Source of the DNA: Actinomycetota bacterium
GTDB lineage: Bacteria; Actinomycetota; Actinomycetes; JAKEEW01
Reading direction: 5' to 3'
Length of the DNA stretch: 41,407 bases
Assembly (NCBI GenBank): GCA_046725875.1
Contig: JBKOZJ010000164.1
Location: 1 to 41,407 of the forward strand
In this document: one piece after another, positions 1 to 41,407 of the stretch
Layout: every line of letters begins with the position of its first letter
How positions within the stretch are numbered: position 1 is the first letter of the stretch
Position numbers and translations under genes: made by a program
The notes under the pieces: model-generated
Told to the model about the DNA's origin: nothing
What the model saw: the letters and a program-made list of their open reading frames with translations, nothing else
The model's database searches: none

Positions 1-782
1 AGCAGCTCGGCCGAGGGGCGGTCCATGACCGTGTCTCCAGCGGCGATGATGAAACTTGGGCTGCCGGCCACAGCCTCCGCCGGGACGCTGAGAGCCAGGC
101 GGCATGCAGCGGCGACGTCCCGCTCGTCGACGTAGCCCCAAAGGTTCCACTTGCGCTCGAGGGGATCCGCCCAGAACGAGGAGAAGTGCCGGTAGTCAGC
201 GGGCGCCATGATGTTGGAAAAGCGCAGCGCGACGAACGGAATCCCCGACCACTGTGCGATGTGCGCGGCGATCGTCTCGCTCGCCACCTTTGACAGCGCG
301 TAGGTCGTTGTGGGGAATGGGTAGTGATCCTCGTCCACTGGGGCGTACAGCGGTGCAACGTCGAACGGCAGGCCGAGAGTCGTCTCGCTCGATGCCCACA
401 CCACGCGGCCCACGCCGAGCCGGGCGGCAGCCATGAACACGTTGAAGTTCATGGTGACATTCGCCGTGAAGGTGATTGCCGGCGTGGCGATCTCAGGCGC
501 TGGGATGTTCGCCAGGTGGACGACGGCGTCCGCGCCCCCTAGCGCCTCGATCGCGCGCTCGCTTCCAGTGGTGGCCGGCCACCAGGTCGCCTCCGCGCCC
601 TGCAGGGCTTCGAGCGCCTGCCCGTAGTCGGTCAGGTCCGCGCGCAGCATCCCGCCTTCCAGGTCCTCCCTGGTGACCGCGATGTCCGTCTCCACCACGT
701 CGTAGCCGTGCTCGCGCAGTTCCCGCGCCACAGCCCGGCCCGCCTGCCCACTTGCACCGGTCACGCAAACGCGCTGTCCCAT
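1..782 (-). CDS. NAD-dependent epimerase/dehydratase (extended SDR), 3' end runs off the window
   Basis: Not in the ORF track because it has no stop in the window. Hand translation from ATG at 782: MGQRVCVTGASGQAGRAV (Rossmann TGxxGxxG) ... DAVVHLANIPAP ... RVVWASSET ... YALSK (YxxxK) ... ALRFSNI ... WGYVDERDVA. Confidence 0.9.
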   Translation of the reverse strand, partial: MGQRVCVTGASGQAGRAVARELREHGYDVVETDIAVTREDLEGGMLRADLTDYGQALEALQGAEATWWPATTGSERAIEALGGADAVVHLANIPAPEIATPAITFTANVTMNFNVFMAAARLGVGRVVWASSETTLGLPFDVAPLYAPVDEDHYPFPTTTYALSKVASETIAAHIAQWSGIPFVALRFSNIMAPADYRHFSSFWADPLERKWNLWGYVDERDVAAACRLALSVPAEAVAGSPSFIIAAGDTVMDRPSAEL

Positions 783-814
783 TGCAGTCCCCTCACCTTG
801 GTCCTCGCGTGCGG

Positions 815-845
815 ATGCTAGGACCTATAGCCAGCTCTAGGTCAA
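815..845 (-). promoter_or_regulatory. MerR-type promoter/operator of the epimerase gene
   Basis: Minus strand TTGACC (845-840), 19-bp spacer, TAGCAT (820-815). Dyad GACCTATAG-ccag-CTCTAGGTC (822-843, one mismatch) spans the spacer. A divergent MerR gene is adjacent. Confidence 0.85.
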
Positions 846-863
846 GCTCGTAGTCTGGACGCT

Positions 864-1322
864 GTGCCGGAGACTCCGCCCGAGATGCGGCCGTACCTCA
901 GCATCGGACAGGTCGCCGACCGCACCGGGCTGAGCGTTCACGCGCTGCGCTTCTACGAGCGCGAGGGCCTGTTCGCCACCCCCGTACACCGAGGGCCGGG
1001 TGGCCGCCGGCTCTACAGCGACTGGGACTTGGAGTGGCTCGAGGTGTGCGTCAAGCTTCGGGCGTCAGGCATGCCACTCAACGCGATCCGCCGATACGCC
1101 ACCCTGGTCGCGGCAGGCGAGGGCAACGAGGAAGGCCGGCTTAGCCTGCTGCGCCAGCACCAAGATCACGTACGCGCAGAGATCGCCGCACTCACCGAGT
1201 GCCTGGACCTGATCACGTTCAAAGTTCAGTACTACGAGGCCTGTCTGACCCACGCTTCCATAGACCCGCTATTCATCCCGCCAAGCCCCAGCGGGGCGGC
1301 AAAGACGCCGGTTAATACATGA
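864..1322 (+). CDS. MerR-family transcriptional regulator
   Basis: LSIGQVADRTGLSVHALRFYEREGL...GGRRLYS HTH, then LRASGMPL and a coiled-coil. TAGTCT lies 7 nt before the GTG, suggesting a leaderless start. Confidence 0.92.
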   Translation: MPETPPEMRPYLSIGQVADRTGLSVHALRFYEREGLFATPVHRGPGGRRLYSDWDLEWLEVCVKLRASGMPLNAIRRYATLVAAGEGNEEGRLSLLRQHQDHVRAEIAALTECLDLITFKVQYYEACLTHASIDPLFIPPSPSGAAKTPVNT

Positions 1323-1731
1323 CGGCTTGCGCGCCGTCACGAGGAGGGCCGACTGTGGGCTGTCGTCGCCGCGGCTACCCTAAGCGGCTCGAGCCGCCGC
1401 TGGTCACATTGCAGCCGGAACGGCGGCCAATGAGGTTGAGTCGACATCGCCGGCGTCCCCATGCGGCCCCACCCAAGGCTCGCAACGGTGCCGGGTCGCC
1501 GGGCTCGCTGACCCCAGGCCGGTGACCCGGCCGCTGACCGGCTAGAACGAGGTCGAGCGGGCGCCCGAAGCTAGGGTGAGACATGCGCCGTCTCGTGCGG
1601 CAAGCTGCCTTGCCAGCTGAGATCAAGGCGCGTGTTAGTCAGCAGACCTGTCAGAAGGACCGGTCCGGCTCAGACCACCCAGGCCGAGTCCCCGGACGCG
1701 GTCAACGACCGGCTGAAGGAGGAAACAGGGA

Positions 1732-2430
1732 ATGAAGACACCCCCGATCGTCTCCCCGCGGGAGTGGGATGAGGCCCGGGAGCGGTTGCTGGTGAAGGAG
1801 AAGGAGCTCACCCGGGCACGTGACGCGATGGCGGCCCAACGCCGGCGCATGCCGTGGATGGCCGTGGAGAAGGATTACCGCTTTGAAGGGCCGAACGGGC
1901 CTGCAAGCCTGCTCGACCTGTTCGAGGGCCGTCGCCAGCTGGTCGTCTACCGCGCCTTCTACGGGCCGGAGGTCACGACCTACGCTGAGGGCGGCGCGTA
2001 CCCGGAGCGGGCCTGCGTGGGCTGCTCGTTCCTCGCCGACCAGGTAGCGAACCCGGCACACCTAAACGCCCGCGACACCTCGCTGGCGTTCGTGTCGCGC
2101 GCCCCACAGGCGAACATCGAGCGGCTGAAGGCGCGGATGGGTTGGGAGTTGATCCCGTGGTACACGCTCACGGACGACTTTGACGCTGACTTCGGAGTGG
2201 ACGAGTGGCACGGCACCAACGCCTTCATCGACCACGACAGTCGGGTGTTTCGCACCTATTTCATCAACAGCCGCGGCGACGAGGCGATAGGGAGCACCTG
2301 GAGCTATCTCGACATGACCGCGCTCGGTCGCCAAGAGGAGTGGGAGGACTCGCCGGAGGACTATCCCCAAACCCCGCCCTACCAATGGTGGAACTACCAC
2401 GACGCGTACCGGCCAGAGGCGCGGCAGTAG
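1732..2430 (+). CDS. DUF899 family thioredoxin-like protein
   Basis: EWDEARERLLVKEKELTRARD..RRRMPW, SLLDLFEGRRQL, CVGCS, LDMTALGRQE and final WW are characteristic of the family. AAGGAGG RBS upstream. Confidence 0.9.
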   Translation: MKTPPIVSPREWDEARERLLVKEKELTRARDAMAAQRRRMPWMAVEKDYRFEGPNGPASLLDLFEGRRQLVVYRAFYGPEVTTYAEGGAYPERACVGCSFLADQVANPAHLNARDTSLAFVSRAPQANIERLKARMGWELIPWYTLTDDFDADFGVDEWHGTNAFIDHDSRVFRTYFINSRGDEAIGSTWSYLDMTALGRQEEWEDSPEDYPQTPPYQWWNYHDAYRPEARQ

Positions 2431-2660
2431 TTGATCATGGCGGTTGCGGGCGCGGGCGACCCAACCTCTGGGTAGTCACTGCTGGCCGACGGTGCCGTAG
2501 CGGTGGTGGACACTTGTCATCTCTGGCTCGTTCCGGCCTCGCGTCAACATGCGGGCAGAAATGCAGCGACCAGGCGTTGATCTACGGCACCCCCGGAACG
2601 CGACCGCCAGAGCCCCCATTTGCACGGATGGCTGATCCAGCGTGAGGGCTAGATGATCAG

Positions 2661-2734
2661 TGGAGCTGACGGGACTCGAACCCGTGACCCCCTCGTTGCG
2701 AACGAGGTGCGCTACCGGACTGCGCCACAGCCCC
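2661..2734 (-). tRNA. tRNA-Ala (anticodon CGC)
   Basis: Reverse complement GGGGCTGTGGCGCAGTCCGGTAGCGCACCTCGTTCGCAACGAGGGGGTCACGGGTTCGAGTCCCGTCAGCTCCA. Acceptor stem has the G3:U70 Ala determinant, anticodon arm CCTCG-TTCGCAA-CGAGG, T loop GTTCGAG. CCA tail not encoded. Confidence 0.97.
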
Positions 2735-2833
2735 AGGACGACCTCGAGGGTACCATTCTAGGCTTTCCTCCGTCCTATTCGATCAGGGTCACGGGATCGG
2801 GCTTCACCGCCGACCGAGCCGGCCACTGGCGCC

Positions 2834-3820
2834 TTATCGGCCTTCATCGCGGCTGCCCGTGCCTGGGGTGGGTTGCGCCTCAGATGTTGAACCGGCCAAG
2901 GCCTCCGTTGCACGCGGCCGAGGGGCAGGACGGTTCTCCGCCCAGAGTGAGTTCACCAAAGCCGCACAGACGACAACCTGGCCAACGAGAAGCAACCACG
3001 CCAGGATGACGCCGGCGATTCCAAGCGTGCCGTACAGCTCGGACGACCTCTCGATCCTGCGCGGAAGGTAGACCCGGCTCACGGCATGCAAGACCGCGAA
3101 GCTGACCCCGGCCAAGATTGCGCCGGGTGCCAGATCGGTCCAGTGCCCGCCTCCGCCGGGCAGGCGCCGCGACAGGGCGAGCCATACGGCGGATAGGACA
3201 ATCGCCTGGACGAGGACGGCCAAAACGACCCCTCCCGGCATAAGTCGATCGAGCCGACCGATCAGACCGGCGATGACGAGCAGGACGAGGACTCCGCCAG
3301 CGAAGGCTGCCGCGGTGGTGATTACTTCGCGCTGTCGCAGGCGGGGTGGCTGGACCTGCCACGCGTGCGCATGGACTACGACAAGGCTGCGCATGAGTGT
3401 TCTCGTGGCCCAGAGGAGCAGGACCGCCCCGATCACGATCGCCACCCACCACGAGCGGTCGCCCTCGCGCAACGCGGATGTTACCTGCTGGCTCGCTGCA
3501 CCGGTGACGCCGGCTGTCCGGCTCGCGGACTCCACGCTCCCTTCGTGATCCGCTTCTATCCGGGCGAGAATTCCGGCCAGCAGCAGCGCCAGCGGCAACA
3601 GCCAGAGGAACAGCCGGAACGCGATTGCACTGGCAAGCAAGATCCCCTGCCTGGATGCGTACCGAGCGAGGAAGGCCAACGGCAAACCGAGGAGGGGTTG
3701 CTGATCGATCCGATCGCGATACCAGTCATTAACCCGTCCGGCCAGCTGGCGTAGCCGAGCGAACCGGCCGGGCGCCGGCCTGGTCTGCGTCTGGTTCGAC
3801 GAGTGGGCCACAACCGACAA
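2834..3820 (-). CDS. YihY/virulence factor BrkB family membrane protein
   Basis: LLASAIAFRLFLWLLP near the N-terminus, about 6 hydrophobic segments, and PGAILA...YGTLG...LAWL motifs. Exact start uncertain. Confidence 0.8.
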   Translation of the reverse strand: MSVVAHSSNQTQTRPAPGRFARLRQLAGRVNDWYRDRIDQQPLLGLPLAFLARYASRQGILLASAIAFRLFLWLLPLALLLAGILARIEADHEGSVESASRTAGVTGAASQQVTSALREGDRSWWVAIVIGAVLLLWATRTLMRSLVVVHAHAWQVQPPRLRQREVITTAAAFAGGVLVLLVIAGLIGRLDRLMPGGVVLAVLVQAIVLSAVWLALSRRLPGGGGHWTDLAPGAILAGVSFAVLHAVSRVYLPRRIERSSELYGTLGIAGVILAWLLLVGQVVVCAALVNSLWAENRPAPRPRATEALAGSTSEAQPTPGTGSRDEGR

Positions 3821-4065
3821 TCTGCCGCCGAAAAGCCGGCTGCAATCACCCGCTGGGTGTGAAGCTCGGGGACCGGGAGCGTTCCGTACACGCCCGCGCC
3901 CTTCCGATCACGGCACACCGGGCTTGATCCGCCGTAGCAGCAGAGCGTTGAAGGTGAAGATGAGGGTCGTGGCGGTCCTGACCAGCGCCCGAACACCCGG
4001 TCGCAGCGAGACCCGAGGAGCGCTCGCCGGACCGTGATCGGTCGACTATGTGACTTTGCTATTCT

Positions 4066-4082
4066 ATACCTACGAGGGGTAT
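4066..4082. promoter_or_regulatory. CsoR-type operator
   Basis: ATACC-TACGAGG-GGTAT pseudo-palindrome with a G-tract, just upstream of csoR. It matches the actinobacterial ATACC-N7-GGTAT CsoR site pattern. Confidence 0.75.
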
Positions 4083-4119
4083 TGAAGAGAACACGGCGCT
4101 GGGTAAGGGCGGTCAGCGG

Positions 4120-4425
4120 ATGAGCGAGAGTCATGGGACGGCCACGCGCGGATACACGGCGAGAAAGGACAGCCATCTCAAGCGGCTGCGCCGGGTCGAG
4201 GGCCAGATTCGCGGCCTGCAGCGGATGGTCGAGGAGGACAAGTACTGCATCGACATCCTGACCCAGGTCTCGGCAGCAACGCGGGCGCTACAGGCCTTCT
4301 CGCTCGAGCTGCTCGAGGAGCATCTCGGCCACTGCGTCGCCGACGCCGTACAGGCCGGGGGGTCCGAAGCCGACGCAAAGGTACGCGAGGCGTCCGAGGC
4401 GATCGCGCGGCTGGTCCGCAGCTGA
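4120..4425 (+). CDS. csoR: CsoR/RcnR family copper-sensing repressor
   Basis: LKRLRRVEGQIRGLQRMVEEDKYCIDILTQVSA...EHLGHCV, with the Cys/His/Cys Cu(I) ligand set. Confidence 0.92.
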   Translation: MSESHGTATRGYTARKDSHLKRLRRVEGQIRGLQRMVEEDKYCIDILTQVSAATRALQAFSLELLEEHLGHCVADAVQAGGSEADAKVREASEAIARLVRS

Positions 4426-4529
4426 CCGATCCGGCGATCGGCGGCGCCGAATCGATTATGCGAACGGCCGGTTCCCCTGATCACTGGTCCCGGTGGGGGA
4501 GCGCACTGTCAGTCGAGCCGGACGGGCGT

Positions 4530-5120
4530 CTAGACGTGCTCGGAGACGACGACGGCGACCGTGCCAGGCTCCAGCGCCCGGAAGATATGGGGCACGTCTC
4601 CGGGGTACGCGATGTAATCCCCCGGGTTCAGCTCGGCCGGATCGCCGGCGACACCGACGAGCGCCCGGCCTGCACTCAATATCACGTGCTCGACGACTCC
4701 GGGCATGTGCGGCTCGGACTCACGGGCGGAGCCCGGCTGCGCGCGGATGACGTAGACGTCCCGGCGGGCATTTGGCGGGCAGGACGAAAGCAGGGTAGCC
4801 ACGTAGTCGGACCGCTCGGACGCCACGGCCGGTCCTTCGCCTGCCCGGATGAGCTGCACCCTCGGGCGCCGCGGCTCCACTAGCCGAGAGAACGGCACAT
4901 CGAGTGCCACACCCAGCGCCCACAACGTTTCCACGCTGGGGTTCCCATTGCCGGCTTCGAGCTGGGACAACGTCGACTTCGCGACGCCGGCCCGCCGTGC
5001 GACCTCGGCCAGGGATAGCCCGGCCCGCCGCCGCTCCCGTTTCAGCGAGGTAGCGATCACGTCGAGGAGTGTCCCTCCCAGCTTCTCCCCGTCCCCGGTA
5101 TTGACCTTTACCTGCGCCAT
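4530..5120 (-). CDS. XRE-family HTH regulator with C-terminal cupin sensor
   Basis: SLAEVARRAGVAKSTLSQLEAGNGNPSVETLWAL HTH and SEPHMPGVVEHV...DVPHIF cupin. Divergent from azlCD. Confidence 0.92.
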   Translation of the reverse strand: MAQVKVNTGDGEKLGGTLLDVIATSLKRERRRAGLSLAEVARRAGVAKSTLSQLEAGNGNPSVETLWALGVALDVPFSRLVEPRRPRVQLIRAGEGPAVASERSDYVATLLSSCPPNARRDVYVIRAQPGSARESEPHMPGVVEHVILSAGRALVGVAGDPAELNPGDYIAYPGDVPHIFRALEPGTVAVVVSEHV

Positions 5121-5154
5121 GCTTCTCCGTCAGCCGTTCGTTTTACACTTCACA

Positions 5155-5222
5155 TCGTTCGCCTTGACGAACGACGCGGTCTTTGTCCAGTATAGAAGGC
5201 GATGCGTTCGATAAGGCGAACA
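5155..5222. promoter_or_regulatory. Two palindromic operators (CGTTCG-N6-CGAAC) and azlC promoter
   Basis: TCGTTCG-ccttga-CGAACGA at 5155-5174 overlaps TTGACG (-35, 5164-5169). CGTTCG-ataagg-CGAACA at 5205-5222 lies in the first azlC codons. An extra half-site CGTTCG is at 5135-5140. Confidence 0.65.
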
Positions 5223-5906
5223 CTCGGGCGGGAGCTGTCCCGCGACATCGCGCTGGTCTGTCTCGCGGACATGATCGTGGGCGTGTCGTTCGGAGCGATC
5301 ACGGTCGCCACTGACCTGCCATTGTGGCTTCCAACTCTGCTTTCCGTGGTGGTCTTTGCCGGCGCCGCGCAGTTCATATTCGTCGGCATCGTTGCTTCGG
5401 GCGGCAACCCGCTCGCCGCTATGGCCGCCGGGCTCCTCGTGAACGGGAGGCATGTGCCCTTCGGCTTCGCGGTCGCCGACGTGTTCGGCCGAAGCTGGCG
5501 GCGCCGGATCGCTGGAAGTCACCTAATGGTCGACGAGTCCGTGGCTTTCGCGCTCGCGCAATCTGACCCGCACCGACGCCGAGCGGCCTACTGGACATGC
5601 GGCACTGCCTTGTTCCTCTGCTGGAACGTCGGCGTCGTGCTCGGCGTCGCAGGTGGAAGCGTCGTAAACGACACCGACGCGCTCGGCCTCGATGCCGCGT
5701 TTCCCGCGGTACTCCTAGCGTTGGTCCTGCCATCGCTGCGCACCGGGCCGCGCATGCGCCGAGCCGCACTCGCCGGCGGCATCGTGGCGCTCGCGGCGGC
5801 GCCTTTCCTGCCTGCTGGTCTGCCCGTTCTCCTCGCACTCGCCGGCGTTCTCGCCGGCGTCGACGGAGTGACCAAGCCGGTCCCTAGTGCTGGAGTTAGC
5901 TCGTGA
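5202..5906 (+). CDS. azlC: AzlC family branched-chain amino acid exporter, large subunit
   Basis: GVSFGA, VVFAGAAQF, LLVNGRH, MVDESVAFA and GLDAAFPA motifs. Confidence 0.92.
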   Translation: MRSIRRTLGRELSRDIALVCLADMIVGVSFGAITVATDLPLWLPTLLSVVVFAGAAQFIFVGIVASGGNPLAAMAAGLLVNGRHVPFGFAVADVFGRSWRRRIAGSHLMVDESVAFALAQSDPHRRRAAYWTCGTALFLCWNVGVVLGVAGGSVVNDTDALGLDAAFPAVLLALVLPSLRTGPRMRRAALAGGIVALAAAPFLPAGLPVLLALAGVLAGVDGVTKPVPSAGVSS

Positions 5907-6226
5907 CCGGACAGCTGTCCCTTCTCTTCGCCGTGCTGGTGCTCGGTGTCGGAACATACGCATTCCGACTCGCCGGCCCGGCACTACGCGCCCGGGTGCA
6001 AGTGGCACCGCAGCTCGAGCGTCTGATGACGGTTGCGACTGTTGTCTTGCTCGCAGCCCTCGTGCTGACCGCGGCACTCATGGATGGCCACGAGTTCGCG
6101 GGTGTCGCAAGGCCTGCCGGTGTCGCCGTCGGGGGTTTGCTCGCCTGGCGGCGGGCACCGTTTGTGGTCGTTGTGCTCGCCGCCGCCGCAACCACGGCCG
6201 TGCTCCGCATCCTTGGTGTGCCCTAA
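5903..6226 (+). CDS. azlD: AzlD family small subunit
   Basis: GTYAFRLAG and LAWRRAPFVVVVLAAAATTAVLR. GTGA overlap with the azlC stop. Confidence 0.9.
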   Translation: MTGQLSLLFAVLVLGVGTYAFRLAGPALRARVQVAPQLERLMTVATVVLLAALVLTAALMDGHEFAGVARPAGVAVGGLLAWRRAPFVVVVLAAAATTAVLRILGVP

Positions 6227-6369
6227 TCGCTCGTCCCACTGTGGAGCGTCGAAGTACGCAGCGCCGAACCGTCCTCACCGAATGGTCAGACCCATTGAGC
6301 AAGGGACCGGACCTGGGCTATTTGACCTGGCTTTGACGATTGCACTTCTGCCGCCCCTAACATCGCTGC

Positions 6370-7203
6370 GTGGGTGAGGGGTGGACATGGGACGAGACGT
6401 TGTCCGCCGGCAGCGCGGTCTACTACTCGGCCGGACGGATGCCGTATCCGCCAAAGCTCGCCGAAGCCATTCGAAGCGAGTTGCCGCTTGACGGGCCTGT
6501 CAGGCTCCTCGATGTCGGGTGCGGACCGGGCTCCCTGACTCTGGTGCTTGCCAATCTGTTCGTGGAGGCCGTTGGAGTCGACGCAGACCCGGACATGGTC
6601 GTCCGCGCCGCCGAACGCGCACGCCAGTTGAGTATCTCGAACACCGTCTGGCGATGCATGCGAGCCGAAGAGCTCCCGGCGGATCTCGGAAGATTTCGGG
6701 TTGCGACCTTCGCCCAGTCCTTCCACTGGATGGACCGCTCTCGTGTTGCGTCTGCTGTACGGGAGATGATCGAGGACGGTGGCGCGCTGGTCCTCGTACA
6801 AGCCACTACTCATAGAGGGGTGGCGCGGGAGGAGCCGTTGCCACAACCGGGACCGCCGTGGAACGAGATTGACGCTCTTGTGCGGGCCTATCTAGGGCAG
6901 GTTCGCCGGGCTGGCCGCGGCTCTCTGCCTTCCGGCCCGCCGCGAAACGAGGATGGTGTGCTGCGCGCGGCGGGGTTCACCTGGCCACGGCACGTCGTGG
7001 TGGAAGGCGGCAGCGTCGTCGAGCGGACCGAGGATGAGGTGGTTGCCGCGGTCTACTCGCTGTCTAGCTCGACGCCTCATCTCTTTGGGGAGCGGCTGTC
7101 TGAGTTCGACCACGAGCTGCGCGATCTGCTGCGTGCGACGTCGCCTAGCGGCTTCTTTGCCGAGCTGACGCGGGAGATCGCTCTCGAGATTTGGCGCGTA
7201 TAG
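6370..7203 (+). CDS. Class I SAM-dependent methyltransferase
   Basis: YYSAGRMPYP, LLDVGCGPG, GVDADPDM, AEEL and FAQSFHWMD motifs. Confidence 0.92.
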   Translation: MGEGWTWDETLSAGSAVYYSAGRMPYPPKLAEAIRSELPLDGPVRLLDVGCGPGSLTLVLANLFVEAVGVDADPDMVVRAAERARQLSISNTVWRCMRAEELPADLGRFRVATFAQSFHWMDRSRVASAVREMIEDGGALVLVQATTHRGVAREEPLPQPGPPWNEIDALVRAYLGQVRRAGRGSLPSGPPRNEDGVLRAAGFTWPRHVVVEGGSVVERTEDEVVAAVYSLSSSTPHLFGERLSEFDHELRDLLRATSPSGFFAELTREIALEIWRV

Positions 7204-7260
7204 CAGCTGCCGCGGAGCGCTTTTCGCGAACGGAGGGAACCGGGCAGGGGCGCCGGATTT

Positions 7261-7282
7261 TGTCGGGGGCCAGGGGTAGCGT
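7261..7282 (+). promoter_or_regulatory. RecA-NDp/PafBC-type DNA-damage promoter
   Basis: TGTCGG-GGGCCAGGGG-TAGCGT is an exact TGTCGG-N10-TAnnnT match. Confidence 0.8.
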
Positions 7283-7287
7283 TCTAT

Positions 7288-7303
7288 TCGAACACAGGTT
7301 CGA
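7288..7303. promoter_or_regulatory. LexA SOS box
   Basis: TCGAAC-ACAG-GTTCGA, the perfect actinobacterial TCGAAC-N4-GTTCGA consensus, immediately after the -10 element. Confidence 0.9.
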
Positions 7304-7314
7304 GGGACTGGCTG

Positions 7315-9009
7315 GTGGGGGTGAGCTTGGTGGCGGCCGACTGGGGCGCGGATGCGGCGGCGGCCGGCGGGCCGGACACGCCGCCGCCGCCGCGGCCGGA
7401 GCTGGAGGCCCTGGAGGCTGCGGTGTCGGTCGTGCTAGCCGGTGATCCGGGGCTGTGGGACGGCCGGTCGCTGGCCGACGAGGTGGCCCGGTTGGAGACG
7501 GTGATGGCCCGGCTGGCCGCCCGGCAGGTGGCCTGTGTCGCGGTGTTGGACGCCCGCGGCCACGCGCAGGGCTGGGGGTTCCGCTCCACCCAGGCGTGGC
7601 TGCGCGCCGCGGTCCGCATCGCGCCGGGCGCGGCGAAGGGCCTGCTCGGGTTGGCCCGGCGGCTGCACGGCAAGCAGGCCACCCCGGGCCGGGAGGCCAC
7701 CGCGGCGGCGTTCGCGGCGGGCCGGATCGGGGTGCCGCATGCGCAGCTGGTGACCCGGACGATGAGCGAGATCGGTGCGGTGTTCCCCGACCCCGAGCAG
7801 GCGGCCTGGATGGAGGCCGATCTGGTCGCGGTGGCCGAGCGGACCGACCCGCTGCGACTGGCCGGGGCCTGCCGGCGGCTGCGGATCGCGGCCGCCCCGG
7901 ACCGGGCGGTCGGCGACGACTGGGACGCCTTCGCCCGCCGGGAGTTGTCGATCGCGCAAACGTTCGGTGGGCTGGTCGCGATCCACGGAGTGCTGGACCC
8001 AATGGGCGGGGAGACCGTCGCCGCCGCCCTGCACGCGCTGTCCGCGCCGACCGGCGAGCCCGACGACCGGTCGCCCGGGCAGCGGCGCGCGGACGCGCTC
8101 ACCGAGATCTGCCGGCGGGTGCTCGCCGCCGGTGACCTGCCGCTGACCGGCGGGGAACGCCCGCAGGTCAACCTGACCGTCCCGGTCTGGGTGCTCGCCC
8201 GGCGGTGCACCGGCGGCCCGCCACCGCACGGCGACCCGATGGTCGGCGGATACCCGCACGGCAGGCCGCCCGCCGGCGACCGCGCCACCCCCGGCGGGAC
8301 CGACGGTCGGCCGCGCGACGGCACGACCGGTAACGGCATGCCCGACCCGCTCCCGGTCGCCGGTGGCGACGATCAGCGCGGCGACGGGCAGCCGCGCGAC
8401 GGCACGCCCGGTAACGGCGCGCCCGACCCGCTCCCGGTCGCCGATCCGGTCGCCGGTGGCGACGATCAGCTCGGCGACGGGCGGCCCGCGCCGTGGGATG
8501 ACGCTGACGCTCCGGCGGATCACGCCGACGGTCCGCGGGCGGGTGGACCGGTGCCGCCAGGACCACCGGGCCTGCCCTGGGACGGCGCCGCCGCAGAGAC
8601 CGGGGAGCTCGCCTGGGCCGGGCCGGTCTCCGATGAGCTGGTGCGCCGGATTCTGTGCGACGCTACCGTGCACCGGATCGTCGTCGACCCGGCGTCGCAG
8701 CCGCTAGACGTCGGCCGGGCCACCCGGGTGGTGCCGGCCGGGATGCGCCGGGCGGTCGCGCTGCGCGACCGGCACTGCCAGTGGCCCGGCTGCGACGTGC
8801 CCGCCGTCTGGTGTGAGGTCCACCACCTGCGTCACTGGAGCCGCGGCGGCCCCACCGCGGTCCACAACCTGGTCATGCTCTGCGGCCGGCACCACACCCA
8901 ACTCCACCTCGCGGGGATGATGCTCATCCGCCGCGCCCACGGACACATCGACCTCGCACCCGACCCCGACCACGACTACCACACCCACCACCCCGACCGC
9001 GGTCCCTAG
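7315..9009 (+). CDS. DUF222 (REP13E12-like) domain protein with C-terminal HNH endonuclease
   Basis: GFRSTQAWLR, DDRSPGQRRADAL, GGERPQVNLTV, RRILCDA, LDVGRATR, ALRDRHCQWPGC...CEVHHLRHWSRGGPTAVHNLVMLCGRHHTQLH. Start codon uncertain. Confidence 0.93.
   Translation: MGVSLVAADWGADAAAAGGPDTPPPPRPELEALEAAVSVVLAGDPGLWDGRSLADEVARLETVMARLAARQVACVAVLDARGHAQGWGFRSTQAWLRAAVRIAPGAAKGLLGLARRLHGKQATPGREATAAAFAAGRIGVPHAQLVTRTMSEIGAVFPDPEQAAWMEADLVAVAERTDPLRLAGACRRLRIAAAPDRAVGDDWDAFARRELSIAQTFGGLVAIHGVLDPMGGETVAAALHALSAPTGEPDDRSPGQRRADALTEICRRVLAAGDLPLTGGERPQVNLTVPVWVLARRCTGGPPPHGDPMVGGYPHGRPPAGDRATPGGTDGRPRDGTTGNGMPDPLPVAGGDDQRGDGQPRDGTPGNGAPDPLPVADPVAGGDDQLGDGRPAPWDDADAPADHADGPRAGGPVPPGPPGLPWDGAAAETGELAWAGPVSDELVRRILCDATVHRIVVDPASQPLDVGRATRVVPAGMRRAVALRDRHCQWPGCDVPAVWCEVHHLRHWSRGGPTAVHNLVMLCGRHHTQLHLAGMMLIRRAHGHIDLAPDPDHDYHTHHPDRGP
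8301..8480 (+). repeat. In-frame tandem duplication (81 bp and 93 bp units) in the DUF222-HNH linker
   Basis: DGRPRDGTTGNGMPDPLPVAGGDDQRG / DGQPRDGTPGNGAPDPLPVADPVAGGDDQLG. The second unit carries a 12-bp internal duplication. Confidence 0.9.
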
Positions 9010-9209
9010 CGCGGGTGACCCGCCCCAGCGTGGCCTAGCACGAGTTTGATCGAAGCTTTGCAGGTGTCCCTGTCAGCCCCCTCCAGTGCGCCCGTGACAC
9101 GGTGGCGAGCGCGCCGCGTCTGCGGGTCTTCACCGAGAGAGCTGGGACGGCCAGCGCTTGTCCCGCGAGTACTGAGAAGGCCGACGCCCGGCGTCTGCGC
9201 CCCGAGCCG

Positions 9210-9902
9210 CTACAAGCTCGCGGTCAGCAGCTGGCCGCCGTTGTCGTCGACAACGACGACGCCTGCGAGGCCTGCCTGGTGGGCGAGTTCAGCCAGCTCG
9301 TCGCCCTCATAGAAGTGGCCGCGACTTGCCAGCGGCTCGGGCGCGGCCGGCGTACCGCGCAGCGCGGGGGAGGTCGTGAAGAGGGCGAGGCGACCGGCCG
9401 GTTCGAGCACACGGCGGCACTCCCGTAGACCTGCGATGGGGTCGGGGAGGAAGAGAAACACAATCGACATCGCGACGGCGGTAAACGATGCATCCGCGAA
9501 GGGGAGCTGCTGGGCGGTGCCGAGGACGGCCGCCGCCCCAGGCGCCCGCTCACGGGCAAGGCGCACCATCTCCTCGCTGTGGTCGAGCCCGGTGACCTTC
9601 GCGCCCGAAGCCAGCGCGTCACGTAGGAGGAGTCCGCCGCCGCAGCCGACATCGAGCAACCGATCATTAGGCTCAAGGTGGAGGGCGTCGAGGATCGCGC
9701 GGCGTGCGAAGTCGTGTACGTCGTCGGCGCCGTAGACCTCACGCGCGCGGCGTCCTGCGGGCCGCCTCGCGACGCGGTCCGTAAGCCAGTCCTCGAACGC
9801 GTCCGCCGGAAGGTTACTCTGCTCCCACGCGACGAGATCGTCGTCACCGAGACCAAACTTCCGCAGCACCTCCGCGAAGCGGAGAGGTGGCTCGGTGCTC
9901 AT
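9210..9902 (-). CDS. Class I SAM-dependent methyltransferase (Methyltransf_11-like)
   Basis: LLDVGCGGG, GLDHSEEM, AQQLPFADASF and ECRRVLEPAGRL motifs. Confidence 0.9.
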   Translation of the reverse strand: MSTEPPLRFAEVLRKFGLGDDDLVAWEQSNLPADAFEDWLTDRVARRPAGRRAREVYGADDVHDFARRAILDALHLEPNDRLLDVGCGGGLLLRDALASGAKVTGLDHSEEMVRLARERAPGAAAVLGTAQQLPFADASFTAVAMSIVFLFLPDPIAGLRECRRVLEPAGRLALFTTSPALRGTPAAPEPLASRGHFYEGDELAELAHQAGLAGVVVVDDNGGQLLTASL

Positions 9903-9943
9903 GGGTCTGGACCCTCCCCGGGAGGTCGATCACGGCCCAGGTC

Positions 9944-9965
9944 GGTCGGCCGGCGGGGCTACTTT
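9944..9965 (+). promoter_or_regulatory. Near-consensus PafBC-type promoter upstream of the AlkZ-like gene
   Basis: GGTCGG-CCGGCGGGGC-TACTTT fits TGTCGG-N10-TAnnnT with one mismatch. Confidence 0.5.
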
Positions 9966-9992
9966 ACGGCCGAGGCGGGAGGCGGCGGGCGA

Positions 9993-11036
9993 ATGCAGAG
10001 AGGCGAGGAGCGAGTCCTGACGCAGCGGGAGCTGAATCGCGCGCTGCTCGCCCGGCAGTTCCTGCTCGAACGAGCTCAGATGCCGCTTCCGCGCTTGCTC
10101 GAGTGCATCGGTGGCATTCAGGCGCAGTACGCGCCGTCGATGTACATCGGCGTCTGGAGCCGGCTGAAAGGCTTCGAGCGGGACGAGCTGACCACGGCGC
10201 TGGAGAAGCGCGACGTCGTCCAGGGCTGGTTGATGCGGTCGACGATTCATCTGGTCTCGGCCGAGGACTACTGGCCGTTTGCTCTTGCAGTGCGAGACAT
10301 CCGCCGCGAGTGGTTCCTGCGTGCCTGGAAGAACGGCCCGACCGAGTCCGAGGTGGCGGCGGGTGCGAGGAAGCTGCGAAGGGCACTGAGCGAGAGCCCG
10401 CTCCGACAGCGGGACATCGATCACATGTTCAGCCGCGAGTTGCGCATCGGCGCGAGCTTTTGGGTGGACATGGTTCGCGTGCCGCCCTCAGGTACGTGGG
10501 AACGGCGGCGAGCGGACCTTTACGGCCTGGCAGAGGGCTGGCTCGGGCCGCCCAACGTCACGGTCGACGAGAGCGTCGAGCTGCTTGTCCGGCGGTATCT
10601 CGGCGCATTCGGGCCGGCGAGCCGAGCCGACATCAAGAGCTGGTCGGGTTTGCCTGTTGCGACCATCAAGAAGGTTCTCGATCGACTCGAGCTCGAGCGG
10701 TTCCGTGCCGAGGACGGAACTGAGTTGGTGGACATTCCTGATTCGCCGCTGCCGGACGGTGACACACCGGTGCCGGTCCGCTTCCTGCCAACCTGGGACG
10801 CAACGCTGCTCGTCCACGCGCGACGGACGCAGATCCTCCCCGAGGAGTACCGCACCCGGATTTTCAACTCCAAGAATCCGCAGTCCGTCCCGACCTTCCT
10901 CGTCGACGGGCAGGTGGCCGGAAGCTGGCGCTACGAGGACAGCCGTATCCACCTCGACCCGTTCGTGCCACTGCCCCCGCGAGTTCGGCGGGAGCTCGCC
11001 GACGAAGCCGAACGGCTAACGGCATTCCACGCCTGA
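9993..11036 (+). CDS. AlkZ-like (HTH_42 winged-helix) DNA glycosylase
   Basis: LNRALLARQFLL, GIQAQY (QxQ motif), LMRSTIHLV, RRYLGAFGPAS, VRFLPTWD and FLVDGQVAGSW. ATG 9993 chosen because the longer ORF from 9678 overlaps the divergent gene. Confidence 0.88.
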   Translation: MQRGEERVLTQRELNRALLARQFLLERAQMPLPRLLECIGGIQAQYAPSMYIGVWSRLKGFERDELTTALEKRDVVQGWLMRSTIHLVSAEDYWPFALAVRDIRREWFLRAWKNGPTESEVAAGARKLRRALSESPLRQRDIDHMFSRELRIGASFWVDMVRVPPSGTWERRRADLYGLAEGWLGPPNVTVDESVELLVRRYLGAFGPASRADIKSWSGLPVATIKKVLDRLELERFRAEDGTELVDIPDSPLPDGDTPVPVRFLPTWDATLLVHARRTQILPEEYRTRIFNSKNPQSVPTFLVDGQVAGSWRYEDSRIHLDPFVPLPPRVRRELADEAERLTAFHA

Positions 11037-11104
11037 TGCCAAGTTCGACGACGGTCAGGATGAAGCGGAACCGACGCGCGGTGCCTCGACGGTAGGGTCG
11101 CAGG

Positions 11105-11599
11105 GTGCCGTGGCTGCCCCCTGACTTCGTACCTCCAGATCGCGCCGAGCTCGGTGACGGTTTCCACCTGCGGTCGATCACGGCAGCCGACGTGGATCTC
11201 GACTATCCGGCGGTGATGAGCTCCCGAGAGCGCCTTTGGTCGATCTTTGGCGAGGCCTGGGGTTGGCCGCCATCCACAATGACCTACGAGCAGGATCGCG
11301 CCGACCTCGCCCGCCATGAGGTGGAGATAAAGGCGCATGAGTCCTTCAACTACGCGCTCTTCAATGCGGGGGAGACAGCGCTGCTCGGCTGCGTGTATAT
11401 CGACCCTCCCGAGAAGGTTGGCGCCGACGCCGAGATCTCCTGGTGGGTGGTGGACGAGCACGCCGGAGGCGACCTCGAGCACTACCTAGATGACTTCGTG
11501 CCCCGATGGATCACGGCTGCCTGGCCATTCCAGGCCCCTCGATATATAGGTCGCGATCTCTCGTGGAAGGACTGGCGGGCACTTCCCGCTCTCGACTAG
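11105..11599 (+). CDS. GNAT-fold N-acetyltransferase (RimJ-like, uncharacterised)
   Basis: WLPPDFVPP, DVDLDYPAVMSSRERL, SFNYAL, LLGCVYIDPP and AWPF. TAGGGT lies 6 nt before the GTG. Confidence 0.75.
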   Translation: MPWLPPDFVPPDRAELGDGFHLRSITAADVDLDYPAVMSSRERLWSIFGEAWGWPPSTMTYEQDRADLARHEVEIKAHESFNYALFNAGETALLGCVYIDPPEKVGADAEISWWVVDEHAGGDLEHYLDDFVPRWITAAWPFQAPRYIGRDLSWKDWRALPALD

Positions 11600-11715
11600 C
11601 GGGCAGGACCCAGCGATTCGGGCGCCCAGAACGGCGCATGACATTGTCGCCGACACCCAGAGCGCGGTCGTGGAGCAGCGTCCTGAACGGAGTTGAGCGG
11701 CCTGCGCTCGCGCAG

Positions 11716-12048
11716 CTATTTCGCGGGAAGTGAGCGCGCGTAAGCGATGCCGAGCTTCACCCACCTGGCCAGCTGCCGTTTGGTCTGGACGTCGTCGGCG
11801 TCCACCCGCAGCCAACCCTGCATTTCCCGGCCGCGCATCTCCATGGGGTGAGCGGTCGTCGACGCGGCGAGTGTTTCCGACTCGGCCGGATCCACCCGAA
11901 CTAGGACGCCACCCTGGCTGCTCGCCGCGACTGCCATGTTGCCGTGGATCATGAAGGCGAGACCGCCGAACATCTTCTTCTCGGACAGGCCCGGCTCGCC
12001 GCCGACGAGTTCGCGGATGCGGTTGGCGAGCTCCTTGTCGTACGCCAC
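11716..12048 (-). CDS. TfoX/Sxy N-terminal domain protein
   Basis: MAYDKELANRIRE..EKKMFGGLAFMIHGNM..MQGWLRV..YARSLPAK. Confidence 0.9.
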   Translation of the reverse strand: MAYDKELANRIRELVGGEPGLSEKKMFGGLAFMIHGNMAVAASSQGGVLVRVDPAESETLAASTTAHPMEMRGREMQGWLRVDADDVQTKRQLARWVKLGIAYARSLPAK

Positions 12049-12074
12049 GGAACGGATGGTACCGGCGACCTCGC

Positions 12075-12974
12075 TTAATCGGAGGCAGAGCGCAGGTACT
12101 GCGCGATCGCACTCAGGTCGGCTTGGCCGAAGCCGGCGGCGACGGCGCGGTCCACCGTCTCGCTGCTGGCCGACGCTTGTGGCATTGGGGCGCCGACCTG
12201 CCCCGCGAGGTCAAGGATCAGATCGTAGTCTTTCGCGACGAGGTCGAGGCTGAACGCTACCGGCGTCTCATCAGGCCGTTCGTACGCGGTCCGCTTATAG
12301 AGCACGAAAGGGGCGGCCGCAACGCTGGACGCGAACACCTCGTAGGCATCGGTCCGAGCGATGCCGGCTTTCTCGGCGAGCCCGAGTGCCTCCGAGATCG
12401 CCTGGTTGAGTGCGTGCACGATAGCGTTGATAGCAAGCTTCATCGCCGCGCCTGTGCCATGGTCGCCCATGTGGAAGATCCGCTTGGCGAGCAGGCCGAG
12501 TACGGGTCTTGCGATATCGAGTTCTTCGGCCCGGCCACCGGCCATGACCGTAAGCTCTCCGCGCTCGACCACGGGAACACTCCCGGAAACCGGGGTGTCG
12601 AGATGGCCGGCACCGGATTTCCCAACCAGTTGAGCCATTCGCTGGGCGGTCTGCGGGGCGATCGTGCTGGTGTCAGCTACGACGGTGCCGGGCTTCAGGC
12701 CTGCGACGATCCCGTCGTCACCGGCGTAGGTCTCCTCTACCGCGCGGTCGTCGGCAAGCGAGACCAAGATCACGTCGGCCAAGCCGGCTGCATCTCGCGC
12801 CGTGCCCGCCACGGTGCAGCCCGAAGCGGCGGCAATATCCGCGGCTCGGGCCCGTGTTCGGTTGAAGACCACGACAGCAGCACCCAGGGAACGCAGCCGC
12901 GTCGCCATCGCGGCGCCCATCCGGCCGGTGCCGACGACCGCGACCCCGACTCGGCCGGTCACGTCAGCAGCCAC
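12075..12974 (-). CDS. NAD(P)-dependent beta-hydroxyacid dehydrogenase (3-hydroxyisobutyrate DH family)
   Basis: VGTGRMGAAMA, DTSTIAP, LDTPVSGS, LTVMAGG, catalytic GAAMKLAIN and KD motifs. Alternative start GTG 12962 would give a GTGA overlap with the SDR stop. Confidence 0.92.
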   Translation of the reverse strand: MAADVTGRVGVAVVGTGRMGAAMATRLRSLGAAVVVFNRTRARAADIAAASGCTVAGTARDAAGLADVILVSLADDRAVEETYAGDDGIVAGLKPGTVVADTSTIAPQTAQRMAQLVGKSGAGHLDTPVSGSVPVVERGELTVMAGGRAEELDIARPVLGLLAKRIFHMGDHGTGAAMKLAINAIVHALNQAISEALGLAEKAGIARTDAYEVFASSVAAAPFVLYKRTAYERPDETPVAFSLDLVAKDYDLILDLAGQVGAPMPQASASSETVDRAVAAGFGQADLSAIAQYLRSASD

Positions 12975-13846
12975 CCGCCATCGACGTGCAAATGAACGCC
13001 GTTCACTGCCGGGTTGGACAGCAGGAACTCCACCGCATGTGCGATATCGCTCATCTTTGCCAGCCGTCCCAACGGCGTCCGGCTGATCACGTGATCCAGC
13101 GGTTTGCCTCTCCAGTAGGGGCTGTTCCCGACGATCCCCGGGTGGATCGCGTTGACCCGGATCGGCGCAAGCTCGGTCGCGAGCGTGTGAACCAGTCCGG
13201 TGATCCCTCCATTGACTGTCGACACTGTCGTCGAGCCCGGGTAGGGGCGGTCCTTCGCCAGCCCGCCGAAGAGGACGATCGCGCCATCATCCGGCATCCG
13301 ATCCACAAGCTGATGAACGACCTCGGTGTAGCCGACGAGTTTCAGCGTCACCAGCCGGACCGCACGCGCGATGTCGTAGTCGCGAACCGTGTTCGTATCC
13401 CGCTCGATAGCCGCGAGCACAAGATGGTCAACCCGCTCGATATCGGCAAGTCGGTCCCCGATCTGGGCAGGCTCGGCGAGGTCGAGGGATATCCCGCGAA
13501 CGGCAGGGAGGCTCTGGGTCGTGGCCCCCGTCGGCACCATTGGGGGATTCTGAGGGGTCGCCCCCCCTGTGGGCACCATGCCGGCGATTTCCTTCGCCAC
13601 CAGTTCGGCCCGTTCGGACGCTCGCCCGGTGATTGTCACCTCGTCGCCACGGTCGGCAGCTCGCTGGGCAAGCTCGCGCCCGATGCCGGACGTTCCACCG
13701 ATGACGAGCATCGACCTTCGGCCGCTGGTGGAGTCTGACAGAGTCGTCGCGCCGGCGAAGCCGGCGGCCGGGTCGGGGGCGTCCGTCCGCGCTGGTGGCT
13801 CGGCGCGGGGCTCGTGGGGGGTCGTCCCCCCTAGCTGCTCAGCCAT
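12959..13846 (-). CDS. Atypical short-chain dehydrogenase/reductase
   Basis: IGGTSGIG, ELAPIRVNAIHPG, TPLGR and NGVHLHVDGG. The canonical YxxxK position reads VSTVN. Confidence 0.88.
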   Translation of the reverse strand: MAEQLGGTTPHEPRAEPPARTDAPDPAAGFAGATTLSDSTSGRRSMLVIGGTSGIGRELAQRAADRGDEVTITGRASERAELVAKEIAGMVPTGGATPQNPPMVPTGATTQSLPAVRGISLDLAEPAQIGDRLADIERVDHLVLAAIERDTNTVRDYDIARAVRLVTLKLVGYTEVVHQLVDRMPDDGAIVLFGGLAKDRPYPGSTTVSTVNGGITGLVHTLATELAPIRVNAIHPGIVGNSPYWRGKPLDHVISRTPLGRLAKMSDIAHAVEFLLSNPAVNGVHLHVDGGWLLT

Positions 13847-14744
13847 CTCCGGTCACTGTCCTCAGGTAGTCCCAGTCCCGAGCGAAGCGGTAGGAGTGTC
13901 GCGACGGCGGCTGCGGCGACTGCGTTTCAAGCCAGCGCAGCGGTCCGCCGCCGAGGTTACGAAAGCCGTGTACGCAACCGACGCCAGCCCACGCCACGTC
14001 GCCCGGGCCGAGCGGGTAAACCTCGCCCTCGAAGGTTGCCTCTGCTACTCCCTCGAGGAAGTAGTACGTCTCCTCGAACGGATGATCATGCCGCCCAGCC
14101 ACACCATCCGGCGCGTACTGCACCATGAACATCGTCGTGAGGTCGGCCCCGAGATCCGAGTCGACCATCATCTTGACGGTGATGCCGCTGTACACGAGCA
14201 GGGCCGTGCGCGAGCTTGCCGACACGGCAAGCATTTCCTGGCTCTGCTTGGTGACGTCCATGTGGGCCGGGGTTATGTTGCCGAACCGCCTCGTCCGTGG
14301 ATCCCGTACATCCATCCGGACCGGGTCGCCGGCCGCGAGTGCGGGCACGAGCTGCGTGTCGTCGTCGCGCCGCGCTCGTGGCGTCGGCCCCTGCATTTCC
14401 GCCCACCGCGCCAGCTCCCGTCGCAGGTTGCGCCACTGATGAGGTACGCCCACCGGGAGCAGGCCGTAGTCGCCGGGCTCCACCTCGTGCGACCCGTCCG
14501 GAGTGTCCACGACCGCGGTGCCCTCCACGACGTAGAAGCTCTCCTCGAATGAATGGACGTGCGGCGGCAAGGAGCCACCGGGGGCGAGCTCGCAGATGCC
14601 GAAGCCGGTATGCACCGCGCCGGCCTCCTCGCCCACGACAGTCCACCTCTGGTATCCCTCGGCGCCGGCGGCCCAGGTGTCGGGTTTAGCGAAGTCCGCG
14701 TCGGCCGCCAGGCGCACGAGGTGGCCAGCCCGGAAAGCGCTCAC
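13839..14744 (-). CDS. Bicupin protein with two metal-binding motifs
   Basis: PHVHSFEESFYVVEG...GVPH and RHDHPFEETYYFLEG...GCVH. GTG at 14744 overlaps the amidohydrolase TGA (GTGA). Confidence 0.88.
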   Translation of the reverse strand: MSAFRAGHLVRLAADADFAKPDTWAAGAEGYQRWTVVGEEAGAVHTGFGICELAPGGSLPPHVHSFEESFYVVEGTAVVDTPDGSHEVEPGDYGLLPVGVPHQWRNLRRELARWAEMQGPTPRARRDDDTQLVPALAAGDPVRMDVRDPRTRRFGNITPAHMDVTKQSQEMLAVSASSRTALLVYSGITVKMMVDSDLGADLTTMFMVQYAPDGVAGRHDHPFEETYYFLEGVAEATFEGEVYPLGPGDVAWAGVGCVHGFRNLGGGPLRWLETQSPQPPSRHSYRFARDWDYLRTVTGDG

Positions 14745-16153
14745 GTCGCGGCAGCCTTGCGGCGGGCGGTCTCGGCGAGCAGGTAATCCCTGGACTCCTC
14801 TACAAGGCGCCGAGCCCGGTCGGTGTCCGCGACCAACCTGCCGTCGCGCTTGCGGAACTGCCCGTCGATGATCACGTTGTCGACGTTGGAGACGTCGGCG
14901 CACAGGGTCACCGCGGCGACCGGGTCGATTATCGGCGCGACGTTGAGCTGCCGGGCGTCGATGAGGACGATGTCGGCCTTCTTGCCCGGGGTGAGCGAGC
15001 CGGTTCGATCCTCGAGCCCGACTGTGTGGGCGCCGTTCACGGTGGCTATCTGCAACAGCTGGCGAGCGGTCAGCAGGCCTTCGGCCGGCTCGTTGCGCTC
15101 CCAGAACACTGCGTTCATCCGGGCGCGCTCAGCGCCGAAGGCAGCCCGCATCTGCGTGAACATGTCGCCGGGAACGGTCGTAACCACGTCGACCGACAGG
15201 CTCGGGCGCAGGCCGTACTCGATCGCCTTCATCACCGGCGGCCACCCGTGGCCCATCTGAGTCTCGACCTGGGGGGCAATGGAGATGGTTCCTCCGCTGT
15301 CGCGTACGAGCCTCCACTCCTCGTCGCTGAAGTAGCAGCAGTGGATATAGGTCGTGTCGGAACCAATCTCTTCGCCGATCAGACCGAGGCCGCTGAGCTG
15401 CTTGATCATCTCGAATCGCCCGGCGAGCCGGCCCATTCCGACGTGCACCGTGATCGGAATGCCGAGCTCGCGGGCGAGCCCCCACTCGGTGCGCACGACA
15501 TCCTCCAGGCAGAACCCGGGACCACGGGTTGCAAGGGCCATCGTGAGCAGGCCGTCGTCGGAGGAGAAGTACGTGTCCCGGATCCGCCGCACGTCGTCCG
15601 GTGGCACGCAGAGCTTGCTCTCGAACCAGTAGTCGGACAGCGACGTGTTCGCGCTGCCGTACGCATACTGCGCACGGATGCCGGACTCCCGCAACGCGCT
15701 GATCCCCGCATCCGGGTGGTCGGGCGTGTTGTTGATATGGGACCAGTCGACCAGCGTCGTGATGCCGGCGTTGATGCACTCCAGGGCACCGGCCAGGTTG
15801 GAGGCGTAGACATCCTCGGCTCGGTAGGCCGGTGCGAACGTGTCCAGCACCTCGACGAAGTAGTCGTCCAGAGTGGCGTCTGGTGCGCAGCCACGGATGG
15901 CCGTTTCCCAAACGTGGCGATGGCTGTCGATGAAGCCCGGGATCACGATGAATCCGCTGGCGTCGACCACGGCGGCGTCGACAGCGCCCGCGTCAACAGC
16001 ACCTGCGTCGCCGGCACTGGCCTCGGCTCCGATCTCGGGCTGAACTGCGACGATCCTGTCGTCCTCGATGAGAACGTCGCCCTGCGGCAAGTCTCCGATC
16101 GTCGGGTCCATCGACAGGACGGTGCCGCCACGGATAAGCGTCTTCGTACCCAC
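14741..16153 (-). CDS. Metal-dependent amidohydrolase (MTA/SAH-deaminase/AtzA-like clan)
   Basis: IPGFIDSHRH (HxH), AGITT, ITVHVG, YIHC, LSVDV, GDMF and GSLTPGKKADIV. AAGGAG RBS. Confidence 0.92.
   Translation of the reverse strand: MGTKTLIRGGTVLSMDPTIGDLPQGDVLIEDDRIVAVQPEIGAEASAGDAGAVDAGAVDAAVVDASGFIVIPGFIDSHRHVWETAIRGCAPDATLDDYFVEVLDTFAPAYRAEDVYASNLAGALECINAGITTLVDWSHINNTPDHPDAGISALRESGIRAQYAYGSANTSLSDYWFESKLCVPPDDVRRIRDTYFSSDDGLLTMALATRGPGFCLEDVVRTEWGLARELGIPITVHVGMGRLAGRFEMIKQLSGLGLIGEEIGSDTTYIHCCYFSDEEWRLVRDSGGTISIAPQVETQMGHGWPPVMKAIEYGLRPSLSVDVVTTVPGDMFTQMRAAFGAERARMNAVFWERNEPAEGLLTARQLLQIATVNGAHTVGLEDRTGSLTPGKKADIVLIDARQLNVAPIIDPVAAVTLCADVSNVDNVIIDGQFRKRDGRLVADTDRARRLVEESRDYLLAETARRKAAAT
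15960..16019 (-). repeat. Degenerate 15-bp in-frame repeat (AGAVD-like) in the amidohydrolase
   Basis: gcgtcgaccacggcg / gcgtcgacagcgccc / gcgtcaacagcacct / gcgtcgccggcactg, encoding SAGDAGAVDAGAVDAAVVDA. Confidence 0.75.
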
Positions 16154-16201
16154 ATGCAGCTCCTTTGCAGCTCCCCTGCATAACAGGGCCGGGAGGGTTG
16201 T

Positions 16202-18433
16202 TCAGTAGGCGGCCAGGCGCCGCGCGGCCTCGACCACCTTGTCGACGGTCGGGATGACCTGTTCTTCCAGCGTGTCCGCAAACGGCAGCGGCACGTTGGC
16301 CGCCGCGACCCGCTTGATCGGGGCGTCGAGCAGCTCGAACCCCTCATCCGCCACGACCGAGACGACCGTGGCGCCCCAGCCACCCTGGTAGGGGTTCTCC
16401 TCGACGACCATGAGCTTGGAGGTTCGGTCCAGTGAGCGCAGAACGGCCTCCACATCGAGCGGTATGAGACAGCGCAGGTCGAGCACCTCGACGGAGACGC
16501 CGTCCCGGGCGAGTTCCTCGGCAGCGGCGAGCGCAATTGGGACCGTCGCCGCGAGCGCCACGATCGTCATGTCGCTGCCCTCCCGGCGGACCGCGGCCCG
16601 GCCGAGCTCGATCACATGGTCCGGTGGCGCCGGCGCACCCTTGCTCGCGAGCAACCCCTTGTGCTCGAAGAAGATGACCGGGTCATCGCTGCGGATCGCG
16701 GCCGCCATCAGCCCGATCACGTCCGAGGGTGTGGACGGTGCCACGATCTTGAGGCCGGGGACGGTGAGGACCCAGTTCTCCACCGACTGGGAATGCTGAG
16801 CGCCGAATCCCAGGCCGCCGCCGTTTGCTGTACGGATGACCAGGGGCACGGTCACCTGCCCGCCGGTCATGTAGCGCACCTTCGGGATCTCGTTCGCCAC
16901 ATAGTCCCAGCAGCAGGCGAGAAAGTCGCTGAACATGATCTCCGCGACGGGCCGCGTGCCGGTCATCGCCGCGCCCATCGCGGCTCCGACGATCGCCTGC
17001 TCGGATATCGGCGTGTCCCAGATGCGGTTTGGGCCGAACTCCTGGAACAGCCCCACCGTCGTTTTGAACACACCCTCGGCCGCGCCGATGTCCTCGCCGA
17101 GGCAGACGACGCTCGGGTCGCGGCGCATCTCACGCGCGATGCCCTCGGCCACCGCCTCGCGATAGGTGATCGGCTCGGCCGGTTGATCTGAGTCGAGCGC
17201 GGCGGGGGCCGCGCCGGCGGGGCGCTCGGCATTGTCGGCGAGGACGCCCCCACTCGAGCTCCCCGTTGTTTGCCTCGCCGCGCCGGCGCGGGCTGCGGCG
17301 TCGCGGGGGGTGGATCCGCCCATCCGCCACTCCGCGCCACCGTCAGACCAAACGTCGGTGAACGCCTGCGCTGGATCAGGCCCCGGGGCGTTCTTGGCGG
17401 CATCGACTGCTTCGTCGACGATGCGAGCCGCCCGTTCGTCCGCATCGGCGATGTCCTCGTGCTTAACGCCAAGCGCCTCGAGGTGCGCTCGGGCGACCTC
17501 GAGCGGGTCGTGCTTGAGCCACCGCTCAACCTCTTCCCGCGGCCGGTACTTTGCCGGGTCGGCTCGGCTGTGCCCGAAGTGCCGGTAGGTCTGTGCCTCG
17601 ATCAGCGTCGGACCGCCGCCTCGCCGCGCACGGTCGACGGCGCGAGCGACCGCGTCCTTGACCACCACGACGTCGTTCCCGTCGATGATCTCCGCGGGCA
17701 TCCGATAGGCCTCGGCCCTATCGGCCGCGGGGTTTTCGGCGGCGGTAACGCTCCCGATCGGCGTGTACTCCATATAGAGGTTGTTCTCGCAGACGAAGAT
17801 GACGGGCAGCTCCCACACCGACGCGAGGTTGAGTGCTTCGTGGAACGCGCCGATGTTCGTCGCGCCATCGCCGAAGAAGGCGACCGCAACTTGGTGGCTG
17901 CCGCGCAAACGGGCCGACCATGCCGCACCGGCGGCCATCGGGAGATGCGATCCCACGATGGCGTACGACCCGAGCATGCTGACGGCCGCCTTGGTTAGGT
18001 GCATCGAGCCGCCCTTCGCCCGGCACAGCCCAGTCGCCTTGCTCATCAGTTCGGCGAGGCACTCCTCGGCGGAGGCGCCGCGGGCCATCGCATGATGATG
18101 ACCGCGGTAGGTCGCATAGACATAGTCGTCGGGTCGCAGAGCGCCGCTCGCGCCGACCGCAACCGCCTCGTGCCCCGCCGCAAGGTGGGTGGTGCCCTTG
18201 ACGAGGCCGGACATGAAGAGGTCGTGGGCGGCCTGCTCCGTGCGCCGGATCACCACCATCTGCTCGTAGAGCGCGAGGAGCTCATCCGGCCCGATGCTAG
18301 CCACCTGGGTCGTCCCGTTGTTCGGCTCCTCGCCACGGCTAGCCGCGCTTGCGTGGCGTCCGTACGAGGCCTTATCTGGTGCGGCATCGCCTGACGGGTG
18401 AGCACTGGGCTCGGAACGGGGTCCCTCGCTCAT
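16202..18433 (-). CDS. Fused TPP-dependent 2-oxoacid/acetoin dehydrogenase E1 alpha+beta
   Basis: Alpha half: TYRGHH, KGGSMH, GDGATN...ENN (TPP motif), YRHFGHS. Beta half: TYREAV, GEDIG, DTPISEQ, PVAEIMFSDF, GAQHSQ, DPVIFFEHK. The halves are joined by a ~50-aa Ala/Gly-rich linker. Confidence 0.92.
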   Translation of the reverse strand: MSEGPRSEPSAHPSGDAAPDKASYGRHASAASRGEEPNNGTTQVASIGPDELLALYEQMVVIRRTEQAAHDLFMSGLVKGTTHLAAGHEAVAVGASGALRPDDYVYATYRGHHHAMARGASAEECLAELMSKATGLCRAKGGSMHLTKAAVSMLGSYAIVGSHLPMAAGAAWSARLRGSHQVAVAFFGDGATNIGAFHEALNLASVWELPVIFVCENNLYMEYTPIGSVTAAENPAADRAEAYRMPAEIIDGNDVVVVKDAVARAVDRARRGGGPTLIEAQTYRHFGHSRADPAKYRPREEVERWLKHDPLEVARAHLEALGVKHEDIADADERAARIVDEAVDAAKNAPGPDPAQAFTDVWSDGGAEWRMGGSTPRDAAARAGAARQTTGSSSGGVLADNAERPAGAAPAALDSDQPAEPITYREAVAEGIAREMRRDPSVVCLGEDIGAAEGVFKTTVGLFQEFGPNRIWDTPISEQAIVGAAMGAAMTGTRPVAEIMFSDFLACCWDYVANEIPKVRYMTGGQVTVPLVIRTANGGGLGFGAQHSQSVENWVLTVPGLKIVAPSTPSDVIGLMAAAIRSDDPVIFFEHKGLLASKGAPAPPDHVIELGRAAVRREGSDMTIVALAATVPIALAAAEELARDGVSVEVLDLRCLIPLDVEAVLRSLDRTSKLMVVEENPYQGGWGATVVSVVADEGFELLDAPIKRVAAANVPLPFADTLEEQVIPTVDKVVEAARRLAAY

Positions 18434-19797
18434 CGGGTCTCACCATTCGATGTGGACTGGTCGGCGCTGCGGTTCTCCGCAGGGACCTGCTGGATTCTTG
18501 ACCCCCGATCGAGGTTCGACTGTGCTTCGCGCAGGGTGTTCAGCTGGCCGCCCGCGGTCCAGTACTTCCGGCCGGCGACGAGGAGCTCCTCGGCGGGGAA
18601 CTTGGTGATGACTTCGCATCCGTCCGCCGTGACGACAACCTCCTCCTCGATCCGCGCCGCCGACCAGCCGTCGGAAGCCGGCCAATAGGTCTCCAGCGCG
18701 AAGACCATGCCTTCCTCGAGCACTTCGGGATGCTCGAGCGAGACGAGCCGGCTGAAGATCGGCTTCTCCCAGATGGCCAGCCCGACTCCGTGGCCGTACT
18801 GCAACGCGAACGCGGCCATCTCGTCCGCGAAGCCAAACTCCTCGGCCCGCGGCCAGACCGACACTATGTCGGCGGTCGTCGCGCCCGGCTTGACCAGAGC
18901 GATTGCTTCGTCCATGTACTCGCGGCAACGAACGTAGGCGTCCCGCATCGCCGGGGATGCGCTCCCGACTGCGAAGCAGCGGTAGTAGCACGTGCGGTAG
19001 CCGAGATGGCTGTGCAGTATGTCGAAGAAGGCCGGGTCGCCGGGGCGGATGAGGCGGTCGGAGTGGACGTGCGGGTGCGGCGAGCAGCGCTCGCCGGAGA
19101 TGGCGTTGACGCCTTCGACGTACTCGCTGCCGAGGTCGTAGAGCACCTTGCTGACCAGGCCGACACATTCGTTCTCCCGCACCCCGGGGCGAAGGAACGC
19201 GTAGAGTTCCTCGTAGGCAGCGTCGACCATCGAGCACGCCTGGGTGAGAAGCGCGATCTCGTCCTGGGTTTTGATCCGGCGGGCCTCCAGGAAGACCTGC
19301 TGGCCGTCGACCACATCGAGACCTTCGGCGTGGAGCGCGGTGAGAACCGGCATTTCGACCACGTCGACGCCGACCGGCGCGTCCCCGAGACCGTGCTCAC
19401 GCAGGACCGTGCCTACCTTCGTCGCCACATCGGCGGCGACTCCCGCGCCGGGGTGGAAGGCCCCCCGCAGGGTGGAGATGCCGGCTCTGGCCCGCGCGGC
19501 ACCGTCCAGCCAGGGGTTGTAGAGCTGGTGGTGGCGGGCCGCGGAGCCGAAGTCCCAGACGTAAGGCTCGCCGCCGCGGGGAAGTAGCGCGAACCGGATC
19601 AGCTTGTCCATCGCCCACGTGCCGATGTGGGTGGCGGTCAAGTAGCGGATATTGGAGAAGTCGAAGGTGAGCAGCGCGCCGAGGTCGGACTCTTCGAGCT
19701 TGGAGCGCAGCCGGGCCAGCCGGTCCCGGCGGAGCCGATCGACGTCGATCCGCTCTTCCCAGTCGACCGCGTTGGGACCGTAGGTCTTGATCGCCAC
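18430..19797 (-). CDS. M24B (Xaa-Pro peptidase/creatinase fold) hydrolase, variant active site
   Basis: NIRYLT, EARRIKTQDEI, FFDILHSHLGYRTCYYR, YGHGVGL, ALETY and ARIEEEVVVT. The stop overlaps the E1 ATG (ATGA). Confidence 0.9.
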   Translation of the reverse strand: MAIKTYGPNAVDWEERIDVDRLRRDRLARLRSKLEESDLGALLTFDFSNIRYLTATHIGTWAMDKLIRFALLPRGGEPYVWDFGSAARHHQLYNPWLDGAARARAGISTLRGAFHPGAGVAADVATKVGTVLREHGLGDAPVGVDVVEMPVLTALHAEGLDVVDGQQVFLEARRIKTQDEIALLTQACSMVDAAYEELYAFLRPGVRENECVGLVSKVLYDLGSEYVEGVNAISGERCSPHPHVHSDRLIRPGDPAFFDILHSHLGYRTCYYRCFAVGSASPAMRDAYVRCREYMDEAIALVKPGATTADIVSVWPRAEEFGFADEMAAFALQYGHGVGLAIWEKPIFSRLVSLEHPEVLEEGMVFALETYWPASDGWSAARIEEEVVVTADGCEVITKFPAEELLVAGRKYWTAGGQLNTLREAQSNLDRGSRIQQVPAENRSADQSTSNGETR

Positions 19798-20120
19798 TGT
19801 TCGCCTTCCATCGTCAAGGCCCCTGGGGTGACCCCTTGGAAACCTGCGTCAAGAGGGCAGGGGAGCGACTCCTGGAACCCCCGCCCTACCTGCTGCCCGG
19901 TGTGACCGGAGCACCCCGATTCGTGCCGGGCGTTTCCAGCGTCGTCCGCCTGGTCCCTTTGGCGTACGTTGTTCAGCGTGACTTACCGCAGTTAAACGGT
20001 GGGCATCATGGGCCGTCAAGATGCTGCATCTGGCCTGATCCCACGACTTTGAGGAGCTCAGGCCAATACCCACAGCGGTAACGTTCACTTGACAGTGCGC
20101 TGCAGAGGGAGAGCGAACCA

Positions 20121-20963
20121 ATGAGCCCCACGGCGGTACCCGCGATCGGGGAGCGCCTGCGGAAGCAGCGGGTACGTCGCGGCATCACCGTACGCGGGCT
20201 CGCCCGGGACATTGGCGTCTCCGCCAGCCTCATCTCCCAGATCGAGACGGACAAGAGCCAGCCGTCGGTCAGCACGCTTTACGCGATCACGACCGCGCTC
20301 GGAATCTCGATCGAGGAGCTCTTCGACGTGGACGGATCGGGAGCACGCCCGGAGGCCGGTGCCGACGGTCATCGCGAACGCGGTCTGCTGACTGCGGCGC
20401 CCGGCCTGGCTGCCGTGCCTGGTCCGGGCGTCCCTGGAGCCATTGCCGCGCAGCAAGCAGACGAGCAGCAAGCAGACGAGCAGCAAGCAGACGAGCAGCA
20501 AGCAGACGAGCAGCAAGCGGAGGAGCTCGTCACGGTGGCGGGCGCTGGTGACTCGGGGCGGATTCCCGATGTTGCCGCCGCGCTCCGGCTGCGAAGGATT
20601 GAGTCCGAACGTGATCGCAGGGTCGGACCCGTTGTCCGCGCGGCCGAACGCGAGATGCTCACCCTTGACTCTGGGGTGGTTTGGGAGCGACTTGGTCAGG
20701 TGCCGGGGACGCACGTCGACTTCCTGCGCATCACCTACCAACCAGGCGGCACGTCGTCCAGCTCGGGGCAGCTCATGCGCCACCCGGGGACCGAGTACGG
20801 GCATCTGATCAGCGGCGAACTAGTCCTCACTCTGGCGTTCGATGAATACCGGCTCGTCTCCGGCGACTCGGTGTCGTTCAACTCGACGAGCCCGCATGGC
20901 TACCGGAACGAGGGAACCGAGCCCGCGGTAGGGATCTGGTTCGTCCTCGAGCGGCTCGACTAG
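20121..20963 (+). CDS. XRE-family HTH + cupin regulator, divergent from the catabolic operon
   Basis: [40 protein letters not shown] and MRHPGTEYG...STSPHGYRN cupin. Confidence 0.92.
20451..20525 (+). repeat. 15-bp tandem repeat (CAGCAAGCAGACGAG)x4 plus one variant, encoding QQADE
   Basis: Four perfect units at 20451-20510 and CAGCAAGCGGAGGAG at 20511-20525. Confidence 0.97.
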
Positions 20964-21101
20964 CGTCCGCTGTTAACGCACAGTGTCCCGGGAGGCGTGC
21001 GCAGTAGAACTGCACACTTTGACCGCCTCCGGCCCGGATCCGAGGTCGCTGGCCAGTGCCAACGGTGGCCACTAGGCGCTATGGCCGGTGTCGGACGACG
21101 C

Positions 21102-22298
21102 CTAGGTACTGCTGCCGGATTCGGCCTTTGGGTCTTCTCCTGTGGGGTTCTGCCCTACCGCCGCGAGGCTGGGATCCGTCACCTCGTATCGCCGTACATA
21201 GGTAGAGAGGAACGCCTGGAGGCTGGCCGCAATGGGGATGGCGATGAAGGCACCGATCGGGCCGAGCAGCAAGGCACCGGCAACGACCGCACCGAATGCG
21301 AGCGCCGGATGGATCTGCACGGTCCGTGAGGTGATCTTCGGCTGCAGGATGTAGTTCTCGAACTGCTGGTAGCACAGCATGAAGATGAAGATCCACAGCG
21401 CGTCGATCGGCTGCTCGGCGAGCGCGACGACAATCGGTACCAAGCCGGCCAAGTAGGTGCCGACGGTGGGGATGAACTGCGAGACCACGCCGACCCAGAT
21501 CGCCAGCGCGAGCGCGTTCGGGATGTCGAGTGCGAACAGCAGGATGTAGTGCGCGACGAAGGACACCAGCGCCATCAGTGCCCGCGAGTAGATGTAGCCG
21601 CCGGTCTTGTCGATGGCGATCTCCCATGCGCGCAGCACCTCGCCTTGGCGTGCCGGTGGAAAGAGCGAGACGACGTGCCGGCGGAACTGCGGACCCTCGG
21701 CAGACAGGTAGTAGGTAAAGAGCAGGATCGTGAAGAGCCGGAAGATGAACCCGATGACCGATGCGCCAAGGCCGAGCACGTTGGTCGCAATCTGCGACCC
21801 GTATCGCCCGAGGGTCGCGGAGTCCACGTTTATCCCGGACCGCAGGTCCTCGGATGACAGGTTGGTTCCGAAGGTGTTGTTGACCCACCTAATTACGCCG
21901 TCGATGTAGTCGGGCAGGTCCTTGGCGATGGTGTTGACCTCGCTGAAGAAAAGGCTGCCGAGGGCGAAGAAGAACCCGCCGAACAGAACGAATAGGACAA
22001 AGAAGACGATCAGGGTAGCTAGGCCGCGGCGCAGCCCCCGGCGGGCGAGCATGTTCACCGCAGGCTCGATCGCGAGCGCCAGGAAGAGCGAGAAAAGCAG
22101 CGATACGACCAGGCTCTGCAGGCGCTCGAACGCCCACTTACCGAGCAGGAAGGCCGCGACCCCGACGATCACGAAGACGATCAGCCGCGGGATCCACGGT
22201 GGCATTCCCCGCTGCCGCTGCATCGTCTCTTTAGGTGCCGGCAGTGCACCGAAATGTGGCGGCACGCCCGCCGCGTTCGTTCCTTCGCCGCTGGTCAT
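21102..22298 (-). CDS. AI-2E (PerM/TqsA) family transporter
   Basis: FLALAIEPAV, SQFIPTVGTY, YQQFENYILQPKI, IHPAL and LLGPIGAFIAIPIAA. Confidence 0.92.
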   Translation of the reverse strand: MTSGEGTNAAGVPPHFGALPAPKETMQRQRGMPPWIPRLIVFVIVGVAAFLLGKWAFERLQSLVVSLLFSLFLALAIEPAVNMLARRGLRRGLATLIVFFVLFVLFGGFFFALGSLFFSEVNTIAKDLPDYIDGVIRWVNNTFGTNLSSEDLRSGINVDSATLGRYGSQIATNVLGLGASVIGFIFRLFTILLFTYYLSAEGPQFRRHVVSLFPPARQGEVLRAWEIAIDKTGGYIYSRALMALVSFVAHYILLFALDIPNALALAIWVGVVSQFIPTVGTYLAGLVPIVVALAEQPIDALWIFIFMLCYQQFENYILQPKITSRTVQIHPALAFGAVVAGALLLGPIGAFIAIPIAASLQAFLSTYVRRYEVTDPSLAAVGQNPTGEDPKAESGSST

Positions 22299-22374
22299 CT
22301 GGTCTGCTCCCGCCCGAGTGCCCGCACTTGATGATCATCCTATGTCGCTCTCGCGTGCTAATCCGCCGCGCAGT

Positions 22375-22407
22375 TGACAGATGTCATCGTCAACATTGCG
22401 GCTGTCA
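22375..22407. promoter_or_regulatory. Candidate response-regulator site upstream of the ABC exporter
   Basis: Palindrome TGACA-GA-TGTCA (22375-22386) plus a further TGTCA 21 bp downstream (22403-22407). Confidence 0.55.
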
Positions 22408-22447
22408 GCACTATTTGCCCGACTCCCGGCCGGGCGACCCTGGGGCC

Positions 22448-23338
22448 ATGACATCAGCAGTGGAGATCACGGGAGTGCGCAAGCACTTCGGGCAGGTGCG
22501 CGCGGTTGATGGGGTGGACATCGACATCGCCGCGGGCGAGGTCGTCGCGCTCCTCGGCCCGAACGGTGCCGGGAAGTCCACGACCATCGACATGCTGCTC
22601 GGCCTGACAAAACCAGATGCCGGGCAGGTCCGCATCTTCGGGATGCCGCCGGAGAAGGCCACCGCGGCCGGTGCGGTGGGAGCGATGCTGCAGACCGGCT
22701 CGCTCATTCAAGGCCTCACCGTGCGCGAGCTCGTGGAAATGCTGGCCGCGCTTTATCAGAAGCCGTTGGGCATCGGCGACGTTCTCGACCGCGCATGCAT
22801 CCGTGACCTTGCCGACCGGCGTACGGGGAAGCTGTCCGGCGGGCAGACCCAACGGACGCGTTTCGCCCTGTCCCTCGTACCAGACCCGGACCTGCTTGTC
22901 CTGGACGAGCCCACCGTTGCCATGGACGTGGAGGCTCGGCACGCGTTCTGGTCCTCGATGCGGGAGTTCGCGGCGGCCGGCCGCGCCGTGTTGTTCGCCA
23001 CGCATTACCTAGACGAGGCTGACTCCTATGCCGACCGGATCGTGCTGATGAGCCACGGCCGGGTCGTCGCGGACGGCCCGACGACCGAGATCAAAGCCAC
23101 TGTGGGCGGCCGGACCATCCGAGCGACGCTGCCGGGTGCGGATGTCGCGGAGCTGAGCGCCCTGCCCGGCGTCGCCAGCGTCGAAGCACGAGGGGATGCA
23201 GTAGTGCTTCGCTGTTCCGATTCGGATGCGGCGCTCCACGCGTTGCTCGATCGCTTCCCGGCCGCGCGCGATGTAGAGGTCTCCGGTGCCGACCTGGAGC
23301 AGGCCTTCCTCACGCTCACGGAGGTTTCAGCACGATGA
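22448..23338 (+). CDS. ABC exporter ATP-binding subunit
   Basis: GPNGAGKST, LSGGQ, LVLDEPT and H-loop ATHYLDEA. ATG 22448 (MTSAVEITG). Confidence 0.95.
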   Translation: MTSAVEITGVRKHFGQVRAVDGVDIDIAAGEVVALLGPNGAGKSTTIDMLLGLTKPDAGQVRIFGMPPEKATAAGAVGAMLQTGSLIQGLTVRELVEMLAALYQKPLGIGDVLDRACIRDLADRRTGKLSGGQTQRTRFALSLVPDPDLLVLDEPTVAMDVEARHAFWSSMREFAAAGRAVLFATHYLDEADSYADRIVLMSHGRVVADGPTTEIKATVGGRTIRATLPGADVAELSALPGVASVEARGDAVVLRCSDSDAALHALLDRFPAARDVEVSGADLEQAFLTLTEVSAR

Positions 23339-24057
23339 CCAAGTACTTCCAGCTGGAGATTCTGCGGACCGTCCGCAACGGCCGCTACTTGATCTTCACG
23401 TTCGCCGTCCCGATGATCCTCTTTCTGGTCATCGGCGTGCCGAACAAGGACCAGCAAGCCGGCTCGGTCTCGCTCGCGACCTACTACATGACGAGCATGG
23501 CGCTTTACGCCGCGATGACGGCCGTCTTCACGTCGGGCGGGCGGATCGCGATGGAGCGAACGGTGGGCTGGCACCGGCAACTGCGGCTCACTGGACTGCC
23601 CGCCCGCTCCTACCTCATGTCAAAGATCGGTGTTGGGTACGTGACGGCTCTCCCGGGGATGCTGCTCGTCCTGGTGGCCGGTGCCACCACGCACAGCGCG
23701 GACATGCCCGTCGCCCGCTGGCTGTGGATCGTCCTGTCGATCCTGCTCGGCTTGGCCCCGATGGCCGCCCTCGGCGTGCTCGTCGGCTACCTCGCAACGG
23801 GCGAGTCGATTCAGCAGGTAACCGGACTCGTGCTGATGGTCGTCTCGCTGGTGAGCGGGATCTGGTTCGCCGTGGACGGTGGCTGGTTTCAGCGGGTCGC
23901 GGAGGTCTCCCCGCTCTATTGGGCGGGTCAAGCCGCGCGGGACGCGGTCCAGGGTGTCTGGGTCGGCTGGCACGCCGTTGCCGTCATCGCGATCTGGACG
24001 ATCGTGCTAGGCCGGCTGGCCGCTCGCCGCTACCAAGACGCGACCGCGCGCGCCTAG
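23335..24057 (+). CDS. ABC-2 type permease
   Basis: About 6 TM segments and IAMERTVGWHRQLRLT. ATGA overlap with the ATPase. Confidence 0.9.
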   Translation: MTKYFQLEILRTVRNGRYLIFTFAVPMILFLVIGVPNKDQQAGSVSLATYYMTSMALYAAMTAVFTSGGRIAMERTVGWHRQLRLTGLPARSYLMSKIGVGYVTALPGMLLVLVAGATTHSADMPVARWLWIVLSILLGLAPMAALGVLVGYLATGESIQQVTGLVLMVVSLVSGIWFAVDGGWFQRVAEVSPLYWAGQAARDAVQGVWVGWHAVAVIAIWTIVLGRLAARRYQDATARA

Positions 24058-24117
24058 CCGCGCTCGCCAACCGGCACACTCAAACCGGCCCCCCGCTCGC
24101 TGCGCCGTACGCTCGGC

Positions 24118-25620
24118 ATGATGTCCGCCTTCGACCCCATGGCCGCGGGCCGCCCATCCGGCTCCGAAGCGCCGGATGGGCCCGCCGGCCGGCCATGGTG
24201 GCGCGTCTCGCGCTGGTTGCCCGCAAATCCGGTCTCGCCTTCGACAGCCGGCGGCTCGTCCCTGGCATCGGCGTCGTGGTGGAGGCCCGGTGGACCTGCG
24301 CCGTTCCGCCGGTGGCGGCTGTTCGGGGGCATCTGGCTACTCTTTCTGATCGAGCCGTTGCGGGAGGTACTCGACCAGGAGCGGATGTTCAAGCGGGTCC
24401 TGGGCGTGCTGCTGCTCGCCGGGTTCGCCGCGGTCTACCTGTTCCTCGTCCCGCGAGCCAGGCAGACCGGGTCGCACCGCAACGCCGTGCCGCTCACGCT
24501 CGGCTTGATCACCGTGGGCTTGGGCGGACTGATCGGTGCGCCAGCTCTGGGCACGCTGCCGTTCCTCTTGGTGACCGTGGCGCTCCTCACCTCGACCGAC
24601 CTCGCGCTCGCGATGACAGCGTTCGCTGCTGCGCTCATCGTTGCCGTACCCCAGTACATTCCGGCGTGGAACGTGACCGGCTGGCAGTGGGCACGCGGGG
24701 CATCCATCGGTTTCGCCGGCTTGGCCGCGGTCGGCTTCACCAGACTCATCCAATCCAACGTCGAGTTGCGGGCCGCGCGGGACGAGGTGGCCAGGCTTGC
24801 CGCGGAGGGGGAGCGGGCGCGGATTGCGCGGGACATGCACGACCTTCTGGGCCACTCGCTCACGACGATCGCGGTGAAAGCGGAGCTGGCGCAGCGGATC
24901 GCGGGCCGAGACACCGAGCGGGCCGAGGCCGAGATGACGGAGGTAGCCGGCCTCGCCCGGCAAGCCCTCGCCGACGTACGAGCCGCCGTCGCGGGTTATC
25001 GCGAGGTGAGCCTGGCCATGGAGTTGGCGAACGCCCGCGAGGTGCTCGCCGCGGCCGGGATCAGCGCGGAGATCCCAAGCGCGGTGGATGGCGTCCCACC
25101 CGAGCTGCGCGAGCTCTTCGGCTGGGTGGTCCGAGAGGGCGTTACGAATGTTGTACGGCACAGCAGGGCGCGACGGGTCACCATCAACCTGGAGCCGTAC
25201 GCGATCGAGATCGTGAATGACGGCACGCCCGGTTCTGGCGGTGGGCCTCGAGGCGGTGCCCCTATCTCCGGTAGCCCTGTCTCCGGTAGCCCTGTCTTCG
25301 GTGGCCCTCTCTCCGATGAACCCGTCTCCAATGACGCCGACTCCGGCGAGGCGGCGGACAGCACGGCGTCCCGCGGAAAGCCTGCTGGTACGGCAGCCGG
25401 TCACGGTCTGACCGGCCTTGCCGAACGTGCGGCGGCGCACGGTGCACGTGTTGAGGCCGGTCCCGACCCGCTTCACCCGAACGTGTTCAGGTTGAAGGTT
25501 GAGGTCCCGCCCAGAGCCGGCCAGTCCTTCCATCGTGTCGCGCGGATCGCCCCATCCCGGTCGCACCAGGCGGCGGACAGTAGCTCATCGGACGCATCGG
25601 CCGGCGGCGCGGCATCATGA
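24118..25620 (+). CDS. Membrane sensor histidine kinase (HisKA_3, DesK-like)
   Basis: ERARIARDMHDLLGHSLT, REGVTNVVRHS, NDG and GHGLTGLAER, with N-terminal TM segments. Confidence 0.93.
   Translation: MMSAFDPMAAGRPSGSEAPDGPAGRPWWRVSRWLPANPVSPSTAGGSSLASASWWRPGGPAPFRRWRLFGGIWLLFLIEPLREVLDQERMFKRVLGVLLLAGFAAVYLFLVPRARQTGSHRNAVPLTLGLITVGLGGLIGAPALGTLPFLLVTVALLTSTDLALAMTAFAAALIVAVPQYIPAWNVTGWQWARGASIGFAGLAAVGFTRLIQSNVELRAARDEVARLAAEGERARIARDMHDLLGHSLTTIAVKAELAQRIAGRDTERAEAEMTEVAGLARQALADVRAAVAGYREVSLAMELANAREVLAAAGISAEIPSAVDGVPPELRELFGWVVREGVTNVVRHSRARRVTINLEPYAIEIVNDGTPGSGGGPRGGAPISGSPVSGSPVFGGPLSDEPVSNDADSGEAADSTASRGKPAGTAAGHGLTGLAERAAAHGARVEAGPDPLHPNVFRLKVEVPPRAGQSFHRVARIAPSRSHQAADSSSSDASAGGAAS
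25261..25335 (+). repeat. Degenerate 15-bp tandem repeat in the kinase ATPase domain
   Basis: cctatctccggtagc / cctgtctccggtagc / cctgtcttcggtggc / cctctctccgatgaa / cccgtctccaatgac (PISGS PVSGS PVFGG PLSDE PVSND). Confidence 0.85.
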
Positions 25621-26222
25621 TCAAAGTCCTGCTCGCGGACGACCAGCACCTTGTGCGCGGGGCACTGGCGGCGCTGCTCAGCCTCGAGAATGACATCACG
25701 GTCGTCGCCGAGGTCGGCCGCGGCGACGAGCTTGTCGAGGCCGCCAAAGAGTTCGGCCCTGACGTGGCGCTCGTGGACGTCGAGATGCCAGGCCTCGACG
25801 GGCTCGCCGCGACTGCGGCCCTCCGCACCGCGGTCCCCTCCTGCCGCGTGCTGATCCTCACCACCTTCGGCCGCCCGGGCTACCTGCGCCGGGCAATGGA
25901 GGCGGGCGCCTACGGGTTCATGGTCAAGGATGCGCCGCCGGAGCAGCTGGCCGATGCGGTACGACGGATCGCCGCGAGGGAGCGAGTCGTTGACCCGGTC
26001 CTTGCCGCCGAGTCGCTGGCCGGTGGGCCGAACCCGCTAACGGCTCGCGAGCGGGACGTCCTTGCCGCGGCTCGCGGTGGCGCCACGGTGGCGGACATCG
26101 CACGGCGTCTCTATCTCTCCGAAGGCACCGTGCGGAACTACCTGTCAGCTGCCATCGCGAAGACCGGCACCAGGAACCGGGTCGAGGCCGTACTCCACGC
26201 CGAACAACACGGTTGGCTGTAG
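25617..26222 (+). CDS. NarL/LuxR-family response regulator (DesR-like)
   Basis: LLADDQ, ALVDVEMP (phospho-Asp), TTF, VKD and LSEGTVRNYLS HTH. Confidence 0.95.
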   Translation: MIKVLLADDQHLVRGALAALLSLENDITVVAEVGRGDELVEAAKEFGPDVALVDVEMPGLDGLAATAALRTAVPSCRVLILTTFGRPGYLRRAMEAGAYGFMVKDAPPEQLADAVRRIAARERVVDPVLAAESLAGGPNPLTARERDVLAAARGGATVADIARRLYLSEGTVRNYLSAAIAKTGTRNRVEAVLHAEQHGWL

Positions 26223-26280
26223 TGTCACGCGACACTACAGCCAACCTCGAGCAGTAGCCAGGGCCATGGAGGCGGGTGAG

Positions 26281-26622
26281 TCAGAGCCCTCCTAACTCCT
26301 GTGCTCTCGGCGGCGTGCCGCCCCGGCCGGTCTCGTGCTCCCACATCGACAGCTGCTGTTCCAGAGCCTTCATAAGCTCGAAGACCTGGCTGGGCGGGAT
26401 CCGTACCCGGGCGACGATGCGGGCGGGCATGACCTGGGCGACGCTACGCGAGTCCGCGTCCTCGACCGCGAACGGCGGCCGGCGAAGCGCGGCGAAGTCG
26501 AGGACGAAAGAGTCCGGCGTGTGCCACAGCGACACAAAATCAGCCCACAGCCCTTGCTCGACCTCGGGACTGATCTCGATCTCGAAACGCTGCTCGGCTG
26601 GCCGGCCAGGCTGCTCCGTCAT
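26281..26622 (-). CDS. DUF3467-like small protein
   Basis: EVEQGLWADFVSLWHTPDSFVLDF...IVARVRIPPSQ...LMKALEQQLSMWE. Confidence 0.75.
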   Translation of the reverse strand: MTEQPGRPAEQRFEIEISPEVEQGLWADFVSLWHTPDSFVLDFAALRRPPFAVEDADSRSVAQVMPARIVARVRIPPSQVFELMKALEQQLSMWEHETGRGGTPPRAQELGGL

Positions 26623-26772
26623 GCCAGCAGACCTTAGAGCATGGTTGGTATTACGGTGTCAGCACGATCCCGGCGTTCCGATGACAGGGCAGGCATCCCC
26701 ATCGCTGCCTCTGATCGAAGCTCCTCAGATCACGAGACGGCTACGGGAGTCGTCACAGATTCGGCGCTCTGG

Positions 26773-26812
26773 CTTCATCTCGCGTTCACCTTCTTGACCC
26801 ACCCGGCTCAAC
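26773..26812 (+). promoter_or_regulatory. PHO box (11-bp-period GTTCACC-like direct repeats)
   Basis: CTTCATC (26773), GTTCACC (26784) and GCTCAAC (26806) are in 11-nt register upstream of pstS, matching Streptomyces-type PhoP repeat units. Confidence 0.7.
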
Positions 26813-26927
26813 GAGCCCCCCTTTGATCTGGGTAGCGACCCGGATAGCCCGGTCGCCCTGCCAATCAAGGATGGTCCGGCGGCGCCCTAGACCGCCGGCT
26901 GACCGGAAGGTCGAGGACGACATCGAC

Positions 26928-27887
26928 ATGAAGCGGGCACTCCCCAAGGCGCTAGTGATGGCTAGCGCGCTCGCCCTCGCGCTGACCGCGTGCGGGGGCG
27001 ACGACGGAAGCGGGACCGGCCAGGACACACAGCTGTCCGGGATGATCGCGGTAGACGGGTCGAGCACGGTTGGTCCGCTGACCTCGGTCGCCGCCGAGCT
27101 GTTCAAAGAGCAGCAGCCCAACGTGAACGTTACGGTCGGCATCTCGGGTACCGGAGGCGGTTTCGAGAAGTTCTGCACCGGCGAGACCGACATCTCCGAC
27201 GCCTCCCGGCCGATCGAGGACGACGAGAAGGCCGCCTGCCAGGCCAAGGGCATCCAGTACAGCGAGTTCACGATGGCCAACGACGCGCTGACCGTGGTCG
27301 TGAACAAGGACAACACCTGGGCGACCTGCCTGACTGTGGCCGAGCTGAAGAAGATCTGGGAGCCCGGTTCGAAGATCAACAACTGGAGCCAAGTGCGCTC
27401 CGGTTTCCCGAACGAGCGGCTCACACTGGCCGGGCCAGGCACTGACTCGGGCACCTTCGACTACTTCACCGATACGATCAACGGCGAGGAGGGCGCCAGC
27501 CGCACGGACTACAGCCCGTCCGAGGACGACAATGTCACCGTGCAGAGCGTCAAGGGCGCCAAGGGCGGCATGGGCTACTTCGGCTTCAGCTACTACGAGG
27601 AGAACCAGGACACGCTCAAGGCGCTGGAGATCGACAACGGCAGCGGCTGCGTGGCCCCCAGCGTCGAGACCGCCCAGGACGGCAGCTACGCGCCGCTATC
27701 CCGGCCGCTGTTCATCTACCCGAAGGCTGCCTCGCTGAAGGAGCCTGAGGTGCTGGGCTTCGTGGAGTACTACGTTGCGAACGCCGAGCAGATCGCCGAA
27801 GAGGCCGGCTTCGTGCCGGTCAACCCCACCCAGAAGGCGAAGCTCCAGGCCGACCTGCAGAAGCTAAAGTCCTCGGCCGGCGCTTGA
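26928..27887 (+). CDS. pstS: Phosphate ABC transporter substrate-binding lipoprotein
   Basis: Lipobox LTAC, DGSSTVGP, SGTGGGF, DASRPI, SGTFDYF and YAPLSRPLFIY. ATG 26928 follows GAGG. Confidence 0.95.
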   Translation: MKRALPKALVMASALALALTACGGDDGSGTGQDTQLSGMIAVDGSSTVGPLTSVAAELFKEQQPNVNVTVGISGTGGGFEKFCTGETDISDASRPIEDDEKAACQAKGIQYSEFTMANDALTVVVNKDNTWATCLTVAELKKIWEPGSKINNWSQVRSGFPNERLTLAGPGTDSGTFDYFTDTINGEEGASRTDYSPSEDDNVTVQSVKGAKGGMGYFGFSYYEENQDTLKALEIDNGSGCVAPSVETAQDGSYAPLSRPLFIYPKAASLKEPEVLGFVEYYVANAEQIAEEAGFVPVNPTQKAKLQADLQKLKSSAGA

Positions 27888-27893
27888 CCTTCG

Positions 27894-28841
27894 ATGATGG
27901 CAACGACTGAAGCGCCTGTCCCAGGGGCCTCCGCACCGCGGGGGTCCCTGAGGCGTTCCCGCCCCCGTTATGGGGAGCTTGCGATCAAGACCGTCCTTGC
28001 CGCGGCGGCGACGCTATCCGTACTCACCACGGCCGGGATCGTGATCTCCTTGATCCCTCCGACGGTGAGGTTCTTTAAGCGGGTCGACGTCGTCGAGTTC
28101 TTCACCGGGACGGACTGGGCGGCCCTTTTCAAGCCACCGGCCTATGGGGTCCTTCCGCTCGTGTCCGGAACCTTGCTGGTGACAGCGATCGCCGTTGTCA
28201 TCGCCGTGCCGATCGGCCTGCTCACCGCGATCTACTTGTCGGAGTTCGCCCATCCGCGCGTGCGCAAGACGGTGAAGCCGGTGCTCGAGGTGCTGGCCGG
28301 TATCCCGACGGTCGTCTTCGGCTTCTTCGCCCTCGCCGCGGTCACCCCCCTTCTCCAGGAGTGGCTGCCGTGGCAGGTGGAGCCGCGGAATGCTTTGGCA
28401 CCGGGGTTGGTCATGGCGGTCATGCTCATCCCGACGGTGGCCTCGCTGTCGGAGGACGCGATGTCCGCGGTGCCGCAGGCGCTTCGAGACGGCGGCTTCG
28501 CCCTTGGATCCTCGCGGATGGTCGTGTCGCTGCGAGTGGTTGTGCCCGCGGCGCTGTCGGGCATCGTGGCGGCAGTGATCCTTGCGATCTCGCGCGCCAT
28601 CGGCGAGACGATGATCGTCTACATCGCCTTCGGAGCACGGCCGACCTTCACGCCCAACCCGTTGGTCGAAGGCGAGACGATGGCCGCCTATATAGCACAG
28701 GCAGGCTCCGGCGACTTGCCGGTTTCGTCGTTCGACTACACGACCATCTTCGCGGTCGGCGCGCTGCTGTTCGCGCTGACCTTCGCGATGAACGCCGTGA
28801 GCATCCGCTTGGTGCGCAAGTACCGGGAGGTGTACGAATGA
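27894..28841 (+). CDS. pstC: Phosphate ABC permease PstC
   Basis: AIYLSE, LEVLAGIPTVVFG and SRAIGETMIV. Confidence 0.95.
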   Translation: MMATTEAPVPGASAPRGSLRRSRPRYGELAIKTVLAAAATLSVLTTAGIVISLIPPTVRFFKRVDVVEFFTGTDWAALFKPPAYGVLPLVSGTLLVTAIAVVIAVPIGLLTAIYLSEFAHPRVRKTVKPVLEVLAGIPTVVFGFFALAAVTPLLQEWLPWQVEPRNALAPGLVMAVMLIPTVASLSEDAMSAVPQALRDGGFALGSSRMVVSLRVVVPAALSGIVAAVILAISRAIGETMIVYIAFGARPTFTPNPLVEGETMAAYIAQAGSGDLPVSSFDYTTIFAVGALLFALTFAMNAVSIRLVRKYREVYE

Positions 28842-29752
28842 CGACGGACGGGGTCGCGGCGCGGGTGGCTGTCGAGCGCAGCCTCGCGGGCCACCGGCGC
28901 CCACTGCGCGAGTACGTCTTCCACCTCATCTTGCTGCTGAGCGTCGCCGTGGCGCTCGCGTTCCTCATCACGCTGCTCGGTTATGTGGTCGTGCACGGCT
29001 GGGACCGGCTGGACGCGAACCTCTTCACGCAGCAGCCGACGTCGATCCTGCGCCGCGTGCTGCGCGGCGAGGGCGGTGTCCAATCAGCGATCTTCGGAAC
29101 TCTTTGGGTCATCTCGCTGACGGCGGTGATATGCATACCGATCGGCGTGCTGGCAGCGATCTACCTGGAGGAGTATGCCCGGCCCAACTTCTGGTTCAAC
29201 CGAGTGATCGAGCTGAACATCCAGAACCTCGCCGCGGTGCCGTCAATCGTCTATGGCATTCTTGGGCTTGGATTGATCGCCCGGGCACCGTTGAACCTCG
29301 GTTTTACCGTGATCACAGCGGCGCTGACCCTCTCGCTGTTGGTTCTGCCCATTGTGATCATCTCGTCGCGAGAGGCGATCCGAGCGGTGCCCAACTCGAT
29401 CCGCCAAGGTTCGCTCGCCCTGGGGGCCACCCAGTGGCAGACGATCCGGCGTCAAGTCCTGCCGGCGTCTATTCCCGGCATCGCCACCGGGACGATCCTT
29501 GCGCTCTCCCGCGCGATCGGCGAAGCCGCGCCGCTGCTGATGCTCGGCGCCGTGCAGTTCGTGACGTTCAACCCCAGTGGGCCGGACAGCCACTACACCG
29601 TCCTGCCGATCCAGATCTTCAACCTGGCCACTCGGCCGCAGGAGGGCTTTCGCAGCCTCGCCTGGGCGGCGATCATCGTCCTGCTGTGCATCCTGCTGCT
29701 CATGAACTCGGTGGCTATTTTCGTACGTAACCGGTACCAGCAGCGGTGGTGA
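28838..29752 (+). CDS. pstA: Phosphate ABC permease PstA
   Basis: [30 protein letters not shown] and [12 protein letters not shown] 28838 overlaps the pstC stop. Confidence 0.95.
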
Positions 29753-29756
29753 TGAG

Positions 29757-30632
29757 GTGACAGAAACCGTGTCCTCTTCGGCGAAGAGCGAGGAGGCAAA
29801 CATCAGCGCAGCGCCAACCCTGCGACTCGGCCGAGAGCGGGACGTGCCGGGTCTCGAAGCACCGGTCTTCGAGCTCAGCGACGTAAGCGTGTGGTACGGC
29901 GACTACCAAGCCGTCCGCAACGTCGACCTGACCATCGGCCCGCAGCAGATCACGGCGCTCATCGGCCCGTCGGGTTGCGGGAAGTCCACCGTGATCCGCT
30001 GCCTGAACCGGATGAACGATCTCATTCCCGGGGCCCGAGTCGACGGGAAGATCACCTATCACGGGGAGGATATGTATGCCGACTATGTCGACCCGATCGA
30101 GGTGCGGCGCCGGATCGGGATGGTGTTCCAGAAGCCGAACCCGTTCCCCAAGTCCGTGTACGACAACGTCGCCTACGGCCCACGGGTCAACGGGATGAAG
30201 GCCAACCTGGACGACATCGTCGAGGAGGCGTTGGTCGGTGCGGCACTGTGGGACGAGGTCAAGGACAAGCTGAAGTCGAACGCCCTCGCGCTTTCCGGCG
30301 GCCAGCAGCAGCGCCTGTGCATTGCGCGGACGATCGCGGTCAAACCCGAGGTCATCCTCATGGACGAGCCGTGCTCCTCGCTCGACCCGATCGCCACCGC
30401 GAAGATCGAAGACCTGATGCAGAAGCTCGTCACCGAGTTCACGATCGTGATCGTCACGCACAACATGCAGCAGGCAGCGCGCGTCTCGGACCGTACGGCG
30501 TTTTTCACCGCGGACGTCGACGCCAACCTCGTCCGGCACGGCCGGCTGGTCGAGTACGACTTCACCCGGAAGATGTTCAGCAACCCGACGGACAGGCGGA
30601 CCGAGGACTACATCACCGGCCGGTTCGGGTGA
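29757..30632 (+). CDS. pstB: Phosphate ABC ATPase PstB
   Basis: [44 protein letters not shown] and [10 protein letters not shown]. Confidence 0.97.
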
Positions 30633-30639
30633 GCACGGC

Positions 30640-31485
30640 ATGGCCGCCGAGCCCGAAGTCGACAAAGAGCTCGGCGCGGTCCTGACCGCGCCTTCCCGCC
30701 GTACGTCCACCCAGGGAACGACTCCGTTGGGACCTTCCGGCCGTGCGCCCACCCAAGAGCCGGTTCACGTCGACCATCCGACGGCCGTCCTCGAACGGGC
30801 CGAGCCCACGCTCGGCGCGGTCCTGCTTGTTGCCGACCCGGACGTGGAGTTTGTCCGGGACCTCGCGGCGCGGCTCGCGGACCGGCTGGTGACCGTCGTA
30901 CACAGCGCGGACGGGGCAGACGCGCTGCTTCGCATCGGTGCGCAGCGGCCCGACGCGATCCTCGTGGCGGCCCGGCTACCGGTCGTGGACGGGGCGACGG
31001 TGGTGCAGGCGTTGCGGCGGCAAGGCACAACCATTCCGATCGTGCTCGGCGCGGGACCCGACGATGCGGAGGCGACGGTGCGCGCGCTCGGGGCGGGGGC
31101 GAGCGCGTGTATCAGCCGGCCCTACCGCTCGTCGGAGGTCGCCCAGCTGCTCAACCTCGTACGTTCGGCAGGCGACGGCAGGCGGGTCGTCGTGTGCGGG
31201 TCGGTCAGCATCAACCCCGCGTCCTACGAGGTTCGGGTGGGCGACGAGCCGGTCTATCTGCCGATGCGCGAGTTCAGATTGCTGCACCTGCTGATGTCGC
31301 GGGCGGAACGGCTCGTCACCCGAGCCGAGATCAGCGCCCGGCTGTGGGGCGGAGTTCGGCAACGGTCTAATACGATCACCGTTCACGTGCGGCGGCTGCG
31401 GGAGCGGCTCGGCGACGACCCACATCGCCCCCGGATGATCCAGACGGTCCGCGGGCTGGGCTACCGCTTCGTCCCGCCCGGCTAG
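30640..31485 (+). CDS. OmpR/PhoB-family regulator with degenerate (pseudo-)receiver domain
   Basis: C-terminal wHTH (REFRLLHLLM, SNTITVHVRRLRERLGD, IQTVRGLGYRF). The receiver reads PDAILVAARLP (no phospho-Asp) and ISRPY (K to R). Confidence 0.88.
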   Translation: MAAEPEVDKELGAVLTAPSRRTSTQGTTPLGPSGRAPTQEPVHVDHPTAVLERAEPTLGAVLLVADPDVEFVRDLAARLADRLVTVVHSADGADALLRIGAQRPDAILVAARLPVVDGATVVQALRRQGTTIPIVLGAGPDDAEATVRALGAGASACISRPYRSSEVAQLLNLVRSAGDGRRVVVCGSVSINPASYEVRVGDEPVYLPMREFRLLHLLMSRAERLVTRAEISARLWGGVRQRSNTITVHVRRLRERLGDDPHRPRMIQTVRGLGYRFVPPG

Positions 31486-31543
31486 CGGACCTTCGGCCGT
31501 TAGGAGAGCGAACGAATCGGGGCGTAGACCCGCATCGGCGACA

Positions 31544-33217
31544 CTAAATCCAGCTTTGAAACCACATGCGATCGTGCCAGTCAGGGTAGGGGATCACGTC
31601 CGCGGCGTAGATCGGGTAGAAGTAGACGAAGGTCAGCACGACGAGCAGGACGATCCCGCCGGCGACGCCGGCGCCGATCGCTCGCCGTCGCGACGACGCA
31701 TCGGGCGGACCCAGGATGTAGCCCAGGAGCAGCGTCACCCCCAGCACAAGGAAGGGCACCATCGCGATGGCATAGAAGTAGAAGATCGTCCGCTCGGTGT
31801 ACTGGAACCACGGCAGGTATGTGGCGCCTACCCCCGCGAGTATTGCGCCGGCCCGCCAGTCCCGCCGGGCAAGCCATAGCCAGATGCAGAACACCAGGGC
31901 TGCGATGCTGAGCCACCACAGCGTCGGCGTGCCGAGCGCAAGCACTGCGCTGGAGCAGCTGTCGACCGAGCAACCGTGCTGTCCGTTCTTGTAGCCGACG
32001 TAGTAGTAAGACACCGGCCGGGCGAGGACGAGCCACCCCCAGGGGCTGGACATGTACGGGTGCGGGCTGCGGTCCCGGTCGAGATGTATATGGAAGTCGT
32101 ATGCCTGAGAGTGGTAATGCCAGAGGCTGCGCACCGATTCCGGCACGATTCCGAACCGCCAGCCACGTCCTGCTGCCCAGTCCCGGTCGTAGCCGTCGTC
32201 GCTGAGAAACCAGCCGGTCCAGGACGCGATGTAGACGACGGTGCCGACGGCGACGATAGCGCCGAATGCCGGCAGCGCGTCCTTGACCAGCGCGCCGAGC
32301 AGCGGAGAGGGCACGCCGGCCGCCCGCCGCGCTCCGCTGTCCCACAGAAATGCGAGCACGGCGAACACCACGACCGCGAAAAGGCCGCTCCACTTGGTCG
32401 CGACGGCGAGGCCAAGGCAGACCACGGCGAGCAGCCGCCATGGCCGCCAACCCAGCCGGGGCCCGAAGTCCCCGTACGCGCGCCCGAGGTTCCCGCCGCG
32501 CCGTTCGGCGAGTACGGCCATGCGGTCCCGCGCCCGGTCACGGTCGACGAGCAAGCAGCCGAACGCGGCCAGGATCCAGAACATCAGGATGAGGTCGAGC
32601 AGAGACGTGCGGCTCATCACGAAATGCAGGCCGTCGACTGCGAGCAATAGGCCGGCGGTACAGCCGAGCACGGTCGAGCGGGTCATCCGGCGCGCGATCC
32701 TGGCGATCATAAGGACCGAAAGCGTGCCGAGGAGCGCGACCATGAAGCGCCAGCCGTAGGGGTTGAAACCGAAGAGCTGCTCCCCGAGGGCGATGATCCA
32801 CTTCCCGGCGGGCGGGTGGACCACATAGGCGCCGTTGCCACTGAAGACGTTGGTGTTCCCGGCGAGGATCTTATCGTTGGCGTCCTTGATGTACTCCATC
32901 TCGACGCCGAAGTGGAGCAGTGACCAGGCGTCCTTGGCGTAGTAGGTCTCGTCGAAGACGAAGGCCCGCGGGCTGCCCAGCCGGTAGAAGCGGAGGATGC
33001 CCGCGACCAGCGCGACCGCGATCGGACCCAACCACCCGGCCAGACCCGGTGAGAGCCTCGGCACCATCCGGCGGCGCAGCGAGGGCGGCGGTCGGCGCGG
33101 TGCGGCGGGAGCGCTTCGAAATCTTGACCGGACCTCGGCGGCTACCTCGGCGGGCACGGGTGCCGTCCTGCTGGATGGCACCGACCCGGCACCCGAGCGC
33201 AGCTCCGTCGAGGTCAC
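31544..33217 (-). CDS. pmt: Polyprenol-phosphate-mannose protein O-mannosyltransferase
   Basis: [39 protein letters not shown] and FYFYA. GTG 33217 chosen because TACGAT lies 6 nt upstream (leaderless). Confidence 0.92.
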
Positions 33218-33352
33218 CGGCCAATCGTACGGACCGGACGGGGCGGCTTCGGCCAACCGACGTTGCTCCTAGCCGGAAAGAGCTCGCGGGTGCGCATCGG
33301 CCCTGGTCCAGAGGGCAGTGGTACGCCGGCGGCGCCGGCCGGCGGGCAGCGG

Positions 33353-33496
33353 GCACGAGCCGCGGACACGAGCGGCTGCACGAGCAGCGAGCACGAGCAG
33401 CGAGCACGAGCAGCGAGCACGGAGTTGAATGGCGCAGTGAGTGCCCCAGTGAATGGCGCAGTGAACGGGGCAGTGACCGGGGCAGTGAACAGGGCA
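33353..33496 (+). repeat. Adjacent 13-bp (GCACGAGCAGCGA) and 12-bp (GTGAAYGGNGCA-like) tandem arrays
   Basis: Three perfect 13-bp units at 33378-33416 with degenerate flanks, then six 12-bp units at 33425-33496, each beginning TTG/GTG in the rsmI frame. Confidence 0.9.
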
Positions 33497-34342
33497 GGGG
33501 CAGGCGATGGGCTGCTGGTGTTGGCTGCGACGCCGATCGGCCGGATCGACGATGCGCCGCCCCGGCTGCGAGACGAGCTTGCCGCGGCCGACGTCATCGC
33601 GGCCGAGGACACGCGGCGTCTGCGCCGGCTCGCATCGGCGCTCGGCGTGACCGTCACCGGCCGGGTTGTCTCCTACTACGACGCGAATGAGGCGGCTCGG
33701 ACTCAAGAGCTCGTCGAGGCACTGCGCGCGGGGGCGCGGGTCGTTCTGGTTACCGACGCCGGGATGCCGGCCGTATCCGATCCAGGTTTCCGCCTGGTGA
33801 GCGCGGCGGTCGAGGCCGGAGTCCGGGTGACCGCCGTGCCTGGCCCGTCGGCAGTGCTCACGGCGCTGGCCGTTTCCGGGCTTCCGGTCGACAGGTTCTG
33901 CTTTGAAGGCTTTCTGCCGCGCCGGAGCGGCGAGCGCGCGGCCCGCCTGCGCGCGCTCGCCGCGGAACCTCGAACGATCGTGTTCTTCGAGGCGCCGCAC
34001 CGGCTTGCCGCCGTGCTCGCCGCAATGCGGGACGCGTTCGGAGCTGAGCGGGCCGCCGTGGTGGGCCGCGAGCTTACGAAGACGCACGAGGAGGTGCGCC
34101 GCGGGGCGCTGGCCGAGCTGGCCGCGTGGGCCGCGGACGGAGTCCGGGGCGAGGTCACGGTCGTCGTCGCCGGAGCGCCCGCCGCCGGCACCGCGACAGG
34201 TGCCGATCCGGTCGCCCTGGCCGCTTCTGTCGCCGCGCTCGAAGCGGCCGGCGAGCCGAGGAAGGCCGCGATCGCCGCTGTCGCCGCCGAGTCCGGCGTA
34301 CCAAAGCGCGTGGTTTACGACGCTGTTCACCGCCGATCGTGA
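33485..34342 (+). CDS. rsmI: 16S rRNA C1402 2'-O-methyltransferase
   Basis: [45 protein letters not shown] and RELTKTHEE. Start is ambiguous, with in-frame starts from 33263 to 33485. Confidence 0.93.
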
Positions 34343-34471
34343 ACGCACCGTAAGTGCGTTTGCGGTCTCGCCATGAGATCCCGATAGGTTTCCCATCGAG
34401 GAGCGAACGATCGGGGCGCCGGGAAGGGTCGAAGTCCGCATCTCGAGGATGGGTGCGGTATGGAGGTGCTT

Positions 34472-35401
34472 ATGAGGGTGCGGCTGCCGGCACGTGCCGG
34501 CGTCGCATTCAGTGCCATCGCGATCAGCCTCGCGCTAGGTGCCTGCGGCGGCGGCGACGACGGAGCGCCGCAGGCGGGCGGTGACACCTCAGCAACTCTG
34601 TCCACCACATCCTCGTCCGCACCGGCTGCCGTCTCGCCGGCGCCGGGCGATCATGATCTCAAGCTGATAGTCGCGGGTATCGAGCGCGAGTACCGGTTGC
34701 ATGCTCCTCCCGGCTACGAGCCCGGCCAGGAGGTTCCGCTCGTGCTGGCTTTCCACTGCAGCCCCTGCGACAGGTCCGACGTCGAGCAGCTGTCCGGCCT
34801 GTCGGCGAAGGCGGACGAGGAGGGTTTCATCGTCGTATATCCGCAGGGCAAGGGCAGCCGCTTCCGCTCTGGCGACGTGGAGTTCATCGACCTCCTGCTC
34901 GACGAGGTCCAGTCCACCTGGGGGACTGACCCGCGGCGCGTCTTCGCCACGGGCATTTCGAACGGCGCGTCGATGGCCTTCCGCGCCGCTGTCGACCTCC
35001 CCGGCCGATTCGCGGCGATTGCGCCGGTCAGCGGCCCGCTTCAGGCTCTCGGCGGCCCGCAGCTTGGTCGCGTGCCGACGGAGCCGTTGTCAATGGTCAT
35101 CTTCACCGGAACCAGCGACGCAGCCGTCGACCTGTCAGTCGAGGAGGACCTCGACGAGCTTCGACAAGAACTCGGCTGCGCGAAGCCTTCGGTCCAGAGC
35201 ACTCGCTCCGCCCGCCCAGTGACCGTCACCTCAACAACCTGCCCGGGCGAGGTGGACATCAGGTGGTACTCGATAGACGGCATGGGCCACGCGTGGCCGG
35301 GCGCGACGGTCGACGGGAGTACCCTCGCCGACCCGGAAGCTCCGATCGATGCCACCGAGGTGATGTGGGACTTCTTCGCGTCGCATCCCGGGGCAGCGTA
35401 G
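34472..35401 (+). CDS. Secreted lipoprotein esterase (PHB-depolymerase/LpqC-like alpha/beta hydrolase)
   Basis: Lipobox [17 protein letters not shown], nucleophile [17 protein letters not shown] and [16 protein letters not shown] before ATG 34472. Confidence 0.85.
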
Positions 35402-35478
35402 CTTCCGAGCCAGCGGCGGCCCTGCTGCCTCAAGAAAACCCATCGGCCACGCATGCTGCCGTCGATAGGATCGAGCGC

Positions 35479-37272
35479 ATGCCCGGAAGCCGTCATGTGC
35501 TGACCGCCGTGGCCTGGCCGTATGCCAGCGGACCACGGCACATCGGGCACGTCGCAGGGTTCGGCGTGCCATCGGACGTCTTTAGCCGTTACCACCGGAT
35601 GGTCGGCAACCGGGTACTCATGGTCAGCGGCACCGACGAGCATGGGACGCCGATCTTGGTCGCCGCCGACCGGGAAGGCCGGACGCCACAGGAAACCGCC
35701 GACCGCTACAACCACCTGATCACCGAGGACCTGCGCGCCCTTGGGCTCTCGTACGACCTGTTCACCAGGACCACGACGCGCAACCACTACGCCGTCACGC
35801 AAGAGATCTTCCTCGGCCTGCTCAGGAACGGCTATGTGTTCCCGCAAACCACGTTGGGCGCGATCTCGCCGTCCACCGGGCGTACCCTGCCGGACCGGTA
35901 TATCGAAGGCACGTGCCCCATCTGCGGATACCAACACGCCCGGGGCGATCAGTGCGACAACTGCGGCAACCAGCTGGACCCGACCGACCTCATCAACCCG
36001 CGGTCGCGGATCAACGGGGAGACTCCACAGTTCGTCGAGACCGAGCACTATTTCCTCGACCTGGGCGCCTTCGCCGAGTCCCTCGGAACGTGGCTGCAGA
36101 GCAAGAAGGGCCAGTGGCGCCCGAACGTACTCAAGTTCGCCCTCAACCTCCTCGGCGACCTCAAGCCCAGGGCGATCACCAGGGATCTCGACTGGGGCGT
36201 ACCCGTGCCACTGGACGGCTGGCGGGACCGGCCGGACAAGCGTATATACGTCTGGTTCGACGCGGTTGTCGGCTATTTGTCCGCGTCGATCGAGTGGGCG
36301 GCCCGGTCCGGCGACCCGGACGCGTGGCGCGCCTGGTGGCAGCGTGAGGAGGCCGAGTCCTACTACTTCATGGGCAAGGACAACATCGTCTTCCATGCCG
36401 AGATCTGGCCGGCGCTGCTGCTCGGATATTCCGGCCGTGGCGACAAGGGCGGGACTCCGGGGAAGTACGGCGTGCTGAACCTGCCAACCGAGGTTGTTTC
36501 GAGCGAGTTCCTCACCATGGAGGCGCAGAAGTTCTCGGCCTCCCGCGGCGTGGGCATTCTGGTCGGCGACTTCCTGTCCCGATACGACCCGGATGCGCTT
36601 CGCTACTACCTTTGTGTGGCCGGCCCGGAGACCAGCGACACCGACTTCACCTGGGCCGAATTCCTACGCCGCAACAATGACGAGTTGGTCGCCGGCTGGG
36701 GCAACCTGGTCAACCGGTCAATTTCGATGGCGGCGAAGAATTTCGGCGCGATTCCACCGGCAGTCGAGCTGACCGACGCGGACCGTGCCCTTCTGGCCAC
36801 AACGAAGACTGCCTTCGTGACCGTGGGCACGCTGTTGGCCGGCTCCCGGCAGAAAGCCGCAATCGGGGAGGCCATGCGCGCCGTCGCCGCGGCGAACAAG
36901 TACTTCTCCGAGCAGGCGCCGTGGAAGCTGCGCGACGCCGACCCGCAGCGGTTCGAGACCATCCTGCACGTCGCCCTGCAGGCGGTAGACGACTGCAAGA
37001 CGCTGCTCACCCCGTTCCTGCCGTATTCCTCCGACACCGTACACCGACTGCTCGGCAACGACGAGACGTGGTCGGGGATGCCGGAGTTGCGTGAGGTGAG
37101 CCAGGAGGGCGGGTCCGACTACCGAGTCCTGACCGGCGACTACGGCGTCGCCGCGGCGCGTTGGGAGTCCCGGCCGATCATCGCCGGTACCAAACTCGAC
37201 CCACCGGCGCCGGTCTTCAAGAAGCTCGACCCGTCCATCGTCGACGAAGAGCTCGCGAGACTCGGCGAGTGA
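35479..37272 (+). CDS. metG: Methionyl-tRNA synthetase
   Basis: [26 protein letters not shown] zinc knuckle, [14 protein letters not shown] and KFSAS. TAGGAT lies 7 nt before the ATG. Confidence 0.97.
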
Positions 37273-37305
37273 TGGCCAACCCGCCCGCGGCAAGGAGCGA
37301 CGCTG

Positions 37306-38277
37306 ATGGCTGAGCGCGGGCGGCGGTCCAGCGCCGGCCCGCCGCGGCGGCGCCGGCAGCGCCCACGCGGCGTCGAGCCACCCTCGCCAAGCGCCTCGGG
37401 CGAGTTCGAGCCCCAGCTCCCGCCGCCCCCAACGCCGCTCAGCCTTGCGGTCGCGGACACCCACACCCACCTGGACCTGCAGGACATGACGGCTGGCGAG
37501 GCGGCGAACGCAGCCGAGAATGTTGGGGTCACCCCGCTCATCCAGGTAGGCGTCGACCTCCCGTCGTCCGAGTGGAGTGCGGACTTGGCCCGCGCGACGC
37601 CCGGTGTGTGGGCCACTGTGGCGCTGCACCCGAACGAGGCACCGCGGATCGTGCACGGCGACACCGACAGCTGGCATCCGGGCCCGCCGCGCCCCCCTGG
37701 CGGGATGGCGGCGCTCGACGCGGCACTGACGAGGATCGGCGAGCTTGCCGCCCGGCCCGAGGTACGCGGGATCGGCGAGACCGGCTTCGACTATTTCCGA
37801 ACCGGCCCGGCCGGCCGGCCCGCGCAGGAACATTCCTTCCGCCACCATGTCCGGATCGCCAAAGAGCACGGCAAGGCACTGGTCATCCACGACCGGGATG
37901 CGCACGACGATGTGCTGCGGATTCTCGCCGACGAGGGACCGCCGGCGGCCGTCGTCTTCCATTGCTTCTCCGGTGACGCCGGAATGGCGAAGGTATGCGC
38001 CGATCACGGCTACTACATGTCATTCGCCGGAAACATCACCTTCAGCAGCGCCCAGCCACTTCGAGACGCGCTTGCCGTTGCGCCGGTCGAATTGGTGCTC
38101 GTCGAGACCGATGCGCCGTTCCTCACGCCGGTACCGCATCGGGGCCGGCCGAACTCCTCCTACCTAGTGCCCTGGATTGTGCGGAAGATGGCCGAGGTGA
38201 GGGGACTGGGCGAGGATGAGATGGCGGCGGGCCTCGCTACGAACGCCGAGCGCATCTTCGGACCTTATGACGTCTAA
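37306..38277 (+). CDS. tatD: TatD family DNase
   Basis: DTHTHLD, HPNEA, GIGETGFD, IHDRDAH, FHCFSG and VETDAPF. Sits between metG and rpfB. Confidence 0.93.
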   Translation: MAERGRRSSAGPPRRRRQRPRGVEPPSPSASGEFEPQLPPPPTPLSLAVADTHTHLDLQDMTAGEAANAAENVGVTPLIQVGVDLPSSEWSADLARATPGVWATVALHPNEAPRIVHGDTDSWHPGPPRPPGGMAALDAALTRIGELAARPEVRGIGETGFDYFRTGPAGRPAQEHSFRHHVRIAKEHGKALVIHDRDAHDDVLRILADEGPPAAVVFHCFSGDAGMAKVCADHGYYMSFAGNITFSSAQPLRDALAVAPVELVLVETDAPFLTPVPHRGRPNSSYLVPWIVRKMAEVRGLGEDEMAAGLATNAERIFGPYDV

Positions 38278-38335
38278 TGCGCATCTCGCATTTGAGGTGC
38301 CTATCTTTGCCGGATCGTTGCGGCAGGTGGCGCCG

Positions 38336-38449
38336 CTTCGCTAGCCTCACCCGCTGGCAGCCGGGATGGGACCGAGCGGGGTGTCGGATCAGGAAGTTCC
38401 CTGACCCGACACTCGATTCCTACTCGGGTCCCGCGAGGTCTGGAGAGGC
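38336..38449 (+). promoter_or_regulatory. rpfB-1 promoter and structured 5' leader
   Basis: -10 TAGCCT (38342-38347). Nested stems GGGACCGAG/CTCGGGTCCC and GGGTGTCGGATCAGG/CCTGACCCGACACTC. CGAGGTCTGGAG SD block. Confidence 0.6.
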
Positions 38450-39532
38450 GTGCGACGTTCCCCGCTCCGCCTGTTCTTGCAGGGCGCGGTGATGACCGCT
38501 CTGGTCGGTGGAACTACTGCGTTCGCCAATCTCGACAAGGCCCTCGTGGTGAGCGTTGACGGTACGGAGAAGCAGGTTCACAGCTTCGCCAAGACCGTTG
38601 GTGACGTACTCGAGCATCAAGGCATCGAGGTCGGGCCGCACGACACGGTCGCGCCGGGCCGGGGCTCCCAGATTTCCGACGGAACCCGGATCGCGGTCCG
38701 CTACGGGAGGTTAGTCAGGGTGACGGTCGACGGCGAGCGGCGCGAGGCGTGGGTGACCGCGATCACCGTCGAGGAGGCGCTCGAGCAGCTCGGCGTGCGG
38801 GATCAAAGGGCCTTTGTGTCGGTTTCCCGGTCGGCACCGATCGGCCGACAAGGGCTCGCGTTCGACATCCGCCTGCCACATCGGGTGACCATCGACGTCG
38901 AGGGGAAGCGACACGCCGTCGCCACGACCGCCGCGACCGTCGCCGAAGCGATCGCGGCGGCCGGGATCGACCTCACTCGCAAGGATCTCGTCTTTCCGGC
39001 GAGGGACGTGTATCCGCAGGACGGCGATGTCATCAAGGTCTTCAAGATCCTGGGCAAGGTCGTCACCCGAACCGAGGCAATCCCGTACGAGACGAGGCAG
39101 GTCAAGTCCGCGGACGTCTATGTCGGGGATATCGAGGTCGGCCAGGCGGGCAGGGACGGCGAGAAGCGGATTACCTATGAGGTCGTCCGGAAGGACGGCG
39201 CATGGGTCACCAGACGCACACTCTTCACTGATGTGGTGAAGGAGCCGGTCGACCGGATCATCTGGATCGGTGCCACACCCTATCCGCTGACCGGTGTGGA
39301 AGACCTCAACTGGGCGGCGCTCGCCGAGTGTGAGTCGGGCGGAAACCCGCGCGCGGTGAGCGCAAATGGCCACTACGGGCTCTACCAGTTCTCGCTCGCG
39401 ACCTGGCAGTCGGTCGGTGGCAGCGGCAACCCGATCGACGCCTCGCCCGACGAGCAAACCTACCGCGCGCAGCTGCTTTACAACCGCGCCGGCGCGGGCC
39501 AGTGGAGCTGCGGGAGTCACCTCTTCGACTAA
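38450..39532 (+). CDS. rpfB: Resuscitation-promoting factor RpfB (ubiquitin-like DUF348 repeats + G5 + Rpf domain), copy 1
   Basis: Signal peptide, VSVDG/TVGDVL repeats, G5 region and NWAALAECESGGN..YGLYQFSLATWQSVGG. Confidence 0.93.
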   Translation: MRRSPLRLFLQGAVMTALVGGTTAFANLDKALVVSVDGTEKQVHSFAKTVGDVLEHQGIEVGPHDTVAPGRGSQISDGTRIAVRYGRLVRVTVDGERREAWVTAITVEEALEQLGVRDQRAFVSVSRSAPIGRQGLAFDIRLPHRVTIDVEGKRHAVATTAATVAEAIAAAGIDLTRKDLVFPARDVYPQDGDVIKVFKILGKVVTRTEAIPYETRQVKSADVYVGDIEVGQAGRDGEKRITYEVVRKDGAWVTRRTLFTDVVKEPVDRIIWIGATPYPLTGVEDLNWAALAECESGGNPRAVSANGHYGLYQFSLATWQSVGGSGNPIDASPDEQTYRAQLLYNRAGAGQWSCGSHLFD

Positions 39533-39660
39533 GCCGAAACGAGACCCCCACTGGGCTGTTTGAGTCCGCCATCCAGTGGTCTACGCGCCCCACTCGGGTG
39601 CTTTGAGATGACGTTTCGTGGCCGCCTGACTCCACTGTGGTGCTTGCGTCCGCTTTAGTC

Positions 39661-39790
39661 CTTCGCTAGCCTCCTGCGACTATTGGCCGGGATCGGGCAG
39701 TCCCGGGCGCGTTTGGGGTGGCTTCCCGCCGCTTTCATTGCGCCTGGATCAGCACTCCCCGTGCCCGGGAAGCACGAGGTCTGGAGTTAC
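39661..39790 (+). promoter_or_regulatory. rpfB-2 promoter and structured 5' leader
   Basis: Same CTTCGCTAGCCTC, GCCGGGAT and CGAGGTCTGGAG blocks as copy 1. Stems CGGGCA/TGCCCG and CCGGGCGC/GCGCCTGG. Confidence 0.6.
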
Positions 39791-40936
39791 GTGCGACATA
39801 GCCCGCTACGCCTGGGTCTGTATGGCGCGGTGTTGGCCGCACTGCTCGGTGGCGCATTCGCATACACCACCTTCGACAAGGCTCTGGTCCTGACCGTGGA
39901 CGGTCAGGAACGGAAAGTCCACACCTTCGCAAGCACCGTTGGTGGCGTTCTCGAGGACCACGACATCGAGATCGGGCCGCACGACACGGTCGCGCCCGGG
40001 TTAGATGCGAAGGTGTCTGACGGTACCCGGATCGCGGTCCGATATGGCCGCCTGATCTCGGTCAGTGTTGACGGCCAGGAACGAGACGTCTGGGTGACCG
40101 CCGGCAGCGTCCAGGAAGCACTTCACCAGATCGGTGTCCGTGACACTGCCGCCTTCGTGTCGGTGTCGCGATCCACACCGATCGGGCGGCAGGGACTCGC
40201 CTTCGATATTCGGCTGCCGCACCAGGTGAGGCTGGACGTGGAAGGCAAGGTCAGGAAGATAGAGACCACCGCGCCGACGGTGGCCGCCGCGATCGTCGAG
40301 GCCGGCATTCCGCTCACCGATAGAGATCTGGTCATCCCGGATCGCGGGATCTACCCGAAGGACGGCCAGCTGATCAAGGTCTACAAGATCAGTGGAAAGG
40401 TGGATACGCGGACCGTCTCGGTCTCGTACAAGACCCGGCAGATCTCCGACGCCGACCTCTATGAGGGCGACGCCAAGGTGGTCCGGGAAGGACAGAAGGG
40501 CAGCCGGAGAGTGACCTACGAGCTCGTCCGCAAGGATGGCGCGTGGGTGATCAAACGAGAGCTCTTCTCCAGGACGCTGGCCGAGCCGGCGCTGCGGATC
40601 GTCCGGGTGGGGACGAAGGAGCGGCCAGCGCCGGCACCCGCACCGGAACCCCAGCCGACGCCCGAGACAACGAGCGTACCGTCGGGCGGCGGCTCCGGCA
40701 GCGGTCTCAACTGGGCCGCGCTCGCCGAGTGCGAGTCTGGCGGGAACCCCCGCGCGGTTAACCCGGCCGGCTACTACGGGCTCTACCAGTTCACGCTCTC
40801 GACCTGGGAGTCCGTCGGCGGCTCAGGCAACCCGATCGATGCGTCATCCGCCGAGCAAACGATGCGTGCGCAGATCCTCTACGACCGGGCCGGCGACTCG
40901 CCATGGCCGGTCTGCGGCAGCCGCCTCTACAGCTGA
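39791..40936 (+). CDS. rpfB: Resuscitation-promoting factor RpfB, copy 2
   Basis: GTG 39791 after GGAG (VRHSPLRL parallels copy 1 VRRSPLRL). G5 ends VRVGTK, then a Pro/Thr/Gly linker and NWAALAECESGGN...WPVCG. Confidence 0.93.
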   Translation: MRHSPLRLGLYGAVLAALLGGAFAYTTFDKALVLTVDGQERKVHTFASTVGGVLEDHDIEIGPHDTVAPGLDAKVSDGTRIAVRYGRLISVSVDGQERDVWVTAGSVQEALHQIGVRDTAAFVSVSRSTPIGRQGLAFDIRLPHQVRLDVEGKVRKIETTAPTVAAAIVEAGIPLTDRDLVIPDRGIYPKDGQLIKVYKISGKVDTRTVSVSYKTRQISDADLYEGDAKVVREGQKGSRRVTYELVRKDGAWVIKRELFSRTLAEPALRIVRVGTKERPAPAPAPEPQPTPETTSVPSGGGSGSGLNWAALAECESGGNPRAVNPAGYYGLYQFTLSTWESVGGSGNPIDASSAEQTMRAQILYDRAGDSPWPVCGSRLYS

Positions 40937-40950
40937 CCGCCGCACGGCAT

Positions 40951-40992
40951 GAGGGGCACCGCACCCGGACTGGTCCGGGTGCGGTGCCCCTC
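40951..40992. terminator. Perfect 20-bp inverted repeat after rpfB-2 (probable intrinsic terminator, no U-tract)
   Basis: GAGGGGCACCGCACCCGGAC-TG-GTCCGGGTGCGGTGCCCCTC, 14 nt after the stop. Confidence 0.8.
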
Positions 40993-41170
40993 TGGTACTG
41001 GTCAAGCGGCGAGCTCCTGCGGTGATTCGTGCTGGAGTGATTCGTGCGGCTCCGCAAATTTGGGGGTTGCGCCAGTGCGGGGGCGGAACACGCCTGGAGG
41101 ACGGCGGAGGCGACGCAACTGGTTTCCCGCGATACGGCGACCGGTGGACGCGTCCAGCGAGCGGCCCACG

Positions 41171-41407
41171 GTGAGCGTCCCTGAAGTGCGGGCGCGCTTC
41201 CTGGAAGAGCAGACCAACGGCGTCGCCGCTCTGGCCACGCTGTTCGCGCGTCAGCGTGGAAGCCACCTCAACGAACTGCGGTTGCGCGTCATCGGCTCGT
41301 CGCTGCTGCCGCCGTCTTCGTCGCCCTCGACCGCTGGCAGCAGGACCCGGGCAAGAACGATCTGCTCGCCCTCCTCGACCAAGCAACCGACGCCTTGGCC
41401 GAAGGCA
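41171..41407 (+). pseudogene. Frameshifted C-terminal fragment of a TetR-family (MftR-C-like) regulator
   Basis: VSVPEVRARFLEEQTNGVAALATLFARQRGSHLNELRLRVIGSSLL, then a frame change near 41305 to AAVFVALDRWQQDPGKNDLLALLDQATDALAEG. No HTH recognisable upstream; runs off the window. Confidence 0.6.

Follow-up and report, generated by a model that had tools for sequence, protein, structure and literature searches.

Which pathway do the six co-oriented genes on the minus strand at 12075-19797 of the window, the 41,407-nt stretch of actinobacterial DNA analysed here, serve? In the ORF listing, the operon begins with a gene for an M24 enzyme (18430-19797, 455 aa) and continues on the same strand with genes for a fused E1 (16202-18433, 743 aa), an amidohydrolase (14741-16153, 470 aa), a bicupin (13839-14744, 301 aa), an SDR (12959-13846, 295 aa) and a hydroxyacid dehydrogenase (12075-12974, 299 aa). 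The bicupin coordinates follow the GTG start chosen in an earlier note on this DNA; the longest ORF extends to 14903, but within it conservation sets in only at about residue 61. Four of the five junctions overlap when read on the minus strand, namely M24/E1 (ATGA, 18430-18433), amidohydrolase/bicupin (GTGA, 14741-14744), bicupin/SDR (ATGGCTGA, 13839-13846) and SDR/hydroxyacid dehydrogenase (GTGGCTGCTGACGTGA, 12959-12974); at the fifth, E1 and amidohydrolase are separated by 48 nt that contain the Shine-Dalgarno sequence AAGGAG. This layout agrees exactly, in coordinates and junction sequences, with the earlier description. Searches against Pfam and NCBIfam confirmed the family calls of all six enzymes and of the neighbouring regulator and, as the earlier note had stated, found no transporter among the six genes. 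Transporter, E2 and E3 are absent from the operon and from the window ORFs scanned. Thus, while the families of the proposed C-N and C-C bond-cleaving enzyme set stood, its description as "self-contained" is doubtful.

The divergent XRE-cupin regulator that had been reported upstream of the operon was recovered on the plus strand (20121-20963), with HTH_3 (2.2e-13) and Cupin_2 (3.3e-15) Pfam domains and a weak PuuR-like match in NCBIfam (77 bits against a cut-off of 211). It has a lineage-specific (QQADE)4 linker, and a 15-bp repeat occurs 5.1 times at 20450-20526, inside the gene. The 323 bp between the two start codons (19798-20120) presumably contain the promoter and operator. GGAAGG is located 6 nt upstream of the M24 GTG; neither a sigma-70 consensus site nor an inverted repeat was found in this region, and no operator was identified in it. 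Of the 75 loci with upstream sequence, 72 have a homologue of the regulator no more than 2.5 kb upstream of M24, 35 times divergent and 37 times co-directional. The regulator is, therefore, supported as dedicated to the operon, and we infer that it acts as a sensor-repressor.

The conservation of the gene set was assessed in species-representative genomes, which yielded 599 pattern matches. An M24 relative was encoded in 565 of them, and 80 loci were retained; downstream partners were counted in the 69 loci whose sequence continues for 7 kb or more downstream of the M24 gene. M24, E1α, E1β, amidohydrolase, bicupin and SDR occur in identical order in 54 of these 69 loci, so that the genes are co-conserved in other genomes. 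The individual partners were present in 58 (E1α), 63 (E1β), 65 (amidohydrolase, located after E1), 66 (bicupin) and 66 (SDR) loci, and E1 was wholly absent from five. The HIBADH-type gene was found in only 34. Of the six-gene set first proposed, the five core partners of M24 thus hold, with E1 counted as α and β, while the hydroxyacid dehydrogenase is accessory. Streptomyces contributes 32 loci; Nocardioides, Actinomadura, Phytoactinopolyspora, Virgisporangium and Actinophytocola are among the other carriers, and the recurrence of an identical gene order in related loci of many genera takes the arrangement far beyond chance. Median identities were 84% for M24 (the most conserved gene, computed against 79 loci), 81% for E1β, 72% for E1α, 72% for the amidohydrolase, 64% for the bicupin and 56% for the SDR. 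Such uneven identities speak for genes that have long resided together under selection, as opposed to recent transfer.

The M24 protein (PF00557, 1.5e-37) is a 'pita-bread' fold enzyme of a Cys-type subfamily, with the ligand set D259, C270, H336, E369 and E384. The deviation from the family pattern noticed earlier is systematic: Cys270 occupies the position of the second metal-binding Asp in all 81 homologues and in 42 of 51 full-length representatives of 50%-identity clusters. Its nearest characterised and structurally solved relative is the DMSP lyase DddP (PDB 4s00, 4b28), an M24 enzyme that is not a peptidase and has a dinuclear iron site. DddP is the best match in both NCBIfam (130 bits against a cut-off of 600) and the PDB (4s00, 97 bits, residues 18-406, nearly full length), and the bicupin shows weak matches to cupin DMSP lyase models, which together could suggest an operon for the metabolism of DMSP or acrylate. 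According to the available text of PMC4108388, the six metal ligands of DddP and the two residues proposed as catalytic are invariant. In the M24 protein, only four of the six ligands are kept: D297 and D377 fall in gaps, the bridging Asp (D307) corresponds to Cys270 and Y366 to Ala328, so that the protein lacks two ligands and both of the residues proposed as catalytic. With a score so far below the cut-off and these residues lost, assignment of M24 as DddP was rejected, and a DMSP lyase operon is extremely improbable, being effectively refuted by the sequence.

The second gene encodes the three E1 domains in one chain (E1_dh, 7.6e-75; Transket_pyr, 2.5e-42; Transketolase_C, 2.7e-33), with the α and β subunits joined by a low-complexity linker at about residues 371-418 and an intact TPP motif (GDG188-190...NN217-218). 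The β part passes NF006667 (337 against a cut-off of 321) and is nearest to E1β of Thermus BCKDH, while the α part, nearest to E1α of human PDH, falls under the PDH-α equivalog TIGR03182 (338 against 394). The fusion, put forward earlier as a feature of the system, turned out to be lineage-specific: at least 51 of the 80 related loci have separate genes for the α and β parts, locus L006 has the fused form, and annotations of fused E1αβ are common. The domains and TPP motif are those of acetoin and 2-oxo-acid dehydrogenase complexes (AcoAB-type, PDH/BCKDH E1αβ), which differ from the operon in having E2 and E3. Moreover, the Cys-type M24 gene always precedes the operon-type E1. We know of no classical 2-oxo-acid dehydrogenase complex with an M24 gene.

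The linkage of M24 to E1αβ extends across phyla, and in roseobacters it includes E2/E3. The order on a Phaeobacter plasmid is SBP-SDR-M24-E1α-E1β-lipoyl-SSADH-E2-LpdA, and on a plasmid of Streptomyces YIM 121038 it is oxidoreductase-M24-SSADH-VOC-fused E1αβ-E2. The claim of an E1 without E2/E3, therefore, applies at this locus, but relatives of the M24-E1 pair adjoin E2, lipoyl protein and LpdA genes. These plasmids, with their 'NAD-dependent succinate-semialdehyde dehydrogenase', would fit an acetoin-dehydrogenase-like cleavage of an acyloin or 2-oxo-acid in which nitrogen is inessential. M24 would merely unmask the substrate, E1 with host E2/E3 would release an acyl unit and an aldehyde (succinate or malonate semialdehyde), and the hydroxyacid dehydrogenase or SSADH would convert the latter. 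The PDH/BCKDH-like E1 with its intact TPP motif points the same way, as does the HIBADH-family oxidoreductase found with M24 in the variants and in 34 of 69 chromosomal loci. We nevertheless consider this reading rather unlikely: the actinobacterial operon lacks E2, E3 and an aldehyde dehydrogenase, an ATZ/TRZ-type amidohydrolase is present in 65 of 69 loci, RidA lies beside M24 in two variants, and the known chemistry of the M24 fold is C-N cleavage, or C-S cleavage in DddP.

The amidohydrolase (Amidohydro_1, 3.2e-34) belongs to the ATZ/TRZ-like, deaminase-type branch and matches NF006056, a 'hypothetical protein' family carrying no functional name, with 615 bits against a cut-off of 391. Its best PDB matches (3hpa, 4v1x, 7ww2) are among ATZ/TRZ-like deaminases such as 8-oxoguanine deaminase, atrazine chlorohydrolase and MTA/SAH deaminase, with which it shares the HxH, His, His, Asp metal site (H78/H80, H237, H271, D322). 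It differs from them in lacking the HxxE glutamate, replaced by M240 at H+3 throughout the orthologue group, and a 'deaminase' label is uncertain because its deaminase relatives use that glutamate. This enzyme is thus likewise atypical, which the earlier note had missed. The bicupin (Cupin_2, 8.5e-30, in two stretches) has full HxH...E...H metal motifs in both barrels (H62/H64/E68/H102 and H219/H221/E225/H259). For its AF2 model (pLDDT 84.2, pTM 0.85), the top Foldseek matches were quercetinase, oxalate decarboxylase, salicylate dioxygenase and proteins like ureidoglycine aminohydrolase, each with TM of about 0.6 and 15-18% identity, and they place the bicupin in no reaction class.

Bicupins include gentisate- and salicylate-type dioxygenases, the latter among these matches, and the operon could accordingly be imagined as a catabolic module for aromatic amines, aminophenols or quinone imines. 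The amidohydrolase would take off an aryl amino group, the bicupin would cleave the ring, and M24 and E1 would process the fission product. Plasmid variants adjoin flavin monooxygenase and sulfonamide-degradation genes, which points to aromatic-amine chemistry. On a Paenarthrobacter plasmid, M24, XRE-cupin, RidA, atypical SDR and LpdA genes adjoin sadB and sulR, and a second copy adjoins a flavin reductase; NF006056 relatives of about 40% identity lie with VOC dioxygenase, FAH hydrolase and HIBADH-like genes on plasmids of Cupriavidus necator N-1 and Rhodococcus qingshengii. Yet the remaining NF006056 contexts are heterogeneous, the plasmid variants lack bicupin, amidohydrolase and E1, and the operon lacks a hydroxylase, a maleylacetate reductase and an FAH-type hydrolase. 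The sad adjacency occurs on IS-rich plasmids and may be a coincidence of cargo, and the available text of the sad-gene literature is silent on M24-variant genes. Such a module, therefore, seems unlikely.

The SDR (adh_short_C2, 7.7e-25; NF005449, 144 bits against a cut-off of 257) retains the nucleotide-binding GGTSGIG motif but has G195, V208 and N212 at the positions of the Ser/Tyr/Lys triad, as seen in the alignment with CBR4 (4cql). The pattern is conserved in 70 homologues, bearing out its description as non-canonical, and the best PDB match, 3uce, is of the same non-triad type and has no named function. This SDR may lack catalytic activity. The last gene, in contrast, is canonical (GTGRMG and K179 present; NAD_binding_2, 9.2e-40; NAD_binding_11, 6.6e-20). 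Its best NCBIfam model is TIGR01505, tartronate semialdehyde reductase (174 bits against a cut-off of 341), and it is a β-hydroxyacid dehydrogenase of the HIBADH/tartronate-semialdehyde-reductase family.

No operon protein exceeded the cut-off of a named NCBIfam equivalog, the nearest PDB relatives are distant, and nothing assigning a pathway to the operon was found in curated families, solved structures or the literature. This agrees with the earlier statement that no named pathway matches, and close homologues in a characterised pathway found no support in these sources. The operon also resembles the E. coli allantoin/glyoxylate regulon of AllB, AllC, AllE/YlbA, Gcl and GlxR, which we take to combine, like the operon, a member of the amidohydrolase superfamily, a hydrolase with a peptidase fold, a bicupin, a TPP enzyme and a reductase of the HIBADH family. 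YlbA and ureidoglycine aminohydrolases are among the bicupin's structural neighbours, and tartronate semialdehyde reductase is the best model for the operon's reductase. However, no operon protein is orthologous, and every score is far under the cut-offs; the operon has an E1-type TPP enzyme instead of a Gcl-type one, and its peptidase fold is M24 instead of M20. This resemblance may serve as a lead only.

The best available analogy is the lumichrome (riboflavin) catabolic operon of Nocardioides simplex, also actinobacterial, for its logic of C-N hydrolase, amidohydrolase and TPP enzyme. In the available text of PMC12746152, the N-heterocycle is taken apart by the hydrolases LumH/I/M, with an amidine hydrolysed by a 52-kDa enzyme, and the TPP enzyme LumK/L then decarboxylates the resulting α-keto-acid-like heterocyclic acid. 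The operon described there has 25 genes. Among them are those for a P450, a xanthine oxidase and both a Rieske and an extradiol dioxygenase, none of which was found in the window ORFs scanned. By its published description, the Lum TPP enzyme is a two-subunit decarboxylase of 20+23 kDa, not E1αβ; 'M24' does not appear in the main text of that paper.

The non-standard active sites and the absence of an uptake transporter could also suit a biosynthetic cluster, whose product, a small signalling molecule or specialised metabolite, would be formed by TPP-dependent carboligation, a reaction of which E2-less E1 and DXS-like enzymes are capable. We regard this as very unlikely, since typical partners in biosynthesis (ligase, NRPS/PKS, methyltransferase, exporter) are missing from the conserved set, regulation by a substrate-sensing XRE-cupin protein and a high share of hydrolases are typical of catabolism, and relatives adjoin solute-binding proteins and ABC importers.

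On balance, and with modest confidence, we read this widely conserved actinobacterial operon as being controlled by an XRE-cupin sensor-repressor and as encoding a peripheral pathway for the catabolism of a small organic molecule, most likely N-containing and possibly a heterocycle or ureide-like. The nitrogen is suggested by enzyme families (M24 and the ATZ/TRZ-like amidohydrolase), the PuuR-like regulator and the RidA deaminase genes adjoining M24 in the two Paenarthrobacter plasmid variants, and the lumichrome pathway offers a precedent for the route's logic. All family assignments are at superfamily level only, which weighs against an N-compound route, and the SSADH/E2/E3 variants fit a nitrogen-free acyloin or 2-oxo-acid substrate equally well. 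Also on the negative side are the lack of transporter, E2 and E3, the possible inactivity of the SDR, the glutamate missing from the amidohydrolase, the bicupin's lack of a reaction class, the plasmid variants that point to aromatic-amine chemistry and the five loci devoid of E1. In the favoured route, with its steps in a tentative order, the regulator's cupin domain would bind the substrate or an intermediate and de-repress the operon. M24, through its modified metal site (D259/C270/H336/E369/E384), would cleave a C-N or similar carbon-heteroatom bond, and the NF006056 amidohydrolase would perform a second hydrolytic C-N step, deamination or ring opening, without the usual HxxE glutamate. E1 would decarboxylate or cleave the resulting 2-oxo-acid-like or acyloin-like intermediate, using the host cell's E2/E3 or acting alone as a decarboxylase or lyase. 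The two-metal bicupin could contribute an oxygen- or metal-dependent cleavage or isomerisation, and the atypical SDR, with the hydroxyacid dehydrogenase where present, a redox adjustment of C2-C4 products. Whatever the substrate, the gene set is a real operon-like, co-conserved enzyme set of many soil actinobacteria with its own regulator, whose oldest and tightest unit is the Cys-type M24 enzyme followed by the TPP-dependent E1 (α and β).

The ORF listing of the window places six consecutive genes on the minus strand at 12075–19797, facing a plus-strand gene at 20121–20963 across a gap of 323 bp. Pfam and NCBIfam searches agreed with every family call made in the earlier note. In transcription order, the operon encodes an M24 protein (Peptidase_M24), an E1 enzyme with E1_dh, Transket_pyr and Transketolase_C domains in a single 743-aa chain, an amidohydrolase (Amidohydro_1; NCBIfam NF006056), a bicupin with two Cupin_2 barrels, an SDR (adh_short) and a hydroxyacid dehydrogenase (NAD_binding_2 and NAD_binding_11), while the divergent regulator combines HTH_3 with Cupin_2. 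As that note had also claimed, the same searches found no transporter among the six genes, and its overlapping junctions match the minus-strand sequence exactly: ATGA at 18430–18433 (M24 stop and E1 start), GTGA at 14741–14744 (amidohydrolase stop and bicupin start), ATGGCTGA at 13839–13846 (bicupin stop and SDR start) and GTGGCTGCTGACGTGA at 12959–12974 (SDR stop and dehydrogenase start). An internal GTG at 12962 in the dehydrogenase gene may provide a second GTGA overlap, and a 48-nt spacer containing AAGGAG precedes the amidohydrolase start. The bicupin start is 14744, not the longest-ORF start at 14903, because conservation among 67 homologues sets in only at about residue 61 of the long ORF. 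Third-position G+C in all six genes is 0.77–0.87, high as in real genes, in DNA of 67% G+C. A TfoX_N ORF on the minus strand (11716–12048), 26 nt downstream of the last operon gene, was rejected as a seventh member, with homologues in none of the 80 related loci examined.

Low-complexity in-frame insertions, without conservation in homologues, were observed at three sites in the operon proteins of this lineage. They consist of an (AGAVD)-like repeat in the N-terminal loop of the amidohydrolase (15960–16010), a duplicated MVPTG... stretch at residues 90–111 of the SDR (within 12959–13846), and an Ala/Gly/Pro-rich linker joining E1α to E1β at residues ~371–418 of E1 (within 16202–18433).

The gene set is conserved well beyond this contig. 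Scanning one genome per species, we retrieved at least 599 pattern matches, 565 of which encode an M24 relative. The best 80 were fetched with 10-kb flanks and searched by tblastn with the proteins of the window. Partners were counted in the 69 loci that extend 7 kb or more downstream from the M24 gene, requiring the same strand and the same order. E1α was found in 58 of the 69 loci (median identity to the window 72%), E1β in 63 (81%), the amidohydrolase in 65 (72%), the bicupin in 66 (64%), the SDR in 66 (56%) and the hydroxyacid dehydrogenase in 34 (58%). The five core partners occur together in 54 out of 69 loci, and five loci have no E1 at all. Median identity reaches 84% for the M24 protein and 56% for the regulator. 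These unequal per-gene identities would reflect long co-residence under different constraints rather than a recent wholesale transfer. Of the 75 loci with upstream sequence, 72 have an XRE-cupin homologue no more than 2.5 kb upstream, either divergent (35) or co-directional (37). The carriers among the 80 loci include 32 Streptomyces, as well as Nocardioides, Actinomadura, Phytoactinopolyspora, Virgisporangium, Actinophytocola, Phytohabitans, Thermopolyspora, Pedococcus, Nakamurella and many MAGs.

No further gene family was consistently present in the related loci. Genes for a SAM methyltransferase, DUF4916, a ferritin-like protein, TauE, GlnA-like plus Amidohydro_2 and a thiolase were attributed to Streptomyces lineage synteny and rejected as members of the system. 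A 2-kb contig from a Gemmatimonadetes-labelled MAG (L026) carries an M24 gene whose product is 82–83% identical, with an XRE-cupin gene upstream; its presence in a non-actinobacterial MAG may be a binning error rather than a transfer.

The M24 protein belongs clearly to its fold family (PF00557, 129.8 bits against a gathering score of 23). The canonical M24 dinuclear site is built from five ligands: Asp, Asp, His, Glu and Glu. The protein of the window lacks this full set, the second Asp being replaced by Cys270 within the motif GYRTCYYR. This Cys is present in all 81 M24 homologues examined, including plasmid variants and a 57%-identical Phaeobacter protein. Of 51 full-length representatives of clusters built at 50% identity, 42 share it, with identities as low as ~32%; four of the others have Asp and five are misaligned or apparently frameshifted. 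Such conservation marks a large ‘Cys-type’ M24 subfamily, for which the PDB search gave no solved structure and NCBIfam no curated name. An all-library search returned 610 clusters at E <= 1e-30, and the ESM Atlas matches were all unnamed M24 clusters from Acidobacteriota, Chloroflexota and Actinomycetota. The family is also unusually tight, the best 120 of 8000 scored homologues being 83–100% identical across different genera and orders. The signature GY[RK][TS]C[YV]YR offers a simple marker for mining it.

The closest M24 relative both named and solved is the DMSP lyase DddP (97 bits to the structure 4s00), and the score against the DddP equivalog NF043017 is 130.4 bits, below the 600-bit cut-off. 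In the DddP structure paper (PMC4108388), the enzyme is also assigned the five-ligand dinuclear motif; its metal ligands D295, D297, D307, H371, E406 and E421, and its proposed catalytic residues Y366 and D377, are described there as invariant. In the alignment to 4s00, the six ligand positions correspond to D259, a gap, C270, H336, E369 and E384 in the window's protein, so that four of the six are kept. Tyr366 falls opposite Ala328 and Asp377 opposite a gap, in a gapped region that leaves the Tyr assignment less secure than that of Asp. Taken together, score and aligned active-site residues effectively exclude a DMSP lyase function.

The enzyme encoded next in the operon has the features of the E1 of heterotetramer-type 2-oxo-acid/acetoin dehydrogenases, namely E1_dh, Transket_pyr and Transketolase_C domains and a GDG...NN TPP motif. 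Its β part scores above the NF006667 cut-off (337 against 321 bits), and its α part falls below the PDH E1α equivalog TIGR03182 (337.8 against 393.85 bits). Cognate E2/E3 genes were not detected, with no lipoyl, 2-oxoacid_dh or Pyr_redox domains in the 34 window ORFs scanned; in plasmid-borne relatives, E2/E3 are encoded beside E1. The α–β fusion, one of the traits listed in the earlier note, does not characterise the system as a whole. At least 51 of the 80 loci encode α and β in separate frames with intervening stops, and a continuous E1αβ match was found only in the nearest relative (L006). By the thresholds of this comparison, other loci were classed as α only (6), β only (11) or neither (11), or they are truncated. 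Fused E1αβ proteins are themselves frequent in databases: of 8000 scored candidates of 408–1301 aa, 7220 reach E <= 1e-50. RefSeq annotates one such protein as ‘alpha-ketoacid dehydrogenase subunit alpha/beta’, and a small clade of fused forms of 690–695 aa is 80–81% identical to the E1 of the window.

Two of the remaining four enzymes also depart from their family patterns. The amidohydrolase (PF01979, 119 bits) exceeds the NF006056 cut-off (615 against 391 bits), a model named only ‘hypothetical protein’, and keeps the mononuclear-site ligands of ATZ/TRZ-like enzymes (H78/H80, H237, H271 and D322). In the deaminase branch of these enzymes, a catalytic Glu follows the β5 His by three residues (HxxE). 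Here this Glu is missing: the segment reads H237-V-G-M240, the HLAE of the amidohydrolase structure 3hpa falls opposite a gap in the alignment, and Met240 is conserved in 70 homologues. The SDR retains a TGxxxGxG-type Rossmann motif (GGTSGIG, residues 50–56) and lacks the Ser...Tyr-x3-Lys triad, with G195, V208 and N212 aligned to the Ser, Tyr and Lys of CBR4 (4cql). This pattern is again conserved in 70 homologues, and 3uce, the top PDB match, shares the triad-less type and is named only ‘Dehydrogenase’. One might speculate that a conserved KLVGY segment (residues 169–173) supplies substitute residues.

The bicupin has a complete HxH...E...H set in both barrels, as expected of bicupin metalloenzymes, a group that also includes gentisate-type dioxygenases, and yielded a confident AF2 model (pLDDT 84.2, pTM 0.85). 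Foldseek searches with this predicted structure singled out no specific enzyme, giving near-equal matches (TM about 0.58–0.65, 15–18% identity) to quercetinase, ureidoglycine-aminohydrolase-like proteins, oxalate decarboxylase and salicylate dioxygenase; against the NCBIfam ura-cupin model it reaches 27 bits, with a cut-off of 200. The hydroxyacid dehydrogenase looks canonical from its sequence: both NAD-binding domains are present, as is K179 (in AAMKLAIN), the catalytic Lys of HIBADH/TSR-family β-hydroxyacid dehydrogenases. It stays below all equivalog cut-offs, the best being TIGR01505 (174 against 341 bits).

Relatives of the amidohydrolase of the NF006056 type, ~40% identical, occur in mixed gene contexts. 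Two of them sit with genes for a VOC dioxygenase, a FAH hydrolase and HIBADH-like proteins. On the Cupriavidus necator N-1 plasmid pBB2 (L086, 6992–12254), the NF006056 amidohydrolase gene accompanies those for a two-domain VOC dioxygenase, a fumarylacetoacetate-hydrolase-family protein, a transporter, NTF2, YciI and a HIBADH-like oxidoreductase, and on a Rhodococcus qingshengii plasmid (L087, 6947–11744) it accompanies the first three of these. These contexts suggest aromatic ring cleavage for that branch of NF006056. Further NF006056 contexts were heterogeneous and were set aside as uninformative.

Plasmid-borne and roseobacter variants help to delimit the core of the system. A close M24 relative (E <= 1e-60) was found in 26 out of 72,556 plasmid records, and one strain has an M24 gene on each of two plasmids. 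On a Phaeobacter inhibens plasmid (L082, 7270–18303), as on other roseobacter plasmids, the gene order is solute-binding protein, SDR, M24, E1α, E1β, lipoyl protein, SSADH, E2 and LpdA, with the Cys-type M24 gene (57% identical product) directly upstream of E1α; this set appears to be a version of the module with a full dehydrogenase complex. On a Streptomyces plasmid, the order is oxidoreductase, M24, SSADH, VOC, fused E1αβ, E2, flavin reductase, LLM oxygenase and ABC permeases. Such E2/E3/SSADH variants favour a rival explanation, in which the genes serve an acyloin or 2-oxo-acid pathway independent of nitrogen.

Two other plasmids, both IS-rich and with a HIBADH-like oxidoreductase, carry reduced forms. 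In Paenarthrobacter sp. R1 (L081, 8782–14464), the order is XRE-cupin, RidA, M24, oxidoreductase, an atypical SDR 51% identical to that of the window, and LpdA, and the module adjoins the sulfonamide-degradation genes sadB and sulR. In P. ureafaciens SD-1 (L084, 5447–11030), the genes encode RidA, a cupin regulator, an enoyl-CoA hydratase, an oxidoreductase, M24 and a flavin reductase. The available parts of two papers on the sad cluster (PMC11446756, PMC6868719) make no mention of the genes of this module. The sad-plasmid adjacency, along with the VOC/FAH contexts of the amidohydrolase relatives, favours a second rival, an aromatic-amine or quinone module. From the plasmid and roseobacter variants, it follows that the stable core is the Cys-type M24 protein, which E1αβ and a HIBADH-family oxidoreductase usually accompany. 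Actinobacteria have elaborated this core with the amidohydrolase, the bicupin and the SDR.

Searches of the regulatory region gave little. No inverted repeat that could serve as an operator was found in 19780–20140, k-mer counting over 79 upstream regions returned only Streptomyces coding-sequence words and no shared operator word, and the promoter scan yielded no promoter-like site. The terminator scan gave three terminator-like sites, none informative, against 3.5 expected. In the regulator gene, a 15-bp tandem repeat at 20450–20526 (5.1 copies, 96% matches) encodes (QQADE)4 in the stretch that joins the HTH to the cupin domain; the regulator is 280 aa long, compared with a median of 224 aa for regulator ORFs in related loci.

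An AI-2E family transporter gene beyond the regulator (21102–22298) is common only to the window and L006. The flanks are those of an ordinary actinobacterial chromosome, with pst genes and genes for a protein O-mannosyltransferase, MetRS, TatD and two RpfB-like proteins. The latter two (DUF348 x3, G5, transglycosylase) are in tandem on the plus strand at 38405–39532 and 39659–40936, after MetRS and TatD. A second XRE-cupin regulator is divergent from an AzlC-family (branched-chain amino-acid exporter) gene, the pair lying at 4530–5129 (minus strand) and 5196–5906 (plus strand), and a DUF222 and HNH endonuclease gene at 7315–9009 (plus strand) falls in a patch of 74–76% G+C, against 65–68% for the window.

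Except for the amidohydrolase, which reaches the unnamed NF006056, none of the six proteins attains an NCBIfam equivalog, and PDB relatives are remote for the M24 protein, the amidohydrolase, the bicupin and the SDR. In its mix of families, the operon resembles the E. coli allantoin/glyoxylate regulon, where an amidohydrolase likewise occurs with a peptidase-fold hydrolase, a bicupin and a TPP enzyme as well as a HIBADH-family reductase; this likeness may serve as a lead only. In the lumichrome pathway of Nocardioides simplex, the published account describes ring-opening and urea hydrolysis, then amidine hydrolysis by a 52-kDa enzyme and, as the last of these steps, TPP-dependent decarboxylation of a heterocyclic acid (PMC12746152). 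By analogy, this is a useful precedent for the route proposed here. The lum operon has 25 genes, among them those for a P450, a xanthine oxidase and a Rieske dioxygenase, and its TPP decarboxylase has two subunits, of 20 and 23 kDa (PMC12746152). In contrast, no lum-type P450, xanthine oxidase, Rieske dioxygenase or small two-subunit TPP enzyme was found in the window ORFs scanned; identity with the lum operon is ruled out because the gene contents differ. Within the main texts of freely accessible papers, no description of the gene set was found in searches on family and RefSeq product names, DddP-like and M24 non-peptidases, the sad cluster, the Phaeobacter plasmid, and 3-amino-5-methylisoxazole and Nocardioides. 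Catabolic in make-up, the operon combines known folds with three conserved non-canonical active sites and matches no assignable pathway.

The genes form a regulated, co-inherited set in which hydrolases are joined by a TPP enzyme, a metal cupin and reductases, and we infer that the operon is most likely a catabolic route for a small nitrogenous molecule; a biosynthetic role is a further rival. Nitrogen is suggested by the enzyme families, by the RidA genes beside M24 in two variants and by the PuuR-like regulator. In such a catabolic route, the M24 protein and the amidohydrolase would carry out two hydrolytic C-N steps, and E1 a TPP-dependent decarboxylation or C-C cleavage. The bicupin would contribute a step dependent on a metal or on O2, with final processing of the products left to the reductases. 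A narrower version, which we offer tentatively and with more doubt than confidence, is an undescribed pathway, widespread in soil Actinomycetota, that dismantles a natural N-heterocycle. Its basis would be M24 enzymes of a new functional class, with Cys in place of the bridging Asp, acting in obligate tandem with an E2/E3-free E1 and together with a Glu-less amidohydrolase, a two-metal bicupin and a triad-less SDR. The Cys-type class is large and is not known to have a characterised or crystallised member. In this doubtful version, the ring could be cofactor-derived or ureide-like, and a heterocyclic acid might be decarboxylated in a TPP-dependent step.

The operon is carried by at least several hundred actinobacterial species, many of them Streptomyces, and by many soil metagenome contigs, yet its enzymes all lack a named function. 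Since three of them depart from the catalytic norm of their families, and do so in a conserved manner, solving the pathway would probably yield a new reaction of the M24 fold, clarify the role of E2-less E1 enzymes and add a missing route to the soil carbon and nitrogen cycles, possibly one that degrades a cofactor or some other heterocycle. The presence of the module on plasmids of sulfonamide degraders may also bear on how these organisms complete mineralisation.
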